Shown: positions 1-64,000 of the stretch, piece by piece
Layout of the letters: the number at the start of each line of letters is the position of its first letter
Numbering within the stretch: the first letter of the stretch is position 1
Assembly: GCA_963796685.1 (NCBI GenBank)
Contig: CAWCMR010000013.1
Coordinates: 160,001-224,000, forward strand
Direction of reading: 5' to 3'
Length of the DNA: 64,000 bases
Origin: an uncultured delta proteobacterium
Lineage (GTDB): Bacteria > Myxococcota_A > Polyangia > Fen-1088
Notes under the pieces: generated by a model
Told to the model about the DNA's origin: nothing
Database searches by the model: none
The model's input: the letters and a program-made list of their open reading frames with translations, nothing else
Position numbers and translations under genes: made by a program

Positions 1-3000
1 CGGATAACCGGAGGCAAAGGTGACGCGATAGTCGTCCAGGCTGCTCGTCCTGTTGAGGAAGAAGGCGGGAAGGGAGATGGTGTTGCCGAGCGCGTTGCCG
101 TAGGCGGAGGCACTGGCTCCATATCCGGTGTGCCACTGTACGGTGACAGGTGGGTCTGCGACGCCGGTGGGGCTGAATGGCGCCGACACGTCGAGCATGA
201 AGGTGTTGGCGCCCCCATAGCCCTCGGGCATGATGAGCAGGGTCTTCCACACGGCGTTGGCAGCATCGCTGCAGTTCGTTACACACAGGGTCTTTGCCTT
301 GGGTGAGTCTGCGAGGCCGAAAATGTGACTGTATGGGTCGGGTTTTTGTCCGCCCTGCGAGTACTGTTGGCGCACGATGGGCATCATGTCCGGTGGCAGA
401 AAAGCGAAGGCTTCGCTCCCGGCCTGGTACAGCGTCGACCCGATGGTCGTGTCTTGCAGGAAGAACGCATGCAGGAGTCCGTCCGACGAACCCACATAGA
501 TGAGGTGGGGGCGATTCTCGTATTTCAAGAAGTACTCATGTCCACCGGGTTCCGGCACGTCGCCCGGGCTCGCGATGTCGATGGGCGTCGAGTTGATGAT
601 TGCCCCCAGGATGGACGGATTCTTGTAGGTTGGATCGCCTAGCAACCAGCGTGCGACGGATTCGGCCTCGATGTCCGACGCACCGAGGCCCATGGCGGCC
701 AGCGTGGTCTTGTTGGTCACGGCATGGGTCGTGGGATCCACCGCGATCTTCACCATGTTTGTGCCATCCCACGTGTAGATCTTGCGCTGCCACCAATTCA
801 TGGCCGTGAGCTTCTGGTAGGCGTCCCAAGACAGGACTGGCGAGGCGCCACTCAAATCGTAGGCCAAGAGATGGCCTTTCCATTCCGGAAAGTCCATACG
901 CGAGTCGAGGGCATACTTGCCTTCGGCGACCGTGGTGGCCTGTTGCGTACCGGCCGAGGTGCTGGTGGGCGCGGTCGAGTAGCTGCCCTTGACCGCGTTG
1001 TAGATCACAAGCTGCAGGGCGGTGTTGAGGTCGTTCTCATTCTGGGCGAGGTAGGCGAAGGGGGCGACGCCGTCGTTGCCGGCATCCGTCCCCCCCGCCC
1101 GTGCGATATTGTCGTTGGTGGTCTTCGCCGTTCCCGAGCTGGTGTCGCCCGAAAAGCCCACCACGAAGGTCTTGACGCCGAGGTTTTGGCGCAGGTTGTA
1201 CGCGGCCAGGACCGCCCGGCAGGTACAACCTGCGGCGGCCGGATTCGTGGCCGCGCAGCCCGACGCGGAGCAGTTGCCGTCTCCTGGGCCATTGGCTTCG
1301 CCATCGGTGATGAGCAGAACATAGTTGTCGCGGCAAGCGAGGTGATCCTGCGGGACTCCCGCGCTCGAGTTGCCATTCTTCACCGCGTTCATGTAATCGT
1401 AGGCACTGGTGTTGATGGTTGGGGCCTTATCGTTCTGCAGCGTGCACCCGGTTGGCGTGCCCCAGTAGAAGATCAACCCGCCGTTGGCGGCTGGGGCCAT
1501 CGCTTGCGTGATGGCGGCGGCTGCAGTCTGCGAAACCGTCAGGTCGTCCGTCGTGCTGAGAAATGGAGCGAGCTGCGCATCCCAGCGCCCGCCACAGTCC
1601 GCGTCGCACGTGTTGCCACAGCCTGGAAAATCGAGTGGAGGTGCTTTGCCGCCGTTGTAGTAGTTGTTGAGCGGCTGGTAGTAACTGTAGTTCTTTCCGC
1701 CCACCGTGATGTTCTGCCCGCCATAGGTGGGTTGCGTGATCATGGTCGTCGAGTTGCTGCCGACGGTGCCCGTGTACTGATAGTAGGCGCCTTCGAATTG
1801 TCCCAACCCCACGGCGCCGGGCATGTCGCAGGTGCTTCCGCACCAATTGGCGTCGACTTCGATCCATGCGTTGGAATTGGAGCGTACGCGGTAGCGGCTG
1901 TTCGTCGAATCCTGCAGGGTCATGCTGATGCCGTTGAACGTACAGGCTTGAGCAGGTCCCGTGGCCTTGTCGAAGCAGTGCGCGGAGACGATCTTGTCTC
2001 CGGATTCGTAGACCGTGATGACCCCGGTGGAGCCCGATGTGCTCAGGTAGTAGGGGAAGTAGCCATTCTGGTAATAGGTCATCAGGCCAAAGTTCAAGAG
2101 CTTGTAGTTGTTGTTCACGACCCCACTGATCGCACGCTTGGCGATGACTGCGCGCGAGGTCGCCGGCCCACAGGCATCTCCGGCGGAGGTGCAGTCCGAG
2201 TCCTTCTTGCACACGGTCTGCGCAATCAGACACATGCGGATGGGGCCTGGCGTACCGTTGCTGCTTGGAACACAGGTGTCCGTGCTGCTCACGGGAAGGA
2301 CGCAAGGATTGGGTGGCGGGATGACGCAGATGTTCGTCGGCGCGCTACAGGTGTTCGTCACCGCCGTGCAGCTGTTGTCGGTCTTGGTCACGCACGTGTC
2401 TTGCGCCAGGTTGCAGATGTTGGCGGTGCCGTTGCACGTCTGGGCTGCGAAGACACAGGTTTGTGGACTGGAACACTTCATATAGCTGTTGTTGCACTTG
2501 TTGCCATTGCCGGAACAGGTACCGTAGGACGGTACAGGGCAGTCGGTGTCGATGCGGCAAGTTTCGCCTGTGGCGCTGCAGGTCATGTAGCTGGGGCAAT
2601 CGGTGCTTCCGGTGCAGCCATTCCTCGGGGTGCCCCCCAAACTACAGGTTCCGGTGGTCGCCGCCGGCGGGCAATCCGATGGCGATGAACAGGGCGTGGA
2701 GGTCGAGTGAGCGCACACATTGGCAGTCGGGCAGTTTCCGCCCGGGTTGGTGCAGGACATTTGGTTGTTGTATTTGCACTGTCCCAGCGAGGGACATGGG
2801 GTGTGGTCGTCGCAGGCCACGCCGGTGGTCGAGCAGCGGCTGGATTGTGACGGGCAATCCGAGTCCTTCGAGCAGTTGGTCTTGGAAGAAGCGCAAATCG
2901 TGTCGAGCGATGTCTGGGTACCGGTTCCGCTCTGGGTGTCGGTAGCCGTTTGGGTTCTGGTCGAGGTCTGGGTCCTGGTCGAGGTTTGGGTGCCGGTCGA

Positions 3001-4038
3001 GGTCTGGGTGGCAGTGGAAGTCTTGGTGGAGGTCGAGGTCTGGGCGCCCGAGAAGGTCCAGGTCTCGATGCGCGTGCCGGTGGCCGTGCCTGACTTGGTG
3101 GCAGTGGCGGGGACGATGTTCCACCAGACCAAGGAGTTGGTGGTCGTCCGAGCACGACTGGGCATGTAGACCGTGGCAATCCCGGTGGAGATGGCCGTGC
3201 CACTGACGGTCCCGGTCGCGGCGGAGAAGGTTTTCGTAACCGAGCCATTGTAGGTGGCGGTCACGTTGCTGGTGGCGATGGCACTCGCCCCGCCTGCGAT
3301 GTAGTCGGTCGTGGTGTATGTGTTCGTATACCACTCGGTATCCTCGGTATCGGAGGCCGTGTTCGTGCTGGTGATGGTGCCTGTGAGCGTCACGGTCGCT
3401 GTGGCCGTCGCTCTTTGAGTCGACGTGCCGGTATTGGTCACCGTCTGGGTGTTGGTCACGGTTTGGGTGTTGGTTACGGTCTGGGTGTTGGTCAGGGTCT
3501 GGGTGTCGGTCACGGTCTGCGTGTTGCTGATGGTCTGCGTACTCGTCGTGGTCTGCGTATTGGTCGTGGTCTGCGTGCAGCTCATGATGGGGACGGAGCA
3601 GACGCCGGGATCCTGCGGACAATCGTTGATGGACGCGCACTGGGTGGCACCATCCTCCTGGCAATAACCGTGGCGGCAGTCGTCATCCGATTGACAAGTT
3701 CTGCCCCACGCCTTGCACACCCCGAGCACCCCTCCGTTGCGGCAGTTGGAACCATTGTCGCAGTCCACCCCCACCTCGGTCGAGTTGGCGAACTGACCGC
3801 CGGGCACGCCGGTCATCGACCCGGAAGTGTCGAGCACGATGAGCATGTTGGCCTTGTGCAGTTGCCGCTCGATCACGACCAACGGGTTCACGCGGGCGAA
3901 GGAAGGGCGCGACGCCATGCAAGACCAGCTCACCAGCGCGACCACCATGGACGCAGCTGACAGGCGAGGTCGGCGCACCCCACGCAGCGTGCGTCTGCCG
4001 ACCCTGTTGCCTTGAGACTGTTTCACCCTTGTGTTCAT
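1..4038 (-). CDS. pilY1: PilY1-like type IV pilus adhesin with vWA domain and Cys-/Thr-rich insertion (3' end beyond window edge)
   Basis: Open frame from ATG 4038 to position 1, absent from the ORF track because its stop is outside the window. Signal-like N-terminus, MIDAS NMLIVLDTSGSM, later GTPTG and NYVLLITDGE, VKTFVVGF, then PilY1 propeller motifs LGAIINSTP, IYVGSSDGLLHAF and EAFAFLP. Confidence 0.8.
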   Translation of the reverse strand, partial: MNTRVKQSQGNRVGRRTLRGVRRPRLSAASMVVALVSWSCMASRPSFARVNPLVVIERQLHKANMLIVLDTSGSMTGVPGGQFANSTEVGVDCDNGSNCRNGGVLGVCKAWGRTCQSDDDCRHGYCQEDGATQCASINDCPQDPGVCSVPIMSCTQTTTNTQTTTSTQTISNTQTVTDTQTLTNTQTVTNTQTVTNTQTVTNTGTSTQRATATATVTLTGTITSTNTASDTEDTEWYTNTYTTTDYIAGGASAIATSNVTATYNGSVTKTFSAATGTVSGTAISTGIATVYMPSRARTTTNSLVWWNIVPATATKSGTATGTRIETWTFSGAQTSTSTKTSTATQTSTGTQTSTRTQTSTRTQTATDTQSGTGTQTSLDTICASSKTNCSKDSDCPSQSSRCSTTGVACDDHTPCPSLGQCKYNNQMSCTNPGGNCPTANVCAHSTSTPCSSPSDCPPAATTGTCSLGGTPRNGCTGSTDCPSYMTCSATGETCRIDTDCPVPSYGTCSGNGNKCNNSYMKCSSPQTCVFAAQTCNGTANICNLAQDTCVTKTDNSCTAVTNTCSAPTNICVIPPPNPCVLPVSSTDTCVPSSNGTPGPIRMCLIAQTVCKKDSDCTSAGDACGPATSRAVIAKRAISGVVNNNYKLLNFGLMTYYQNGYFPYYLSTSGSTGVITVYESGDKIVSAHCFDKATGPAQACTFNGISMTLQDSTNSRYRVRSNSNAWIEVDANWCGSTCDMPGAVGLGQFEGAYYQYTGTVGSNSTTMITQPTYGGQNITVGGKNYSYYQPLNNYYNGGKAPPLDFPGCGNTCDADCGGRWDAQLAPFLSTTDDLTVSQTAAAAITQAMAPAANGGLIFYWGTPTGCTLQNDKAPTINTSAYDYMNAVKNGNSSAGVPQDHLACRDNYVLLITDGEANGPGDGNCSASGCAATNPAAAGCTCRAVLAAYNLRQNLGVKTFVVGFSGDTSSGTAKTTNDNIARAGGTDAGNDGVAPFAYLAQNENDLNTALQLVIYNAVKGSYSTAPTSTSAGTQQATTVAEGKYALDSRMDFPEWKGHLLAYDLSGASPVLSWDAYQKLTAMNWWQRKIYTWDGTNMVKIAVDPTTHAVTNKTTLAAMGLGASDIEAESVARWLLGDPTYKNPSILGAIINSTPIDIASPGDVPEPGGHEYFLKYENRPHLIYVGSSDGLLHAFFLQDTTIGSTLYQAGSEAFAFLPPDMMPIVRQQYSQGGQKPDPYSHIFGLADSPKAKTLCVTNCSDAANAVWKTLLIMPEGYGGANTFMLDVSAPFSPTGVADPPVTVQWHTGYGASASAYGNALGNTISLPAFFLNRTSSLDDYRVTFASGYP
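2905..3580 (-). repeat. Two in-frame Thr-rich hexapeptide repeat tracts (TQTVTN-type ~3425-3580; TQTSTx-type ~2905-3045)
   Basis: 18-bp periodic repeats such as GGTCACGGTTTGGGTGTT and GGTCGAGGTCTGGGT on the + strand. Confidence 0.85.
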
Positions 4039-4105
4039 CGACCGAAACCCGCTTCTCATTGACGGCTTCGCCCGCTCGCTAAACCGGCTACTTTCTGCAA
4101 CCTGC

Positions 4106-4170
4106 GATGAATAGTTTACACTATATAATATGTATTCTATATTACAATATAATGAGTACTATAAAGTCAT
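4106..4170. promoter_or_regulatory. AT-rich promoter/regulatory region upstream of the pilY1-like gene
   Basis: About 65 bp at ~80% AT with several TATAAT-like words, ~70 bp upstream of ATG 4038. Confidence 0.5.
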
Positions 4171-4283
4171 GCCGGGAAATCGCGGCCTTGGCGAAGGGGA
4201 CCCGGACGGTTCCAGGCCCCACGGGTCTATCCAAGCAACCTTCGCGCCAAGCAACCTTCGCGCCCAGCTCGGCGCGGGCCGGG

Positions 4284-4829
4284 CTACGCCTTGTGAGGCT
4301 TGGTTTCCAGCGAGGTCTCGACCAGGCGAATCTCGACCATGAGATCGCTGGCCAGGCGTTCGAGAGCGGTGCGCAGGGTAGGGAGGTCGGCGTTGCTCGG
4401 CAGGCGCACGCGCGCCTTGGCCTGGAAGAGCATCTCGCCCGACATCGGAGCGCTGGTGCGATCGGTGGACAGCTCCTCCACATTGGCGCCGCTATTGGCC
4501 AGAAGCTGCGAGATCTCGCGCACGATGCCCGGCCGATCGAGCCCGACCAGCTCGAGGGCGAGGGCGCGTCCGGACGTTGTCCCGCCAGTCTCGCCGCTCG
4601 GCTCGCCCACCACCTTGAGGCCGCGAGCGTCGAGATCGGCCAGGGCGGCCTGAAGCGACGCCGCCTTGTTGCTCGGGACCTCGATGCGTAGGATGCCGGC
4701 GAACTTCCCCGCCAGCCGGGCCATGCGGCTTTCGAGCCAGTTGCCTTCGTGCGCGGCGACGACGGCGGCCACGGCCTCGACCAGGCCGGGGCGATCGGGG
4801 CCGATCAGGGTCAGAACCAAGTCAGTCAT
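4284..4829 (-). CDS. gcvR: Glycine cleavage system regulator GcvR-like protein (tandem ACT domains)
   Basis: LVLTLIGPDRPGLV...GNWLESRMARLAGKFAGIL and second ACT LELVGLDRPGIVREIS. Confidence 0.85.
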   Translation of the reverse strand: MTDLVLTLIGPDRPGLVEAVAAVVAAHEGNWLESRMARLAGKFAGILRIEVPSNKAASLQAALADLDARGLKVVGEPSGETGGTTSGRALALELVGLDRPGIVREISQLLANSGANVEELSTDRTSAPMSGEMLFQAKARVRLPSNADLPTLRTALERLASDLMVEIRLVETSLETKPHKA

Positions 4830-4839
4830 GGCCATGGTC

Positions 4840-5316
4840 TCAGACACGCAAGTGGAGGGGATAGTTCTTCTCGATGGATTCGCTGCAGGCGTCGGTGACG
4901 AGCTGCCAGATGTTGCGCATCTGCGCCTCGATCACGCTGCCCTCGTCGATTTCCTCGGCGTCCTCGTCCTCGTCCTCGTCTTCGTCCTCGAATTCCTCGT
5001 CCTCGATAGCCAGCTCTTCTTTCATTTCTTCGAGTGTCTCCTGCAAGGCGTAGGCGGATGCCACCCGAAACTCGCCCACCGTCAGGGGGCCCTCGAATTC
5101 CAGTGGCAAGTAGATGTCTGCGGCCACATCGTGGGCGTCGAGCCTGTCGAGAAACTCCGTCATGGCTTCCTCGCTGAGGCGTTTGGCGAAGGTGTGCGTG
5201 GTGTGGTCATCCTGGGCCGGCAGCTTGGCGCCAGCTTGCTCGAGCAGCCGCCCAAGCGACTTCACTTCTTCATCGTCCAGTCGATCCGAGAGCGGGGCGA
5301 GTTCGATTGCCGACAT
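4840..5316 (-). CDS. Acidic hypothetical protein
   Basis: MSAIELAPLSDRLDDE... with a D/E tract; coding-like composition. Confidence 0.65.
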   Translation of the reverse strand: MSAIELAPLSDRLDDEEVKSLGRLLEQAGAKLPAQDDHTTHTFAKRLSEEAMTEFLDRLDAHDVAADIYLPLEFEGPLTVGEFRVASAYALQETLEEMKEELAIEDEEFEDEDEDEDEDAEEIDEGSVIEAQMRNIWQLVTDACSESIEKNYPLHLRV

Positions 5317-5441
5317 GACCCATACGGTGCCGCAGCCCGGGCGCGCCGTCAACGTTGCGCGGTCTTTTTCTCCCCGCAATGGCAACGTGGTCGCCGGATT
5401 CGACATCTCATGCCTGACCAGGTATGGATGCCAGAGCGCAA

Positions 5442-8135
5442 ATGACAACGAGCTCAGGACCGGACGCGGCTTGGATACTATCACGCATGCAGTCGGCTCG
5501 CGACGCGGCCAGGCGTGGGCTTGACGAGGGCAAATCCGGGCTCGAAATCGTGGGCACCCTGACCGCGGCCGTCGAGGCCGCGATCCGTGAGGTTCTTGCC
5601 CACCATATCTTCCAGGCCGACATCGGTCCTGCCTCGGGCGTGGCGGTTCTGGCCACCGGGAGCTTCGGCCGTCGCGAGCTTGCGCCTTATTCGGACCTGG
5701 ACCTGCTCTTCTTGTGCGAGAAAGCCCCCGACAGCAAGATGGAGGCCCTGGCGCGTTCCATCCTGCTGCCGCTTTGGGATGCCAAGGTCGACGCCGGCCA
5801 TGCCGTGCGCTCCGTGGCCGATGGTCTGGGCTTGCCCGACAAGGATCTGGCCGCCGCGACGGCGTTGCTCGATGCCCGCTTCCTGGTCGGCGACGAGAGC
5901 CTTGCCCTCGACTTTCTTTCCCGCTACCAGGCTCGCGTGGCGGGGTCCAGGCCGGACGGTCTGGTGGCGCGTCTGCGCGAGGAACAAGAGTCGCGGCACT
6001 CGCGCTTCGGCGACACGATCTTCATGCTCGAACCCGACCTCAAGAGCGGGCCGGGCGGCATTCGCGATCTGTGCGTCGGACGATGGGCGGCTCAGGCACG
6101 TTTTCACGCGTCTACCCCCGCCCGACTGGAGCAGCTCGGCGAAATGTCGAGTCGCCAGGCCGAGGCCTGGGCGCAGGCCATCGACTTCATCTCGAAGTTG
6201 CGCCTGGCCTTGCACCTCGTCGCGGGGCGGAGACAGGACCAGTTGCGCTTCGACCTGCAGGAGCGGATAGCGCCCCTCTTCCATGCCGAGGGCACTTGGG
6301 CGGACGACGACAGTCGGCCGGCTGTGACCCCGGCGGTCGAGGCGTTGATGCACGACTTTCAAACCCACGCGCGGACCATCGCGCGCACCACCGAACGCCT
6401 CATGCAACGCGTGTGCGCCCAGCCCAACGAGCGTTTGGCGACTCGCCCGGTGGTGCTCTCCAAGAGCGCCCCGGGCGATCCCAGCTTCGTCCGGCGCAAG
6501 GGCAAGCTCGAAGTAAAGAGTAGCTTGATATTCGAGAAGCAGCCTTCTGAAATGATTAGGCTATTCGGCGTATCTCAGCAGGTCGATATGGGTGTCGGAC
6601 TGGCCACCTTGGACCTGATCTCCGAGCTGGCGGCAAGCCATGCCCAGGCCCTGCGCGAGGATCCGCAATCGGCCAAGCATTTCCTCGAGGTGCTGACCAA
6701 CGTGAAGGACGCCGGCACCCCCTCGCGCCTGGAGCAGATGCACGACCACGGGCTGCTCTCGGCGCTGCTGCCCGAGTGGGGACCGGTATCGGGGCGCGTG
6801 CAGCACGACATCTACCACGTGTACACGGTGGACCAGCACTCGCTCTACGCGGTGGCCACCCTGAAAGCCGTCGCGCGGGGAGAGCTTCAGAAGGACTATC
6901 CGGAGGTCTGCGAGGCGTATCCCGATGTGGTTCGGACCCGGGCGCTGTTCGTCGGCCTGCTTCTTCACGACGTGGGCAAGCCCCTGGGCTCGAACCACGC
7001 CGAGAAGGGGGCGACGATGTCCAAGCGAATCGCTGCCCAGCTGGGGCTTTCGCCCGAGGACGTCGACCTGGTCGAGTTCCTGGTCCGGGCGCACCTCGAA
7101 ATGGGGCACAACTCACAGCGGCGCGATCTGCAGGATCCGAGCTTGCTTGATTTCTTCGCTCGCACCTGTGGCGATGAAGAGAGACTGCGTCAGCTCTTCA
7201 TCTTGACCTTCTGCGATCTGACCTCGACCGGGCCGAAGACCATGACACGGTGGAAGTACGAGCTCCTGTACGAGCTCTTCGACCGCACGCTCAAGTACAT
7301 GCGCCGCGGCCCCGATCTGCTGGCCGCCGAACGCGCCGAGCTGGTGGAAGAGCGCCAGCGCCAGGCGGCGGCGCTGCTCGAGGAAGATTCGCACTCCGCG
7401 TCAGCCGTGGTGGCCTTCACCGGTTTGCCCGACCGCTATTTCGCCGAGCAGGAGGCTGACAAGATCGCCGACCACGTGCGCCTCATGCGCGGTCGAAAAT
7501 CGTGCTGCGCCTTGGAGGTCTCCCATTCCGAGCGTGGAACCTTTTCGGAATTGGTCTTGGCCGCCGATGACGTGCCCGGGCTTCTGGCCAAGGTTGCGGG
7601 CGTGCTCTACGCCAACCGCATCGATATCTTGGATGCAGCCATCTACTCGCGCGAGCCGGTCTTCCCCCTGCGCAAGCAGGGTGAGGCGCTCGACGTCTTC
7701 CGCATCCGCAAGGAGCCGGACGGCGCTCTGACCGACGAGAGCCGCATCGCGGGCATTCGGCGAGACCTGGAGGAGGTTCTGTCCGGGCGTGTTACGGTGG
7801 AATCGCTGGTGGCCAGGCGGCCGCCTCCGTCCTCGCTCTACCAACGGGCCAAGCCCAAGGTTCCGCCCACGCAGGTCAACGTCGACAACGATTCGAGCCG
7901 GACGTTCACCGTGGTCGAGGTCTTCACCGAGGACAAGCCGGGCGTGCTCTACACCATCACGCACACCCTGGCCGTGCAGGGGCTGGACATTCACCGCTCG
8001 CGTGTCGGGGTCGCCGCCGACCGGGTGGCCGACATCTTCTACGTGCGCGACACGGCCTCGGGCGAGAAGATCGAGGACGAAGAGCGTATCGAAGCCATCT
8101 CCGACGCGCTCAAGCTGGCGCTGAAGGCTAGCTAG
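5442..8135 (+). CDS. glnD: [Protein-PII] uridylyltransferase/uridylyl-removing enzyme
   Basis: NTase motif ATGSFGRRELAPYSDLDLLF, LEPDLKSGPGGIRD, HD domain YHVYTVDQH...LLHDVGK, two C-terminal ACT domains. Confidence 0.95.
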   Translation: MTTSSGPDAAWILSRMQSARDAARRGLDEGKSGLEIVGTLTAAVEAAIREVLAHHIFQADIGPASGVAVLATGSFGRRELAPYSDLDLLFLCEKAPDSKMEALARSILLPLWDAKVDAGHAVRSVADGLGLPDKDLAAATALLDARFLVGDESLALDFLSRYQARVAGSRPDGLVARLREEQESRHSRFGDTIFMLEPDLKSGPGGIRDLCVGRWAAQARFHASTPARLEQLGEMSSRQAEAWAQAIDFISKLRLALHLVAGRRQDQLRFDLQERIAPLFHAEGTWADDDSRPAVTPAVEALMHDFQTHARTIARTTERLMQRVCAQPNERLATRPVVLSKSAPGDPSFVRRKGKLEVKSSLIFEKQPSEMIRLFGVSQQVDMGVGLATLDLISELAASHAQALREDPQSAKHFLEVLTNVKDAGTPSRLEQMHDHGLLSALLPEWGPVSGRVQHDIYHVYTVDQHSLYAVATLKAVARGELQKDYPEVCEAYPDVVRTRALFVGLLLHDVGKPLGSNHAEKGATMSKRIAAQLGLSPEDVDLVEFLVRAHLEMGHNSQRRDLQDPSLLDFFARTCGDEERLRQLFILTFCDLTSTGPKTMTRWKYELLYELFDRTLKYMRRGPDLLAAERAELVEERQRQAAALLEEDSHSASAVVAFTGLPDRYFAEQEADKIADHVRLMRGRKSCCALEVSHSERGTFSELVLAADDVPGLLAKVAGVLYANRIDILDAAIYSREPVFPLRKQGEALDVFRIRKEPDGALTDESRIAGIRRDLEEVLSGRVTVESLVARRPPPSSLYQRAKPKVPPTQVNVDNDSSRTFTVVEVFTEDKPGVLYTITHTLAVQGLDIHRSRVGVAADRVADIFYVRDTASGEKIEDEERIEAISDALKLALKAS

Positions 8136-8230
8136 ACCGAAGCTGACTTTCGCGTGCTTCGATTCCCGCGTCATGCTTGCCCCGTCGGTAGGACTTGACG
8201 GGGCGAGCGTGTCCATCGGAACCTCATGCC

Positions 8231-9343
8231 ATGCTGGCTATTCAAGGGGTTTGCCAAGTCGTTCTCGCTTTTCTTCTTGCCGTAGGGGCTGCCCCCGGCG
8301 GCGGCGCCAAGCGTGGCGCGACCGAGCTTGAGCGCGGGCAAGCACTGTTCAAGGCCGGCGATCTCACGGGCGCCTTGCAAGCCTTCGACAACGCGGCCAA
8401 GGCCGACGTGAAGGATCCACGCGCGCCCTATCTGCGCGGCGTGGTCCTCGAAAAGAAGAACGACGTGGCGGGCGCCGAAAAGGCGTATCGCGAGGCCATT
8501 GCCCGCGACGGACACTTCGCCCCGGCTCACAACAACCTGGGTGCCATCTTGCTCGGCAAGAACGAGCTTCCCGCCGCGGAGAAGGAGCTCCTGGCTGCGA
8601 CGGCCAGCGATCCTAGGAACGCCGGCGCCGCGTTCAACCTGGGGCTTCTGCGCGAGGCCGAGAAGCAGCCCCGCGAAGCCGCGACCGCGTATCGCAAGGC
8701 CTTGCAGCTCAACCCCAACGATGGCACCTGCCACGCCAATCTGTGTTCCGTCCTGCGCAAGGTGGGCGACGTGGATGGCGCCATCGCCGAGTGTCGCCAG
8801 GCCGCTCGCCTCATGCCGGAGAGCGCGGTGGTGCTGACCAACCTGGGGCTGTTGCTGTCCGACAAGAAACAGCTCGACGAGGCACGGGAACAGTTGCGCC
8901 TGGCCACGCAGAAGGACGCCAAGTTCGCGCCGGCGTGGACTGGCCTTGGCCGGGTGGAGATGCGGCGCAAGCAGGCCGCGGCAGCCGTGGAGGCGTTGAC
9001 CAAAGCGGCCAAGCTCGAGCCCAAGGATGGCGGCGTGGCGGCCGACCTTTGCCGAGCGCTGGTCCAGAAGGACATGCGCGCCCGACTCGCCGAGGAGGAA
9101 TGCCGGCGGGCCGTTACCCTAGATGCGAAGAACGGACTGGCCCACTACGAGCTGGTCAAGATCCTCGTCGCTCGCGGTGACTGCAAAGGAGCCAAGGCCG
9201 AGGTGAGCAAGCTGGGGACGATCGACCTGGCGAAGGGGCAGGCCCAGGCCCAAGCCGAGGAGATCCTCAAGACCTGTGTGCCCGGCAAAGCCGTCAAGCC
9301 CGCAGCCGGTGCCAAGGGGGGCGAGCGACGAAAATTGAATTAA
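8231..9343 (+). CDS. Exported tetratricopeptide-repeat protein
   Basis: Signal peptide followed by repeated TPR motifs (AHNNLGAIL, AAFNLGLL, VLTNLGLLL, AWTGLGRV). Confidence 0.85.
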   Translation: MLAIQGVCQVVLAFLLAVGAAPGGGAKRGATELERGQALFKAGDLTGALQAFDNAAKADVKDPRAPYLRGVVLEKKNDVAGAEKAYREAIARDGHFAPAHNNLGAILLGKNELPAAEKELLAATASDPRNAGAAFNLGLLREAEKQPREAATAYRKALQLNPNDGTCHANLCSVLRKVGDVDGAIAECRQAARLMPESAVVLTNLGLLLSDKKQLDEAREQLRLATQKDAKFAPAWTGLGRVEMRRKQAAAAVEALTKAAKLEPKDGGVAADLCRALVQKDMRARLAEEECRRAVTLDAKNGLAHYELVKILVARGDCKGAKAEVSKLGTIDLAKGQAQAQAEEILKTCVPGKAVKPAAGAKGGERRKLN

Positions 9344-9383
9344 AACCTTAACGTTAAAGCTTGTTAGCAAGACATTGTTCTAA

Positions 9384-9908
9384 TTGAGTAAATCGTTTGA
9401 GATCTTCGTCGTGAGTTTTCGTCGCATCGTCACCGTAGCGGCGGCGTTTCTCGTGCTGATCGCGAACCCGGGTTGCCGTCGGCAGGTGCCGGTCAAGCAG
9501 CCGTTGTCGATCAGCCACAAGCGGCACATGGAAGCGGATATGAAGTGCGTGAGCTGTCATCCGGGCGCCGAGGATCAGGCGGTGGCCGGCTTTCCCGTCG
9601 TGGCGGACTGCATGGACTGCCACGACAAGGCGCGCGGGAACAGCCCCGACGAACCGAAGGTGCGGGACTACGCCAAGCGGGGCCAGGAGATCCCCTGGGT
9701 GCGCGTCGACAAGCTGCCGGGCCACGTCTATTTTTCGCACGCCGCCCACGTGACCCTGGCCAAGATGAAGTGCGAGGATTGCCACGCGGGCATCTTGTCG
9801 GCTACGCAATCGCTGACCTTGCCCGACGTTCACCAGACCATGGAAGACTGCATGCGCTGCCACCAAGAGCGCAAAGCCAGCAACCAGTGCAAAACGTGTC
9901 ACAAGTGA
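9384..9908 (+). CDS. Membrane-anchored pentaheme cytochrome c (QrcA/ActA-like)
   Basis: Five CxxCH motifs (CVSCH, CMDCH, CEDCH, CMRCH, CKTCH), QPLSISHKRH and IPWVRV..LPGHVYFSHAAH. Confidence 0.9.
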   Translation: MSKSFEIFVVSFRRIVTVAAAFLVLIANPGCRRQVPVKQPLSISHKRHMEADMKCVSCHPGAEDQAVAGFPVVADCMDCHDKARGNSPDEPKVRDYAKRGQEIPWVRVDKLPGHVYFSHAAHVTLAKMKCEDCHAGILSATQSLTLPDVHQTMEDCMRCHQERKASNQCKTCHK

Positions 9909-9911
9909 GCC

Positions 9912-12137
9912 ATGCCTGACATCGGACGACGTGGATTCCTGGGCGGCGCGGGCCTCTTGGCCTCGGTGGTCGCGGGTTGTCGGCCGGGCCGGGATCCCTA
10001 CACGGCGCAAAAACCGTCCGTACCTGTCGAGCCCGGGCTGCGCCCGGGCAGCGAGAAATTCGTCTCCACCACCTGCGGACTGTGCCAGGCCGGCTGCGGC
10101 TTGCGCGTACGCGTCGTGGACGGTCGCGCGGTCAAGGTTGAGGGCAGCCCGGAATCCTCGGTGAATCGCGGCGGCTTGTGCGTGCGCGGGCAGGCCGGGC
10201 TGGAGGTGCTCTACCATCCCGACCGCATTCGTGGTCCCAGGCGCAGGGTCGGCGAGCGAGGGCAGAATCGCTGGCAGGAGCTCTCTTGGGACGAGGCCAT
10301 CGCAGAGCTGGCGGCCGAGCTGAACAAGCTGCGCGCCGCGGGCGCGCCACAATCCCTCGTGGTGTTGGACGGGGAGCGCACGGGCACCACGCACGCGTTG
10401 TGGGCGCGCCTTCTCGAGACGTTCGGCAGCCCCAACCACATCGGGCACGGCGCCACCGGGGTCGGGGCCATGGCACGGGCCGTGCGCCGTCTGACCCGCA
10501 AGACCTCCCTGCCGGCCTACGATTTCGAGAGTGCGCGATGCGTGCTTTTGGTGGGAACCGGGACGCTCGAATCCTCGCCCCATTTCATTCACCTGGCGCG
10601 CGCGCTGGCGGGCGAGGCGCGCCCACGCCTGCTTTGCGCGGCGTCGCGTCTGCCGCCCATGGCAAGCGTGGTGGACGAGTGGCTTTCCCTCGCTCCCGGC
10701 GGTTCGGCGCCCTTGCTGCTCGGACTGCTGCACGTCCTCCTGCGCGAGCAACTGGGCGACGAGTCCGTTCTCGAGGGGGCCAGCGGGTTTCTGCCCTGGG
10801 CCGACCGCGCCGGCACCCGACACGGCGGTCTGCGCGAACAGGTGTTGTCCGACTTCTCGCCCGACAGGGTCGAGGCGTGGACCGGGATTCCGGCGGCGCG
10901 GATCGCGGAGCTCGCCCGGGAGCTGGTCGCCGTTCGGCAGTCGGTGGTGGTGGTCGACGAGGGGACGTGCGACCCGGCCACCGCCTTCGCGGCGCTGCTG
11001 GTCAACGCCCTTGTCGGCGCCCTCGACGTGCCCGGCGGGATGCGCCTCGATCCTGCAGTGCCGCTCGCCGATTTCGGCGCGACCGACCTCGATGAGGTCG
11101 CCCGCATGGGCCTGCGCTCGCCCCCCGTCGACGGCCGTGCTCCAGGCCAGAGCGATTTCCAAGCTTCGCGGCTCCTTGGGCTACCCGAGGCGATTCTGTC
11201 GGGCAAGCCCTACGCGACCAAGGTCCTGCTGCTGAGCTACTCCAATCCCGCGTACTCGAAGCCCGACCCGCAACGCTGGCACGAGGCCATCGCCAACGTT
11301 CCTTTCGTCGTGTCCTTTTCTCCCGTGCTCGACGAATCGGTGCTGTCCGCCGACCTGTTGCTGCCCGATCACACCTTCTTCGAGCGCTGGGATGTGGTCG
11401 TGCCCGAGGGCAGCGCGGGGGTGCTGTCGCTGCGCCAGCCTGTCGTGCGCCCGCTTGCGAACACGCTGCAGACCGGCGAGGTCCTGCTGCGCTTGGCCCG
11501 TGCCCTCGGTCCGACCGTCGCCAGGGCTTTCCCCTGGCCCGACTACCAGGGGGCCGTGCAAGCCGGGCTCGGAAACGTGGAGGGGGGCGCCGAGGCCGTG
11601 CTGAGCGCGCTCGAATCCGCGGGCCAGTGGGGGCTCGACCCGGCGAAGCCAGAGGGCTCGGATCCCGACGGCGAGCGCCCGCTTACCCGACTCTTCGACG
11701 TGCGGGAGACGCTGTCGTCCGTGCCGGCGCCCACGGTAGGCGATCCGGTGCGGTTCCCATTCGTGTTGTTGCCGGTTCGCGGTCCGGGGTACGCCGAGGG
11801 GGGAAGGCGGTACCTTCCTTGGCTGTGCGAGCTGCCCACGCGGTCCGGAGATCCGCGCAAGGAGCGTGTGGAGATTTCGCTGGAGGATGCGCGAAGGCTC
11901 GGCATCGAGGATGGCGATGCCGTCATCGTGGAATCACCCGCGGCCCAGATCGAGATGTGGGCCGAGGTTCGCGCCGATATCCGGCCGGGCGCGCTGGCCG
12001 TGCCCTTGGGGGGCGGCCCAGGGCCCGCCTATGCCGCCGCGCCAGGCGCCGCCAGCTTGCTCGTCGGACTCGCCGACGCGACCTCGGGGCACTGGTTCGC
12101 GTACGCCACCCGCGCGCAAGTGAGGAAGGGCGCATGA
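9912..12137 (+). CDS. Molybdopterin oxidoreductase family subunit with Tat signal (QrcB-like)
   Basis: GRRGFL Tat motif, CGLCQAGC...C Fe-S motif, ADLLLPDHTFFERW, C-terminal dinucleotide-binding domain. Confidence 0.85.
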   Translation: MPDIGRRGFLGGAGLLASVVAGCRPGRDPYTAQKPSVPVEPGLRPGSEKFVSTTCGLCQAGCGLRVRVVDGRAVKVEGSPESSVNRGGLCVRGQAGLEVLYHPDRIRGPRRRVGERGQNRWQELSWDEAIAELAAELNKLRAAGAPQSLVVLDGERTGTTHALWARLLETFGSPNHIGHGATGVGAMARAVRRLTRKTSLPAYDFESARCVLLVGTGTLESSPHFIHLARALAGEARPRLLCAASRLPPMASVVDEWLSLAPGGSAPLLLGLLHVLLREQLGDESVLEGASGFLPWADRAGTRHGGLREQVLSDFSPDRVEAWTGIPAARIAELARELVAVRQSVVVVDEGTCDPATAFAALLVNALVGALDVPGGMRLDPAVPLADFGATDLDEVARMGLRSPPVDGRAPGQSDFQASRLLGLPEAILSGKPYATKVLLLSYSNPAYSKPDPQRWHEAIANVPFVVSFSPVLDESVLSADLLLPDHTFFERWDVVVPEGSAGVLSLRQPVVRPLANTLQTGEVLLRLARALGPTVARAFPWPDYQGAVQAGLGNVEGGAEAVLSALESAGQWGLDPAKPEGSDPDGERPLTRLFDVRETLSSVPAPTVGDPVRFPFVLLPVRGPGYAEGGRRYLPWLCELPTRSGDPRKERVEISLEDARRLGIEDGDAVIVESPAAQIEMWAEVRADIRPGALAVPLGGGPGPAYAAAPGAASLLVGLADATSGHWFAYATRAQVRKGA

Positions 12138-12970
12138 GCGGGAACGGCCGCAAGGTCGTCACGCGCCGCGAGGTCTTGACCTTGGCCGCGGCCACGGCGG
12201 GTGCGACGTTGGCCAAGACGGCAAGTGGATCGAGCCAAACATCCGTGGCGCCCTCCGCTGCCGCGACGCAAGCGGGCCGGAGACACCGTTTCGGCATGGC
12301 CATCGATCTCGACCGATGCACCCGCTGCCAGGCTTGCGTGGTGGCCTGCGCGGCGGAGAACAATGTACCCCCGCTCGGCCCCGAGCGTGCGGCGCTCACC
12401 CGCCCCATTCATTGGATGGATATGCTGATCCCGGAGGTCGGCGTGGACTCGGAGCTGGGCCGGGGGGCCGCGCCCATTCCGTGCATGCACTGCGAGCAGC
12501 CCGAGTGCGTGCAGGTTTGTCCCGTGGGCGCGACCTACAAGGCGGACGACGGGGTGGTGGTTCAGATCTGGGATCGCTGCATCGGTTGCCGCTACTGCAT
12601 GGCCGCGTGCCCTTACGGACGTCGCTACTACAACTGGACCGAACCTGCTTGGCCCGGCGGCGACCCCTCGAGCGCAAATCCCGACGTCGCCCTTCGCCCC
12701 GCCGGTGTGGTGGAGAAGTGCACCTTGTGCGAGCACCGCATCCGGACCGTCCTCGAACGCGCCCGAATCGACGACGAGCCCGTGACCGATGAAGTGCTGC
12801 AGCGGCTTCCGGCCTGCGCCTCCTCGTGCCCGGCGCGCGCGATTACCTTCGGCGACCTGGCCGATCCGGGCTCCGCACTCTCCAGGCTGGCCAAGGATCC
12901 GCGCGCCGTGCGGCTTTTGGCGCGGTTTGGGACCGGACCCAAGGTGTTCTACTTGCGAGGCGGACGATGA
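12134..12970 (+). CDS. 4Fe-4S dicluster subunit (NrfC/QrcC-like), Tat signal
   Basis: ATGA overlap with the previous gene; TRREVL; CTRCQACVVAC, CMHCEQPECVQVCP, CIGCRYCMAACPY, EKCTLC...PACASSCP. Confidence 0.92.
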   Translation: MSGNGRKVVTRREVLTLAAATAGATLAKTASGSSQTSVAPSAAATQAGRRHRFGMAIDLDRCTRCQACVVACAAENNVPPLGPERAALTRPIHWMDMLIPEVGVDSELGRGAAPIPCMHCEQPECVQVCPVGATYKADDGVVVQIWDRCIGCRYCMAACPYGRRYYNWTEPAWPGGDPSSANPDVALRPAGVVEKCTLCEHRIRTVLERARIDDEPVTDEVLQRLPACASSCPARAITFGDLADPGSALSRLAKDPRAVRLLARFGTGPKVFYLRGGR

Positions 12971-14454
12971 AGCCTCGTCCACCGGCCGCGTTCATCGCGT
13001 TCATCGCGTTGCTCTTGGCTCTGCTGGGACTCGGCGGCTACGCTTTCCTTCAGCAAATCGTGCGCGGCGATGTCGTCACGGGCATGCGCACGGTGGGGGC
13101 GGGCGGCGCGGTTTGGGGGCTCTATGTGGTGATGGACGGATTTCTCCTGGGTGTGGGGGTGGCGCTCATGGCCTGCGCGTGTGGGGCTCGCTTGTCACGC
13201 GATCGCAACCTGGAGGCCGCCGCACGCATCGCCATGCCCGTGGCCATCGCGTGTTTCCTCGGCGCCGCGCTTTGCGTACTGGCCGATCAGGGACGTCCAC
13301 TGGCCGCGCTGCGCAGCCTTTCACTTTTCGCTCGGCCACGGTCGCCCATGTTCGTGACCTTCAGCTCGGTCGCCGCGGTCTGCCTGTTCGCCAGCCTGGT
13401 CCACTGCGTGCTCTCGCGCAGGGCCGACCTGGCCGAATACGCGAAGCGTCCGTCCCGATGGCAGCCCCTGCAACGCCTGCTTTCCGCCGGGTACCGCGGC
13501 AGCGCGGGCGAGCGCTACCGTCGCCAAAAGGCCGGGTTCTGGATGTCGCTGCTCATGCTGCCCGCGCTGCTGGCGCCGCTCACGGCCTTGGCCATCATCT
13601 TCGTGGTCAGGCCGGCGCGGCCCCTTGCCCTGACCTTGCTCGAAGTGGCCGGCTTTCTCCTCCTCTCGGGCGCGGGGGGGGTGGCTGCCCTGCTTGGGGC
13701 CGCCGCCTTGGTTGGGCGCCTGGCAGGCCGCCACGCCGGGCTCGAGCCGCGCGGTTTCGCCCGGCTGGGCGAGGCCTTGCTGCTCATGGTCTCGCTGTCG
13801 CTTCCGTGCGTGGTGTCGGCCGAGATTGTCGGGCTCTTTTCCCACGAACCAGCGGTTTCGGCCTACGCGCGGGCGTTGCTCGGCAATGCCTACGGTGCTC
13901 TCTTCTGGTGCGAGCTCGCCTGTCTATTCGTCTCGGCCGCGCTGCTATGGCACGGGATCCGGCGCGGACAGCTTGGCTCCCGGTCGGCCGTGGGCGCCGG
14001 GGTGCTGGTGCTGGTGGCGACCTTCTTACACCACCATCTTCTTCTCGTGGCCTGGCAGACGCATGGCCTCTCCTTGCCTTATCGGGCGGGCGTCTACGCT
14101 CCGACCTGGATCGAGTGCGCGGTGGTCGTCGGTATCGTCGCCCTTTGTCTGCTGTTGCTGCTACCTTCGGTCCGCCTCATTCCATTCGCACCGCTCGCCT
14201 TCGAGGGCAAGCCCGTGAAGGGCAGGGCGGTCGATCACCGCCGCTCCCTGGTGACGGCCCTGTGGTTTGTGGGTGGGCTGGTCATCGCGGGGCTTGGTTT
14301 CGCGCTTTCGGCGCGCGTGGGGACCGAGTCCTTTCTCGATCCCGTTTTTGTCGCCAGTCCGGTTGTGTTCATTGTCGGCCTGGTCGTGCTGGCCACGACC
14401 GGGGCGGTCTACGAGCTTCTACCCGAACGCAAGTCGAGACGCCCCGTCGAGTGA
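12967..14454 (+). CDS. NrfD/PsrC-family membrane anchor (QrcD-like)
   Basis: ATGA overlap; WGLYV, ADQGRP and RSPM motifs, many TM helices, YAPTWIE near the C-terminus. Confidence 0.85.
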   Translation: MKPRPPAAFIAFIALLLALLGLGGYAFLQQIVRGDVVTGMRTVGAGGAVWGLYVVMDGFLLGVGVALMACACGARLSRDRNLEAAARIAMPVAIACFLGAALCVLADQGRPLAALRSLSLFARPRSPMFVTFSSVAAVCLFASLVHCVLSRRADLAEYAKRPSRWQPLQRLLSAGYRGSAGERYRRQKAGFWMSLLMLPALLAPLTALAIIFVVRPARPLALTLLEVAGFLLLSGAGGVAALLGAAALVGRLAGRHAGLEPRGFARLGEALLLMVSLSLPCVVSAEIVGLFSHEPAVSAYARALLGNAYGALFWCELACLFVSAALLWHGIRRGQLGSRSAVGAGVLVLVATFLHHHLLLVAWQTHGLSLPYRAGVYAPTWIECAVVVGIVALCLLLLLPSVRLIPFAPLAFEGKPVKGRAVDHRRSLVTALWFVGGLVIAGLGFALSARVGTESFLDPVFVASPVVFIVGLVVLATTGAVYELLPERKSRRPVE

Positions 14455-14620
14455 CTAGGAGGCTGGTGTTAAATGGCGGACCGAGCTCTGGCGGAGCGAG
14501 GAGCCCTGGCCGCGAGGCGCGAGGAGGGCGAATACTGGACGTATTGAACCGACGAGCAACGAAGCGGGCGGGGCCCGCAGCCCGCCAAGCGACGGGAGCC
14601 GTTTGACACCAGCCTCCTAG
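14455..14620. mobile_element. MITE-like miniature inverted-repeat element flanked by CTAG
   Basis: CTAG-GAGGCTGGTGTTAAATGGC ... GCCGTTTGACACCAGCCTC-CTAG terminal inverted repeats, no ORF, fills the gap between convergent genes. Confidence 0.7.
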
Positions 14621-17600
14621 GTCTTCTTCCGTCGCGTGCGCCGCTTCAGCAGGGCCGCGCCGACGAGAAGGAATGGGGCGGACCAGCCCAGTCGTCCGGT
14701 CCGGCTCGGGCGTCCGAGCTCGCAGCTGCATCCCGAGCGGTGCAGTCTCGCCTCGGTGATGGCGTCGATGCCTCCGCCATCGCGGATGGTGCCCCCCGAG
14801 CTGCCGCCCAAGGCGCCACCGCCATCGGCCTTGCCACCGGCGCCACCTGGCCCGACAGCGCCGCCCGATCCGAGGACGGTCCCACCTACGCCGGCCGAGC
14901 CGTCTCTGCCGCCGTAGCTGGCGGTGCCACCGCCGCCGCCGTAGCTGGTGGCGTAGCCACCGCTGCCGCCGCGGCTGGTGACGTAACCGCCGCTGCCGCC
15001 ACCGCCGCTGTAGACAGTGGTGTAGCCGCCGCTGCCGCCACGGCTGGTGGTGTAACCGCCGCTGCCCCCGCGGTTGGTGGTGTAACCGCCGCTACCGCCG
15101 CCACCGCTGTAAATGGTGCCGCCGCTGCCGCCGCGGCTGGTGGTATAGCCCCCGGTGCCACCGTAAGAGCCGCCGTATCCGCCGCCTGTTCCACCCGTGT
15201 ACGCGCAGGTTGGGTCGTACAGGCTGCACGAGCCATACCCGTCGCAGGTCGTGCAAGACGCGCAGGGGACCGCAGCTTGGGGGTACGCACAGTTGCCCAC
15301 GCCGTCGCAGGTGGACTTGCAGACCCCGGTGCCTTTCCCGCACTCGTTCTGCGGATCCGTGCCCGCCGGATAGGGGCTGCACTTGCCGGCCTGGCCGGCC
15401 AGGTTGCAGGAAGTGCAGGTCCCGGTGCAGGCATTGTTGCAGCATACGCCGTCCGCGCAGAGGCCCGAGGCGCAGGTCGAACCATCGGCGCACGGCAGTC
15501 CGTTGCTGCTCTTGCAGCTGCCGCTGCCGTCGCAGGCTTGCCCGTTCGTGCAGCTACCGGCCACTTCGCTTCCGGCCGTGGCATTCACGCAGGTTCCCTC
15601 GGACCCGGTGACATTGCACGACTTGCACGGCCCCGTGCAAGTCGCGGATTCGCAGCAAACACCATCGACGCAGTTGCCCGACGCGCAGGACGAGGCGAAC
15701 GCGGCCGTGCAGCCTTCGCCGTTGCCCCAGCCGGTGACCTTGTACTCCCAGGTCTCGTTGCTGTACCCGGTGTTGATGGAGCCGCCGAAGAGCACCGCCA
15801 CGCCGCGCGCGCTGTCGAAGGCCATCGTGGCGCTGTAGCGCGAGGATGGGGTGCTCGGCAAGGCGCGCACGTAGAAGGTCGGGCCCTTGGCGTCGATTTC
15901 CCAGGTCTCGTTGTAGCCCGTGGCGTAGTCGTAGGCGTCGCTGAGCAGGACCTCGCGTTTGCGGATGGAGTCGTAGACGACGTAGATCGCGTAGCCGTAG
16001 TCGAGGGAGTCGCCGGGATCGCGCAAGGCCCAACCCGCCGAAACCGGATCCCATTCCCAAAACGCGCTGAGCGAGGCCGGATAGCCCGAATTGTATTGGG
16101 GTCCGTCGAACAGGAACATCTTCTGTCGCCCCTCATCGTAGGCCATGCTCGGGTATTGCCGAGCCATGGGCGTCGCGGTGGACGCGGCCGGGGTTCGGTT
16201 GGTCCACGTGACCTTGGCTCCGTCCCACTCCCAGACTTCGTTGCTGGGCCCGTAGTTGTACGGAGGATACGGAGCACCTGGTCCGAACATGTAGTTGTTC
16301 ATGCCACCGAAGAGGAGGATCTTGAATCTCGTCGTGTCCGTCACCATGCCGTGTCCGTACAGACCATCCGGGCTGGTCGTGGGCTGAAGCTGCGACCACG
16401 TTCTCGAGGCACTGTTCCATTCCCAGGTGTCGTTGTAGACGGTCTGTCCGTAATAGCTGGTACCGCCGAAGAGGATGAGCGACTTTCTTTGCGGATCGTA
16501 AGCCATGGCGGCGTCCGCGCGGGCAGGCGGCCGTACGTCCGCGGCAACCTGCGCCCAGATGGTGCCGTCCCACTCCCAGAGATCGTCGAGGGTTTGCCCC
16601 GTTATGTCATAACCGCCATAGACGTAGGTCTTGCCGGTCGCCGGGTTGTAGGCCATGCAGTGGTCGGTGCGGGCTGACGGCACATCGAGCGCTGCCGAGC
16701 GATCGCTGAACGCGGGAGTCACCGGGTCGAGCTTCCCAGACCTCGTTGGAAGGGCTGGTGCCGTAGTAGCCGGTGCCCGGGTAGTAGGTCGTTCCGCCGG
16801 CGCCGCCCTTGCCGTAGGGATTGTAAGCCGTGGCGCCGTCGATGACCTCCAGACGCGCCCGCGCATCGTCGGATACCATGGAAGCGTACATGCGCGGGCT
16901 CGGCAGGTTGGCCTCGGCTCCGGTCAGCCGCTGGGTCCAAGCACCCGTCGTCGTATCCCAGTCCCACAAGTCGTTCAGACTGCCGCCCGTGGTCATGTTC
17001 GAGCCGCCGAACACGACGACCTTACCGCGGCTGCCGTCGAAGGCCATGGCATGGGCATAGCGCTCGCTCGGCTTGCTTCCGGCCGCGGTTCGCTCGGTCC
17101 AGGTGCCGGTCGCGGGATCCCATTGCCAGGTGTCGTGCTTCGGGACCCCCGCACCCGAGCTGTCCATCTGCAGGCCACCGAAGAGCACCGCGACGTTGTG
17201 GATGGAATCCCAGACCAGGCCGAGATCGTGGCGCGCGCTGGGGCTGGCCGCGGGGGCCAGCTGCGTCCACGTGTACGTCGTCGGATCCAGCTCCCACGTG
17301 TCCCCGAGCGAGGCGGTCATCCCCGTGCCGTCGTACGAGCTCTGGTCGCTGCGCCCGCCTCCGAAGAGGAGGATCTTGCCCGTAGATTTTTCGTAGACCA
17401 TGCCCTGCTGGGCGCGCGCTGCGGGATGGTTGCCGGCGCTCGTCATGTCGGTCCACACGCCGGTGGCGGGATCCCATTCCCAGGTGTCCTCGTAGTCGTA
17501 GTTGCTGCCGGCGCGACCGCCGAAGAGCACGAGCTTGGCACGCGCGGAGTCGTAGACCATGGTCGCGCCCGAGCGCGCCTGCGGAGCAAGCCCGGTTCCG

Positions 17601-17920
17601 GTCCGGTTCGTCCACTTGCCGGTGGCGGGGCTCCACTCCCAGGTTTCTTGGGTCGGGCCGCCCGTGCCCGTCATCATGTTGAAGAGGGTGCCGCCGAACA
17701 TCACGACGACCTTGCGGCTTTCGTCGAAGGCAGCGGCTTGCAAATAGCGACCGTCGGGGATGGTGCTGGAACCGACCTTCTGCCAGGTGGCAACCTCGGA
17801 GGAGGGCAGTTTGCCCAGCGCCACGCGGGCGGACTCGGTGGGCGAAACCGCCCCTTGGTTTTCCTCGTTGCAGGTGGCGAGCAGAAGCAGAGCTATGACT
17901 GCGCCGTTTCTGGGCTTCAT
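14617..17920 (-). CDS. Kelch-repeat (double beta-propeller) cell-surface protein with Cys-rich region, Gly-rich linker and MYXO-CTERM-like tail; one +1 frameshift near 16734
   Basis: Repeated AYD...LFGG...DTWEWD blades in ORFs 16607-17920 and 14617-16866, which join (EVWE|LDPVTPAF) if one A is removed. CVDGVCC repeats, GGSGGYTT repeats, tail GCSCELGR...WSAPFLLVGAALLKRRTRRKKT. Confidence 0.8.
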
Positions 17921-18135
17921 CGGGGCCTCCTTGGAAGTTTAAGCGAACGCGCGTCGGATTCTGACACGAGTAGAAATCGCTGAGAAGTGGGTGCGATCAC
18001 TGCGCGACCAAGGAACAGTGTCGCAAGACACCGATTCCTTACAGATCCCGCGTTTCTCGGGCAAGCAAGATGCACGCCATGCGGATCCCAATCAAAGGAG
18101 GCGAAAGGTAGCCCAGGTATTGGAGAAAAGCGAAA

Positions 18136-18930
18136 CTAGCCTGACATCCGTGTCCGGCTCGTGTCGTCGCCCTCGGCTTCGTGATCGAGGAACCACAGCA
18201 AGCGCGAGCTGGAGGCTGGGACGACGCCGACGACCGGCAAGGCGTGGAAATCCGACGGACGCTGTGCCGCCTCCCTCAGCGCCGCTTGCTTGCTCGCCCC
18301 CGTCACCAACAGGGCTATCCAGTGCGAATCATTCAGAAGCGGATAGGTCATGGTCATGCGCGGGCGTGGAGGCGTCACGTGCTCGCCATCATTCAAGGTC
18401 ACCCATCGCTTCCGTTCGTCGAGTGCCGCCGATTCGGGGAAGAGACTGGCCGTGTGGCCATCCGGGCCCATGCCCAAGACCACGGCATCGAGGCGCCGAT
18501 CGTCGTCGCGGCGCTCAGCCATGGCGGCTCGCAGCTCGGCTTCGTAGCGGGCGGCTCCGTCCGTCTGCAGCACGGGCATGGGGTGGAAATTCGCCACGGG
18601 CATGGCGGTGCTCGCGATGACGGCATCCCGGATCAGGTTTGCGTTCAACCTGGGATCGTCGAGAGCGACGCAGCGTTCGTCCACCATCCACACGTGGATG
18701 CGCGACCACTCGGAAGCGGAGAGAGGGGCGAGCTCGGCAAGGGCCGACCCGAGCAACCTCGCCGACGAGCCGCCCGAGAGGGCGAGGTGCGCGGACGCAA
18801 CCACGGCCAACCGTTGCCTCAAGTGGTCGGCCAAGCGAGCCGTCAGTCGTCGGCCGGCCTGGTCGGCGGATACGCTCACGACCGATTCGCCGCGTAGCCG
18901 CGGTCTCTCTTCGGATCGGCCATCAGCCAT
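18136..18930 (-). CDS. pgl: 6-phosphogluconolactonase
   Basis: LALSGGSS, WMVDERCV, VLGMGPDGHTASLFP, RMTMTYP; follows zwf. Confidence 0.93.
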   Translation of the reverse strand: MADGRSEERPRLRGESVVSVSADQAGRRLTARLADHLRQRLAVVASAHLALSGGSSARLLGSALAELAPLSASEWSRIHVWMVDERCVALDDPRLNANLIRDAVIASTAMPVANFHPMPVLQTDGAARYEAELRAAMAERRDDDRRLDAVVLGMGPDGHTASLFPESAALDERKRWVTLNDGEHVTPPRPRMTMTYPLLNDSHWIALLVTGASKQAALREAAQRPSDFHALPVVGVVPASSSRLLWFLDHEAEGDDTSRTRMSG

Positions 18931-18933
18931 GGG

Positions 18934-20514
18934 CTAGGCTCCACTCTCGGTGGCTTCGGCGTCCATGGGGCGAGGCGGCTCGGCCCGCGAGCCGTCGGTC
19001 TCGGGGTTGCGCCACTTGCCGAACGGTTTGATGAGCGCGTCCGCGGCCGCCGGTCCCCAACCCCCCGAGGGGTAGAGCTCGAGCCCCGCCTCCGGATGAT
19101 CGCGCCAATGGTCGAGCACAGGCATGACGATGCGCCAGGCCGCCTCGACCTCGTGGCGATCCTTGAAGTGCGTCTGATCGCCCTGGATGGCTTCGAGAAG
19201 GAGCGTGGCATACGCCTCGAAGGGGACCGCCTGGAACTGGTCTTGGTAGTCGAAGTCGAGCAGGGCCGACTCGAGGTGAAGCCCATGGCCGGGCACCTTG
19301 CCCTCGAAGCGCAGGCTGATGCCCTCGTCCGGCTGCACGTTCACGACCAGCTGGTTGTGGCGAGGTCGCACGTGCCCGTTGCCAAGATTGCGAAACAAGT
19401 GCGGCGCGGGCTTGAAGTTGATCACGAACTGGGTCAGCTTGCGCCGCATGCGCTTGCCTGTGCGCAGGAAGAAGGGCACGCCTTCCCAGCGCCAGTTGTC
19501 GATGGACAGCTTGAGGGCGCTGAAGGTGTCGCAGTCCGAACCGGGCCTGACCCCGGGCTCTTCGCGGTAGCCGGCCAGCATCTTGCCGGCGACCTCGCCG
19601 CGCGCGTATTGCCCGCGCACGGCGACCTCGGGCACTTCTTCGTAGGCGATGGGGCGCACGGCCTCGAGCACCTGGCGCTGCTCGCTGCGCAGGTCCGCGG
19701 CGCGAAAGGAGCTCGGCGGCTCCATGGCGACGACAGCCATGAGCTGGAGCAGATGGCTCTGGATCATGTCGCGCATGGAGCCGATGCCGTCGTAGTAGCC
19801 GGCGCGGCCCTCGAGCCCGACAGTCTCGGCCGCGGTGATTTGAACATTGTCGACGTAGCGGCGGTTCCACAGCGGCTCGAAGAGCAAGTTGGCGAAGCGA
19901 AACACCAGCAAGTTCTGAACCGTCTCCTTGCCCAGGTAGTGGTCGATGCGAAAGACATCCTCGTCGTCGAAGACGCGGCCGAGGGCGCGGTTGAGCTCCT
20001 CGGCCGAGGCCAGGTCCGACCCGAATGGCTTCTCCACGATGATGCGCTGGCGGGGCGAGGCCTCCGACGGCGCCTGGCACCACAGCTTGCCGCCTTTGAC
20101 CAGGCCCGAGCTGCCCAGGTTGGCGATGATGGGCTGGTAGAGCTCGGGCGCGACCGAAAGATAGAACAAGGTGTTGCCGCCGGTTCCATAGCGGTCGCAC
20201 TCGAGTTGCAGTGCCTGCACGATGGCCGGCCATTCGGAAGGGCTGGCTGCGTCCGCGGCGTGGTAGCGCAGGCGCTGCGAGAAGGTGTTCCAAGCACTCT
20301 CGCTGAATCCCCGCCGGGCGGCACAGCCGGGCTTGCACCGCTGGCGGAAGCCCTCATCCCCGAGGCGGCTCCTGCTGATGCCGAGGACGCCCAGCCCATT
20401 GGGCAGGATGCCCGCGAGAAACAGCTCGAACAGCGCGGGGACGAGCTTGCGCCGGGTGAGATCGCCGGAGGCGCCGAAAATGACGATCAAGCAAGGAAGC
20501 TCTTGGTTGGTCAT
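18934..20514 (-). CDS. zwf: Glucose-6-phosphate 1-dehydrogenase
   Basis: [45 protein letters not shown]. Confidence 0.97.
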
Positions 20515-20885
20515 GCCGATTAGCATAGCGCGTGCCGGCGGTAGTGAAAGGTGCTAACCAATGAGACATGGCGCCCAAAGTGGGCAAGAGATGGGGAAGA
20601 GCCCGTGCCCGAGAATCCGTGAGCGGCTCCTTCTGGCTCCGTGCGCCGCGGGCCTTCCGGTGAAAGGAAGAGAGAACAAGAGAGGACGGAAAAGGAGAAA
20701 AAGGACCGCAAAAGTCATGATTTACGAAACCCTGTGTTTCCGGTCCTTTGAGCTTGTAGGACTGGGGACTACGGATTGCCGGGCCGCCAGCCGACAGGAA
20801 TATCGGCAGGGGCGCGACTCAAAGCGAGACGAAATCCGCCGTACACTCATCCTAAAGAAGAAGAGAGCACACTCTCGAGGGGACG

Positions 20886-21767
20886 ATGGAAGATTCAAGA
20901 CCCGTGATTGGCCAGGTGGAGATTCGGCGGACCAAAACGCGGGCTGTGCGAGCGTCTTCGACGACCTCTGGTGACAGTTGGCTCGCCCGTGGCAGGTATG
21001 TGGCGTTCGGGGTGTCCTGGGAAGTGCGCGCCGATGATGTCTCGGCCTACCATCTGTTGCTCGACCGGCTGCCCCCGGTCGCCTCACCGACCAGCAGCAA
21101 GAGCACGATGCGCTGCTATGCCTTTCGCACCTTGCCCTCCAAGATCTCGGACGGCGAAGTGAGCTATCTGCTGACCGCCGATGGTCGACCGCTGGTGCGA
21201 TCTTCCGAGCCGACCGATATCGCCGAGGCATTCGAGGAAGATCTCAAGTGGTTCGTGGCCGAGCGTTCGCCGCGCAGGGTGTTTCTGAACGCGGGGGTGG
21301 TGGGGTGGCGCGATCGCGCGATCCTGATTCCGGGCGGTCCACATTCTGGCAAGAGCACGCTCGTGCGGGCCCTGGTCGGGTGTGGAGCGACCTACTTCTC
21401 CGACGAGTATGCCGTCCTGGAGGGCAACATGGTCCAACCTTTCCCGGCGAGGCTGCCGAATTGGTCGGCCCCCGGCACGTCGTTGTCCTATTGGCTGGAC
21501 GAGTTCAACAGCACCCGTGCTCCCGCGCCTGTGCCGGTCGGCTTGGTGCTGTTCGCCCCTCATCAGGCGGGGGCCGTATTCAAACCGCGACTGCTGTCGC
21601 GCGGCAAGTCCCTGCTCGGCATGTTCAAGCACGCTGTGGCGGCGCAGCGTCATCCCGAGAGGGTGCTGAAGACGCTTGAAACCATCACCCGTCGCTGCAA
21701 CGCCCTTGAGGGGGTGCGCGGAGATGCCCAAGCCGCCGCGACCTATTTGCTCGAACGGCTAGTCTAG
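20886..21767 (+). CDS. HPr kinase-related P-loop protein
   Basis: FLNAGVVGWRDRAILIPGGPHSGKSTL...YFSDEYAVL matches the HprK C-terminal domain pattern. Confidence 0.7.
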   Translation: MEDSRPVIGQVEIRRTKTRAVRASSTTSGDSWLARGRYVAFGVSWEVRADDVSAYHLLLDRLPPVASPTSSKSTMRCYAFRTLPSKISDGEVSYLLTADGRPLVRSSEPTDIAEAFEEDLKWFVAERSPRRVFLNAGVVGWRDRAILIPGGPHSGKSTLVRALVGCGATYFSDEYAVLEGNMVQPFPARLPNWSAPGTSLSYWLDEFNSTRAPAPVPVGLVLFAPHQAGAVFKPRLLSRGKSLLGMFKHAVAAQRHPERVLKTLETITRRCNALEGVRGDAQAAATYLLERLV

Positions 21768-21773
21768 AGACGG

Positions 21774-21885
21774 AGGTTCCTGCAAGACCGACAAAGAACG
21801 CAGAGAAAGACCCCCCATAGCACTCCTCCCCGGTCCCGTTCCCCAAGTCTTTCTCTGTGTTCTCTGTTGGTTTTGAAAAGGACCT
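21774..21885 (+). repeat. Long imperfect intergenic inverted repeat between convergent genes
   Basis: Arms AGGTTCCTGCAAGACCGACAAAGAACGCAGAGAAAGAC and GTCTTTCTCTGTGTTCTCTGTTGGTTTTGAAAAGGACCT. Confidence 0.7.
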
Positions 21886-21898
21886 GACTCTGGGCGTA

Positions 21899-24058
21899 TC
21901 AGGTTCCTTGCGATGCCAGGCGGGCCAAGCGCCGAAGCAGATCGGGCAGGGATTGCACCCGCGCGCGCTCTGGGGGCGTCAGGAGGGCGAGCGCATCTTC
22001 CTGTGACTCGGCCTTGAGAATCTTCAGCTCGGCCGTGGCCTGGACCGCGTCGGCTGCATGATCCGTCGTCGCGGTCTCCGGGCAATCGGTCAGGGCCAGG
22101 TGGCGCTGCAGAAGCGCGGAGTCCCGGACAATCGCGCCCAGGTCGGGGGTCCGGGCCAGGGCTTCTCGATAGGCGGGATAGGCTTCGTGGGCGCGCCGGC
22201 AAACCGGGGGCGGCTCGGCCTCGTGGGGCGTACGCAAAAGCCCGGCGCGCTGGCACCATCGGCCGGCCATGGAGGAGGAGGCCAGGCGCGAGAGCGGAAT
22301 GGAGAGCACCATGCCGACGACGGCGGGCGACAGCCAGGCCAGCATCTGCCACGAGATGGCGAGACCGCCCGCGGCGAGGGTCGCGCCAATCAGGGTATGC
22401 CAGCGATGGTAGCGCCCCGCCTGTGACCAGGGCAAGGAGTCTCCCTCCCGCTGCTGCGGACGCCATCCGGAATCGTGTCCGAGCAGCACCGACGCCACCA
22501 CGCCGCAGTGGATGAGCATCAGCACCGGGGCGACGAGCGCCGACGCCACGACCTCGAACAGGAAGCTCAAGGGCAACATCCAGCCGCTGCCGCGCAGGCG
22601 CCGCCAGCGACAGACGAATGCCAGCAGCCCGAGCAGCTTGGGGCCGAGCACGATGGCCATGGTCATCACGAACAGGCGCAAGGCGCGTGCCGGATCGAGA
22701 TGCGGCCACAGCGGAAAGAGCGTGTGACCGCGAACGAAGTAGGCGTGTCGTGCGAATTCGTACTGCACCCCGAGGCCGAACGCCGCGAGAAGGAAGATGA
22801 GCCAGACCGGTGACGAGAGATAAGAGAAGATGCCGATGAGGAGATGCAGCCGGCTCACCCAGTGCAGTCCCTTGCCGGTGAGCACACGCACGTGCTGGAG
22901 ATTGCCTTGACACCAGCGCCGGTCGCGCACCGCCATCTCGACCAGGGAGGACGGGCATTCCTCGAACGAGCCCGGCAAGTCGTCGGCGATCACCACCTTC
23001 CAGCCGGCGCGCCGGATGAGCGCTGCTTCCACGAAGTCGTGGCTCAGGATGGCCCCGCCGAGGGGAGGCTTGCCCGACAGCTCGGGCAAGCCCGCGGACT
23101 GCATGAAGGCCTGCGTGCGCAGGACGGCGTTGTGCCCCCAGAAGGTGCCTTCGTTTCCCGTCCACCAGGCGAGGCCCGCGCTCAGCACCGGACCATAGAG
23201 GGTGGCCGCGAGCTGCTGCACGCGCGCGAGCAGGCTCTTGCCGTCGTGCAACTGCGGCACGGTCTGGATGAGGCCGGCATCCGGATCATTCTCCATCCTG
23301 CGCACGAGATCGATCATGGTCTGCCCGGCCATGAGGCTGTCTGCGTCGAGCGGCAGGAGATGGTCGTAGGCGGCCCCCCAGCGCAGGCAGAATTCCCGGA
23401 TGTTGCCCGGTTTTCGTGCCGTGTTGTGCAGGCGCCGCCGATAATACACGTGGATGCCGTCACGCAAGCGGCGGCGCAACGCCCATACCATCTCTTGTTC
23501 GGCGAGCGCGAGCTCGGCATCGGTCGTGTCGCTGAGGACGAACAGGTCGAAGGCATGGCCCTGGCCCAGGGCGACGAGCTCGGCCCCCATCGCCTCCAGG
23601 CCGGCGCCCACCCGTGCCGCATTCTCGTGGTGGATGGGCATGAGGACCGCGGTGTGCGTGCCGAGCGGCGCTTGCCTTTCGCTGGCGCTCTGCCTGCGCA
23701 GCACGATGCGGGCCAGTCCGACGATGGCGGCCACGAGCGGCAACGAGATCCAAAGAATGTTGATGACGAACAGCACCAGCACCACGATTTCGAGCGGAGT
23801 CAGCCCATCCACGTCGAGCACCAGGCGCATCTGGTTGCCGGCGAGGCCGCTCACCAGCGCCGCGCCGCCGAGCACGAGCAGCCGGCGCGCCGTCCGCGAG
23901 CGCAAGGCACGATTGCCTGCGGGTTGCCGACGTTGCGTCCGGTCGAAGCGGGCGAACGTCTGAACCGGCATGGTGCCAGGTGCCTCGGGCGGCATCCCCT
24001 TGTCCGCGGAGACCAGCGCTCCCGCGCAACCGCCGATGGAGCCTATGCCTTCGGCCAT
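21899..24058 (-). CDS. opgH: Glucans biosynthesis glucosyltransferase H
   Basis: TAVLMPIHHE, FVLSDT, YRRR..N..RKPGNI, LDADSLM, FWGHNAVLRT, ILSHDFVEAAL, RDRRWCQGNLQH. Confidence 0.95.
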   Translation of the reverse strand: MAEGIGSIGGCAGALVSADKGMPPEAPGTMPVQTFARFDRTQRRQPAGNRALRSRTARRLLVLGGAALVSGLAGNQMRLVLDVDGLTPLEIVVLVLFVINILWISLPLVAAIVGLARIVLRRQSASERQAPLGTHTAVLMPIHHENAARVGAGLEAMGAELVALGQGHAFDLFVLSDTTDAELALAEQEMVWALRRRLRDGIHVYYRRRLHNTARKPGNIREFCLRWGAAYDHLLPLDADSLMAGQTMIDLVRRMENDPDAGLIQTVPQLHDGKSLLARVQQLAATLYGPVLSAGLAWWTGNEGTFWGHNAVLRTQAFMQSAGLPELSGKPPLGGAILSHDFVEAALIRRAGWKVVIADDLPGSFEECPSSLVEMAVRDRRWCQGNLQHVRVLTGKGLHWVSRLHLLIGIFSYLSSPVWLIFLLAAFGLGVQYEFARHAYFVRGHTLFPLWPHLDPARALRLFVMTMAIVLGPKLLGLLAFVCRWRRLRGSGWMLPLSFLFEVVASALVAPVLMLIHCGVVASVLLGHDSGWRPQQREGDSLPWSQAGRYHRWHTLIGATLAAGGLAISWQMLAWLSPAVVGMVLSIPLSRLASSSMAGRWCQRAGLLRTPHEAEPPPVCRRAHEAYPAYREALARTPDLGAIVRDSALLQRHLALTDCPETATTDHAADAVQATAELKILKAESQEDALALLTPPERARVQSLPDLLRRLARLASQGT

Positions 24059-24326
24059 CGTGCCAGCTCCATCTCGGTGTCGTGGGCCTGCCACGCTCGT
24101 TGCAAGGGCGACATCCTCCTTCCTTCCCCTCAATGAGGGACCTATCGGACAGATGTCTTGCAAGGGCGCCAGGTCGCACACCGAGTTGCGAGAATCGTTC
24201 GCTGTAGACGGTCGAAGTCGGCCACGGAATCGGACAGCACGCGTGGCGGACGCGCGGTACGCGTGCCAGGCTCACGACTCATGGGTGCGACGGCGGTGTG
24301 GCCGGCGGGCGCACAGGTGCATTGGC

Positions 24327-25922
24327 ATGGGTATCGCTTGGACGCGTCGGAAGCTTCTGCAGGCCTCGCTCGCGGCGGGGCTGTCGGCCAGGAACGTCCG
24401 GGCGTGGGCGCGCGCGGCCGCCCGAAACGTCGGGGACGAATACCTAGGCCCACCGCAGAAGTTCGACTTCGCATCGCTTCGCGAACGGGCGAGGCAGCTC
24501 GCGGCTCGACCTTTTCGGCCCGCGCAGATCCGGGACGCATCGGTCATCGAGAAGATCACCTTCGACGTCTCCCAGCACATCCGCTTCCGCCCCGAACACG
24601 CCCTGCATTGGCCCAAGGGCGCATTCCCGGTCGAGCTCTTCCACCTCGACCGCGACGTTCCCCTGCCGGTAGATATCCACGTGGTGCAGGACAATCAGGC
24701 TCGCCGTGTGCTCTATGCGCCGTCCTGCTTCGATTACGACGCTACCGGGCTCGCCACACGTCTTCCGCGCGACCTCGGCTTCTCCGGATTCCGCGCGATG
24801 ACCCCCCCGGGGTTGCAAGGCGACTGGCTGGCCTTCCAGGGCGCGTCCTACTTTCGCAGCGCCGGGCCCTTGAATCAGTACGGCCAGTCCGCGCGCGGCA
24901 TCGCGGTCGACACCACGGTGCCGGGGCGCAAGGAGGAATTTCCCCGCTTCGTCGCCTTCTGGCTCGCCGAGGTTCCGGGCGAGCCGCGTCTCACGGTCTA
25001 TGCGCTCTTGGACGGTCCCAGCCTGGCTGGCGCCTACCGTTTCGACTGCAGCGATCGCGGGGTCGTCGTGATGGACGTGCACGCCGAGCTGTTCCAGCGT
25101 GCGGCCATCGAGCAACTCGGCATCGCCCCCTTGACCAGCATGTACTGGTACAGCGAGACCAACCAGCGCCTGGGCCCTGACTGGAGGCCCGAGATTCACG
25201 ACTCCGACGGCTTGGCCATGTGGACCGGCAGGGGTGAACGCATCTGGCGCCCGCTCAACAATCCACCTGTGCCACGAACCAACACGTTCCTCGACCACGA
25301 TCCGAAGGGGTTCGGGCTGCTGCAGCGCGATCGCAACTTCGACCACTATCTCGACGACGGCGCGTACTACGATCGCCGACCCTCCGTCTGGGTCGAGCCG
25401 AAGGGCTCGTGGGGCGGCGGCGCGATCACCCTGCTCGAGCTGCCCACCGACACGGAGATCGAGGACAACATCGTCGCCTTCTGGCACCCCGACCGCCACG
25501 CGGGTGCGGGCATGCAGTGGGTGTTGGATTATCGCCTGCACTGGGTCGCGGAGGAGCCTTTCCCTTCCCCGCTCGCCCGGGTCGTCGCGACGCGCCTTGG
25601 CCGGCCGGGAAGACCCGGACCCCTGCGAGCGGAAGAGCAGCGGGGGCGCAAGCTGGTGGTGGAGTTTTCCGGCGGGCCGCTGGCCGGCATGGCCCAGCGC
25701 TTCGACCTGACCCTGGTGGCGACGGCATCCCGGGGGACGGTGGCGAACACCCATGTCCTCAAGATCCTGGGCACCGATCGCTGGCGGGCCGAGCTCGACC
25801 TCACGGTTTCCGGCCCGGAGCCCGTGGACCTTCGCTGCTATCTGCGCTTGGGCGCAACCACGCTGAGCGAGACGTGGCTCTATCAATACCTTCCAGGGCA
25901 CTACGGCTTCGACTGCCGGTAG
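24327..25922 (+). CDS. opgD: Periplasmic glucan biosynthesis protein D/G with Tat signal
   Basis: TRRKLLQ Tat signal, FQGASYFR, YGQSARGIAVDT, EEFPRF, DWRPEIHDSDGL, DNIVAFW, LSETWLYQ. Confidence 0.88.
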   Translation: MGIAWTRRKLLQASLAAGLSARNVRAWARAAARNVGDEYLGPPQKFDFASLRERARQLAARPFRPAQIRDASVIEKITFDVSQHIRFRPEHALHWPKGAFPVELFHLDRDVPLPVDIHVVQDNQARRVLYAPSCFDYDATGLATRLPRDLGFSGFRAMTPPGLQGDWLAFQGASYFRSAGPLNQYGQSARGIAVDTTVPGRKEEFPRFVAFWLAEVPGEPRLTVYALLDGPSLAGAYRFDCSDRGVVVMDVHAELFQRAAIEQLGIAPLTSMYWYSETNQRLGPDWRPEIHDSDGLAMWTGRGERIWRPLNNPPVPRTNTFLDHDPKGFGLLQRDRNFDHYLDDGAYYDRRPSVWVEPKGSWGGGAITLLELPTDTEIEDNIVAFWHPDRHAGAGMQWVLDYRLHWVAEEPFPSPLARVVATRLGRPGRPGPLRAEEQRGRKLVVEFSGGPLAGMAQRFDLTLVATASRGTVANTHVLKILGTDRWRAELDLTVSGPEPVDLRCYLRLGATTLSETWLYQYLPGHYGFDCR

Positions 25923-26004
25923 GTTCTGCCGCCCCAGAACAAAAGGAGATCTCTAAGGAAGCCAGGAAGCCAGGAATGGGAGTACGGCTTGTTCGCGACT
26001 AGAA

Positions 26005-27412
26005 CTAGAGTCGGAGCCTCTCGCCGGGGGCAGGCGCCGTGACGGTCGGGAACCCAAGCTCCGCCAGCTTGCTCATGAGCGTCGCTTGAGCCGGAGGCTC
26101 GCCGTGGACCAGGAGCACCTGGCGCAGCTTGCCCTGCTCGCGCACGGCCTCGGCGAACTCGAGCAGAATCCTTCTGGTCGGCGTGGGCAGAGAAGCCGTT
26201 GAGCGCGACCACCTCCGCAGCCAGTCGGCGCATGACCCCGAAGACCCGGACCTCGCGCTGATGTTCGAGGATGCGCCGGCCGAGGGTGTGCTGGGCCTGG
26301 AAGCCCACGATGAGGATGGTGTTGCGCTGGTCTTCGACGCCTTCGCGCAGGTGGTGCAGGATGCGGCCGGCTTCGCACATCCCGCTGGCAGCGATGATGA
26401 TGCATGGGCCGGGCTGGGCCGCGATGGCTTTGGACTCTTCCTTGTCCGAAACATAGTGAAGACCGTCGAACTCGAAGGGCGGATCGCCCCCGACCAGCCG
26501 GGCGTAGGTCTGCTTATCGTAACACTCGGGGTGCATCTTGAAGACGTCGGTCAGCTTCACCGTGAGCGGCGAGTCCACGTACACCGGAATGCTCGGCACC
26601 TTCTGGGCGGCGCGCAGCCGCTTGAGCGCGTAGACGACCTCCTGCGCGCGCTCGAGGGCGAAGGCCGGAATCAGGATCTTGCCGCCGCGTCGGACCGTGC
26701 GGTTCACGGCCTCGGCCAAGGCGTTGTCGACTTCTTCGATGGGCGCATGCCTGCGGTCGCCGTAGGTGCTCTCGCTGATGAGGCAGTTGATGCCAGTGGG
26801 GATCTCGGGCTCGCGCAGGATGGGCAGCCCCTTGCGGCCCAGGTCCACGGCGTAGGCGACGCGCACATGCGTGCCGTCGTCTTCCACGTCGAGCACGACG
26901 ATCGAGCTACCTAGCACGTGGCCGGCGTCGAGGAGCTTGAGCACGATGCCGGGGGCGATGGTGTGCGCGCGCCGGTAGGGCAGGCCGATGATCTGCCCGA
27001 GCAGGCCGGTGACGTCGTCATGGTTGTAAAGCGGCTCCACCGGCTCCATGTCGAGCCGATCGCGCTCGATCAGTTTCTGGATGTGATGCGCGTCCGCTTC
27101 CTGAATCATGGCCGCGTCGAGCAGCATGGGCGTGCACAGATCGCGCGTCGCCGGGGTCGCGTAGACCGGTCCACGGTAGCCCCGTTTGTGCAGCAAGGGA
27201 AGGAGCCCCGCGTGATCGATGTGGGCGTGCGAGAGCACGACGGCGTCGATTTCATCCACGGGAACTTGCAGCGCGCGGTTGCGCTCGTTCGATTCCTTTC
27301 GGCGCCCCTGGAACATTCCGCAGTCGAGCAAGACCGCGGCTTTCGAGGTGCGAAGGATGTGTTTTGACCCGGTGACGCCGCGCGCGGCGCCGATGAATTC
27401 AAGTTCTATCAA
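26005..27412 (-). CDS. MBL-fold beta-CASP RNA-processing hydrolase; +1 frameshift near 26167
   Basis: GAARGVTGS, LDCGMFQG, SHAHIDHAG, AGHVLGS, ESTYG, GFSAHAD; C-terminus LLEFAE...LLVHGE is in the neighbouring frame. Confidence 0.88.
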
Positions 27413-28221
27413 TCGCCGCTCCTTTGGTAGAGGTACGTGGATCCGTGCTGTGCGTTGCGGGTCTTCGCGAAGGCTGGCGTGCCGGGTTGCATCTCGGGCG
27501 AAATGCCTCGCTGGAGCAACTCCTGCGCTTCGGCTGGCGTGCTCGCGAAACTAAAGAGGTCGAGGTCGTCCTTGCCGATCATGCCGTGCTTGACCAGGGC
27601 ATCGAAGTTGATGACTTCGGTCCAGTACTCCTTGCCGTACAGGATGACGGTCATTTTGCCCTCGAGCTTGCGCGTCTGCGACAGGGTCAGGATCTCCGAC
27701 ATCTCGTCGATGGTGCCGAAACCACCCGGAAAAACCACCACCGCGCGGGCCAGGTGCGCGAACCACAGCTTGCGCATGAAGAAGTAGTGGAACTCGAACG
27801 AGAGATCCGGGGTGATGTAGCAGTTCGCGCTCTGTTCCTCGGGTAGGCTGATGTTGAGGCCGATGGTGCGGCCACCCGCCTCGGCGGCGCCGCGGTTGGC
27901 GGCTTCCATGATGCCGTGCCCGCCACCCGAGCAAACGAGGAAGCGGGGAGTACCGGGAGGTAGCGCGTTTGTCCACGCGGTGTACAGCCGCGCCAGCTCG
28001 CGGGCGTCGGCGTAGTAGCGGCCGAGCGGTCCGTGCTCGGCCAAGCGGGCGGAACCGAAGAAGACCACGGTTCCATGCACTTTCTCCTGCTCGAAGCGGT
28101 GCAGGGGTTCGAGATACTCGGCTAGGATGCGCAGGGTGCGGGCTTCGTCGCTGTCGAGGAATGCTTCGTTCTTGTAGGCGAGAGGGTGGTGGGCCATGGC
28201 TTTCGGTTTGGATTCGTTCAT
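27409..28221 (-). CDS. LOG family (TIGR00730-type) protein
   Basis: VFFGSAR, SGGGHGIMEAANRGA, FHYFFMRK, PGGFGTIDE. Confidence 0.92.
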   Translation of the reverse strand: MNESKPKAMAHHPLAYKNEAFLDSDEARTLRILAEYLEPLHRFEQEKVHGTVVFFGSARLAEHGPLGRYYADARELARLYTAWTNALPPGTPRFLVCSGGGHGIMEAANRGAAEAGGRTIGLNISLPEEQSANCYITPDLSFEFHYFFMRKLWFAHLARAVVVFPGGFGTIDEMSEILTLSQTRKLEGKMTVILYGKEYWTEVINFDALVKHGMIGKDDLDLFSFASTPAEAQELLQRGISPEMQPGTPAFAKTRNAQHGSTYLYQRSGD

Positions 28222-28237
28222 CGATTGCTCCATCGCA

Positions 28238-28603
28238 TCAAAAGATGTATCGGTCGACCAGCCACGACAGGACCGTACCCGTCGCGGCGCCCACCACGTC
28301 CCAGGTGAGATCGCGCAGGGAAGCGTCGCCGCCAGCGTAGCGATCGTACACTTCCTTGGCGCCGCCCGCGGCAAGTGCAAGCCCAGCCCCTGCGCTCGCA
28401 CGAACGCCTTCCCGCTGGCTGAACAATCCCGCCCCCGCGTAACCGTCGCCCGCGATCATGAAACAAGCGGAGAAGTGAAGGGCCTTGTCCTGTCCCCACC
28501 ACGGATCGCGGTCCGTGGCATGGCACGGCGCGGACAAAAGGCAGAAGGAAAGAGCTGCAAGCGCGATTATTCCAAATCTTTCTGGTTCCGAGGCTTCGCG
28601 CAC
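28238..28603 (-). CDS. YfiM-like small membrane protein
   Basis: DPWWGQDKALHF...GGAKEVYD...ASLRDLTWDVVG. Confidence 0.65.
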   Translation of the reverse strand: MREASEPERFGIIALAALSFCLLSAPCHATDRDPWWGQDKALHFSACFMIAGDGYAGAGLFSQREGVRASAGAGLALAAGGAKEVYDRYAGGDASLRDLTWDVVGAATGTVLSWLVDRYIF

Positions 28604-28757
28604 TACAGGGTCATGATAACCGGCTTTTCGCGCTTTCGCCTATTCCTCGCCGCGAAAACGCCTCTTCGCCGCCCGAGGGTCGATTTTTACGCAAACTTGG
28701 CGCTGCGCGGAATTGACCCATTTTGCCCCCCATGTTATCGAAGGTAGACACTGGGTA

Positions 28758-30101
28758 ATGATGGGCAAGCGCATCCTGGTCGCGGACGACAGTCGTACGA
28801 TTCAACAGGCTTTCGCCATGGTGATGGACGGCTCGGGCTACGAGCTCTCCTTTGCCAAGTCGGTGGACGAGGCTCTGGCCATGGCCAGGCGGGACGGCAA
28901 GCCCGACCTCGTCGTGTCCGACGTCGCCCTTGGCAGTGGCAGCGGCTACGATCTTTGTGCGGGCCTCAAGGCCGACGCCGCCCTGCGGGAGGTGCCGGTC
29001 TATCTTCTGGCGTCCAGTCACAATCCTTACGACGACGCCCGCGGGCGCAAGGTGGGCGCCGACGGTCATCTTGCCAAGCCCTTCGAAAGCCAGGCCCTGC
29101 TCGATGCCGTGGCCTCGGTCTTGACGGCTCCTACCAGGTCGGTTGCGGGGGTGATGCCGGAGTTTTCGGCTGACTACGACGACAACACCGCGCGCATTTC
29201 CGCCAAGGATCTTCCGGTCGAGGACGACGACAGCTACGGCGAGATCACGATCGAGCGCGGCGCCCCTCCCGCACCTGCTGCCCCAGCTCAGCCTTTGCGG
29301 GTCGGGAAGCCGCCGAGCCGGCCGTCTGGCGCGCGCCCGATCCCTGCGCCCGGGGCCGCCGCGCCTGCTCCATTCGTCCCGCCATCGCCACGGCCGTCCC
29401 TGATTCCGGGCGCACGCCCGTCGGCTGCCATGCCGGTGGCCCGAACGGGCATGACCCCGCAGCCGACTCCTTCCATCCCCGCGCCCGGCGGGGGACGCAC
29501 TCCGCTCAATCGAACCATGATGGGGTTCCCCTCGGTCAAGCCGCCGGTCGTGAACAAGCCGGCCGCCTCCGTGACACCTGTTGCCCCGGCCGCGCCGATT
29601 CCGGCGCGGGCCACGCCGCCGGCTCCAGCGTCGGTCGCGTCGCGACCGCTGGTGATTGCGACGCCTCCCGCCCCCGCGGCGCCTTTGGCCAGGGCGGTTC
29701 TCCCGCTACCTTCGAGCGCAAGCCCCGCCGTGGCTTCGTCGCTACGTCCACCGGTCCCGCGCCTTTCGCCGCCGCCGCCCACGGTTCCCATGCCGGTAAC
29801 GCCACCGGACGATGCCCCGGTTACGCGCAAGGTGTCCACGCCCTTGCCGCCCGACGCGAGCGCTCCGAGCTCCGTGCTTCCATCGCAAGGCGGCCCGGAA
29901 TCTTCGCCAGGGTTTGCCGCAGCGGTGTCCGCGGCCGTGGATCACAAGGTCGCGCTGCTGGCCGCGCGCGGTCCCGAATACGAAGCCATCGCCAAGCTGT
30001 CTCGCGAGATCATCGAGCAGGTCGTGTGGGAAGTCGTACCCGAGCTCGCCGAGACGATCATTCGGCAAGAAATCGATCGTCTGGCGAGCGCGAAGAAGTA
30101 G
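28758..30101 (+). CDS. romR: Polarity response regulator RomR (receiver, Pro-rich linker, conserved C-terminal helix)
   Basis: Receiver ILVADDS...PDLVVSD...LAKPF, long Pro/Ala linker, C-terminus LSREIIEQVVWEVVPELAETIIRQEIDRL, directly upstream of valS as in myxobacteria. Confidence 0.85.
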   Translation: MMGKRILVADDSRTIQQAFAMVMDGSGYELSFAKSVDEALAMARRDGKPDLVVSDVALGSGSGYDLCAGLKADAALREVPVYLLASSHNPYDDARGRKVGADGHLAKPFESQALLDAVASVLTAPTRSVAGVMPEFSADYDDNTARISAKDLPVEDDDSYGEITIERGAPPAPAAPAQPLRVGKPPSRPSGARPIPAPGAAAPAPFVPPSPRPSLIPGARPSAAMPVARTGMTPQPTPSIPAPGGGRTPLNRTMMGFPSVKPPVVNKPAASVTPVAPAAPIPARATPPAPASVASRPLVIATPPAPAAPLARAVLPLPSSASPAVASSLRPPVPRLSPPPPTVPMPVTPPDDAPVTRKVSTPLPPDASAPSSVLPSQGGPESSPGFAAAVSAAVDHKVALLAARGPEYEAIAKLSREIIEQVVWEVVPELAETIIRQEIDRLASAKK

Positions 30102-30146
30102 CTTTCCGACTTCGATTTTTCCACTTTCCTCCGACAGGTTTTCGTC

Positions 30147-32837
<2,691 letters not shown>

Positions 32838-32926
32838 TCAAAGTCGCCTTTGTCGGCAAACCGCGTGGGCGAACCCTCGCAGGGAACCCTTGCAGGCCCT
32901 TGCAGGAACCCACCCAGGGTCCATTC

Positions 32927-33016
32927 CAGGGTTCCCATGATCGCGTAGGCGTAGCCGGGCTTTGCCCGGCGGAGCCAGAGCGCGGGAGGGTTTGGGAACC
33001 CTCCCAGGGTTCCCAT
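32927..33016 (-). repeat. Dispersed REP-like palindromic repeat, copy 1
   Basis: Reverse complement nearly identical to 61248-61334 (ATGGGAACCCT..GAGGGTTCCCAAACCCTCCCGCGCTCTGGCTCCGCCGGGC.AAGCCCGGC...CGCGATCATGGGAACC). Confidence 0.85.
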
Positions 33017-33017
33017 C

Positions 33018-34299
33018 TCATTCGTCGAACAAGACCTGATCGCTCGTGTCGCCGAGGGCTTCGTTGCGCGCGCCCGCCAGATCGGCGTTGGTCTTGCGCA
33101 GACGCTGACCCAGGACCTGCACGAAGCTCCACAGCAGCTTGACCGACATGCGCGGGAAGTTGCGGATGAGGTCGTTGAAGTCCCGTCGGCGCAGCACCAG
33201 CGCGCGTGAGACTTCTTCCGCCGTGGCGCTGACCGAGCGCGGGCCGTTGTCCACAAGCGCCATCTCGCCAAGATGGGCGCCCTGTCCGAGGTACGTGACC
33301 AGCGCGCCCTCCTTGTGCAGGCGCACCTTGCCGGACAGGATGATGAACAGCTCGCTGCCCGGCTCGTCCTCGGTGATGATCTCGTCGCCGACCTTGTAGT
33401 CCCGCACCTCGGTGAGGGCGAGAACACGCAGGATTTCCTTGTAGGTCAGGTGGCGGAACAGCGGCATCTGCTTGAGCACCTCGACCTTGCGGTTCAGCTC
33501 TTGCGAGCGCGCGTCCGCGGTCGGGGTGGTGTCGGCGTGAACGCGCAGGACCACGGCCGTGATGTTGTCGTGGCCGCCCCCCGTGTTGGCGTGGTCGATG
33601 AGCTTGCCCGGGATCGCGGTGATGCTCTCCTCGGAAAGCTGGCGCGAGATCTCCTTTTCATCGAGGTAGGAGTGGAGCCCATCGGAGCACAGCAGAAATT
33701 GGTCACCAGGCAGGACTTCCAGGTCGATGGTGTCGACCTGGACCGTTTCGTACACCCCGAGAGCGCGCGTGACCGCGTTCTTGTACGAGGCGTAGGGCGA
33801 TTTCGCCAGCGTCTCGCGCGTGACCTTGCCATGCCGGATCAGCTCGTTGATGAGCGAGTGATCCTCGGTCGAGCTGCACCGTCTGCCCGCTGCGCACCAT
33901 GTAGACGCGGCTGTCGCCGACATGGGCGATGAAACCGCGCTCGCCGATGAGCAAGAAGGCGGAGATGGTGGTGCCCATGCCGCGCTTCTCGGGCTCCTTC
34001 TGGCCGCGTTCGAAGATGGCCAGGCCCGCGGTCTGCACGGCATATTCGAGGACACCCAGCACGTCGTGCGTGGTGACTCCCGTGTCGTGACGCCCATAGG
34101 CGTCGATGATGTCGCGCCGGCTGTCCACCGCGCTGCGGAATTCGTTCACTGCCATCTGTGACGCGATCTCACCAGAGGCGTGGCCGCCCATGCCGTCTGC
34201 CACCACGAACAGGGACAGCTTCTGGTCCACGAGGAAGTTGTCCTCGTTGTGCGTGCGCTTGCGCCCTATGTCCGTTGCAGCCCAGAAGCTCAGGTCCAT
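33018..34299 (-). CDS. PP2C-family Ser/Thr phosphatase with C-terminal cNMP-binding domain; +1 frameshift near 33870
   Basis: TDIGRKRTHNED, VADGMGGH, HVGDSRVY, then TEDHSL, LLCSDGL, GGHDNIT; cNMP domain LGEMALVDNGPRSVSA. Confidence 0.88.
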
Positions 34300-34402
34300 A
34301 TTTGCTCACTGCGCGGCCCTCTGAGCCGCTTGCCGTTGCCTAACCTACACTGAAACGAAGATGGGGCAAGATAGGCATTTTTCGGCGGAACGCACGCAGT
34401 CC

Positions 34403-34430
34403 TTGACAGCACCGCGCCCGTTGCTACAAA
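34403..34430 (+). promoter_or_regulatory. Sigma70-type promoter for the tRNA pair
   Basis: TTGACA-N16-TACAAA about 40 bp upstream of tRNA-Gln. Confidence 0.55.
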
Positions 34431-34467
34431 TGTCATCCGCGGCGGGGACAGCCCGCCGAAAACTTAT

Positions 34468-34541
34468 TCGGGGATCGTCTAATGGCAGGACGCCAGACTC
34501 TGGATCTGGCTATTAAGGTTCGAATCCTTATCCCCGAACCA
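34468..34541 (+). tRNA. tRNA-Gln(CTG)
   Basis: Acceptor stem TCGGGGA/TCCCCGA, anticodon arm CCAGA-CTCTGGA-TCTGG, GGTTCGAATCC, encoded CCA. Confidence 0.95.
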
Positions 34542-34566
34542 GCTTCAAAAAGTTGCACTCGGCAAC

Positions 34567-34638
34567 GGCCCCATGGTCTAGCGGTTAGGACGGCGCCCTC
34601 TCACGGCGTAATCTCGGGTTCAAGTCCCGATGGGGTCA
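34567..34638 (+). tRNA. tRNA-Glu(CTC)
   Basis: Acceptor stem GGCCCCA/TGGGGTC, anticodon arm GCGCC-CTCTCAC-GGCGT, GGTTCAAGTCC; CCA not encoded. Confidence 0.95.
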
Positions 34639-34686
34639 CAACCTCCTGCATGTGCTCTCGCCTGGCAAACTCGGCCACGTTCCAGC

Positions 34687-34875
34687 CTACTTGCCAAGCC
34701 ACTTGGCCATCCGTCGCTTGGCCTCGTCCTGGTCGACCACGCACCCGGCTTCAACGTCGCGCAGGCCGCGTTCGATCTTCTTGCGAACGTAGATGTGGTG
34801 CTGGATATCCTCCAGCGAGGCGTTGTCGGGAAGGTCATCGAGGAGGCGGCGGACGGTTTCTTTGGCGGTGCGCAT
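34687..34875 (-). CDS. Small antitoxin of the type paired with RelE/ParE toxins; toxin partner reduced to a stub
   Basis: MRTAKETVRRLLDDLPDNASLEDIQHHIYVRKKIERGLRDVEAG.VVDQDEAKRRMAKW; an overlapping GTG at 34702 starts MAWQVGW and the toxin-like sequence then stops. Confidence 0.75.
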   Translation of the reverse strand: MRTAKETVRRLLDDLPDNASLEDIQHHIYVRKKIERGLRDVEAGCVVDQDEAKRRMAKWLGK

Positions 34876-35040
34876 GGCGGCGCTTACCCGGATAGGATAG
34901 CGCGCTTAGGGCTTCCATGACACCCTCCCCTGAGTGCCTCTTGGCTATCCCATCGGGATGGTTGCCAGGCCAAGGGGCAGTCTGGGAACACCCGACGGTA
35001 GGACTTGCGGCCGAATCCGTGGCAAGATAGGACGTATTCA

Positions 35041-35436
35041 ATGTCGACGTCTTCCGCGCTCTACACAACCGTTCCGCAGCACATGCCCGACGTGCTTTTC
35101 AGCCAGGGCCTTGCCGATCCGCGCAAGACGGCGAACTTTCTAGGCTTCAAGAACGAGGACGTCGCCACCGCTACGGGGGTGCCGCGCAGGTCTGTGCATC
35201 TTGGGGCCGGCATTCCGGCAGAAGTGCGGGAACGACTGACCGAGATCGCAACCATCTGCGCGCTGGTGATGGACCACTTCTCCGGCGATGAAGACAAGAC
35301 CCACTTGTGGTTCACGACGCGGAATCCGCTTCTGGGCAATCTTTCGCCCCGCGAGATGATACGTCTAGGGCTCTATCGAAAGGTGTTGCGGTTCGTCCAG
35401 GAAGCGCGTGGTCAGGAGCCGCCCCTAGCAGCGTGA
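35041..35436 (+). CDS. Xre/MbcA/ParS-type antitoxin
   Basis: C-terminal DEDKTHLWFTTRNPLLGNLSPREMI motif; GTGA-coupled to the RES gene. Confidence 0.85.
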   Translation: MSTSSALYTTVPQHMPDVLFSQGLADPRKTANFLGFKNEDVATATGVPRRSVHLGAGIPAEVRERLTEIATICALVMDHFSGDEDKTHLWFTTRNPLLGNLSPREMIRLGLYRKVLRFVQEARGQEPPLAA

Positions 35437-36362
35437 CAAAGCGTGGCCAGAGGCGGTTCATCCACCGCCCGCGCATCAATCCCACACCGTCTGTTCCGGT
35501 GGTGCGTATCTTCGACACATTCACGCTGGAGTCTCTTCGCAAAGGGCCTCGGATCATGGCCGAGGTCCTACGGTTTGCGTGGGACCACTACTCCGCGCTT
35601 CAGCATCAGCGTTCGGCGGTTGCCGAGGCAATTGCCGAGGCGCTCGCCCGTGCCAGATCCGGCCCGTTTCCGTTCAGAGCATGGATGCGAGTCGTTGACT
35701 ACCGGTATACCAATCACCCTTTGTCAGTCGTCGGGAGCGTCAAGTCGATAGCGGGTGGCCGGTTCAACATCGGCGACCTCGATCCGATCAAGTTTGCGCC
35801 GTTCCCCGCGCTTTATCTGGCATCGGACCATGCGACGGTCTTGGCGGAGACACTTGGGCAACCTGGCGACTCCGACGGGCTCACTCAAAACGAACTGGCG
35901 CTACGAAGCAAGCGGTCCTATTCGTGCGTGGCCGTGAACGGGCTGATGGAGACGGTGATCGACCTCTCGAAGATGGACCGACTTCGCCAATTCGTGGACG
36001 TCATTGGGAAGTTCAAGCTGTCGGTCTCCATCCGCGAGGATGCGAAACGCCTCGGGATTCCGGGTGCAATTGTCTCGTCCATTGCTGGCCTGGAGACGGC
36101 TCTATTTGCGTTGCACTGGCGGGCTATGCCGATGCAGATGGGCGTTCCCGCATCATCCCAAATATTCGGACAGCTTGTTGCCCGTGCTGGAATCGAGGGC
36201 ATCGTCTTTCCGTCGGTAAGATCGGACTCGGGTGGAACGTCGCTGGCCGTGTTCCCCCAAAACCTTCAGGGCGATTCTTTCGTCGAGCTTGCCGATCCTG
36301 CGGCGCCCGCGACCAAGCACGCTCGTTTGGATGCCAAGACTTGGCGCACCTTTTTGTGCTGA
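35433..36362 (+). CDS. RES-domain toxin (NAD+ phosphorylase/mART family)
   Basis: GGRFN, ALYLASDHATVLAE, SQIFGQ, GIEGIVFPSVR, LAVFPQNL; conserved R, E and S residues present. Confidence 0.88.
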   Translation: MTKRGQRRFIHRPRINPTPSVPVVRIFDTFTLESLRKGPRIMAEVLRFAWDHYSALQHQRSAVAEAIAEALARARSGPFPFRAWMRVVDYRYTNHPLSVVGSVKSIAGGRFNIGDLDPIKFAPFPALYLASDHATVLAETLGQPGDSDGLTQNELALRSKRSYSCVAVNGLMETVIDLSKMDRLRQFVDVIGKFKLSVSIREDAKRLGIPGAIVSSIAGLETALFALHWRAMPMQMGVPASSQIFGQLVARAGIEGIVFPSVRSDSGGTSLAVFPQNLQGDSFVELADPAAPATKHARLDAKTWRTFLC

Positions 36363-36375
36363 CGGACTAGTCTAG

Positions 36376-36627
36376 TCAGCCATCGGCCAGTTCTCGCCTG
36401 AGCGAGCTCATGTCCACCGCGAAGGCATCCACATCCTCGCGGGCCAGGGCCAGGATGAAATCCGTGCGGCCAAGCCCAGCCAGCTGCGCGGCGCGCTCTT
36501 GCGAGATGAGGCCGCGCGAATACCAGTGGACGGCGGCGGCGAGACGCAGATCGCCGGCCATTTCGTCGGGAGACCGACGAAGCGCGGAGAAGGTTTCCTC
36601 GGGCAGTTGCACTTGAACCGTGACCAT
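36376..36627 (-). CDS. UPF0175-family antitoxin; PIN toxin partner missing
   Basis: LRLAAAVHWYSRGLISQERAAQLAGLGRTDF; the overlapping downstream start reads ATG GCT GAC TAG (MAD*). Confidence 0.85.
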   Translation of the reverse strand: MVTVQVQLPEETFSALRRSPDEMAGDLRLAAAVHWYSRGLISQERAAQLAGLGRTDFILALAREDVDAFAVDMSSLRRELADG

Positions 36628-36642
36628 GAGCTTGCGACAAGC

Positions 36643-36702
36643 CTACCACGACAACGCGTCTGGCGTTTCGGCGCGGGCATCGGGGTGGTAGCGGACCTTC
36701 AC
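36643..36702 (-). pseudogene. ParE/RelE toxin N-terminal stub
   Basis: GTGA-coupled MKVRYHPDARAETPDALSW* resembles the ParE N-terminus and ends after 19 codons. Confidence 0.6.
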
Positions 36703-36917
36703 CGGCCAGCCCGTGCGCGAAGACGTCTGGCGGCCTCGGCGTGGACTTCATCAGCATCGACCAAGGCCACCTTGCCATCCGCCACATCGCGCGCGCGGCG
36801 ATCAATCTCGGCCGCCCAAAGGGCGTCCGCGTTGGGATCGGCGTCTTCGGCGTCCAGGCTGGCGATGAGATCATCCGCCGCTGGCCTGGTCTTGGTCGAC
36901 CGCGCGCCCGGCATCAT
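36699..36917 (-). pseudogene. Addiction-module antitoxin (TIGR02574-like) with chimeric, truncated N-terminus
   Basis: LIASLD...DALWAAEIDRRARDVADGKVALVDADEV; the 5' ~45 bp resemble an out-of-frame piece of the 34687-34875 gene. Confidence 0.65.
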
Positions 36918-37417
36918 GGCAACTCTTCGTCGGCCAAACGAAGCACGGCCGCGCGTGTTTGCGCGTCCAGCCTGAATCGAAGAGCCGCGAGGCGATCGAG
37001 AACTGGGGCGACCGCGTCCAGAAAACCTTGCTGTTTGGCTTTCACCAAAACACCGGCTGTGCCGGTGAAGCGAACACCCAGATGGCCAGCGTAGCGGCGG
37101 GCGAGGCCGTCGTCGATGATCAGGATCGCGCCTGGCGTTTCTGCTGCCAGCGCAAGGGCTTCACGTTCTCCTGGCCCAAGGTCGCTCACTGCGGGCAAGA
37201 TGGCCATGCTCTGTGGGCGCACGATGCGCACCCAGGGAAAAGCGGTCGGGTCCGGAAGATCGAATCCCAGCGCGCGGCCAGCTGCCAGTTCCTGGACCAC
37301 GGCCGGTGGCACCAGGATCTCCTCGTACAGCTTCACCAGCAGATCGGTCAGGCCACACTGATGAAGGTACTGGAGCGGCGACGTGTTCGCGATCGTGACC
37401 GGACGCGGGTCAGGCAT
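36914..37417 (-). CDS. DUF3368 PIN-domain toxin
   Basis: IANTSPLQYL, ILVPPAVVQEL, LGPGEREALALA, LIIDDGLARR, FTGTAGVLVKAK. Confidence 0.9.
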   Translation of the reverse strand: MPDPRPVTIANTSPLQYLHQCGLTDLLVKLYEEILVPPAVVQELAAGRALGFDLPDPTAFPWVRIVRPQSMAILPAVSDLGPGEREALALAAETPGAILIIDDGLARRYAGHLGVRFTGTAGVLVKAKQQGFLDAVAPVLDRLAALRFRLDAQTRAAVLRLADEELP

Positions 37418-37658
37418 TCCGGACGTCTCGGGCAATTTCTTCGTCGGACAGCTTGAACACGGGAACGTCGTAGTCGGCCAGCTTGGTCATGAAGACTGGC
37501 TTGGGCAGGCCCGCTAGTTGAGCGGCGGCGCCAGCCGCGAGGCGCCCCATCTCGTATAGCTTCACAGCCGCGACCAACACGACCTCGCGCTCGGCGGCGT
37601 CCGCGCTCAGCTTCAACGCCAGCAGCGTTTCATCTGGGATGTTCAGGTGCCCGACCAT
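37410..37658 (-). CDS. UPF0175-family antitoxin
   Basis: AAVKLYEMGRLAAGAAAQLAGLPKPVFMTKLADYDV; overlaps the DUF3368 start. Confidence 0.88.
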   Translation of the reverse strand: MVGHLNIPDETLLALKLSADAAEREVVLVAAVKLYEMGRLAAGAAAQLAGLPKPVFMTKLADYDVPVFKLSDEEIARDVRNA

Positions 37659-37945
37659 GAAATGAACCTTACCACAGGGCTGATCCCTGAGCCGAGGAGG
37701 ATGCCATCGCGTCCCAAACACACCCCATCGGGTCGTTTGCCACGGCCGAAATTTTTGCCACGCTTTTGCCATGAAGTCCGACTTTGTGGTGGTCTTCTGC
37801 GGATAGACGCGGCTCGAAACGGAACGACCCCACCGAGCTGAACACCTGAAAACCACTCAGAAAACCAGCGCAAGGCCGCGTCGCGCCTGGGTCTTTTCTA
37901 AATGGCTTGCAGGTGTTTCAAGTCCCGATGGGTCACAAGGATTCG

Positions 37946-38035
37946 TCGGCCAGCTCTCGCCTGAGCGAACCTTCACCGGCTAGCCCGCGCGCGAAGACGT
38001 CTAGCGGCCTCGGCGTGGACTTCGTCAGCATCGAC
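37946..38035 (-). repeat. Fused copies of two antitoxin 3' ends outside the tRNA-Glu att repeat
   Basis: 37946-37968 matches 36383-36405 (1 mismatch); 37969-38035 matches 36695-36761 (4 mismatches in 67 bp). Confidence 0.85.
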
Positions 38036-38160
38036 GCTGCCACGGCGCCGTTCAGGTCACGGATCAAGGGGGCCCAGTCCTTGGCGCTGTGCCGGGGACG
38101 CCCACCGAATCGCTAGAAACAAGGCGAAATACGCAGCGTTTCCGCGTCCTGGTCCCCGAA

Positions 38161-38182
38161 GTTACCCCCAAAGTTACCCCCA
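38161..38182. promoter_or_regulatory. Integrase arm-type sites, distal att
   Basis: GTTACCCCCA-AA-GTTACCCCCA, the same tandem repeat as 49848-49869. Confidence 0.8.
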
Positions 38183-38217
38183 GAGGCGCGGCCCTAGAGT
38201 GGTTCGATTCCCGTTCT

Positions 38218-38502
38218 TCACTCGTCGCCGCGACCGCGCTTGGGCACGAGGGTAGCAAGGTCGAAGCGCAAAGTTCTGCCGACACGCTGGCAAGGAATCG
38301 AGCCGTCCTTCACTCGGCGCCACAGCGTCGCGCGCGAGATGCCGAGGATCCTCATTGCATCTTCCGGCCTTCCAAGCGCCGACGGCGCAGCGGCGCGAAG
38401 CTGCTCGACGGCGATGATCAGCCGGTCCACCCGTACAGCCAGCGCGGCGACAGCTCGCCTTGTGGCGCGGACCTCGGCAAGCGTGGCCGTGGGACGGCTC
38501 AC
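38218..38502 (-). CDS. Excisionase-like HTH protein
   Basis: AMRILGISRATLWRRVKDGSIPCQRVGRTLRFD; GTGA-coupled to the upstream gene. Confidence 0.75.
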   Translation of the reverse strand: MSRPTATLAEVRATRRAVAALAVRVDRLIIAVEQLRAAAPSALGRPEDAMRILGISRATLWRRVKDGSIPCQRVGRTLRFDLATLVPKRGRGDE

Positions 38503-39077
38503 GGAAAGAGGACACCCCGGTGGACATCGCGGACCCATTCGGCGGCCGCTCTAGGTGCTTCGTCGCGAAACTCGCGTGTTCCAAGCCCCCAGAGCAAGTC
38601 GATGCTCCGAAGGTAGGTCAAAACGCGTTCGTCCTCGTCGCTGCTACCAAGTATGCACTGGTGTTCGCCACCGATGTGCCTGTCAAAGCTGCCCAACTCG
38701 ACCGGCCAAGAATCGCCGTCGATGGACTTGCTGAATTCCCCAAGACGTCGTTGGTAGTCAACGATATCGGATGCGAAGTAGAACCTTGCCGCGACCCTAA
38801 CGGTCAATGTGCCTTTGTGTTCACCGATGAACTGAACCGGCGAAAGCAAGCCCGCCATGTACAGCTTCTCGATTACTTCGAACACTCGGACGTCGTGGTC
38901 CGAGTCCCACAAGACCGCGAGCGTGTGCACATGGGGAAGTTCCAGCCTCTCCCGCATCACGTCCAGCCATTCGGCACAGCGAACGATGCTGTAGTGGGTG
39001 TCCCACCCCAGGCCGACCGCCTCGGGCTGGTCGTAGATTGTCGAAAGGAGCGTGGAATACTGACGTGTTTCGCGCAT
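38499..39077 (-). CDS. Hypothetical cargo protein (192 aa, lower GC)
   Basis: GGAGG RBS before ATG 39077; globular composition; WDSDHDVRV and IGEHKGTL motifs; no family recognised. Confidence 0.7.
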   Translation of the reverse strand: MRETRQYSTLLSTIYDQPEAVGLGWDTHYSIVRCAEWLDVMRERLELPHVHTLAVLWDSDHDVRVFEVIEKLYMAGLLSPVQFIGEHKGTLTVRVAARFYFASDIVDYQRRLGEFSKSIDGDSWPVELGSFDRHIGGEHQCILGSSDEDERVLTYLRSIDLLWGLGTREFRDEAPRAAAEWVRDVHRGVLFP

Positions 39078-39269
39078 TGGTTTCCTCCGGTTTCGTAGGA
39101 AGTCGTGGGTTCCCCCACTGCGCCGACGCTTTCGGCATCGACGCGACTTGGAGCAGGATAGCATCGTGTCCGGTCGCCCGTCGAATGTATCGGCGAGCTC
39201 GGCCGGGGTTGCGCGGTCCAACCATCGGCCAACCACGCCGAAACGGGGTGGCCCACGGTTCGTCATGAT

Positions 39270-39347
39270 CTGCGGGTGACGCCAGCGGATGGCAGCGGGG
39301 TCACTGATCACGTTTTGGAGATTGGGGAGATCGTGGATCTACTCGGG
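39270..39347 (+). pseudogene. IS1-like transposase C-terminal remnant
   Basis: Degenerate LRVTPA(M)AAGVTDHV(W)EIGEIVDLL, resembling the TPAMAAGxTDHxW tail of IS1-type transposases. Confidence 0.55.
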
Positions 39348-39358
39348 CCGGAGAACGC

Positions 39359-39859
39359 TCACCGCGAGATCAGAGCTTGGGTTCTTGCCTTTTCTGCGCG
39401 CTCTTTGCGTCGGCTTGAAGTGCCGGTGATGAATGTTATGACTATTCCCGCAACGCCCGTGCCGCCTATCGCTGCACCCGCCGCATCATGCCCATTTAGG
39501 ACCGCATACGTTCCACAGGCGATCATGGCCAAGGTGAGTACGAATCCGCAGACAACGCCAGCGGTTGCGCGAAAGTTCTCACCGCCGAGCGCAGTCGTCT
39601 CCATGGCCATCCTGTGCTCACCCTGCCTATTCGCCATGTCGACAATTTTTGCCGCGAGGCCTGGAACTACCTTGTCATATCCAGCAAGGACGTCTGGATG
39701 GGGGATAGGGCCGGAGAAGCTCGTTTGCGTGTGCGAAAGTGATACTGCCGCAGCGGCGGCGTTCCCGTTGCCTTGCAGAGCGATTGGGGATTGCCTAGCG
39801 ATCTGATGGTGACGGCCCATGGGTAGCCGACGGCGCTTTCTGCTTTTCCTCTTCCCCAT
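39359..39859 (-). CDS. DUF2335-like membrane protein
   Basis: SFSGPIPHPDVLAGYDKVVPGLAAKIVDMANRQGEHRMAME followed by two TM helices. Confidence 0.8.
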   Translation of the reverse strand: MGKRKSRKRRRLPMGRHHQIARQSPIALQGNGNAAAAAVSLSHTQTSFSGPIPHPDVLAGYDKVVPGLAAKIVDMANRQGEHRMAMETTALGGENFRATAGVVCGFVLTLAMIACGTYAVLNGHDAAGAAIGGTGVAGIVITFITGTSSRRKERAEKARTQALISR

Positions 39860-40049
39860 GCACCGCATCTATCGCATTACACAAGTCTTGTCCAACTGCG
39901 CACCAGTCCGACGCCAACGCACGAGCGTCCGCTGTAGGGCCATCCGGCGAACGATTAAATTCGGTGAGCGTTCCACCCAAATCAAGAATCCTGGCCATTC
40001 CTTCAAAGAAGGATGGCCGCGCAAAGAGAAGGTCACTCATCTGAGTCAT
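39795..40049 (-). CDS. Small hypothetical protein upstream of the DUF2335 gene
   Basis: LFARPSFFEGMARILDLGG...ADARALASDWCAVGQDL. Confidence 0.65.
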   Translation of the reverse strand: MTQMSDLLFARPSFFEGMARILDLGGTLTEFNRSPDGPTADARALASDWCAVGQDLCNAIDAVHGEEEKQKAPSATHGPSPSDR

Positions 40050-40260
40050 TCGTACAGATCCCATTTTACACTATGATCACCAGGATCAACTCTTCCGATT
40101 GGATGGCTCAAAACGTCTCTCGGTTCACGTGTGAATGCACTTCCTAGCACATCATCGCTGGAATCAAGAGAACCTTGAACATTAGCTGCAAAGCGCGTCA
40201 TCCACCTTACCACCCCTGCACCGTCCCTTTCGCCACTTTGGCCACGCCCCGCCACGCCCT

Positions 40261-40781
40261 TCACCCCTTCGTCCGGCTCGGCGACGTTGCCCACGGTTGA
40301 TCAACGATTTCGGCCGCCGGCTCTCGAGCAGTCTTCAGGGCCTCCGCTGTACATTGGAACGTCCTACGTACGAAAGCCCGATCGCCGCCTGCACAACCGG
40401 CAACGGCGCGCCGCCGGGAAACTGATCGGCGATATCCAGGGCGCAGCTCTTGTCCGCGGGCACTTCGGCCGGTTCGCGGTCGGGAAAGTTCAGCTTGATC
40501 GATCCTCGCGGGCTCACGTCGAGGTAGTTGTTGAATCGACAAGAAACCCACGGGCACGGCCTGGGGCCGTCTATGCAGTCACCGCGGGTCTTGGGCCGCT
40601 CCACGTCGCTGGGGTATTCCACCACCTCGCCAAACCATCGGTCGCGCAAGGCCCGCTGGGAATCCGGCGCTGCGGGGTGTTGCTGGTGGTAGGCAGCCAT
40701 CCCGGCTTGACCATGCCGCGTGACCACGCCGATTCCATCGCGCCACGATTCGAGCTGCCGAAGGTTTATCGATTTCCGCAC
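40261..40781 (-). CDS. Cys-rich DNA-binding protein with sigma region-4-like HTH (probable frameshift near 40365)
   Basis: RPKTRGDCIDGPRPCPWVSCRFNNYLDVSPRGSIKLNFPD...SCALDIAD; the HTH continues IGLSY|RTFQCTAEALKTARE in the adjacent frame. Confidence 0.6.
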
Positions 40782-40787
40782 GAGGCC

Positions 40788-41081
40788 TCACGCGGTCGGC
40801 GCTTCGAGTAGTGCCACCAACCTGGGTGGGAGCCACGCGGGCACGCAGTCGAGATGGTCCAGGACAGATCGCAGCCGATTGAGCACGCGATTGACTTGCA
40901 CGTGCGATGGCTTCCCGGCTGCCACAAAAGCGGCTAGGTTTGCATCGAGTGAGCCTTGTGTGCGTCCAAGCGTCTCGATTGCCCAACAGTCGAACGCCAG
41001 CACGGCCAGCGTGAGGTTGCCCCGCACGTCCAGCAGCACGGGGGATTCCTCGCCGCGAAGGTCTTGCTCGGCCGCGGTCAC
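40788..41081 (-). CDS. Hypothetical protein
   Basis: GTGA-coupled ORF in the satellite operon. Confidence 0.5.
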   Translation of the reverse strand: MTAAEQDLRGEESPVLLDVRGNLTLAVLAFDCWAIETLGRTQGSLDANLAAFVAAGKPSHVQVNRVLNRLRSVLDHLDCVPAWLPPRLVALLEAPTA

Positions 41082-41440
41082 GTTCCAGCCTCGGTTGAGA
41101 TCAGCTTGACCGCGGACACCACGGCGCGGGCAAACGTCCGGGCATCCTTCCCGCCCAAAGACCAGCAGATGTCGGTGCTACTGCGGACTGGCCACCATCG
41201 ACCGGCCGTGTCCTGATGCCACCGACGAATCAGAATCCTAGCTGGCCGCCCAGCGGTAGGTGGTTGGCTGGTGATTCGCAACTCGCTGCCGTTCTTGATT
41301 GCGATCGCTCCGTGGAGCCGGTGGGCCGCCTCCGGGCCGCGGTCGGTTGCTGGGCGCGGGCGTGCCGGCGTGGGCGCTGGCGTCTCGGCTTCGCCAAAGC
41401 CATGAAAGGCGAGGCGGGCGGATGTGTTGGGCGAGTTCAT
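41078..41440 (-). CDS. PC4/YdbC-like ssDNA-binding protein
   Basis: ELRITS...ILIRRWHQDTAGRWWPVR resembles the PC4-fold DIRxWYxDxxGEWxP motif; ATGA-coupled. Confidence 0.5.
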   Translation of the reverse strand: MNSPNTSARLAFHGFGEAETPAPTPARPRPATDRGPEAAHRLHGAIAIKNGSELRITSQPPTAGRPARILIRRWHQDTAGRWWPVRSSTDICWSLGGKDARTFARAVVSAVKLISTEAGT

Positions 41441-42033
41441 AGGCCCTTCGCCTCGCGGGCCAAGGACGCCTGCGCCTCCTCCCCGTAGATCGAGCCCAGT
41501 TCCGGATCCCCGAGAAGCAGGTGCAGCGCATCGTCGATGAAGCCTTCGATGTGATTCACGTCGAGATCGGATAGGTCGCGTTTGCGGGCGATGACTTTTG
41601 CCCAAACGAGTGACTCCCGCGCCGAGCGCAACCAGCGCCCGAAACTCTCAAGCTCTGCGTTCAGCCGGCGGGATTTCTTGGCTCTGGCGATGTCGCCCAG
41701 CACCTCGCGATGCCAGGCTAGACACTTGTTGGCCTCGGCGATGAGCGATGCCCGATCCGTGCGGCTGAGTTCGCCGAGTTCGGCCGCTACCGCCGCCGAA
41801 TGCCGCTCGTATTCCGTCTCGGGCGCCGGCGCGCCCCCATCTGGCGGACACCATTTTCCCGACGGGATCCACGAACGCATCGCGAGGTCAGGATTGATGA
41901 TGGTGATGTGGCTGCGCTTGCCGGGTTTCCCGGTGATGCGCACCGCTGCCGCGGGAATCAGGCCGTCGCGGACCGCGCGCGCAACGGTTCTCCGGGAGCA
42001 TCCGCGTAGCTTCGCAAATTCCTCTGTTGTCAT
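41437..42033 (-). CDS. Putative terminase small subunit (lambda Nu1-like winged HTH plus helical domain)
   Basis: AAGGAG RBS; MTTEEFAKLRGCSRRTVARAVRDGLIP...IINPDLAMRSW N-terminus, helical C-terminus; preceded by a cos-like intergenic region. Confidence 0.6.
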   Translation of the reverse strand: MTTEEFAKLRGCSRRTVARAVRDGLIPAAAVRITGKPGKRSHITIINPDLAMRSWIPSGKWCPPDGGAPAPETEYERHSAAVAAELGELSRTDRASLIAEANKCLAWHREVLGDIARAKKSRRLNAELESFGRWLRSARESLVWAKVIARKRDLSDLDVNHIEGFIDDALHLLLGDPELGSIYGEEAQASLAREAKGL

Positions 42034-42159
42034 AGTGTGTTTCTCCTTACGTGAGACAAGATGGGACATTCTTTTTCGGTGTTGTGCAGACACGTGGCGG
42101 GGCTCCTAGGCGCCGCGTCGTCCAAAACGGCCCAAAGGAGGTACCCCCGTCCGGGCCCG

Positions 42160-42384
42160 TCATTGCCGCTTGCCGAGCCTTCGATCGATGCTCCAGCAGA
42201 GCCACGCCGACCTCACCACCTCCACGCCACACTTGGCACTCAGCCCCACGCCAACCAGGGCAAGCGCCGCCAACCTTGCGGCGGCGGACGCCATCGCCCA
42301 CAGTGCCACCGCCAGGCGCTTCAGCGCAGCCACCAGACCGCCGCGCTTCCCCTTGGCGACAGGGGCGGGCGCCTCACTACTCAT
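42160..42384 (-). CDS. Small hydrophobic protein
   Basis: MSSEAPAPVAKGKRGGLVAALKRLAVALWAMASAAARLAALALVGVGL; overlaps the upstream stop. Confidence 0.5.
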   Translation of the reverse strand: MSSEAPAPVAKGKRGGLVAALKRLAVALWAMASAAARLAALALVGVGLSAKCGVEVVRSAWLCWSIDRRLGKRQ

Positions 42385-42814
42385 CCCTGGCCTTCGCTGT
42401 GCACGCGTGCGCTTCCGCCAACGCCTGTTCATCGAAGGCCTGCATCCTCGCGATGAAGGCATCCTCCTCGCTCCTGTTGTCGATGGGAGTGGGCCGGGCC
42501 TTGGCCATGACCGCTCGAAACTCGGCGTCGGGCCCGACCGCCGCCGCCGCCTTCGACGTGCCGGCAAGCAGCTCGGCCGCGCTCTCGATGGTCATGCCCG
42601 GCATGGCCGCCAGCCTGATGGCCAAGGGTCGCCGTCCCACTGCCTCCGCGTGCCCAACGATGCCTAGGATGCGTTCGCGCTCGACGGTGGCGGCCTCGGC
42701 TCGCGCCTTCGCCTTCGCGCTTTCCCGCGCCTCTGTGAGAGCCTCAGCCCTTGCCTCTGCCTGGATCTGCGCGACCACGTCGGGATACTCGGCCCGCAAC
42801 TGTTCGAGCGTCAC
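42377..42814 (-). CDS. Capsid scaffold-like protein (Nu3 / S49 protease C-terminal type), long form
   Basis: MTLEQLRAEYPDVVAQIQAEA...ERERILGIVGHAEAVGRRPLAIRLAAMPGMTIESAAELL; GTGA-coupled. Confidence 0.6.
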   Translation of the reverse strand: MTLEQLRAEYPDVVAQIQAEARAEALTEARESAKAKARAEAATVERERILGIVGHAEAVGRRPLAIRLAAMPGMTIESAAELLAGTSKAAAAVGPDAEFRAVMAKARPTPIDNRSEEDAFIARMQAFDEQALAEAHACTAKARDE

Positions 42815-43017
42815 AATGCCACCTCCGTGGCCGTCGTGGTAAGCAGCTCGGCCGCAACCTCGACGGTCATTTCCGGCATGGCAGCGAGTCGGATAGCGGC
42901 TGCGCGCCACCCCTTGGCTGCGGGATGCGAGACGATCGCGAGGATGCGTTCACGCTCGGCCGTCGCCGCTCTCTCGTAGTTGCGCTCGAAGATCATTTGC
43001 CGCAGAGACGGGGTCAC
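42811..43017 (-). CDS. Capsid scaffold-like protein, short paralog
   Basis: AERERILAIVSHPAAKGWRAAAIRLAAMPEMTVEVAAELL, a clear paralog of the core of 42377-42814. Confidence 0.6.
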   Translation of the reverse strand: MTPSLRQMIFERNYERAATAERERILAIVSHPAAKGWRAAAIRLAAMPEMTVEVAAELLTTTATEVAL

Positions 43018-43370
43018 GACGCCACCACGCTGTCGTAGGACTTCATCCGCCGCAAAAAGGCCTCGGTTTCGGGATCGTCATCCTGGGCCGTGCCGGTCGG
43101 CGTTTCGCCTGCATCGAGTCTGCGCATGCGTTCGAGAAAAGCCGACTCCTCGGCCGCCTCGCTGGTTGCCGGCATCGCACGCGCGACAGGTGCGCTCGGC
43201 GTGGTGATGCGTGCGCTTGCCGTGGGCGTGGACACCGTTGTGGGCGCGGTGGCCGCGCATTCAGCGCTGCAAAAGCCCGACGTCCGCACTCCGAATCGGC
43301 CGCACGTGCATCGCGTTTGCGCGCGTTCCACGACGGCGGCCAGGGTCTCTTCGCCTTGCGTGTTCATCAC
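43014..43370 (-). CDS. Small protein with N-terminal Cys cluster and duplicated acidic AFxxRM helix
   Basis: CTCG...FCSAEC, Thr/Ala linker, EESAFLERMRRLD and ETEAFLRRMKSYD. Confidence 0.6.
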   Translation of the reverse strand: MMNTQGEETLAAVVERAQTRCTCGRFGVRTSGFCSAECAATAPTTVSTPTASARITTPSAPVARAMPATSEAAEESAFLERMRRLDAGETPTGTAQDDDPETEAFLRRMKSYDSVVAS

Positions 43371-43879
43371 GCACCCGCCTTGCGCGAGGACTTCGCCGGC
43401 TGCTGTGCTGCCAGCGCCGCTTCGAGAGCGGCCACTCGCTCGGCCAGCTTCGCCGGGTTCAGCTCGGCGGGGAGGCATTCAACACAGCACAACTCGCCCC
43501 GCGCGTTGAATCCCACAGCCGGGCGCCCAGCTTTGTAGACAGTGTCCGGATGCCTGACGCAAAACATCGGATCGATAGGAAGCTCGGCTTCCCGCTCGTG
43601 CCGGTCGCGTATCTTTGCCAGCTCCGCGTCGATTTCTGGCCGCCTTCGCGCGGACTCCGCTCGGCGCAAATCTTCCTCCGCTCGCCGAACGCACATCGTG
43701 CACCGCCGCTCCCCCACCGTTCCGTCGGCGGCGGTCACTTGGTGGGTTACGTCGCTCGGCAGATGACAGCGATCGCAGGTGTTCGGCATCTTTTCGAGGG
43801 GTATCGGAGGGCCATCGGTTGGCCCGGCCTCGGATGCCCCCCTTTCGGTGATCGGTGGTTGCAGATAGTTGGATTGCAT
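43367..43879 (-). CDS. Hypothetical Zn-binding/coiled-coil protein
   Basis: AAAGGA RBS; CDRC...CTMC and CVRH...CCVEC motifs. Confidence 0.65.
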   Translation of the reverse strand: MQSNYLQPPITERGASEAGPTDGPPIPLEKMPNTCDRCHLPSDVTHQVTAADGTVGERRCTMCVRRAEEDLRRAESARRRPEIDAELAKIRDRHEREAELPIDPMFCVRHPDTVYKAGRPAVGFNARGELCCVECLPAELNPAKLAERVAALEAALAAQQPAKSSRKAGA

Positions 43880-43915
43880 GTCGGTTCCTTTCGGTTTGTT
43901 GGTTCGGTCGAAAAT

Positions 43916-44018
43916 CCCCACCGCCTAGCCTGTGCATCCGCCTGAAAGCAGAAGAGCGGTTGCATCCGGGCGACGATTCCCGACCGGGCGCATGGTCCCG
44001 GCAAGCGAAGTGGTGGGG
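43916..44018 (-). ncRNA. Predicted four-way-junction (cloverleaf) structured RNA
   Basis: Closing stem CCCCACCACTTCGCTTG/CAGGCTAGGCGGTGGGG enclosing three hairpins with almost no linker. Confidence 0.5.
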
Positions 44019-44036
44019 TAAACCTTGAGCGGGAGA

Positions 44037-44225
44037 TCATCGGGCTGGCTCCCCTTGCGGCTGCACCAACTCGTGCTGGCGGGGCGTTTCCTGCGTCGAT
44101 GGCGTGCTGGTGCGAGCAATCGCGCGCCAACAGCGTGAGCACAGCAGTTTTCGAGCAACCGCTACGAAGTGCATCTCGGGCGTGGTCAGGTGGCACACGT
44201 CGCATGCATCGCGAGTCGCGGTCAT
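44037..44225 (-). CDS. Small Zn-ribbon protein
   Basis: CDVC...CSRC; ATGA-coupled. Confidence 0.55.
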   Translation of the reverse strand: MTATRDACDVCHLTTPEMHFVAVARKLLCSRCWRAIARTSTPSTQETPRQHELVQPQGEPAR

Positions 44226-44629
44226 GGTGTGGCCTCACGCAGGCACTTGCGACAAACCCTGCCGGAGGTCAGGCCAGGAAGAACGGTTTCGGCTTTGGCG
44301 TCGGTGCCTCCGCAGTCGAGGCACAGCCGTTCGCTTTTCGCGTGGTCCGCCGCGGCCAGTGCCTTGAGCACCGCGAGTTCCCAGGCTCGCAACCGGATCT
44401 CGAGTTCGGCCAGGTCGCCCACACCACGCTGGCAGCGACTAGCCTCTCGACCACACGCAGCCATCGCGCGGGCCACGGCGGGGAGGCGCTCTACCGTAGG
44501 CCACCGATCGTCAAGATCGGGATGCTCCCCGGCTAGGCGGGCCCATGATTCCGCCCAGAGCGCCGCGACGACGTCAGGGGTGCCGGTGCCCAGGGCGTGA
44601 GTGGTGACCAAAGTGCAGGCGGCGGTCAT
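44222..44629 (-). CDS. Hypothetical protein with C-terminal Zn ribbon
   Basis: CLDCG...VCRKC; ATGA-coupled. Confidence 0.6.
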   Translation of the reverse strand: MTAACTLVTTHALGTGTPDVVAALWAESWARLAGEHPDLDDRWPTVERLPAVARAMAACGREASRCQRGVGDLAELEIRLRAWELAVLKALAAADHAKSERLCLDCGGTDAKAETVLPGLTSGRVCRKCLREATP

Positions 44630-44805
44630 TGCAACCCCGCTGGCTTGGGCACCATGAAGATCGGCGGGCGGCCATCTTCGCCAGGACGAAGCCCACGAAG
44701 GTCAACGAGTCGCCCGCGCCAGTCGTAGCCCCAACCGATGGGCGCCATGGGCGTGGCCGTGGTGTCGGTCGTGGGCGCGGCCGCGGTGAACAGCGGGGTC
44801 GTCAT
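44626..44805 (-). CDS. Small hypothetical protein (59 aa)
   Basis: MTTPLFTAAAPTT...GWGYDWRGRLVDLRGL; ATGA overlaps at both ends; below the ORF-track length cutoff. Confidence 0.5.
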   Translation of the reverse strand: MTTPLFTAAAPTTDTTATPMAPIGWGYDWRGRLVDLRGLRPGEDGRPPIFMVPKPAGLQ

Positions 44806-46148
44806 CGATCAGACTCCGGATCAGTGCCATCCGTTGCCGACAACCACGTGGTCAGCTCGGGGGCCCATCTGCACCTCGCCGCCCCTGTCCGTCCCTCGCG
44901 GTTTTTCGCCACGATGATCCGATCCCCATCGGCGCCATGGGTAAGAAACAACACAATGTCGGACTCCTGCTCGAAGGATCCCGTCTCGCGTAAGTCGGAC
45001 AGCATCGGGTCACCACCGCGCTTTTCAATCTCGCGCGAGAGCATCGCCACAAGGAGCACCACACACCCAAGCTCCTTGGCCAAGGTCTTCATGGCGACGG
45101 GCACCTTTGCCGCCTCTTGCTCGCGGGTGTCGCCCCTCTCGCGTCCCACTTGCACCCGTTGTGCGTAGTCGAGCACGATGAGCGCGCGCTTGTCGTCTTC
45201 CTTGCCACTGCGGAGAAATCGCGGGGCCACATGGCGGGCGTGCCACCGCCGGGCCTCGCCGGTGATCTGACCGAGCCGCACGGCCCGGTCGTTCACCCAC
45301 AGCAACGACGAATCGAACCGACCGGATGAGGCTCCAATCTTGCCCCATTCCGCTTTGTCCACACTCCCGACCTTGAGCTTGTGCGAGTTGATACCGGCGT
45401 CGCCGGAAAGCCAGCGCCGACCAAGTCGCTTGAGCATCATTTCAACCGAGAAAAACGCGGTCGGTACTCCGTGCATCCCACAGTACGCAGCGACGTTGCC
45501 CACGAATGCCGACTTGCCGACACCGGGACGAGCGGAGACGGTCACAAGATCGCCGGGCTCGAATCCTTCTGCGACATGGTCAAGCGTCGGAATGCCGGCG
45601 AAGACCCGCGGAACCAACTCGCCCCGCTGCTGTTTCTCGACATCGTCAGCAGCCTCGCGGATTGCCGTAGATACGTGGACCATGCCGCAGTCGCGCGAGA
45701 GATTTTCAAGCTCGGCCGTGCCGTCGCGCATGGCCTGGATCTGCTCTTCCCAGGGTTGGCCACCGTAGGCGAGCGCCAGCGTGTTGGTGCAGGTCTCGAT
45801 CAGTTTTCTACTGGCCGCCAGCTCCCGGACAATCTGCGCGTGGTGGCGCACCTGCTGCGGGATGGCCGCATCGCTCGCGCAAGCCATCGCCCACTCGTGC
45901 CAGCTCGGCGCGAAGTGCGGCTCGGCACCGGCCGCCTTGATGGCGCTGCTGAGTGAGATGGGATCGGTCGGAAGACCCTTGGAAACGGCGGCACTGGCGG
46001 CAGCCCAGGCCTCGCGATGGCACGGCACAAAGAACTCGTCCGGGCGTAGGCCGTCCGATTCCACGATCGCCGCATCGCCGTAGACCAGCTCGGATCCGAT
46101 GACGGCCCGCTCGGCCTCGACGTTGTGTGGTGGCGTCCGGTCGGTCAT
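44802..46148 (-). CDS. dnaB: DnaB-like replicative helicase
   Basis: PPHNVEAERAVIGS, Walker A ARPGVGKS, FFSVEM, IVLDYAQ, LSREIEKRG, PMLSDLRETGSFEQESD, IIVAKNREGRTG. Confidence 0.92.
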   Translation of the reverse strand: MTDRTPPHNVEAERAVIGSELVYGDAAIVESDGLRPDEFFVPCHREAWAAASAAVSKGLPTDPISLSSAIKAAGAEPHFAPSWHEWAMACASDAAIPQQVRHHAQIVRELAASRKLIETCTNTLALAYGGQPWEEQIQAMRDGTAELENLSRDCGMVHVSTAIREAADDVEKQQRGELVPRVFAGIPTLDHVAEGFEPGDLVTVSARPGVGKSAFVGNVAAYCGMHGVPTAFFSVEMMLKRLGRRWLSGDAGINSHKLKVGSVDKAEWGKIGASSGRFDSSLLWVNDRAVRLGQITGEARRWHARHVAPRFLRSGKEDDKRALIVLDYAQRVQVGRERGDTREQEAAKVPVAMKTLAKELGCVVLLVAMLSREIEKRGGDPMLSDLRETGSFEQESDIVLFLTHGADGDRIIVAKNREGRTGAARCRWAPELTTWLSATDGTDPESDR

Positions 46149-46957
46149 GTGCCTACCTCGCCGAGTCCGGGCAGGTCTGGCCACGTGTATGGCGCCGGCT
46201 GGCCGGGCCTGGCTTGCGGGCGCGCAGCGGCCGTGCGCTCGTCTGTCCATCGCTGCTGATGCAGGTAGCTCGCCAGGTAGGGCACGTGCGCGGGATATTC
46301 GCGATCCGTCGCCTGCCAGTGCGGAACCTGCCAGGCTAGGGCCGAGGTCACGGCATCGGCTAGTGCTGCCTCGCCGCCGGCATAGTCGCGCGCCTGTCGC
46401 GTCCAGCTCACGGCGGCTTTGGCTTTCGCGTCTCGCCGGGGATAGATAGCCCAGATGCGGGCAAATGCCTCTGACACCTCAGCTCGACGAGCGCGCGCAC
46501 GCCCAGGAGCGGCAGCGGATGGGCATGTATCCTGATTTGGGGAAGGGGATCCGGATCGGGAAGGGGAACGGGAACGGGACGCTGCCACTGTCGCGCTATT
46601 CGACTGTCCATTAGACGCGCTACTAGCGCCGCTATTGGACGCTGCCCATTCTCGCTTGCGCTTCCGCTCGGCCTCGATGTGGGCCCGGCTCGGCTGGTAC
46701 TCGAGGTAGTCGTGGATCTGGTAGCCGCCCTCGACCATCTCCCACAAGCCGATGCGCACCAGCTCGGCCGCAGTGCCGGAGGCGTCGACTGTCCGCGCGT
46801 AGGCCGCGACCACCGGCAGATCGGCAGTGACGATGACGCCATCCGATTCGGCTTGCGCGGCGTAGGCCAGGCCCGCGAAGTACATCAGGCGGGCGGCATC
46901 GCTGCACCGGAACTTGCGATGCAGGAAGATCCTGTCGTCGATTTTGACCCAGCTCAC
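46145..46957 (-). CDS. Phage-type replication initiator
   Basis: WVKIDDRIFLHRKF...GYQIHDYLEYQPS N-domain, Ser/Pro linker, FARIWAIYPRRDAKAKA...YLASYLHQQRWTDE C-domain; coupled to alpA and dnaB. Confidence 0.75.
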   Translation of the reverse strand: MSWVKIDDRIFLHRKFRCSDAARLMYFAGLAYAAQAESDGVIVTADLPVVAAYARTVDASGTAAELVRIGLWEMVEGGYQIHDYLEYQPSRAHIEAERKRKREWAASNSGASSASNGQSNSATVAASRSRSPSRSGSPSPNQDTCPSAAAPGRARARRAEVSEAFARIWAIYPRRDAKAKAAVSWTRQARDYAGGEAALADAVTSALAWQVPHWQATDREYPAHVPYLASYLHQQRWTDERTAAARPQARPGQPAPYTWPDLPGLGEVGT

Positions 46958-47232
46958 GGCCCGATTACCTCGTCGGCCAGGCGCGCGGCCTCGAGCACGT
47001 CGGCGTCGGTGACGGCGGGTCGCGCCCCCCTCGCTGCGTCGGCGATGCGCTCGCGGATCCAGTTTTCGATCTGGTCGCTCGGCCACGCCACACACCTGGC
47101 ACCCAGCTTGATCGGGGCCGGGAACGTGCCAGCCTGGATCGCGGCGTAGATGGCAGTCCTGCGCAGTCCCACGCGTGCGATCACGCCTGGCAATCTCAGC
47201 AGGCAGATCGGAGCGGGCGGTGCGGCGGTCAT
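46954..47232 (-). CDS. alpA: AlpA-family regulator/excisionase
   Basis: LLRLPGVIARVGLRRTAIYAAIQAGTFPAPIKLGARCVAWPSDQIENWI. Confidence 0.92.
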   Translation of the reverse strand: MTAAPPAPICLLRLPGVIARVGLRRTAIYAAIQAGTFPAPIKLGARCVAWPSDQIENWIRERIADAARGARPAVTDADVLEAARLADEVIGP

Positions 47233-47450
47233 CGCTGCACCGGAGCGAGGTCTGCGAGCTTTTGCGCCGCGAGCGCCAGGGTGCCCGCTCGCACGCCGAG
47301 CGACCCCCGGATCCTGGTGAGTGACGCCTCGGACACCCCGAGTAGTTTGGCGGTGCGGACAGTCCCTTCTCGCTCGACGAGCTCGCGCACCGCCCGGACA
47401 AATAGCGGGCCAGGTTGGACGAGGCCGCCCGAAAGAAAATGCTCATGCAT
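47229..47450 (-). CDS. Small HTH (Cro-like) protein
   Basis: GTVRTAKLLGVSEASLTRIR; ATGA-coupled to alpA. Confidence 0.55.
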   Translation of the reverse strand: MHEHFLSGGLVQPGPLFVRAVRELVEREGTVRTAKLLGVSEASLTRIRGSLGVRAGTLALAAQKLADLAPVQR

Positions 47451-47537
47451 ACAGAAAACTCTGGCATGGCACCTCAGCGGCCGACGCGACAATTGGACCA
47501 CCTGTCGGCGTCTATTGTCGCTGGCCCGTCGCTGTGA

Positions 47538-48446
47538 CTACTTGCCGGGCTTGCGCTGGCGTCGCTTCTTTTTGCTGGTCTTGCGCTGCCTGGTCTCTTC
47601 GGCGGCCTTGCGCTCGCGTTTCTTGGCCAGCGTCTTTTGGAGCGTGACGCTTGTGTAATCGTCGCCCACCAGGTCTAGGTTCTTGAGGGCCTTGACGACG
47701 TTGTCGTTATCCTTCTCGCCGCGCTTCTTCAACTCGGCCGCAACAAGCGTCGACACTGCATCGTGCGCGCCACGCTTCGGTGGCGAGGGGAATTTGAGCG
47801 ATAGCCCTTCATCCGTCCATGTGCTCGCGAAGCCGAGAAACTGGACGATCTCTTGAGACGGAAGCGTGCCCCATTGGAACGGGTGCAGATCGTCGATGGC
47901 TCGCGCGGCTTTGAGCGCATCTGTGAGGGCCGCCCTAAGTTTGCCGAGTTCGGCCTTGATCTTCAGTGAGTCCTGACCGTGCTTGAGGTTCGCATTGACC
48001 GAGTCGAGCGCCAGGGGAGCGCGCGCGGCTTTCGGATTCTTCAGGTACGAAGGATTGCACCCCGCATACGCCTGTTCGAGCTGGGGGAAGGTCCTTTTCT
48101 TGCCATCCTTGTCCTTGCCATTGAACCACTGATGGATTCGTTGACATAGTTCGAGCCCCTTCGATCTCTGGTCCGGTGCCTTGCTCGTCGGTGCCTTGCT
48201 CGGCTCCGGCAACGCAGGCAGTCCTTGCTTGGCCCGCATCTCCCGGATCACGTCCTCGGCCGACGGCTTCGGCTTTGCCGGCGTCGTGGCCTTCTTCCTG
48301 GCCAACGCCGCTTCGACCACCGCCCTACGCTGGGCCGGGTTCTTGGGCTGACCGACCTCCGGTGCCGTCGGCGCCGAGTTCGCCTCGCCTTGAGGCGCGC
48401 GCTTCGGTTGGCGGGGCTTCGGTTGGGTTGTCTTCGTCACGTGCAT
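47538..48446 (-). CDS. Basic hypothetical protein between int and alpA
   Basis: 302-aa ORF, Lys-rich termini, no family recognised. Confidence 0.65.
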   Translation of the reverse strand: MHVTKTTQPKPRQPKRAPQGEANSAPTAPEVGQPKNPAQRRAVVEAALARKKATTPAKPKPSAEDVIREMRAKQGLPALPEPSKAPTSKAPDQRSKGLELCQRIHQWFNGKDKDGKKRTFPQLEQAYAGCNPSYLKNPKAARAPLALDSVNANLKHGQDSLKIKAELGKLRAALTDALKAARAIDDLHPFQWGTLPSQEIVQFLGFASTWTDEGLSLKFPSPPKRGAHDAVSTLVAAELKKRGEKDNDNVVKALKNLDLVGDDYTSVTLQKTLAKKRERKAAEETRQRKTSKKKRRQRKPGK

Positions 48447-48465
48447 TTCCGTCTGCACTTCCTTC

Positions 48466-48545
48466 AAAAAAAGACCGTGGGCTGGGCCAGGGGAAATGCG
48501 GCCTGGCCCTCGACCGGGGGATCAGTCCCAATCGCTGCCCACGGT
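48466..48545 (-). ncRNA. c4-like three-way-junction antisense RNA / attenuator downstream of int
   Basis: ACCGTGGGC...GCCCACGGT closing stem plus a U7 tail; inner hairpins CGATTGGG-ACTGATCC-CCCGGTCG and GGGCCAGG-CCGCATTTCC-CCTGGCCC. Confidence 0.65.
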
Positions 48546-48551
48546 GGAAAA

Positions 48552-49772
48552 CTAGATCGTCAACACTGCCCCCTCGGTCTGCTTGGGAGATTCACCGGCG
48601 GCGAGCTCGCCCAAGTAGTCCGCCCATCGTTGCATCATCGCCTTGCGCTCGGGAAGGAAGGCGGTGCGGTTGTAGGCGCGGCCGTTGGGATCGCGGACTG
48701 CGTGCGCAAGCTGCGCTTCGATCAGGTCCACGCGTTCGCCGAGGACCTCGTCAAGCAGGGTTCGGGCGGTCGCGCGGAACCCGTGGCCGCTCGCCGTGGC
48801 CTTGGCGATATCCAGGCGGCGAAGGGCGGCGTTGACCGCGGCGTCGGACATCGGCCGATCCCTGCTTCTCTGCGATGGGAACACGTAGGGGCACAAGCCA
48901 GTCAGTGGGTGCAGCTCGCGCAAGATGGCGACCGCCTGCTTGGCCAGGGGCACGATGTGCGGCGTCCCGGTCTTGCTGGCGGTGAAGCGCCACTCGGCCT
49001 TGGGAAGGTCGATGTCAGCCCACTTGGCCGCACGCAGTTCGCCGGGGCGGACGAAGAGCAGGGGGGCCAGCTTCAGCGCAGCGGCCACGATGGGCGTGCC
49101 CTCGTCGTACTTCCAGATCATGCGCAACAGGTCTGCCAGCTTCGCGGGCTCGGTTACCGCGGCCATGTGCTTGGCCTTCACCGGCGGCAAGGCGCCACGT
49201 AGGTCTGCCGTCGGGTCGCGTTCGGCGCGGGCGGTGGCGATGGCGTACCGGAAGATCTGCGAAAGGGCAATGCGCGTGCGGTGCGCGCTTTCTAGTCGCC
49301 CTCTGGCCTCGATACGTCGGAGCACGGCCAGCACTTCGGGGGGCGCGATCTGGCCGATGGGCCGCGACCCTATCCACGGGAATGCATCGTTCGTGAGCCT
49401 CGCGCGAACGCCGCGCGCATGGGACGGCACCCACGTACCTTCAAACCGCTTCAGCCACTCCTCGCCGACGGTTTGAAGGGTGTTGGCGCCTGCCTCCGCC
49501 GACGCAACCTTCGCTGCCTTCCGGTGCGCGCTGGGGTCGATACCGTCGCGAACCTGCTTGCGGGTTGCTTCCCGCTTCTCCCTGGCCTCGGCCAGCGTCG
49601 TCTCGGGATACGTGCCGAGCGATAGCAGCTTCTCTTTGCCGTCGAAGCGGTACTTGAGGCGCCACCACTTGCCGCCAGCCGGTGCAACCTCCAGATACAA
49701 CCCGCCGGTGTCGTAGAGGCGTGTCCTCTTTTCTGCCGGCTTGGCTTTCTTGCAGGCGGTGTCGGTCAGCAT
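48552..49772 (-). CDS. int: P4-family tyrosine integrase with arm-binding domain
   Basis: YDTGGLYLEV...KWWRLKYRFDGKEKLLSLGTYP, FVRPGELR, K, HGFR, LAH, YNR catalytic set intact. Confidence 0.95.
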   Translation of the reverse strand: MLTDTACKKAKPAEKRTRLYDTGGLYLEVAPAGGKWWRLKYRFDGKEKLLSLGTYPETTLAEAREKREATRKQVRDGIDPSAHRKAAKVASAEAGANTLQTVGEEWLKRFEGTWVPSHARGVRARLTNDAFPWIGSRPIGQIAPPEVLAVLRRIEARGRLESAHRTRIALSQIFRYAIATARAERDPTADLRGALPPVKAKHMAAVTEPAKLADLLRMIWKYDEGTPIVAAALKLAPLLFVRPGELRAAKWADIDLPKAEWRFTASKTGTPHIVPLAKQAVAILRELHPLTGLCPYVFPSQRSRDRPMSDAAVNAALRRLDIAKATASGHGFRATARTLLDEVLGERVDLIEAQLAHAVRDPNGRAYNRTAFLPERKAMMQRWADYLGELAAGESPKQTEGAVLTI

Positions 49773-49819
49773 CTGGGGATCCTTTCGGCCCGGGAATCGA
49801 ACCCGCTAAGTTGGGGCTT

Positions 49820-49869
49820 TGGGGGTAACTGGTTTTGGAGTCGGCGAGTTACCCCCAAGGTTACCCCCA
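49820..49869. promoter_or_regulatory. Integrase arm-type sites, tRNA-proximal att
   Basis: TGGGGGTAAC (inverted) and GTTACCCCCA-AG-GTTACCCCCA. Confidence 0.8.
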
Positions 49870-49985
49870 CACGTTCACGGCTGTCAACAGACGCAGCCGG
49901 ACTCTAGCGGAGCCAAAGCGGCACTAAATAGCTGATTTCGCTAGATGCCGTGGACTCTCGCGGACAGTGACGGATTACCGCAGAG

Positions 49986-50070
49986 TGCCGGGGACGGGAC
50001 TCGAACCCGTACGCCGCTTTCGCGACAGCGGATTTTAAGTCCGCGGCGTCTACCATTTCGCCACCCCGGC
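49986..50070 (-). tRNA. tRNA-Leu(TAA)
   Basis: GCCGGGG/CCCCGGC-A acceptor stem, GCGGA-CTTAAAA-TCCGC anticodon arm, long variable arm, GGTTCGAGTCC. Confidence 0.95.
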
Positions 50071-50091
50071 GGGAAGGCGATTGTACACCGG

Positions 50092-50733
50092 CTAGAGGCT
50101 GCGCAAACGGGCGTCGGCAAGCCCCGCTGGCGGAGCGACGTGCACCTGCCGCCCCTCCACCCTGACCTGGCCGCTGGCCATGGCACGGACCACGGCGGGG
50201 AGCAGCCGGTGCTCTTCGCCGAGGATGCGCTTGCCAAGGGACTCCTCATCGTCCCCGGGCAGCACCGGGACCGCGGCCTGGGCGATGATGGGGCCGGTGT
50301 CGGTGCCTTTGTCCACGAAGTGCACGGTGCAGCCGGCGAGCTTGACCCCGCCATCGAGTGCCTGTTTCTGCGCGTGCACGCCGGGAAAGGCGGGAAGGAG
50401 GGCAGGGTGGATGTTGATGACACGTTGGGGAAAGGCGTCGAGAAACGCGCCGGTCAGGACGCGCATGAATCCGGCCAGCACGACGAGCTCGACGTCGCGA
50501 CTGCGCAGCTCGGCGGCCAGCGCGCGGTCGAAATCCTCGCGCGCGGCAAAGGCCTTGTGCGAGAGCACGAAGGCTTGGATGCCGGCTTTCTGCGCGCGTT
50601 CGAGCGCGAGGCAGCCGGGAACGTTGGCCCCGACCACGACCAGCTCGGCGGGACTCAGTGCCCCGTTTTGCCAGGCGTCGACCAGCGCCTGCAGATTGGT
50701 CCCACTGCCCGAGGCGAGGACGCCTGTTCTCAC
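50092..50733 (-). CDS. purN: Phosphoribosylglycinamide formyltransferase
   Basis: LASGSGTNLQAL, LAGFMRVL, INIHPALLPAFPG, GCTVHFVD..TDTGPII. Confidence 0.97.
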   Translation of the reverse strand: MRTGVLASGSGTNLQALVDAWQNGALSPAELVVVGANVPGCLALERAQKAGIQAFVLSHKAFAAREDFDRALAAELRSRDVELVVLAGFMRVLTGAFLDAFPQRVINIHPALLPAFPGVHAQKQALDGGVKLAGCTVHFVDKGTDTGPIIAQAAVPVLPGDDEESLGKRILGEEHRLLPAVVRAMASGQVRVEGRQVHVAPPAGLADARLRSL

Positions 50734-51800
50734 GCGATGAACTCCACCGGCGCATCCGCTTCGTCCGAGCGTTCGACCGAGCCGATGGTGAAGACCTTCT
50801 CACCTTCGAGCTCGAGGATGGACTGGGCGGCGTCGGCGGCACCGGCCGGCACCGCGACGATCATGCCGATGCCCATGTTGAAGGTGCGGCGCATCTCCTC
50901 GGGTGCGACGCGGCCGAGGCGCGCCAGCATGGCGAACACGGGCGGCGGCTGCCACGTGCGCAGATCGATCTGCAGTTTCAGCTTGGCCCCGGCGGCGAAC
51001 ATGCGCGTGGGATTGTCGACCAGACCTCCCCCGGTGATGTGGGCCGCCCCCTTCATCAGGCCCGAGGCGGCCAGGCGGCGCAAGGCCCTGACGTAGATGC
51101 GGGTCGGGCACAGCAGCGCCTCGCCCAACGTGACTTTCAGATCGGCCGGCTTGCTGCCGAGGTCCAGGCCGGCATGGTCGAGAAACACCCGGCGCACCAG
51201 CGAATAGCCGTTGGAGTGAAAGCCGCTCGAGCCCAGGCCGAGCAGGACGTCGCCGGGTTCGAGGGTGCTGCCGCCTATGACCTTGTCCTTGTCGACCACG
51301 CCCACGCAGAAACCGGCAAGGTCGTATTCGCCTGCGGCGTAGAAGCCGGGGAACTCGGCAGTCTCTCCGCCGATGAGCGCGCAGCCGGCCTGCTTGCAGC
51401 CGTCGGCGATGCCCGAGATGACCTGCTCGGCGACCCCGACTTCCAGGTGTCCGGCCGCGAAGTAGTCGAGGAAGAGCAGGGGCTCGGCGCCGCACACGAC
51501 CAGGTCGTTGGCGTTCATCGCCACCAGGTCGATGCCCACGGTGTCGTGCTTGTTCAGCATGAATGCCAACTTGAGCTTGGTGCCCACGCCATCGGTGCAC
51601 GCCACCAGAAGCGGGTTCTTGTAGCCCTTGGGCAGTCCACACAGGCCGGCGAAGCCGCCCAGGTTGCTCAGGACCTCGGGTCGCATGGTGCGCTTGACGT
51701 GGCCCTTGATGCGCTCGACCAGGGCGTCGCCCGCGTCGATGTCGACACCCGCTTCGCGGTAGGTGAGACCCTGCTTTGGCTTGTCAGACTCGCTCGACAT
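50730..51800 (-). CDS. purM: Phosphoribosylformylglycinamidine cyclo-ligase
   Basis: TYREAGVDI, TDGVGTKL, GGETAE, SSGFHSNGYSL, HITGGG, TFNMGIG. Confidence 0.97.
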   Translation of the reverse strand: MSSESDKPKQGLTYREAGVDIDAGDALVERIKGHVKRTMRPEVLSNLGGFAGLCGLPKGYKNPLLVACTDGVGTKLKLAFMLNKHDTVGIDLVAMNANDLVVCGAEPLLFLDYFAAGHLEVGVAEQVISGIADGCKQAGCALIGGETAEFPGFYAAGEYDLAGFCVGVVDKDKVIGGSTLEPGDVLLGLGSSGFHSNGYSLVRRVFLDHAGLDLGSKPADLKVTLGEALLCPTRIYVRALRRLAASGLMKGAAHITGGGLVDNPTRMFAAGAKLKLQIDLRTWQPPPVFAMLARLGRVAPEEMRRTFNMGIGMIVAVPAGAADAAQSILELEGEKVFTIGSVERSDEADAPVEFIA

Positions 51801-51803
51801 GGC

Positions 51804-52229
51804 TTACTCCTTGCCCATCAACGTGGCCACGACGGTTCGGCTACCGCCGTCGTCGCGATGCTCGCCTAGATAAACGCCCTGCCACGTGCCGAGAAGCAGG
51901 CGCCCGTCTTTGACCGGAATGGTCAGGGACGTACCATAGATGCCGGACTTGAGGTGGGCGGGCATATCGTCCGCTCCCTCCACGGTGTGCACGAAGTAAC
52001 TGGCACCATCGGGGATTGCCCGGTCGCTCCAGTGTTCGAAGTCCCGCCGCACATCGGGGTCGGCGTTCTCGTTCAGGAAGAGCGAGGCCGAGGTGTGCTG
52101 CAGAAACAGGTTCAGGATGCCCGTGCCCGCCTTCGCGATCTCGGGTAGTGCCGCAAGGATCTCGCTCGTCACGAGGTGAAACCCGCGCGGGCGCGACTTG
52201 AGTCTGACGATGGCTTGATGGAAGATCAC
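51804..52229 (-). CDS. yjbQ: YjbQ family protein (UPF0047)
   Basis: HTSASLFLNENADPDVRRD, HTVEGADDMPAHLK, LGTWQGVYLGEHR. Confidence 0.92.
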   Translation of the reverse strand: MIFHQAIVRLKSRPRGFHLVTSEILAALPEIAKAGTGILNLFLQHTSASLFLNENADPDVRRDFEHWSDRAIPDGASYFVHTVEGADDMPAHLKSGIYGTSLTIPVKDGRLLLGTWQGVYLGEHRDDGGSRTVVATLMGKE

Positions 52230-52381
52230 GTTCGCTCGACTTTTCGCGCGTCCATGGTCACTTTGTAAAGAGAGGAGTTGGCGGGAAGAATTCGGGCCGC
52301 TCACGGGTTTTACGCATAGGATCACTCGGCCGTGCCGCCAGCGTGGCGCGGCAACAAGGGATAACCTGAAGAAGGACGACC

Positions 52382-53915
52382 ATGCGCAAGACGAGAGTGC
52401 TTTATTCCACGGGATTGGGAATCATCGTGCTGGCCGCGGGCTTGGGAATCGGCCTGCGGGCCACCTCGGGAACGGAGGCTCAGACCCAGGGAGCCATCAC
52501 GCCCAAGACCCAGGTGCCGCAGGAAGCCCGCTCGCTGTCGCAGGCGTTCGCCAGCACGGCGCGGGCTCTGCGGCCCAGCGTGGTGCGGCTCGACATCGTG
52601 ATGGAGGCCCCGAAGGTAAGCGGCGGCCGGCGTTTTCGCAGCGACGATGTCCCGCCCGAGATGGAGCACTTCTTCGAGCACTTCTTCGGCGGCGGCGGAG
52701 GAGAAGGGTTTCCCATGCCTTCGACGCCGGGCCGAGGCACCGGCTCCGGCGTGGTGCTCGACAGCAAGGGGGACATCATCACCAACAGCCACGTGGCGGA
52801 GCACGCGGCCAAGGTCACCGTGACTTTCGCCGATGGGCGTGAGTTCCAGGCCAAGGTCGTGGGCACCGATCCCAAGACCGATATCGCCGTGGTACGCATC
52901 GAGAACCCGCCCAAGGGATTGGTGGCGGCTCGCCTCGGCGATTCGAGCAAGCTCGAAGTCGGCGAATGGGTGCTCGCCATCGGCAGCCCGCTCGGTCTCG
53001 ATCAAAGCGTCACGGCCGGCATCATCAGCGGCATGGGGAAGGTCACGCGCAACGTCCATATGTCCGGCGAGCGCGTGCGCAAGTACATTCAGACCGACGC
53101 CAAGATCAATCCCGGCAACTCGGGTGGTCCGCTGGTCAATCTGCAAGGGGAGGTCATCGGCATCAACACGCTGATCAATGTCGGTCCGGGCGGCGCCTAT
53201 GGCTTCGCCATTCCCATCGATCAGGCGCGCGAGATGGCCATGGATATCATCGCCGATGGTCGGGTTCACCATGCGTGGATGGGCGTGGCCATCGGCGATA
53301 TCAAGGATGGGGTCCGGCTTAGTGACGACGGCGAGCCGGAACAGCAGGCGAAGCCCGGCAAGGGGATGCCTGCCAAGGCGGCCTGGGTTAGCCGCGTGAT
53401 GCCGAACAGCCCGGCCGACAAGGCCGGTATCCGCGTGGGCGACGTGATCACGCAGATCGACGGGCAGAAGGTCGAGAGCGCGACCGATGTGGTCGACTAC
53501 GTGGCCGGCAAGAAGGTCGGCGCGAAGTTGACGGTTTCCCTGCTCCGCGACGGCAAATCGTCCAAGGCGCAGGCTGACCTTGGGCGAGCTTCCGGCCAAC
53601 CCGTACGCGCTCGAGGAGCCCCGGGTTACCAAGGAGAAGATCGGCGCTCAACTGCAGACCTTGACCCCCGAGATGGCAAGCGCGCTTGGACTCGCGCCCG
53701 ATGCCAAGGGCGCGGTCGTGACCGATGTGGAGCCGAATAGCGTCGCGGCCAAGGCGGGACTGCAGCCCGAGGATCTCATCGTCGAGGTCGACCGCAAGCC
53801 GGTCGCCGGGGCCGATGAGGCCGCAGCAGCGCTGCACGCGAGCGGCAAGACCACACACCTGCTCAAGATTCATCGTGGCGGAGCCTATCTCTTCGTGACG
53901 GTGGGCAAGCCGTAG
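52382..53915 (+). CDS. HtrA/DegP serine protease with two PDZ domains; +1 frameshift near 53580
   Basis: GSGVV..IITNSHV, KTDIAV, IQTDAKINPGNSGGPL, PDZ1; PDZ2 is in ORF 53580-53915. Confidence 0.9.
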
Positions 53916-53939
53916 CCGCCGGCACCGAAGGGCCACCCG

Positions 53940-55391
53940 TCAGCGTGGAACGCTACCGGATGGGCCGCCGTCGCTCGGCTGCAGGGAGGCCGGCGGCGAT
54001 TTGGGCAGATCGAGCGTGAAGATCACGCGGGCGTCGGCCCAAGTCGAAATGCCCAACGTTCCTCCCATCATGCGCACGATCTCGCGGGCCGGCCAAAGTT
54101 GGACCGCCAACCGCTCGTAATCGGACTCGCCCGACGGCCCGTAGGCCAGCGTGCGCACGCGCTCGCCGCTGTCGGACAGCGAGGGCGCATGGGGCAGGGT
54201 GAATTCGAGGCGAACACGCGCGAATTGTCGCAAATCGTCGAGGCGTAAACGGACGCGGGCATCGTAGCCTTGCTCGCGCGCGGTTCGAATCAACGAATAG
54301 AACAGCCGGGTGAGGCGTAAACGGTCCCAGGTGCCGACGATGCGCGCGGCGCCTTCCAGGGTCACCTCGACTTGGTCGCCTGCTTGGTCTTCGCATAGCT
54401 CGCCGATGGCGACGCGTGCCACCTCGACGAGGTTGAGGTCCTCGGGGCGCAGGACGACTTGCATCTGAAGAAAGGCGGCGATTTCGTCCAGGCCGCGCGA
54501 AAGCCTGGATACGGCGGCAAGATGTTCGTCGCAAGTTTCCAGCTCGGCATGGCATGGCTCGAAGCGCGGGTCCTTGGCCAGCTCGTCGAGCCGGGAGCAC
54601 ATGGCGGGGATGGGGCGGGCGAGCCAACGCGCCGCGGTGATGACGAGGCGATCACGTGCCTCGACGGCGCGGCTGAGCATCGCGATCTGTTGCCGTTGCT
54701 CGGCATCGCGCCTGCTTGCGCGCGAGCTTTCCAGGATCAAGGCCGCGCTCTCGGCCTCGAGAAGGTCGTGGGCGGTGGCGGACTCGAGAATCGTGGTGGC
54801 CATCCAGGCCGCTCGCTTGCCCGCGTGCTTGAAGTAGGGGTTCGCGCAGAGACGTCCGGCGATGATGGCGACCTCGTGGGTGGCCAGCGCAACCTCCAAC
54901 AAGGCCGGGTCGTCCGCGTTCTGCTCGAAAGTGCACAAGCAGGTTGCGTGAAGGTCTTCGCAGACTCGGGTCAACACATTCTCGATCGCCTCGAGTTGCC
55001 CACGCTCAACCGTCGATCGGACCTTGGTGCCGGGGTCGCTGGCGATGCGCAGCCCTACGTAGCCGTCCGTGCGCGCCGAAGCGACAGCGGCTTGCATCGC
55101 GGCAGTGTAGGCGCCTTCGCTCGATTGGGGCGGTGGAACCTGCGCGACATCGACCAGGACCAGCGAGCCGCGCTCGCGCAGCACCGACACGGGAACGCCT
55201 CTGCGCTCGAGATGCGGCGCCAGCGTTGCGAAACCCGCGTCCTGTCCCCAGTAAATGCAGCGCTCGCCGCGCACAAGCCCATCGTGGATGAACCCCGCAA
55301 CGATCCCGTGCCTCTCTTCCTCGAGCGCGTAGGGCAAGCAGACGTGACCACCTGACTTCAATGACAGGAAGTCATTTGGCGCTCCACTCAT
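53940..55391 (-). CDS. MEDS sensor domain fused to a degenerate histidine kinase module
   Basis: GHVCLPY...FIHDGLVRGERCIY...THEVAII..RLCANPYF; HisKA-like RDRLVITAARWLARP and GTWDRLRLTRLFYSLI lack H, N and G box residues. Confidence 0.75.
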   Translation of the reverse strand: MSGAPNDFLSLKSGGHVCLPYALEEERHGIVAGFIHDGLVRGERCIYWGQDAGFATLAPHLERRGVPVSVLRERGSLVLVDVAQVPPPQSSEGAYTAAMQAAVASARTDGYVGLRIASDPGTKVRSTVERGQLEAIENVLTRVCEDLHATCLCTFEQNADDPALLEVALATHEVAIIAGRLCANPYFKHAGKRAAWMATTILESATAHDLLEAESAALILESSRASRRDAEQRQQIAMLSRAVEARDRLVITAARWLARPIPAMCSRLDELAKDPRFEPCHAELETCDEHLAAVSRLSRGLDEIAAFLQMQVVLRPEDLNLVEVARVAIGELCEDQAGDQVEVTLEGAARIVGTWDRLRLTRLFYSLIRTAREQGYDARVRLRLDDLRQFARVRLEFTLPHAPSLSDSGERVRTLAYGPSGESDYERLAVQLWPAREIVRMMGGTLGISTWADARVIFTLDLPKSPPASLQPSDGGPSGSVPR

Positions 55392-55520
55392 CCTCTCTCC
55401 CAAATTCCGCGCATGGCGCAAACACCCAAGCCGCTGAAAGTCAGCAGGGCAATGACCCCACCAATCAGAGGATTATCACTGAATGCTCGGACCCCGGTCA
55501 ATAGAGGACTGAGGAGGTTC

Positions 55521-56087
55521 CTATGTGTGGACTTGATCGACCGGCGGCGAACGGCGTGTGTCGCCGATGGCCTTGAAGGCGGATGGTACGTCGATGAGGG
55601 TCAGGCGTTCAAGCCATGCGCCGCCCGGCTGTTCGCTCTTTTCGAGGGCGTCCAAGAAGCATCGTACGGCGCGGTCGGGCCGAATGAGGTCGACGTCGCG
55701 GCCGGGAAGGGCCATGGCCACGCTGCTGGCTCCGATGCCACGCAGGGCTTGCAAGCTGCAATCGACGGTGGCGCGGAATGCGTCTTCGTCAAACGCGGTG
55801 CTCAGTCCAGCACCGACGGCGAGCACGCGGCGCCAAGGAACTCGACTGGTGACGAGGAGCAGCTTTTCGCAGGGAGCTCCCGACACGCGGCCATCGCGGA
55901 TCATCTGCGAGAGTCGCCCACAAAGTCGCCAGTCCAGGAGTCCCGCCGCTCCGCGCAGAGGACGAACGTCGCTCCACACAGGTACCACCAGGGCATCGCC
56001 GCCCGGACCGCGATCCCAGCGGGACAGGTCGACTGGCAGAAAAGCGATGGGGGGCGTCGAACCCGGCATGAGCGCGTTCCTTGCCAC
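55521..56087 (-). CDS. M17 aminopeptidase N-terminal-domain protein
   Basis: DVRPLRGAAGLLDWRLCGRLS...EKLLL...VLAVGAG. Confidence 0.75.
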   Translation of the reverse strand: MARNALMPGSTPPIAFLPVDLSRWDRGPGGDALVVPVWSDVRPLRGAAGLLDWRLCGRLSQMIRDGRVSGAPCEKLLLVTSRVPWRRVLAVGAGLSTAFDEDAFRATVDCSLQALRGIGASSVAMALPGRDVDLIRPDRAVRCFLDALEKSEQPGGAWLERLTLIDVPSAFKAIGDTRRSPPVDQVHT

Positions 56088-56090
56088 AGA

Positions 56091-56582
56091 CTAGGGATGT
56101 TGGCCCAGGAGCTCCAGCGCGGAATCGAGCAGACCGTTGACGAAGGCGGGGGCCTCTTCGGCGCCGAAGCGCTTGGCCAGCTCGATGGCTTCGCTCAAGG
56201 CGACGCGGGCCGGGGTTTCCTTGCGGTGGCCGAGCTCGTAGATCCCCATGCGAAGGATGGTGCGATCCACGCGGGCCAGGCGCTCGACGCGCCACTTGCG
56301 CGACAGCTTGGCCAGCATCTCGTCGATCTCGGTCCGATGCGCACACACGCCACGAATGAGATCGATGGTCAGCTCTTCATCGAAGGGCGCGACGGGGGCG
56401 GCGTCGTGCCCGATGGCGGCGTAGCTCGAAACCGGCTCGGGCGTGAGGTCGGTTTCTTCCTCCGGCACGCCGAACTGGTGCAGGTGCGAGGCCAGCGCTG
56501 CGGCCGGATCGAGCACGTCGGTGCCGTCCAGGGCATACAGCACCTGCAGGGCGACGCATCGGGCGCGGCGGCGTGGGGTCAT
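56091..56582 (-). CDS. nusB: Transcription antitermination factor NusB
   Basis: RRRARCVALQVLY, WRVERLARVDRTILRMG.YEL, EAIELAKRFG, FVNGLLD. Confidence 0.95.
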   Translation of the reverse strand: MTPRRRARCVALQVLYALDGTDVLDPAAALASHLHQFGVPEEETDLTPEPVSSYAAIGHDAAPVAPFDEELTIDLIRGVCAHRTEIDEMLAKLSRKWRVERLARVDRTILRMGIYELGHRKETPARVALSEAIELAKRFGAEEAPAFVNGLLDSALELLGQHP

Positions 56583-57103
56583 TTCCCTTTGGACTTTTTC
56601 GCGTTGGTCGCGGCTGGCGCTTCGCCCTTGCTGTCGCCATCGAGCGCGGAATAGAGGTTTGCCATCTCGATGGCCGCCATGGTCGCGTCAGAGCCGCGAT
56701 TGCCGCCCTTGCTGCCCGATCGCTCGATGGCTTGCTCGATGCTGTCGCAGGTGAGCACGCCAAAGCCGATCGCCAGCTTCGCCTCGGACGCGATGCCGGC
56801 GATGCCGCGCGTGACCTGGTTGACGATGACGTCGAAGTGCGGAGTCGCGCCACGGATGACCACCCCCAGGCATACCAAGGCATCGAATTTGCCCGAGTCG
56901 GCGACCTTGCGGGCGAGCCCGGTCAGCTCGAACGCCCCGGGGCAGCGGAAGACCTCGATGGCGTCGTCCTCGGCTCCGGTCTTGGCCAGGGCATCCAGCG
57001 CGCCTTCGATGAGCTTGTCCGCGATGAACTCGTTCCAGCGTGAAGCGATGATGGCGAACCGCTTGCCCTTGGCGCTCCAGGTACCTTGATGGATGTGCGG
57101 CAT
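56579..57103 (-). CDS. ribH: 6,7-dimethyl-8-ribityllumazine synthase
   Basis: ASRWNEFI, PGAFEL, LGVVIRGATPHFD, FGVLT, QAIERSGSKGGNRG. Confidence 0.96.
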   Translation of the reverse strand: MPHIHQGTWSAKGKRFAIIASRWNEFIADKLIEGALDALAKTGAEDDAIEVFRCPGAFELTGLARKVADSGKFDALVCLGVVIRGATPHFDVIVNQVTRGIAGIASEAKLAIGFGVLTCDSIEQAIERSGSKGGNRGSDATMAAIEMANLYSALDGDSKGEAPAATNAKKSKGK

Positions 57104-58257
57104 TACTTGGCCTCTCTTTCATGGAGCGAAACCACCCCGGAGGGTGGGCCGCTTGGGACGCATTCCACAACGTGTATACCGTAACCCTCGATCCCCGCCA
57201 GTCTTCGCGGGTTGTTGGTGAGCAAACGGATTGATCGGATGCCCATTTGCACCAGGACCTGCGATCCCAGTCCGATGTCGCGCAGGGGGGCGTCGGTCGG
57301 TCCCGCCGCGACGGACACTTCGCCAAGCTCGGAGGCGAACGAATGGCCGCCCCGAGGCAGAATGTAGAGCATCACCCCTCGACCCTCGCGCTCGATGCGC
57401 TTCAGCCAGTCGGTGGCCGGCACCGTGTCCCCAGGATGGGTAAAGGAAAAGAGATCGCGCAGCAGGCTTGCAACCTGCACGCGTACGAGAACCGCGTCGC
57501 CCGTCGTCGCATCGCCCAGCGAGAGCGCCAGGTACTCGGCATCGTCGACCTCGCTGGCGAAAAGGGTGGCCTTGTACGTGCCTTGAAGTCCATGCCCATG
57601 CGGCTTGATCTCGGTTTCGGCCACGCGGCGCACGAGCACCTCTTGCGCCAACCGGTACTGGATGAGATCCGCGATTTGCACGATGCCGAGCCCATGGCGA
57701 ACGGCAAACGCCTCGAGATCCGCCACGCGTGCCATCTCGCCATCCTCGCGCATGATCTCGCAGATGACTCCGGCCGCGGTTCGGCCCGCCAGACGGGCCA
57801 GATCCACGGCGCCCTCGGTGTGTCCCGAGCGCACGAGAACGCCGCCGCGCTTGGCCCGCAACGGGAAGATGTGTCCGGGCGTGACCAGATCTTCCGATTT
57901 GGTCTCGGGCGAGACGGCGACGCGGACGGTGTGCGCGCGCTCGCGGGCCGAGATGCCGGTGCTGATGCCCGTCTTGGCGTCGATGCTGACCGTGAAGGCG
58001 GTCCCGTGGGGCGAGCGATTGTCGTGGGTCATCATGGGCAGGCGCAGCTCCTCGACCCGCTCTTCGGTGAGCGCCAAGCAGATGAGCCCACGGCCCTGGC
58101 CGGCCATGAAGTTGATGGCCTCGGGGGTGACCAGATCCGCGGCCATGGTGAGGTCGCCTTCGTTCTCCCGATCCTGGTCGTCGACGACGATGACCAACTT
58201 GCCGGCGCGGATGTGTTCGATGGCCTGGGGCACGGAGATGTGGGGACTAGCGGGCAT
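57103..58257 (-). CDS. ribB: DHBP synthase fused to a degenerate GTP cyclohydrolase II domain
   Basis: [40 protein letters not shown]; C-domain keeps [16 protein letters not shown] but lacks the Zn cysteines. Confidence 0.92.
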
Positions 58258-58858
58258 GGATCCTTTCGACGAAGCGGGCGACTTGCTTGGCGATCATGTC
58301 GGCTTCGAGATTGACACGGCTGCCGGCGCGAAGCTCGCCGAGGAGTGTGACTGCAAGGGTGTGGGGAATGAGGAGAACCTCGAACGAGGAACCCTGGACC
58401 TGGTTCAGGGTCAGACTCACGCCATCGATGGCGATGGAGCCCTTCTTGAAAAGATAGGTCGCGAGCTCGTCGGGCGCGGCCACGCGCAGGGCGAGGGTGT
58501 CGGCTTGCTTGCGCGCGCTCTCGACGCGGCCGGTGCCGTCGACGTGGCCGCTGACCATGTGGCCACCCACGGAATCGCCCAGGCGTAACGCCGGTTCGAG
58601 GTGCACGCGGCTGCCGGGGCCAAGAGCGCCCAAGGTTGTACAGGCGAGGGTTTCGGGGCCGAGGTCGGCCTGGAACGTCGACGGGCGTCCCGCTCGACGG
58701 GCCACGATGGTCAGGCACGCGCCGTTGACCGCGATGCTGGCGCCGAGGGGCAGCTTGCCGACTTCCAAGGCGGTCTTCACCGTCAATCGGCGCGTCCCGC
58801 CCGCGCTTGCACGCAACGACTCGACCTTGCCCAATCCTTCGACGATGCCGGTAAACAC
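58247..58858 (-). CDS. ribE: Riboflavin synthase
   Basis: [42 protein letters not shown]. Confidence 0.96.
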
Positions 58859-58890
58859 GTTGTAAAGCCTGATTCAATTCGCTGCGGTTG

Positions 58891-60063
58891 CTATGGACGA
58901 CGACGCCTGCCACGGGTGATGACGTCCGCAGTGAGCAGGACGTCCTCGCCCAGCGCACGAACCGAGATGGGACCGAGCGCGGCTGGCTTGCGCCAGTCGA
59001 GGCCCCGGCCTTCTACGATGGGGACGCCGGATCCCACAAGGCGCGGCGCGAGAAACAGGGCCACCGAATCCACCAGGCCGTCGGCGATGAAAGCACCGTG
59101 GACTTGGCTGCCACCTTCGACCAAGAGGGATTGAACTTCGCGCGTCGCCAACTGCCGCAGCAGCGCGGACAGCAGCACCCGACCGTCGCGCGCGGCGGGG
59201 GCAAACCAGACCTCGGCGCCGGCCGCTTCGAGCTTCCGTTGACGGGCAAGCAAGCCGCGATCGGCCTTGCGTGGTTTGGCCGCCCTGGCCGCGACCACGA
59301 GCGGGGCCTTGGTTCTCGCCTCGCCGAACAATTCCGCCGTCGGGGGCGTGCGTAGGTGGCTGTCGAGGACGATGCGCAGGGGCTTCCTGCCTTTCGTTGG
59401 ACCGGCCAGACGAACCGTGAGGCGCGGGTCGTCGGCAAGGATGGTCCCCACGCCGACGAGGACGGCGTCGTGTTGCGCTCGCAGCGCATGGGCCATCGCG
59501 CGCGCCGCGCGGCCCGTGATCCATCGCTCGCTTCCGGTGCGCTGCTTTTCCCGTCCGTCGCCGATGCATCCGTCGAGGGTGGACGCAACCTTCAGGGTGA
59601 CCCACGGTCGCCGATTGCGGATCCAGGAGAAGAAGGCGCGGTTTTGTTGCCGGCACTGCTCCTTGAGGCAGCCGGCATCGACCCGCAGGCCCGCCCGGCG
59701 CAGGAGCGCGATGCCACGCCCGCTGACGAGCGGGTTCTCGTCGCAGCAGCCGACCACCACCCGATGGACTCCGGAGCGCAAGATGGTCTCGGTGCACGGA
59801 GGCGTGCGGCCGCGGTGGCAGCACGGTTCCAGGGTCACGTACAGGGTGGCTCCCGGCGCTCGCATGCCGAGCTGGGCGAGGGCTTCGATCTCCGCATGCG
59901 GCAGGCCGGCCTTGCGATGAAAGCCCCGCGCCAGCACCTTGCCGCCTTGGACGACAAGGGCACCCACCACCGGGTTCGGCTTGGTCGCGCCTCGTCCGAG
60001 CTCGGCCAGGCGCATGGCCTGCCCCATGAAGCGCCGATCGGCCTCGCTGAATCGCTCTTTCAC
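58891..60063 (-). CDS. ribD: Riboflavin biosynthesis deaminase/reductase
   Basis: PNPVVGA, PHAE, YVTLEPCCH.GRTPPC, LKVASTLDG, LLVEGG; GTGA overlap with nrdR. Confidence 0.95.
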   Translation of the reverse strand: MKERFSEADRRFMGQAMRLAELGRGATKPNPVVGALVVQGGKVLARGFHRKAGLPHAEIEALAQLGMRAPGATLYVTLEPCCHRGRTPPCTETILRSGVHRVVVGCCDENPLVSGRGIALLRRAGLRVDAGCLKEQCRQQNRAFFSWIRNRRPWVTLKVASTLDGCIGDGREKQRTGSERWITGRAARAMAHALRAQHDAVLVGVGTILADDPRLTVRLAGPTKGRKPLRIVLDSHLRTPPTAELFGEARTKAPLVVAARAAKPRKADRGLLARQRKLEAAGAEVWFAPAARDGRVLLSALLRQLATREVQSLLVEGGSQVHGAFIADGLVDSVALFLAPRLVGSGVPIVEGRGLDWRKPAALGPISVRALGEDVLLTADVITRGRRRRP

Positions 60064-60527
60064 GAGCCCTCCGTCTTGGACCGAATGAGTCGCTGCACCT
60101 CGTGCATGATCTCGCCCGCGTCCTTGAAGGGAAGGTAGACCGAGGCGAAGCGCAGGTACGCGACGTCGTCGATATCGCGCAGGCGCGACAGCACCGCATC
60201 GCCGATCTGCGACGAGGGAATTTCCTTGTCGCCGAGCTCGCGCAGGCTGCGCTCGATCTCGTCCGCGACTTGGTCGATGCGTGCCGCGGAGACCGGGCGC
60301 TTGTCGCAGGCTTTGTGCAGGCCGCTCAGGACCTTCCCCCGATCGTAGGGTTCGCGCCGCGAATCCTTCTTTACGATCATGGGCAGGGCTTCTTCCACGC
60401 GCTCGTAGGTCGTGAACCGCCGACCGCAGCCGATGCACTCGCGGCGACGGCGAATCATTTGCTCGTCTTCGGACGGTCGTGTGTCGACGACTTTGTCTTC
60501 GGTTGCTGAGCAGAAGGGACAGCGCAT
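60060..60527 (-). CDS. nrdR: Transcriptional repressor NrdR
   Basis: MRCPFC...VVDTR...IRRRRECIGCGRRFTTYE, ATP cone, VAYLRFASVY. Confidence 0.97.
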   Translation of the reverse strand: MRCPFCSATEDKVVDTRPSEDEQMIRRRRECIGCGRRFTTYERVEEALPMIVKKDSRREPYDRGKVLSGLHKACDKRPVSAARIDQVADEIERSLRELGDKEIPSSQIGDAVLSRLRDIDDVAYLRFASVYLPFKDAGEIMHEVQRLIRSKTEGS

Positions 60528-60773
60528 GGCGATGCTTCCGTGGCTTTCTATCACCAAGCTTCGCGAACCGCGCGCCACTCATTCAGTGCGATGTGTCAAT
60601 CAACGTGGATCGGCAATTGTCAACTGTGCCGATTGTTTTCGTTTTCACTATTACAATCGAGACAATCATTGATGTGTGATCTCCGTCGCACATGAGGCAG
60701 TTGCAATGAAGTTATGCGTTATATATCTTGTTTGTGCCGAATATTCCTTCAGTTGCTGCAATGCTCGCGATGC

Positions 60774-60801
60774 TTGACAGAGACCTGAAGAAACGTACTC
60801 T
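60774..60801 (+). promoter_or_regulatory. Sigma70-type promoter of the cold-shock gene
   Basis: TTGACA-N16-TACTCT about 80 bp upstream of an AGGAGG-led ATG. Confidence 0.55.
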
Positions 60802-60882
60802 GACCTCGCGGGCGCCTCAGACAATTCCGTTGGGGCGCGGCGTAATCAGGACAGACAGACAGTTCGTAGCAGGAGGTAGTGC

Positions 60883-61095
60883 ATGGCAACTGGCAAGGTG
60901 AAGTGGTTCAGTGACGCCAAGGGGTATGGCTTCATTGCACGGGATGGGGAAGACGATGTCTTCGTCCATTACTCGGCAATCGAGGCCGAAGGGTACCGGT
61001 CTCTGAGCCAGGGGCAGACAGTGGAGTTCGAGATCACCAAGGGTCCCAAGGGACTTCAGGCAACCAGCGTGAAGAGGCAAGAGGCTCAGAGCTGA
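60883..61095 (+). CDS. Cold-shock protein (CspA family)
   Basis: [18 protein letters not shown]...DVFVHYSAI...GPKGLQA. Confidence 0.97.
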
Positions 61096-61204
61096 GTTTG
61101 AAGAGCCAAATCAGCGGCACTTGAAACGCGCTGGCACCGGTGGGCATGTCCCGTCGGTTGCCCGGCGCCGAGACCCCGAGGACCTTCATCGGGTCCTTCA
61201 GATG

Positions 61205-61240
61205 AAACGGCCGGTGCCCTCTGGGTGTCCGGCCGTTTTT
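61205..61240 (+). terminator. Intrinsic terminator after the cold-shock gene
   Basis: AAACGGCCGGTGCCC-TCT-GGGTGTCCGGCCGTTTTT. Confidence 0.7.
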
Positions 61241-61247
61241 ACTTCTT

Positions 61248-61351
61248 ATGGGAACCCTAAGAGGGTTCCCAAACCCTCCCGCGCTCTGGCTCCGCCGGGC
61301 CAAGCCCGGCTCCGCCAACGCGATCATGGGAACCTGATCATGGGAACCCTG
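61248..61351 (+). repeat. Dispersed REP-like palindromic repeat, copy 2
   Basis: Near-identical to the reverse complement of 32927-33016, with a duplicated TGATCATGGGAACC end; further GC-rich palindromes follow to ~61495. Confidence 0.85.
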
Positions 61352-61566
61352 ACCTGAAACCGCCTCGCCCCGCGAAGCGAAGCGAAGCGGGCGAGGGCGC
61401 GGCGAAGCCGCGGGGGCAGGGGTAGGGTGTGCAGGTCCCGAAGCGCCCAAGGGGCGGAGAGGTCGCCGAGCGCAGCGAGGCGGGTGAGGGGCTGTCACGT
61501 TTCACGCTTGAAGGATCCGGGCCATCGGCCCGGTGGCGTTACTGGGAGGGTTCTATCTGGAGGGTT

Positions 61567-62619
61567 CTATCTGTCCTCGGTTTGCCAGGACATCCGGATG
61601 TCCGCGCCTAGCTCGGCGAGCACCTTCTCGCGAAACCGTGTTTTCAGCTTCTCCGCGATCTGTCCCATGCGCTGTTTGGATACGCCAAAGCGCTGACCGA
61701 GAGCGGCCAGGGCCACCGGTTCCGAGGCGAAGGTGGCGAGGTGCTCGCGCCAAATGGCGCGCTCGCGTTCATCCGACAGCCCGTTTTCGAAATCTGTCAT
61801 CAGACCACGAACCGCCTCGGCCAGCTCGCTGCGCGCGGCCTGATCCTCGGGGGAAGCCTCGTGGCGCGAGATGCGCTCGGCCAGGGGGACGCCCTCGTCG
61901 TCGGGGCGGGGATCGAGCGATACCTCGCGCGAGGCCAGGTGGCTCGACACCTCGATGATGTCGGCTTCGTCCACGTCCAATTTGGCGGCCAGCAGCTTGG
62001 GCGTTGGATCGAATCCGGCGGAAAGCAACTTCTGGCGCTCCCTCTCGAGCCGGAAGAAGAGCTTGCGGCCGGCGCGTGTGTTGCCGACGTGAATGAGGCG
62101 CGCGTTGGTCATGAGGAAGCGCAGGACATAGGCGCGAATCCAGTACGCGGCGTACGAGCCGAAGCGCGTGCCGACCTCGGGATCCCAGCGCCGGACGGCC
62201 TCCATCAACCCGACCGAGCCCTCTTGAAACAGGTCCAGCACGTTCAACCAGGCCTGCCGGTATTGGTAGGCGATGGCGACCACCAGCCGCAGGTTGTGCA
62301 CGACCAGCCGTCGGGCAGCGTCGAGATCCCCACGGTCCCGCGCCGCGTGTCCAAGCTCGCGCTCCTCGTTCTCGTCGAGGCGCGCGTGACGGCGGGCTTC
62401 CTCGACGAAGCGTCGAACGGGGTCGCGGAAGGTGACGAGATGCTTTTCCGGCTCGGGCAGAATGCGTTCGAGCGCGGCGTCCTCGACGGGCGCCGTTTCC
62501 GCCGCGGCGGACAGGATGTCCTCCGCGTCGCTCTCGTCGTCGCCGACCGGGCGAGCAGGATCCTCAGCGCTCGCGGACGGTGCGGGGGACACTGGTTTCT
62601 TGGCGCGCGGTCGCTTCAT
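61567..62619 (-). CDS. RNA polymerase sigma factor, RpoH/sigma-32 type
   Basis: LVVHNLRLVV, DLFQEGSVGLMEAV, RFGSYAAYWIRA, RpoH-box-like RKLFFRL, region 4 LGQRFGVSKQRMGQI. Confidence 0.9.
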   Translation of the reverse strand: MKRPRAKKPVSPAPSASAEDPARPVGDDESDAEDILSAAAETAPVEDAALERILPEPEKHLVTFRDPVRRFVEEARRHARLDENEERELGHAARDRGDLDAARRLVVHNLRLVVAIAYQYRQAWLNVLDLFQEGSVGLMEAVRRWDPEVGTRFGSYAAYWIRAYVLRFLMTNARLIHVGNTRAGRKLFFRLERERQKLLSAGFDPTPKLLAAKLDVDEADIIEVSSHLASREVSLDPRPDDEGVPLAERISRHEASPEDQAARSELAEAVRGLMTDFENGLSDERERAIWREHLATFASEPVALAALGQRFGVSKQRMGQIAEKLKTRFREKVLAELGADIRMSWQTEDR

Positions 62620-62624
62620 GGCTG

Positions 62625-63676
62625 TTAGCCGGGCAACGCCGCGAGCAAGGCGTCGTTTTGTTCCGCCGTCCCGATGGTGATACGCAGGTTGTCGTGGAGA
62701 CCTGGCTTGTCGAAGAAGCGCACCAGGATGCCGCGAGCCTTGAGCGCGCGATAGACCGCGGCGGCGTTGCCGCCCGGGCAACGGGCGAACACGAAATTGG
62801 CCTGTGATGGAATGACGTCGTAGCCGCGCTTGCCGAGCTCTTGCGACAGCCGGGCACGCTCGGCGCGAACGGCCTGCCATGACCGGCGGGCATAGTCCTG
62901 ATCCTCGAGCGCGGCGGTGGCGGCCAGGATGGAAATCGCATCGCAGTTGTAGCTATCCTTGACCTTCATCATTTCGGCCACCGTGGCCGGCGCGGCGATG
63001 GCGTAGCCGAAGCGCAGTCCTGCCAACGAATAGCCCTTGCTGAAGGTTCGGCACAACACGACGTTGGGGAAGCTCGCGCACCAGATCCAGGCAGGACTCG
63101 TCGGCGAAATCCACGTAGGCCTCGTCGACGAGCAGCAGGCCATCGAAGGCCAGGGCCAGGTCGCGCACGCGGGATTTCCTTACCAGGGTTCCGCTGGGCG
63201 CGTTGGGATTGGCGAAGAAGATGGCGCGCGCAGCGGTGGCCACCAGGGCGTCGATGGGCAGCTCCCAGCTCGCTTCCCAGGGGACGGTGCGGACGCGATT
63301 TTCCCCTTCCTCGGCGAGCACCGGATAGAGCGAGTAGGTCGGGTCCGGGTAGGCGATGGTGTCGCCCGGTCCGAGGTAGGTGCGCATGACGATGGCCAAG
63401 ATCTCGTCGCTGCCGTTGCCGGCGAGGATCATGTCGTCCGAAACTCCGTGCACGCGCGCGGCCATGGAGCGAAAGGCGTCGGACTTGGGGCTCGGGTAGC
63501 GACGCAGTCTGCTCGGGGTCCACGGTGCGGATCGCTTCCAGCACGCGCGGGCTTGGTGGGAAGGGGTTCTCGTTGGTGTTGAGCTTGATGACCTTCTCCC
63601 CCGGGCCGGGCTGCTCGCCGGGCACGTAGGGGGCCATCTTGGCTACATTCGAACGGGGGCTTGGAAGTCTGGGCAT
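62625..63676 (-). CDS. hisC: Histidinol-phosphate aminotransferase; +1 frameshifts near 63510 and 63068
   Basis: PYVPGEQP..IKLNTNENPFPP, GNGSDE, NPNAPSG, VDEAYVDF, RTFSKGYSLAGLRFG, LRITIG spread over three frames. Confidence 0.9.
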
Positions 63677-63896
63677 GGAATAGGCAGTATTTCGCACATC
63701 GCCAGCCTCGCTGCCAGGCCTGCCAGGTGGGCGGGGGGAGAATCCGCCACTCGCCGTTCCGATTGGGTGCGAGCATCCATCGTGGAAAGGTGTCTCGTTC
63801 TGCCGCCTTCCGCGAGAGCACTGCACTTGTCGCGGGATCACGCGGCTTCTTCTGGCATTGACAGGCCAGGACAGTTCGGCGATACAGCCCACCAAG

Positions 63897-64000
63897 ATGC
63901 GACTTCTGCCCAGGGAAGAATCCTTCTTCGACGACTTCGAGAAACACGCGCAAAAGACCGTCGATGGTTGCCGGGCATTCGTCGAGATGGCCCAGGGCAA
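63897..64000 (+). CDS. DUF47 (phosphate transport regulator) family protein, partial
   Basis: MRLLPREESFFDDFEKHA N-terminus; runs off the window edge. Confidence 0.7.
   Translation, partial: MRLLPREESFFDDFEKHAQKTVDGCRAFVEMAQG

Follow-up and report, generated by a model that had tools for sequence, protein, structure and literature searches.

In the window analyzed here, a 64-kb stretch of DNA, the 3′ end of a tRNA-Leu gene is the insertion site of a discrete unit of 11.9 kb. The tRNA-Leu(taa) gene lies on the minus strand at 49985..50070 (ARAGORN; Rfam tRNA, 59.8 bits). Its last 12 nt (49985-49996) form the integrase-side att core, GTGCCGGGGACG, and the same 12 letters can be read at 38089-38100, where the tRNA 3′ end is repeated as a distal core. 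The two copies are 11,896 bp apart. Homology with relatives ends at 49985, and in one same-genus genome (92% identity) it breaks off at exactly this position. The ends also carry arm-type sites. GTTACCCCCA occurs five times in the window, where 0.01 copies are expected, at 38161, 38173, 49820 (inverted), 49848 and 49860, always within about 170 bp of an element end. Two of the copies are in tandem at the distal end (38161..38182, plus strand), and the other three, one inverted and two direct, lie between the integrase gene and the tRNA (49820..49869). This bears out the preliminary description of the locus, which had proposed an 11.9-kb element bounded by a 12-bp tRNA-Leu core and arm sites. 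Its count of about 22 co-oriented and mostly coupled genes is confirmed as 23 ORFs, all on the minus strand, with 12 of the 22 junctions being 4-nt ATGA/GTGA overlaps, one a 1-nt overlap and one an 8-nt overlap. Inside the element, about 75 nt (39270..39346) are the remnant of a transposase 3′ end. This IS scar is multi-copy in genomes of the host's family, and in other copies the alignment extends further, into a reading frame that resembles a transposase. Compared with relatives, the adjoining flank (34.6-38.1 kb) has been rearranged as well.

The integration and replication genes occupy the tRNA-proximal part. The first encodes a P4-type tyrosine integrase of 406 aa (48552..49772; Arm-DNA-bind_3, Phage_int_M and Phage_integrase domains; phrog_1, E 2e-60). 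It is followed by a lysine-rich protein of 309 aa (47538..48467), with no family in Pfam, PHROGs or NCBIfam and no match of at least 0.9 in a protein atlas. A putative regulator of 90 aa (47229..47501) is start-stop coupled to alpA; a paralogue is found in another island of the same genome. The alpA product is an AlpA-family regulator/excisionase of 92 aa (46954..47232; PF05930, Phage_AlpA, E 1.7e-12; phrog_66). Then come a replication initiator, Rep, of 270 aa (46145..46957; phrog_2447, phrog_9474 and phrog_3926, E about 1e-19), whose gene contains a GGGAAC-type repeat at 46540-46579, and a DnaB-type replicative helicase of 448 aa (44802..46148; DnaB_C, E 1.2e-50, plus a DnaB N-terminal domain; phrog_19, E 6.5e-60). 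The replication set consists of initiator and DnaB helicase, and no primase domain was found in the ORFs of the element. The P4-type integrase, AlpA and DnaB that had been named earlier are therefore upheld by Pfam and PHROG family matches. The initiator is also confirmed at the family level, but the 440-aa ORF divides into AlpA (46954-47232) and the 270-aa Rep (46145-46957).

The next feature concerns capsid assembly. Two genes encode proteins of the phage lambda Nu3 type, a full-length, free-standing scaffold protein of 145 aa (42377..42814; phrog_53, E 3.5e-12; phrog_8399) and a short paralogue of 68 aa with the core domain only (42811..43017; phrog_17040, phrog_53 and phrog_8399; scaffold profile match, E 1.1e-18). 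The element scaffold profile aligns with lambda Nu3 at an hhalign probability of 98.4% (E 5.8e-15), so the standalone scaffold-like genes proposed at the outset are borne out as Nu3 homologues. A search with this profile returned 411 proteins at E<=1e-3, and 30 of them were scanned for families. All 17 scanned proteins of at least 379 aa have an N-terminal Peptidase_S49 domain and the scaffold match at the C-terminal end; 5 shorter ones have partial S49 domains and 8 have no family. The free-standing scaffold proteins begin where the scaffold part begins in the fused S49 proteins. Judged by these alignments, the element proteins are Nu3 homologues that correspond to the C-terminal part of S49 protease-scaffold proteins of phages but are encoded on their own. 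The domain is rare around the host, occurring in 2 of 89 genomes of its order and in none of 400 other sampled genomes of the phylum.

The gene for the small terminase, TerS, follows (41437..42033, 198 aa). The product is a divergent protein of the phrog_57 type with an N-terminal HTH_17 domain. Its alignment matches the phrog_57 TerS alignment at an hhalign probability of 97.8% (E 8e-13, 171 columns), and it occupies the position that a full-length phrog_57 TerS (E 9.8e-24) holds in a sister element, described below. By profile comparison, then, the HTH_17 protein is a divergent small terminase. The preliminary description had called it a Nu1-like TerS, and it is the TerS part that stands. 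Nu1 likeness is unsupported as homology, with no Pfam Nu1 (PF07471) match and an hhalign probability of only 18.7% against lambda Nu1.

Upstream of terS is a conserved non-coding block of about 70 nt (42060..42153, minus strand). It is present, always upstream of terS, in the window element, in the sister element of the same-genus genome G036, in metagenome contig L058 and in two IMG/VR phage contigs. A 25-nt pattern taken from the block has a single match in the window, where none is expected, and its only IMG/VR matches are two contigs, both of lambda-headed phages. The core is nearly identical between the window and L058, whereas the flanking proteins are only 48-56% identical. The block is a candidate cos or packaging site, and the cos reading is supported by only one contig end. 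What if the block is instead a late promoter or operator for a helper-encoded activator, copied so that the helper switches on the hijack operon? In phages and elements alike it immediately precedes the first head gene, and the operon of the elements also encodes a Sigma70_r4-related protein. However, one of the phage contigs, which is linear and 48% complete, terminates within the block, and lambda-type gpA terminases cut at cos sites adjoining the small-terminase gene. Moreover, a generic sigma-70 scan gave no promoter-like site in the element, which for this organism is weak evidence. A promoter is the unlikelier role for the block, albeit one to be taken seriously. This alternative bears on the block alone and does not conflict with the satellite reading developed below.

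Several of the remaining ORFs encode proteins with paired or clustered cysteines. Between dnaB and the scaffold genes are three coupled ORFs of 59, 135 and 62 aa (44037..44805), the last two with CxxC pairs and with only sub-threshold zinc-ribbon-like Pfam matches. They are followed by a CxxC protein of 184 aa (43367..43921), which is kept in sister elements (65% identity in the G036 element; 55% over the C-terminal end in L058), and by a 117-aa protein with an N-terminal Cys cluster (43014..43367; 80% identity in the G036 element). The latter's C-terminal tail shows a weak likeness to the tail motif of the scaffold (hhalign probability 50% with the scaffold profile, E 1.6e-4, 40 columns). A hydrophobic ORF of 74 aa (42160..42384) overlaps the scaffold stop codon and has no counterpart in L058 or the G036 element. 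Downstream of terS are three ORFs of 120, 97 and 148 aa (40335..41440), again kept in sister elements. Atlas leads, and a paralogue on another contig of the host genome (C14) that has PF04545, relate the 148-aa product to DNA-binding proteins of the Sigma70_r4 type. Two small ORFs and a DUF2335 membrane protein (39359..40294; PF10097; phrog_3996, E 1e-34) make up the accessory genes. Homologues of these are found in an unrelated island of genome G033. At the distal end (38218..39311) are an ORF of up to 270 aa and the gene for an HTH_17/excisionase-like protein of 106 aa (PF12728, E 3.5e-8), which is 59% identical to a protein of the G036 element.

The G036 element itself is inserted at a tRNA-Arg site, between perfect 43-bp repeats that are separated by 11,819 bp. 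Its integrase is different, and so is its helicase, an AAA_25 protein. Nevertheless, the order of Cys protein, scaffold, TerS and three downstream ORFs is the same. Altogether this hijack module is found in three independent contexts that differ in integrases and replication genes. That two mosaic elements are so close in length, 11,896 and 11,819 bp, suggests that packaging constrains their size.

Is the element simply what is left of a lambda-headed prophage after its structural genes were deleted, with TerS and the scaffold part of a protease gene remaining? TerS and the Nu3 domain are phage genes, the IS scar records at least one rearrangement of the element, and the flank at 34.6-38.1 kb is rearranged too. 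However, the scaffold genes precede terS, the reverse of the phage order, with no trace of TerL, portal or S49 between them. The scaffold gene is also duplicated and free-standing with its own start, and it has many free-standing homologues. Tight translational coupling and the recurrence of the module in three contexts do not fit either. Intact ends had been offered earlier as a further argument against a decayed prophage; the ends are confirmed, but the argument is slightly weakened by the IS scar. A prophage remnant is very improbable.

The phages that share the scaffold domain indicate what a helper might look like. IMG/VR contigs with scaffold domains 47-57% identical to that of the element encode TerS (phrog_57), TerL (phrog_15), Ad1, portal, S49/scaffold, decoration and major head proteins. 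Their gene order, TerS, TerL, Ad1, portal and protease-scaffold, is that of lambda. Compared with lambda, the candidate helper TerL shares 31% identity with gpA (E 2e-83), and the capsid protein shares 30% with gpE (E 9e-37). One of the records is a complete phage of 53.5 kb and has a contractile-tail sheath gene. The lambda-like prophage that was to be sought elsewhere in the host was not found in its genome (88.6% complete), which has no PF05065 or PF03354 match. When nine head and tail proteins of the complete phage were compared with the host genome by tblastn, only the scaffold part matched. GpA_ATPase is confined to 2 of the family's 89 genomes, neither of them from the genus, and Phage_cap_E is above the cut-off in none of the 89. 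The lambda-like cos helper of the preliminary description thus has real support in the Nu3 homologues, TerS and the common block, but not as a resident prophage. Only a single run of a soil metagenome contains parts of the element, in short contigs that include no joints.

As had been claimed, Pfam and PHROGs gave no match to a capsid, portal, TerL, tail or lysis family for any ORF of the element, about half of which have no assignable function. Its virion-assembly repertoire consists only of the small terminase and the free-standing Nu3-type internal scaffold copies. Because the integration and replication genes are accompanied only by these and by a packaging-site-like block common with lambda-headed phages, the region looks like a satellite. 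The sister element that keeps the module with a different integrase and replication genes has added to the support for this reading. We consider it probable, by a clear but not a wide measure, that a phage satellite of the PICI kind has integrated here, one that targets phages whose head and packaging module is of the lambda type. Upon infection or induction of a lambda-headed phage, AlpA and integrase would excise the element, and Rep with DnaB would replicate it. The element TerS would then steer the gpA-type large terminase of the helper to the element's own cos-like site. Meanwhile, the Nu3-like proteins might compete with the helper scaffold on the gpE-type capsid protein. The competing set would comprise one full-length copy, one core-only copy and perhaps the Cys-rich protein with the tail motif, and the outcome could be an altered capsid size or blocked helper assembly. 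Counted against the satellite are the lack of a helper-type prophage in the host genome, the rarity of the element type, an att core of only 12 bp, the IS scar inside, a block that could be a promoter, and the large share of ORFs, about half, with no assignable function.

The same decoy-type genes might serve another purpose. In an anti-phage interference island, the Nu3-like proteins and TerS would be dominant-negative decoys that poison head assembly and packaging, with little or no spread in particles. The lack of a resident helper, the rarity of the element and its cargo of accessory genes with a DUF2335 membrane protein would all suit such an island. However, the block common with phages is conserved well above the flanking coding sequence, the two mosaic elements have near-equal length, and a complete integration and replication set is present. 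These are expected of a packaged element and unneeded for pure defence, and so count against an interference island, which we regard as improbable. Known satellites also interfere with their helpers, so the two readings overlap.

Returning to the satellite, a bolder proposal is that it represents a distinct family, the first in the host's lineage (probably Myxococcota), living on lambda-headed, contractile-tailed cos phages of about 53 kb. Its own TerS, a cos site and a Nu3-derived decoy set that re-sizes or sabotages the helper capsid would be a toolkit undescribed for satellites. Packaging would keep the length at 11.8-11.9 kb while integrase, att site and replication genes exchange freely. 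This is possible, at somewhat less than an even chance. The word Nu3 does not occur in the sampled parts of the satellite, PICI and scaffolding literature, and full-text search gave no paper that combines 'phage satellite' and 'Myxococcota'. Nearly all known satellites come from Proteobacteria, Firmicutes and a small number of Actinobacteria (PMC10085698). The element would extend this range by one host lineage and bring a new hijack module. The concrete helper type provided by the two IMG/VR phage contigs, with a candidate common packaging site, makes the satellite-helper pair directly testable. Through its Nu3-derived proteins the element also provides a natural experiment on the control of capsid size by internal scaffolds in heads of the lambda type.

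How does the element compare with known systems? Its scaffold is homologous to lambda Nu3, and the candidate helpers keep an order of the Nu1-A-W-B-C/Nu3-D-E type. In contrast to lambda, the element has no S49 protease part, TerL, portal or capsid gene, the complete candidate helper has a contractile-tail sheath gene, and the TerS family is not demonstrably related to Nu1. A cfPICI is rejected since no capsid, portal, protease, head-tail connector or TerL gene of its own was recognised. Satellite P4 is alike in its P4-type integrase at a tRNA gene, AlpA and, by inference, a cos-packaging helper. However, P4 is not known to have a TerS of its own, and it uses an external Sid cage where the element has an internal Nu3-like scaffold. 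There is no PHROG, Pfam or NCBIfam match in the element for the alpha primase-helicase, Sid, Psu, Delta or epsilon. A P4-like identity is therefore rejected, the Psu-Delta-Sid operon, epsilon and the alpha primase-helicase going unrecognised and replication relying on Rep and DnaB. The size of 11.9 kb is near the median of 10 kb for P4-like elements (PMC10085698).

PICIs, which include the SaPIs, share the functional layout of the element, at about 12 kb and without virion structural genes. PMC10085698 lists five components for them: integrase, AlpA-type regulator, replication module, capsid-morphogenesis gene and small terminase. Each has a counterpart in the element, a candidate one in the case of the replication module and the capsid-morphogenesis gene, so the earlier statement that it fits none of the known families was overstated, but the individual proteins do differ. 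By the functional definition of a PICI, the element has an integrase, an alpA/merR/stl-type regulator and a small terminase, and the forbidden tail, holin and other virion structural or lysis genes are absent by Pfam and PHROGs, about half of the ORFs having no assignable function. The Gram-negative PICI EcCICFT073 has cos sites, and lambda and phi80 mobilise it, but it has no capsid-morphogenesis genes (PMC6092414), whereas the element has candidate genes of that kind and its own TerS. Where PICIs have a pri-rep protein, the element has an initiator and a separate DnaB helicase; its candidate capsid gene is a Nu3-type scaffold in several forms, and its host is outside Proteobacteria and Firmicutes, with protein-atlas leads that indicate Myxococcota. 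The concept is shared with SaPI CpmB, a small satellite protein akin to the helper's internal scaffold. Dearborn and colleagues are reported to have described CpmB as an alternative internal scaffold that competes with the helper scaffold in procapsid assembly. However, CpmB shares only a C-terminal tail, whereas the element protein is a full Nu3-family homologue with two or three paralogues.

The 11.9-kb island in the window (positions 38089-49996, hereafter the element) is bounded by a tRNA gene and a partial copy of it. The last 12 nt of tRNA-Leu(taa) (49985-50070, minus strand), GTGCCGGGGACG, are repeated at 38089-38100, and the resulting unit is 11,896 bp. In the 64-kb window the decamer GTTACCCCCA, expected 0.01 times, is found at five positions, and all five copies adjoin the two ends of the element: a tandem pair at the distal end (38161-38182), and one inverted and two tandem copies at the tRNA end (49820-49869). 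This arrangement looks like that of arm-type integrase sites. Homology to the closest relative, G036 (same genus, 92% identity), crosses tRNA-Leu and breaks exactly at 49985. Past the tRNA gene, the DNA differs in every genome of the genus examined, and in another relative (G034) a related integrase is located there. Both observations point to the tRNA-Leu site as an integration hotspot. An empty site for comparison was sought among the relatives in the genus and none was found; the left flank also lacks synteny.

The interval between tRNA-Gln/tRNA-Glu and the element (34640-38088) is itself island-like, with synteny to relatives lost right after tRNA-Glu. Beside the element, this flank carries a UPF0175 antitoxin and PIN (DUF3368) toxin pair (36914-37856), and a 72-nt repeat (36690-36761 and 37964-38035, 93% identical) marks a truncated gene copy adjoining the att core. 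The two tRNA loci are 15 kb apart in the window versus about 150 kb in the relatives G033 and G035. Four genomes of the genus contain dozens of copies of a sequence of about 90 nt at 32926-33017, many of them arranged head to tail at intervals of about 80 nt; it is a candidate REP/MITE-like or other array repeat.

The gene model of the element comprises 23 ORFs, all on the minus strand and reading away from the tRNA. ATGA/GTGA overlaps join 12 of the 22 junctions, and there are two further overlaps of 1 and 8 nt. The products include a P4-type integrase with three domains, AlpA (PF05930, E 1.7e-12), a 270-aa replication initiator (Rep; phrog_2447/9474/3926, E about 1e-19), a DnaB helicase, a DUF2335 membrane protein and, at the distal end, an excisionase-like HTH_17 protein. 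Together with the att repeat, the arm sites and the co-oriented, coupled ORFs, these genes confirm the discrete satellite-like element of the preliminary description. One of its details was mistaken. A 440-aa ORF taken for a single initiator was rejected as such, being AlpA in another frame over the first third and then Rep. Profile searches against Pfam, PHROGs and NCBIfam matched no ORF of the element to capsid, portal, large terminase, tail or lysis families, and about half of the 23 ORFs have no family match. Rfam found tRNAs only, and promoter and terminator scans of the element gave counts at or below shuffled expectation.

Within the initiator gene, a low-complexity Ser/Pro/Arg linker contains a GGGAAC-type repeat (46540-46579; 18-nt period, 2.2 copies), which could represent the iterons of an intragenic origin. 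The 309-aa protein of the element had no usable match in the protein atlas, and a PDB sequence search with the 148-aa protein gave nothing significant. The latter has a chromosomal paralogue with a Sigma70_r4 domain on another contig of the source genome (G000:C14:49172-49708, equivalent to L009 9172-9708; 51% identity over 83 aa). Its neighbors are housekeeping-type genes (DksA, MerR-like, PmbA/TldD), and the locus is conserved across many genomes of the family (about 70% DNA identity). In G035, a homologue (72% identity) of the unknown 270-aa ORF of the element has a group II intron reverse transcriptase/maturase gene about 7 kb away (L028, G035:C7, 17437-18810).

The first link between the element and phage capsid assembly is a pair of adjacent minus-strand ORFs of 68 aa (42811-43017) and 145 aa (42377-42814). 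They have a conserved helical core in common and match the C-terminal part of phrog_53 (head maturation protease) and phrog_8399 (scaffold). A search of 1.84 billion representative proteins with the scaffold profile returned 411 at E<=1e-3, in two length classes: free-standing proteins of about 60-210 aa, and proteins of about 380-505 aa that are matched at the C-terminal end only. A domain scan of 30 of the 411 found Peptidase_S49, the protease part of lambda-type protease-scaffold proteins, at the N-terminus of all 17 with at least 379 aa; five shorter ones have partial S49 domains and eight free-standing ones no Pfam family. When aligned, the free-standing proteins start exactly where the post-protease part of the fused ones starts, and one fused protein has a methionine at this point. 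This is the lambda arrangement, in which gene C encodes an S49 peptidase and nu3 (capsid assembly protein) is annotated within its 3' part. The scaffold profile aligns with lambda Nu3, the internal scaffold, at an hhalign probability of 98.4% (E 5.8e-15, 168 columns). Judged by profile, the scaffold-like proteins of the element are Nu3 homologues.

Other searches with the scaffold returned little. The profile found nothing significant among PDB sequences, and tblastn of the protein against 50,697 GenBank phage records gave no match. A word-indexed homologue search gave 3 matches only, genome contigs a single distant locus (Marinomonas, 29% identity), and a metagenome scan one 2-kb contig, L058. 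The ORF at 43014-43367 combines a Cys cluster with a C-terminal tail weakly like the scaffold tail (probability 50%, E 1.6e-4), and some free-standing metagenome homologues of the scaffold bear an N-terminal CxxC...CxxC segment. Perhaps this ORF encodes another scaffold-related protein, although this is a lead only.

The next link is a 198-aa HTH protein (41437-42033, minus strand). Alone it matches small terminase (TerS) families over the HTH only, and a word-indexed search gave 2 matches in one homologue cluster. The sister element of G036 encodes a full-length phrog_57 TerS (E 9.8e-24) at the equivalent position. When this TerS was aligned with three phage TerS and compared with the alignment of the 198-aa family, hhalign gave a probability of 97.8% (E 8e-13, 171 columns). 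The TerS profile found nothing significant among PDB sequences, and its comparison with lambda Nu1 was not convincing (18.7%). Therefore, of the scaffold-like genes and Nu1-like HTH protein proposed initially, the scaffolds stand and the HTH protein is supported as a small terminase, but the likeness to Nu1 is unsupported.

What kind of phage might be exploited? IMG/VR contigs of the phage lineage that includes UViG_3300045051_000356 and UViG_3300026181_000093 encode protease-scaffold proteins whose scaffold domain is 47-57% identical to the element scaffold. Their genes follow the order TerS (phrog_57), TerL (phrog_15), Ad1 adaptor, portal (phrog_21), S49 protease/scaffold (phrog_53), decoration and major head protein (phrog_29), followed in one contig by a tail sheath. 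TerL resembles lambda gpA (31% identity, E 2e-83), and the capsid protein resembles gpE (30% identity, E 9e-37). The records include a complete genome of 53,555 bp with direct terminal repeats and a linear fragment. The G+C content (62-66%) is similar to that of the element.

These phages and the element also have a non-coding sequence in common. The 126-nt gap upstream of terS contains a block of about 70 nt, which is found upstream of terS in four further places: the G036 element, L058 and two of these phage contigs. The window and L058 have an almost identical block core but flanking proteins of only 48-56% identity, and this argues that a cis-acting site is under selection. A degenerate pattern of 25 nt drawn from the block has one match in the window (0 expected) and, over 2.9 million IMG/VR contigs, matches only the two phage contigs. 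The main alternative is that the block is a late promoter common to satellite and helper. However, the linear phage fragment (25.8-kb) terminates inside the block, as expected if a genome end is located there. The block is read here as a probable cos-type packaging site common to satellite and helper. The lambda-like helper guessed at initially gains support from these gpA- and gpE-related phages with the same block upstream of terS.

The sister element of G036 is 11,819 bp long and sits at tRNA-Arg(acg), where a perfect 43-bp repeat derived from the 5' part of this gene marks both ends (L027, G036:C21, 3882-3924 and 15701-15743). Its integrase adjoins the 5' side of the tRNA; loci L007 and L030 show the same layout, with the integrase immediately upstream of a tRNA gene. 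The G036 integrase differs from that of the window element in having the Phage_integrase domain only, an AAA_25 helicase takes the place of Rep/DnaB, and other small genes differ. The two elements have in the same order Cys proteins (65% and 80% identical), scaffold (66%), a TerS, three further ORFs after terS (identities of 57%, 38%, and 50% within the aligned parts) and the distal HTH_17 protein (59%). L058, a 2,089-bp metagenome contig, provides a third instance (short scaffold, long scaffold, block, TerS, next ORF). The two mosaic elements differ in length by merely 77 bp, and this fits a packaging constraint. At 47.6 kb, four copies of the element equal 89% of the length of the 53.5-kb phage genome, and either multimer packaging in full heads or packaging in smaller heads is conceivable. 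The Cys protein-scaffold-TerS module is rare: the scaffold profile matches 2 of 89 genomes of the order (the source genome and G036) and has no match in 400 other genomes sampled from the phylum, with up to 4 candidates scored per genome in the latter. One soil-metagenome DNA run contains 0.08 of the sampled element words, in short contigs without joints, and no RNA run was listed with any of them.

Three more small islands of the source genome carry integrase and/or replication genes: a D5_N primase-helicase at tRNA-Arg (C13:383-392 kb, L007), a Toprim-DnaB fusion (C6:36-46 kb, L008), and a P4-type integrase, 82% identical to that of the element, with AlpA and DUF5906 at tRNA-Met (C13:688-698 kb, L010). 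They have a few small ORFs in common with the element. L010 also encodes an HTH_23 protein with weak TerS matches (E about 6e-4).

Could the element be a simple remnant of a prophage? It does bear one sign of past damage, a transposase 3'-end piece of about 75 nt (39270-39346) that separates the DUF2335 gene from the neighboring ORF. Multiple copies, 83-91% identical, are scattered over many genomes of the family, and there the reading frame extends upstream. However, the order scaffold then TerS is the reverse of the phage order, with only a small ORF and the block between. The scaffold genes are free-standing and duplicated, the ORFs are tightly coupled, and the module recurs with swapped integration and replication genes. 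These features argue against origin by simple deletion. A decayed prophage at this locus is further argued against because the source genome (88.6% complete) yielded no helper-type genes beyond the scaffold part of the element. PF05065 and PF03354 have no match there, and of nine head/tail proteins of the complete phage the scaffold part alone matches, at the element itself. The lambda-like prophage sought elsewhere in this host was not found. Among 89 genomes of the family, two have GpA_ATPase, on small contigs in other genera, and none has Phage_cap_E above cut-off. Phage contig L041 matches contig C25 of the source genome over 30 nt, but this match was rejected as a CRISPR spacer; it lies in an ordinary coding region with no CRISPR array.

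The Nu3-type scaffolds, the TerS identified by profile comparison and the sister elements with the same module are new, independent lines of evidence that support the satellite reading, as the phages do for a lambda-like helper. We infer mobilization of the element, the function of the block and an effect on capsids from sequence. Among known systems, P4 differs in that the element lacks alpha, Sid, Psu, and Delta and has its own TerS, and the capsid set of cfPICIs is absent. SaPI CpmB, which reportedly competes with the helper scaffold, is the nearest concept to the scaffold copies of the element. No paper linking phage satellites with Myxococcota was found, and Nu3 is not mentioned in the papers examined on satellites, scaffolding and PICIs. 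EcCICFT073 is moved by lambda and phi80 via cos sites and lacks capsid-morphogenesis genes (PMC6092414), whereas the element has scaffold copies. The components listed for a PICI are five: integrase, regulator (alpA, merR or stl), primase-replicase, capsid-morphogenesis gene and small terminase (PMC10085698). The element has a likely functional counterpart of each, is of typical size and has no structural genes; judged by functions, it would work like a PICI. A wholly new type, as first suggested, is therefore too strong. The evidence supports a variant of the PICI kind with a hijack module not described before, in an unusual host lineage.

Follow-up and report, generated by a model that had tools for sequence, protein, structure and literature searches.

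The window analysed here, a 64,000-nucleotide stretch of contig CAWCMR010000013.1 (GCA_963796685.1) from an uncultured delta proteobacterium of the Fen-1088 lineage, contains an island of 11.9 kb between att cores at a tRNA-Leu gene. The left att core, GTGCCGGGGACG, lies at 38089..38100 on the plus strand; the right core (49985..49996, plus strand) is identical to the 3' end of tRNA-Leu(taa), which is encoded at 49985-50070 on the minus strand. The core sequence occurs twice, versus 0.03 occurrences expected. Arm-type repeats GTTACCCCCA are located at 38161-38182 beside the left core and at 49820-49869 beside the right one, and the five occurrences of the arm repeat are all confined to the two island ends.

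The mobility and replication genes of the island are on the minus strand. A tyrosine integrase with an arm-binding domain (48552..49772; Phage_int_M, Arm-DNA-bind_3 and Phage_integrase; phrog_1) is accompanied by a replication initiator (46145..47467; phrog_9474, phrog_3926 and phrog_2447, about E 1e-18) and a DnaB-type helicase (44802..46250; DnaB_C, 1.2e-50; phrog_19). The far island end carries an HTH_17 protein of the excisionase/AlpA type (38218..38538, minus strand; E 3.5e-8). No match to capsid, portal, large-terminase or tail families was found in the 20 island and neighbouring ORFs scanned. [quoted passage not shown] The lack of coat, portal and protease genes led to rejection of a capsid-forming PICI as an assignment. 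Two peat-metagenome contig sets, which share only 6-7% of the sequence words, yielded short fragments and no trustworthy bridging or excision joint. The congeners checked showed no empty tRNA-Leu site, and their flank past the tRNA differs from that of the window.

Three further island genes are on the minus strand. A 218-aa ORF (41437..42093) encodes an HTH protein in the position of a small terminase subunit (HTH_17; phrog_57, E 1.8e-5) and is a candidate TerS; its similarity to the phage gene upstream of gpA is weak (E 7e-5 for the N-terminus in contig L015, and 0.06). The stop codon of this gene overlaps the ATG of a conserved gene for a protein of about 120 aa (41078..41440), which belongs to no Pfam family; a similar protein is encoded at L012 8173-8730, and a PC4-like assignment was dropped for want of Pfam support. 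The third gene (40335..40781) encodes a 148-aa protein with an RPCP..C motif. Its homologue in phage contig L017 (862-1074; 48% over 71 aa, E 1.8e-14) is located upstream of a TerS-like gene, and its description as sigma-70-region-4-like likewise has no Pfam support. Near its 3' end the 148-aa gene apparently contains a frameshift, a hint of some decay: the C-terminal residues are encoded in the frame of ORF 40261-40557.

Upstream of the candidate TerS is a group of small genes with related products, here termed A, B and C. Gene A (43014..43367, 117 aa), gene B (42811..43017, 68 aa) and gene C (42377..42814, 145 aa) are all encoded on the minus strand within 42377-43367 and are translationally coupled through start-stop overlaps of the GTGA/TGATG type. 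The initial annotation had described them as a three-gene module in a satellite-like element. The setting agrees with the integrase, att repeats and replication genes and with the absence of head genes from the ORFs scanned. The coupling of A, B and C also stands, but the unit is larger: the stop codon of a conserved Cys-rich gene (43367..43879, minus strand; 170 aa with two CxxC...CxxC pairs) overlaps the start of gene A and makes it a fourth coupled member. A promoter and terminator scan gave a signal no better than shuffles, and NCBIfam contains no match for gene A, B or C.

Gene C starts at a GTG codon and consists, in order, of an N-terminal helix beginning with MTLEQLRAEYPDVV, a core (ERERILGIV...AAELL), two tail helices, h1 (AEFRAVMAK) and h2 (AFIARMQAFD), and an extension of 17 aa. 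The last tail helix had been taken as the end of this protein, and the extension corrects that view. Gene B is a paralogue of gene C reduced to the core. The common core of the two adjacent paralogues, noticed earlier, is borne out by BLASTP (E 3e-16, 30/45 identical), and in a search of the whole genome with gene C as query the only other significant match was gene B (E 1.2e-11); the remaining five of the seven matches listed had E of at least 0.012. The tail-helix pattern AF[LIVM].RM..[LYFWM]D has three matches in a six-frame scan of the 7.3-Mb assembly, all within the A-B-C module, and the three helix strings were present as originally quoted. The core pattern ER[EA]RI[LIVMA].I gave three matches in the same scan, two of them inside the module.

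Gene A combines a Cys4 knuckle with a copy of the scaffold tail bearing two AFLxRM helices. It had been read as containing the last helix twice. Both strings are there, but hhalign of gene A against the gene C tail (probability 67.9%, E 4.9e-5) pairs the first with h1 and the second with h2, so gene A resembles the entire scaffold tail, not its last helix in two copies. Nor are the helices acidic, as they had been called: the AFxxRM-type helices of the module are amphipathic and bear arginines, and the acidity resides in the lead-in linkers (net charge -1 to -6). The four cysteines of the knuckle (C20, C22, C33 and C37) are invariant in all members of the Cys4-tail fusion family, which has four members. 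The family of the Cys-rich gene is of the same size and includes the copy in the sister island described below. A UBact assignment (PF20513) for gene A was rejected; the score was 15.8 bits against a cut-off of 27.8, and the genome encodes neither a UBact above the cut-off nor a Pup_ligase.

Sequence comparison shows gene C to be truly homologous to the Nu3-like scaffold segment that is nested in lambda-type S49 head proteases. A relationship to Nu3 and S49 head proteins had been proposed earlier, together with a profile comparison against Nu3 and S49 C-termini as a check, and it holds. Gene C matches positions 320-422 of 583 in phrog_53, 'head maturation protease' (E 3.5e-12), as well as phrog_8399, 'head scaffolding protein', and it is similar to lambda Nu3 itself (BLASTP E 4e-8; hhalign 96.8%, E 3.1e-10). 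The closest similarities are to phage proteins. Residues 1-135 of gene C are 50% identical to residues 271-416 of the S49 protein of phage contig L037 (E 1e-34), and residues 279-391 of the S49 protein from L015 share 57% identity with gene C. The latter alignment begins at an internal methionine; such a start in phage S49 proteins is the pattern of the nested Nu3 frame.

Among 1.84 billion representatives, 89 relatives of gene C were found at E <= 1e-3. Some are free-standing proteins (63-291 aa); the others are longer (314-505 aa) and match at the C-terminus. Peptidase_S49 was present in each of the ten long matches tested, drawn from the 29 of at least 379 aa, and genes A-C have no S49 domain. 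Gene C is a free-standing, protease-less homologue of Nu3-type scaffolds. It had no match at 1e-3 by tblastn in named phages, none among PDB chains at E 10 by phmmer, and none in the searched genome contigs. Neither gene C nor its relative P0009 was matched in the searched metagenome contigs, and the same holds for P0221 and P0020 in the searched viral contigs.

The partial forms also have relatives, and the division into full, core-only and helix-only proteins suggested at first is borne out at this level by hhalign, BLASTP and the phage S49 alignments. Gene B matches phrog_17040, phrog_53 and phrog_8399, and aligns over its full length with P0060, an independent core-only protein of 63 aa (E 2e-14). 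Residues 56-111 of gene A align with the C-terminal 55 aa of the S49 protein of phage contig L036 (E 7e-6). Core-only and Cys4-tail proteins turn up again in unrelated metagenome contigs, and Zn-ribbon modules are repeatedly fused to scaffold cores in the relatives P0017, P0019, P0025 and P0035. The other free-standing relatives of gene C are found on contigs of 1-8 kb, with a hint of co-located pairs (P0060 and P0016, both 1852 bp; P0095 and P0221, both 7935 bp).

A sister island of about 12 kb was found in a congener (G036). It contains genes A and C, the Cys-rich gene and a clear TerS homologue, and its integrase and replication module differ from those of the window island. The gene in the TerS position of the sister island matches a phage gene upstream of TerL over the full length (E 8e-22). 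No copy of gene B is present in the sister island, which makes the gene dispensable for the core function. The dN/dS values calculated from this one pair of islands are 0.31 for gene A, 0.56 for gene C and 0.38 for the Cys-rich gene.

Candidates for helper-type phages are metagenomic contigs with no host attached. Their head genes follow the order of lambda: gpA, gpW, lambda portal, S49, gpD and gpE. The tail-helix motif is located at the C-terminal end of the S49 protease-scaffold proteins of L036/L017, L037 and L038, that is, in three of the 74 complete phage proteins scanned, where the tail helices are tethered to the protease. In the host assembly (88.6% complete) there is neither gpE nor an S49 peptidase nor any HK97-type capsid family, gpE is absent from all 89 genomes of the host's order examined, and no helper prophage was found in the host assembly or in those genomes. 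The two short conserved helices that end Nu3-type scaffolds probably represent a docking element.

The homology, the architecture of the module, the anatomy of the island, the sister island and the helix at phage S49 C-termini are established here. From these observations we lean, with moderate confidence, towards the view that a satellite turns parts of the helper scaffold against capsid assembly by the helper, redirecting or poisoning it. The island would be a phage satellite of the PICI kind residing at tRNA-Leu. Its helper would be a phage of the lambda type, in which the terminase is gpA, the portal belongs to the lambda family, the Nu3-like scaffold is nested in an S49 protease and the coat is gpE. 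From such a helper the island could have taken the internal scaffold without the protease, as gene C, and kept two partial forms. Upon helper infection the coupled operon would presumably be expressed. Gene C could then join assembling procapsids via the contacts used by the helper scaffold, gene A could contend for the sites that bind the tail, which most likely belong to the coat protein, and gene B could cap scaffold cores, provided that the cores dimerise. Together the three proteins would alter or poison the helper scaffold lattice. Capsids would go to the 12-kb genome of the satellite instead, most plausibly in the form of smaller heads, at the cost of helper yield, and the adjacent TerS-like gene would steer packaging toward the satellite. 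We speculate, as a doubtful elaboration of this scheme, that the genes form a 'dissected scaffold' kit in which gene C sets a new, smaller lattice, gene B caps helper dimers, and the Cys4-anchored tail fills coat sites or bridges to another partner.

The genes could instead serve for interference only, with A-C acting as dominant-negative decoys that block helper assembly and give rise to no heads of satellite size. In that case the island would enter full-size heads as concatemers, if it were packaged at all, and the benefit would lie in a protected host population or in a favoured island. Core-only and tail-only truncations are the expected form of competitive inhibitors, and a model E. coli PICI is described in PMC10111431 as packaged in phage-length concatemers. 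We nevertheless consider this explanation unlikely. Gene C is a complete scaffold gene under constraint beside a TerS-like gene, which fits capsid use better than mere blocking, and no known defence family was matched among the 18 proteins submitted to PADLOC (16 had no match, and two had HTH-type matches).

It is quite unlikely that the module is accessory or neutral cargo, namely captured helper late genes that supplement the scaffold supply and are unneeded for transfer. Gram-negative PICIs often hold phage late genes dispensable for transfer, according to the accounts in PMC10111431 and PMC6092414. The island, however, has no coat or decoration gene to partner the scaffold, the derived partial forms and the four-member Cys4-tail fusion family argue for specialisation, and dN/dS is below 1.

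A different target of the tail helices appears highly improbable. Their partner would be the portal, the terminase or the S49 protease and not the coat, and the module would influence the initiation or maturation of heads, for instance through exclusion of the helper protease. Consistent with such a target, lambda Nu3 is reported in PMC3224144 to be required for portal incorporation and to interact with C and B in addition to E, and the phage versions have the tail tethered to the protease. In the solved cases described in PMC5644958 (80alpha SP and CpmB), however, the C-terminal helix binds the coat.

Least probable of all, the scaffold pieces could be debris of a decaying lambda-type prophage with no present function, as the seemingly frameshifted 148-aa neighbour and the loss of gene B in the sister island might suggest. 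Against this, gene C opens cleanly where the nested scaffold starts, from a GTG of its own that is coupled to the upstream stop, and all module frames are open. A second island, whose integrase and replication genes are different, contains the same module. Both att ends are intact, dN/dS is 0.31-0.56, and proteins of the core-only and Cys4-tail kinds are also encoded in unrelated metagenome contigs.

To our knowledge, capsid-resizing satellites are known in detail for few systems, namely P4 Sid, SaPI CpmAB, Ccm, Rcm and PLE TcaP, and we know of no established satellite resizing mechanism for lambda-type heads. Lambdoid phages are helpers of common Gram-negative PICIs. The proposed use of helper scaffold pieces by the island can be compared first with the scaffold of lambda. 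Nu3 is described in PMC3224144 as self-associating and as interacting with E, B and C. In the core and the first tail helix, gene C is homologous to the scaffold region of gpNu3 and gpC-type S49 proteins, and it corresponds to the nested frame with an internal Met start. With the closest phage versions it has in common the N-terminal helix, the core, the two tail helices and a portion of the extension. Unlike gpNu3, gene C is free-standing, neither nested in nor adjoining a protease, in an island that lacks genes for portal, coat and decoration proteins, and is accompanied by core-only and tail-only proteins.

The nearest functional parallels would be SaPI1 CpmB, which shares the C-terminal helix of the helper scaffold and competes for coat protein to give small capsids according to PMC5644958, and SaPIpT1028 Rcm, which is reported in PMC12409344 to carry a helper-scaffold C-terminal helix and to compete likewise, also giving small capsids. 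As with these proteins, a helix motif is common to the module and the candidate helper-type scaffolds, here the three phage S49 proteins. In contrast to CpmB and Rcm, to which no sequence relation was seen and no Pfam or PHROG match points, the island encodes a whole scaffold homologue together with pieces of it, putatively for a head of the lambda/gpE type. E. coli PICIs of the EcCICFT073 type carry a coat (c1499) and a decoration protein (c1500), as described in PMC6092414, whereas the window island carries neither. Redirection of capsid size is attributed to external scaffolds in the cases of P4 Sid and PLE TcaP (PMC7552001, PMC10945586) and to a coat homologue in the case of SaPIbov5 Ccm (PMC5052747). 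In contrast to these external cages and this coat paralogue, the proteins found here are homologues of an internal scaffold.

Should the 'dissected scaffold' kit prove real, it would be the first described hijack of a lambda/gpE-type capsid by pieces of the helper's internal scaffold, and the fusions of Zn-ribbons to scaffold cores in P0017, P0019, P0025 and P0035 would mark an undescribed class of satellite assembly factors. The island offers a compact testable case, with full, core-only and tail-only forms of a scaffold in one coupled operon, and candidate helper-type head modules exist as sequences. Even should the genes turn out to be inert, names are gained for a small family of 'hypothetical' proteins. 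The assembly of the lambda procapsid is described in PMC3224144 as still poorly defined, and the tail helices, as the probable docking element, would provide a useful handle on it.

The four-gene unit on the minus strand includes a gene for a Cys-rich protein of 170 aa with two Cys pairs (43367-43879), followed by gene A (117 aa, 43014-43367), gene B (68 aa, 42811-43017) and gene C (145 aa, GTG start, 42377-42814). The genes of this unit (42377-43879) are joined by stop/start overlaps (TGATG, GTGA and GTGA), which point to translational coupling of all four. The initial annotation described a three-gene module; genes A, B and C are indeed there, but the Cys-rich gene has to be added. The ATG (at 42384) of a hydrophobic ORF of 74 aa (42163-42384, minus strand) falls in the stop region of gene C; since the DNA there has no counterpart in the sister island of the congener G036, this ORF is possibly not a real gene. 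A 380-bp contig from a peat metagenome spans the helix-encoding half of gene A (43014-43178) with 5 of 165 letters different, and the remainder of the island is represented in that run by short fragments only.

The core proposed to be common to genes B and C was recovered (BLASTP E 3e-16, 30/45 identical). When gene C was compared with the whole 7.3-Mb assembly, the significant matches were gene C itself and gene B, the other five of the seven listed having E of at least 0.012. The helix motif AF[LIVM].RM..[LYFWM]D has three matches in six frames of the assembly, all in genes A and C, and these are the three copies reported for the module. Given that all motif matches fall in genes A and C and that gene B is the sole other significant match of gene C, the observation is real and not due to chance. 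Three details were revised. The helix does not end gene C, as 17 more residues come after it. The helices are amphipathic rather than acidic, the acidity residing in the lead-in linkers. Gene A does contain two helices, but the profile comparison (probability 67.9%) sets them against AEFRAVMAK and AFIARMQAFD, successive helices in the tail of gene C, and not against a duplicated one; by this alignment the entire scaffold tail is copied in gene A.

The initial annotation likened the core to the scaffold part of S49/gpC-Nu3 head proteins, and the comparisons made here bear this out for gene C. Lambda Nu3 matches gene C by BLASTP (E 4e-8) and the family profile by hhalign (96.8%, E 3.1e-10). The PHROG families matched by gene C are phrog_53 ('head maturation protease', at positions 320-422 of 583 only) and phrog_8399 ('head scaffolding protein'); gene B matches the same two. 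A HMMER pass over 1.84 billion representatives (cut-off E ≤ 1e-3) found 89 relatives of gene C, some free-standing (63-291 aa) and others of 314-505 aa matched at the C-terminus; Peptidase_S49 was present in all ten long relatives tested, drawn from the 29 of at least 379 aa. Three viral contig loci (L015, L017 and L037) have the gene order of lambda: gpA terminase, gpW, lambda-family portal, S49 protein, gpD and gpE. The S49 protein of L015 is 57% identical to gene C at residues 279-391, and that of L037 aligns at residues 271-416 with residues 1-135 of gene C (50% identity, E 1e-34). The gene C alignment starts at a Met that is internal to the phage S49 proteins, the same arrangement as in lambda, where the nu3 frame is nested inside C. 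The C/nu3 region of lambdoid phages shares 68-71% identity with P0030, a free-standing relative of 134 aa. As judged from these alignments, gene C is a protease-less scaffold of the Nu3 type.

Eighty phage S49 loci were retrieved with the L017 protein, and the 74 complete ones were scanned for the helix motif. It was found at or near the C-terminus of three proteins: L036 (same contig as L017), L037 and L038 (same contig as the viral locus L016). In L037 the motif is followed by an extension that resembles that of gene C, and the last 55 residues of L036 align with residues 56-111 of gene A (E 7e-6). L039 and L040, the nearest sisters of these three, have another helix at the end, AVVARIAA..AN, which still aligns. 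Among the 89 representative relatives, the strict motif lies downstream of the core in 11, all of them free-standing (117-184 aa). In some phage scaffolds, this helix is the natural C-terminus.

Partial forms also have relatives. All four members of the gene A family share an N-terminal Cys4 segment, and one or two helices come after it. P0060, a core-only protein of 63 aa encoded on an unrelated contig, gave a full-length match to gene B (E 2e-14). In four metagenomic relatives (P0017, P0019, P0025 and P0035), a CxxC...CxxC N-terminus is fused to core plus helix. Some enterobacterial-type proteins (P0018, P0021 and P0023) have three cores in tandem, in P0023 (505 aa) fused to S49, so core multiplication happens inside phage-type scaffolds too. 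The best core partner of gene B is gene C. Within the 43-residue core, gene C shares 72% identity with the L015 phage core and 67% with gene B, which makes gene B an old paralogue and not a fresh duplicate. Residues 74-85 of gene A gave a sub-threshold Pfam match to UBact (15.8 bits, cut-off 27.8); as the host genome has no Pup-type ligase, we regard this as a chance likeness of a short helix. Zinc-ribbon-like Cys-pair modules, none of them assigned to a family, are found in one island gene after another (44037-44629 and 43014-43879, minus strand), namely at the C-terminus of a 135-aa ORF, in a 62-aa ORF, as both pairs of the 170-aa protein, and in gene A as its Cys4.

Two copies of the 12-mer GTGCCGGGGACG are present in the window (0.03 expected). 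One is at the 3' end of tRNA-Leu(taa) (49985-49996), the other at 38089-38100, and every gene in the 11.9 kb between them is on one strand. The decamer GTTACCCCCA occurs five times in the window (0.01 expected), always within 170 bp inside the two island ends, and its copies look like integrase arm sites. From the integrase end, the island encodes the integrase, a 309-aa unknown, a replication initiator, DnaB, small Zn-ribbon-like ORFs and the four-gene unit; then an HTH protein in the TerS position, a conserved 120-aa protein and a 97-aa ORF; and finally a 148-aa protein, DUF2335, a 270-aa unknown and an HTH_17 protein. Capsid, portal, large-terminase and tail families had no match among the island ORFs scanned. 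The satellite setting of genes A-C is well supported. The 148-aa gene (40261-40781, minus strand) is apparently frameshifted, its last ~35 residues, by the G036 homologue, lying in the ORF 40261-40557; either decay or an error in the assembly could account for this.

Several congeners have extra partial tRNA-Leu 3' copies (about 57 nt) 1-44 kb from the full gene (L021-L030), and the congener G034 has a related integrase at this site; both mark it as an island hotspot in the genus. A second islet, without an integrase, lies behind tRNA-Glu (34640-37932), with a 16-nt copy of the tRNA 3' end at 37917-37932. It encodes an Xre-type antitoxin and RES-domain toxin pair (35002-36362) and a UPF0175 protein that also matches PADLOC PDC-S70 (37410-37856); a 72-nt direct repeat (93%; 36690-36761 and 37964-38035) spans its end.

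The sister island of G036 (~12 kb) is at another site; its integrase is a different one, and its replication protein is of the AAA_25 type. The two islands have in common the Cys-rich gene, gene A, gene C (78% in the genome search), the 120-aa gene and the 148-aa gene; gene B has no counterpart in the G036 island. The G036 gene after gene C matches, over its full length, a phage gene directly upstream of TerL (E 8e-22), and in phage L017 a homologue of the 148-aa gene adjoins the gene upstream of TerL. Three gene families of the islands thus recur in a single type of phage. For this single pair of islands, dN/dS is 0.31 for gene A, 0.56 for gene C and 0.38 for the Cys-rich gene. Values of dS, again from the single pair, are uneven (gene A 0.16, gene C 0.34, Cys-rich gene 0.65, 148-aa gene 1.56), which suggests mosaic exchange of modules.

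The scaffold family is rare. It was found in 2 of the 89 genomes of the order, and two genomes matched in a 401-genome sample of the phylum, the second match being a prophage S49 protein that covers profile positions 4-72 only (the N-helix side) and has a different downstream region. No gpE, PF05065 capsid or S49 peptidase was detected in the host assembly (88.6% complete), where phrog_53 matches elsewhere cover the protease part only, and gpE was found in none of the 89 genomes of the order. If there is a helper, it is not a resident one. The candidate phages, which are metagenomic, have a G+C content of 62.5-66.5% and the island 64.6%, a likeness that is weak evidence at best.

SaPI1 CpmB copies the C-terminal coat-binding helix of the helper scaffold, which is established (PMC5644958), and the same kind of copying has been proposed for Rcm (PMC12409344). 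In Gram-negative PICIs, lambda-type late genes are frequent, mostly the coat gene, and dispensable for transfer (PMC10111431, PMC6092414). Full-text literature searches found no report linking Nu3-type scaffolds to satellites. The initial annotation, with its full, core-only and tail-only forms of a lambda-type Nu3 homologue, was right at the sequence level. The three-part scaffold set, the Cys4-tail family, the island without any coat gene and a host lineage that is not among the enterobacterial model systems are new. By analogy with CpmB and Rcm, we lean towards a role in which genes A-C would compete with the scaffold of the helper, probably by both redirecting its capsid and interfering with it.
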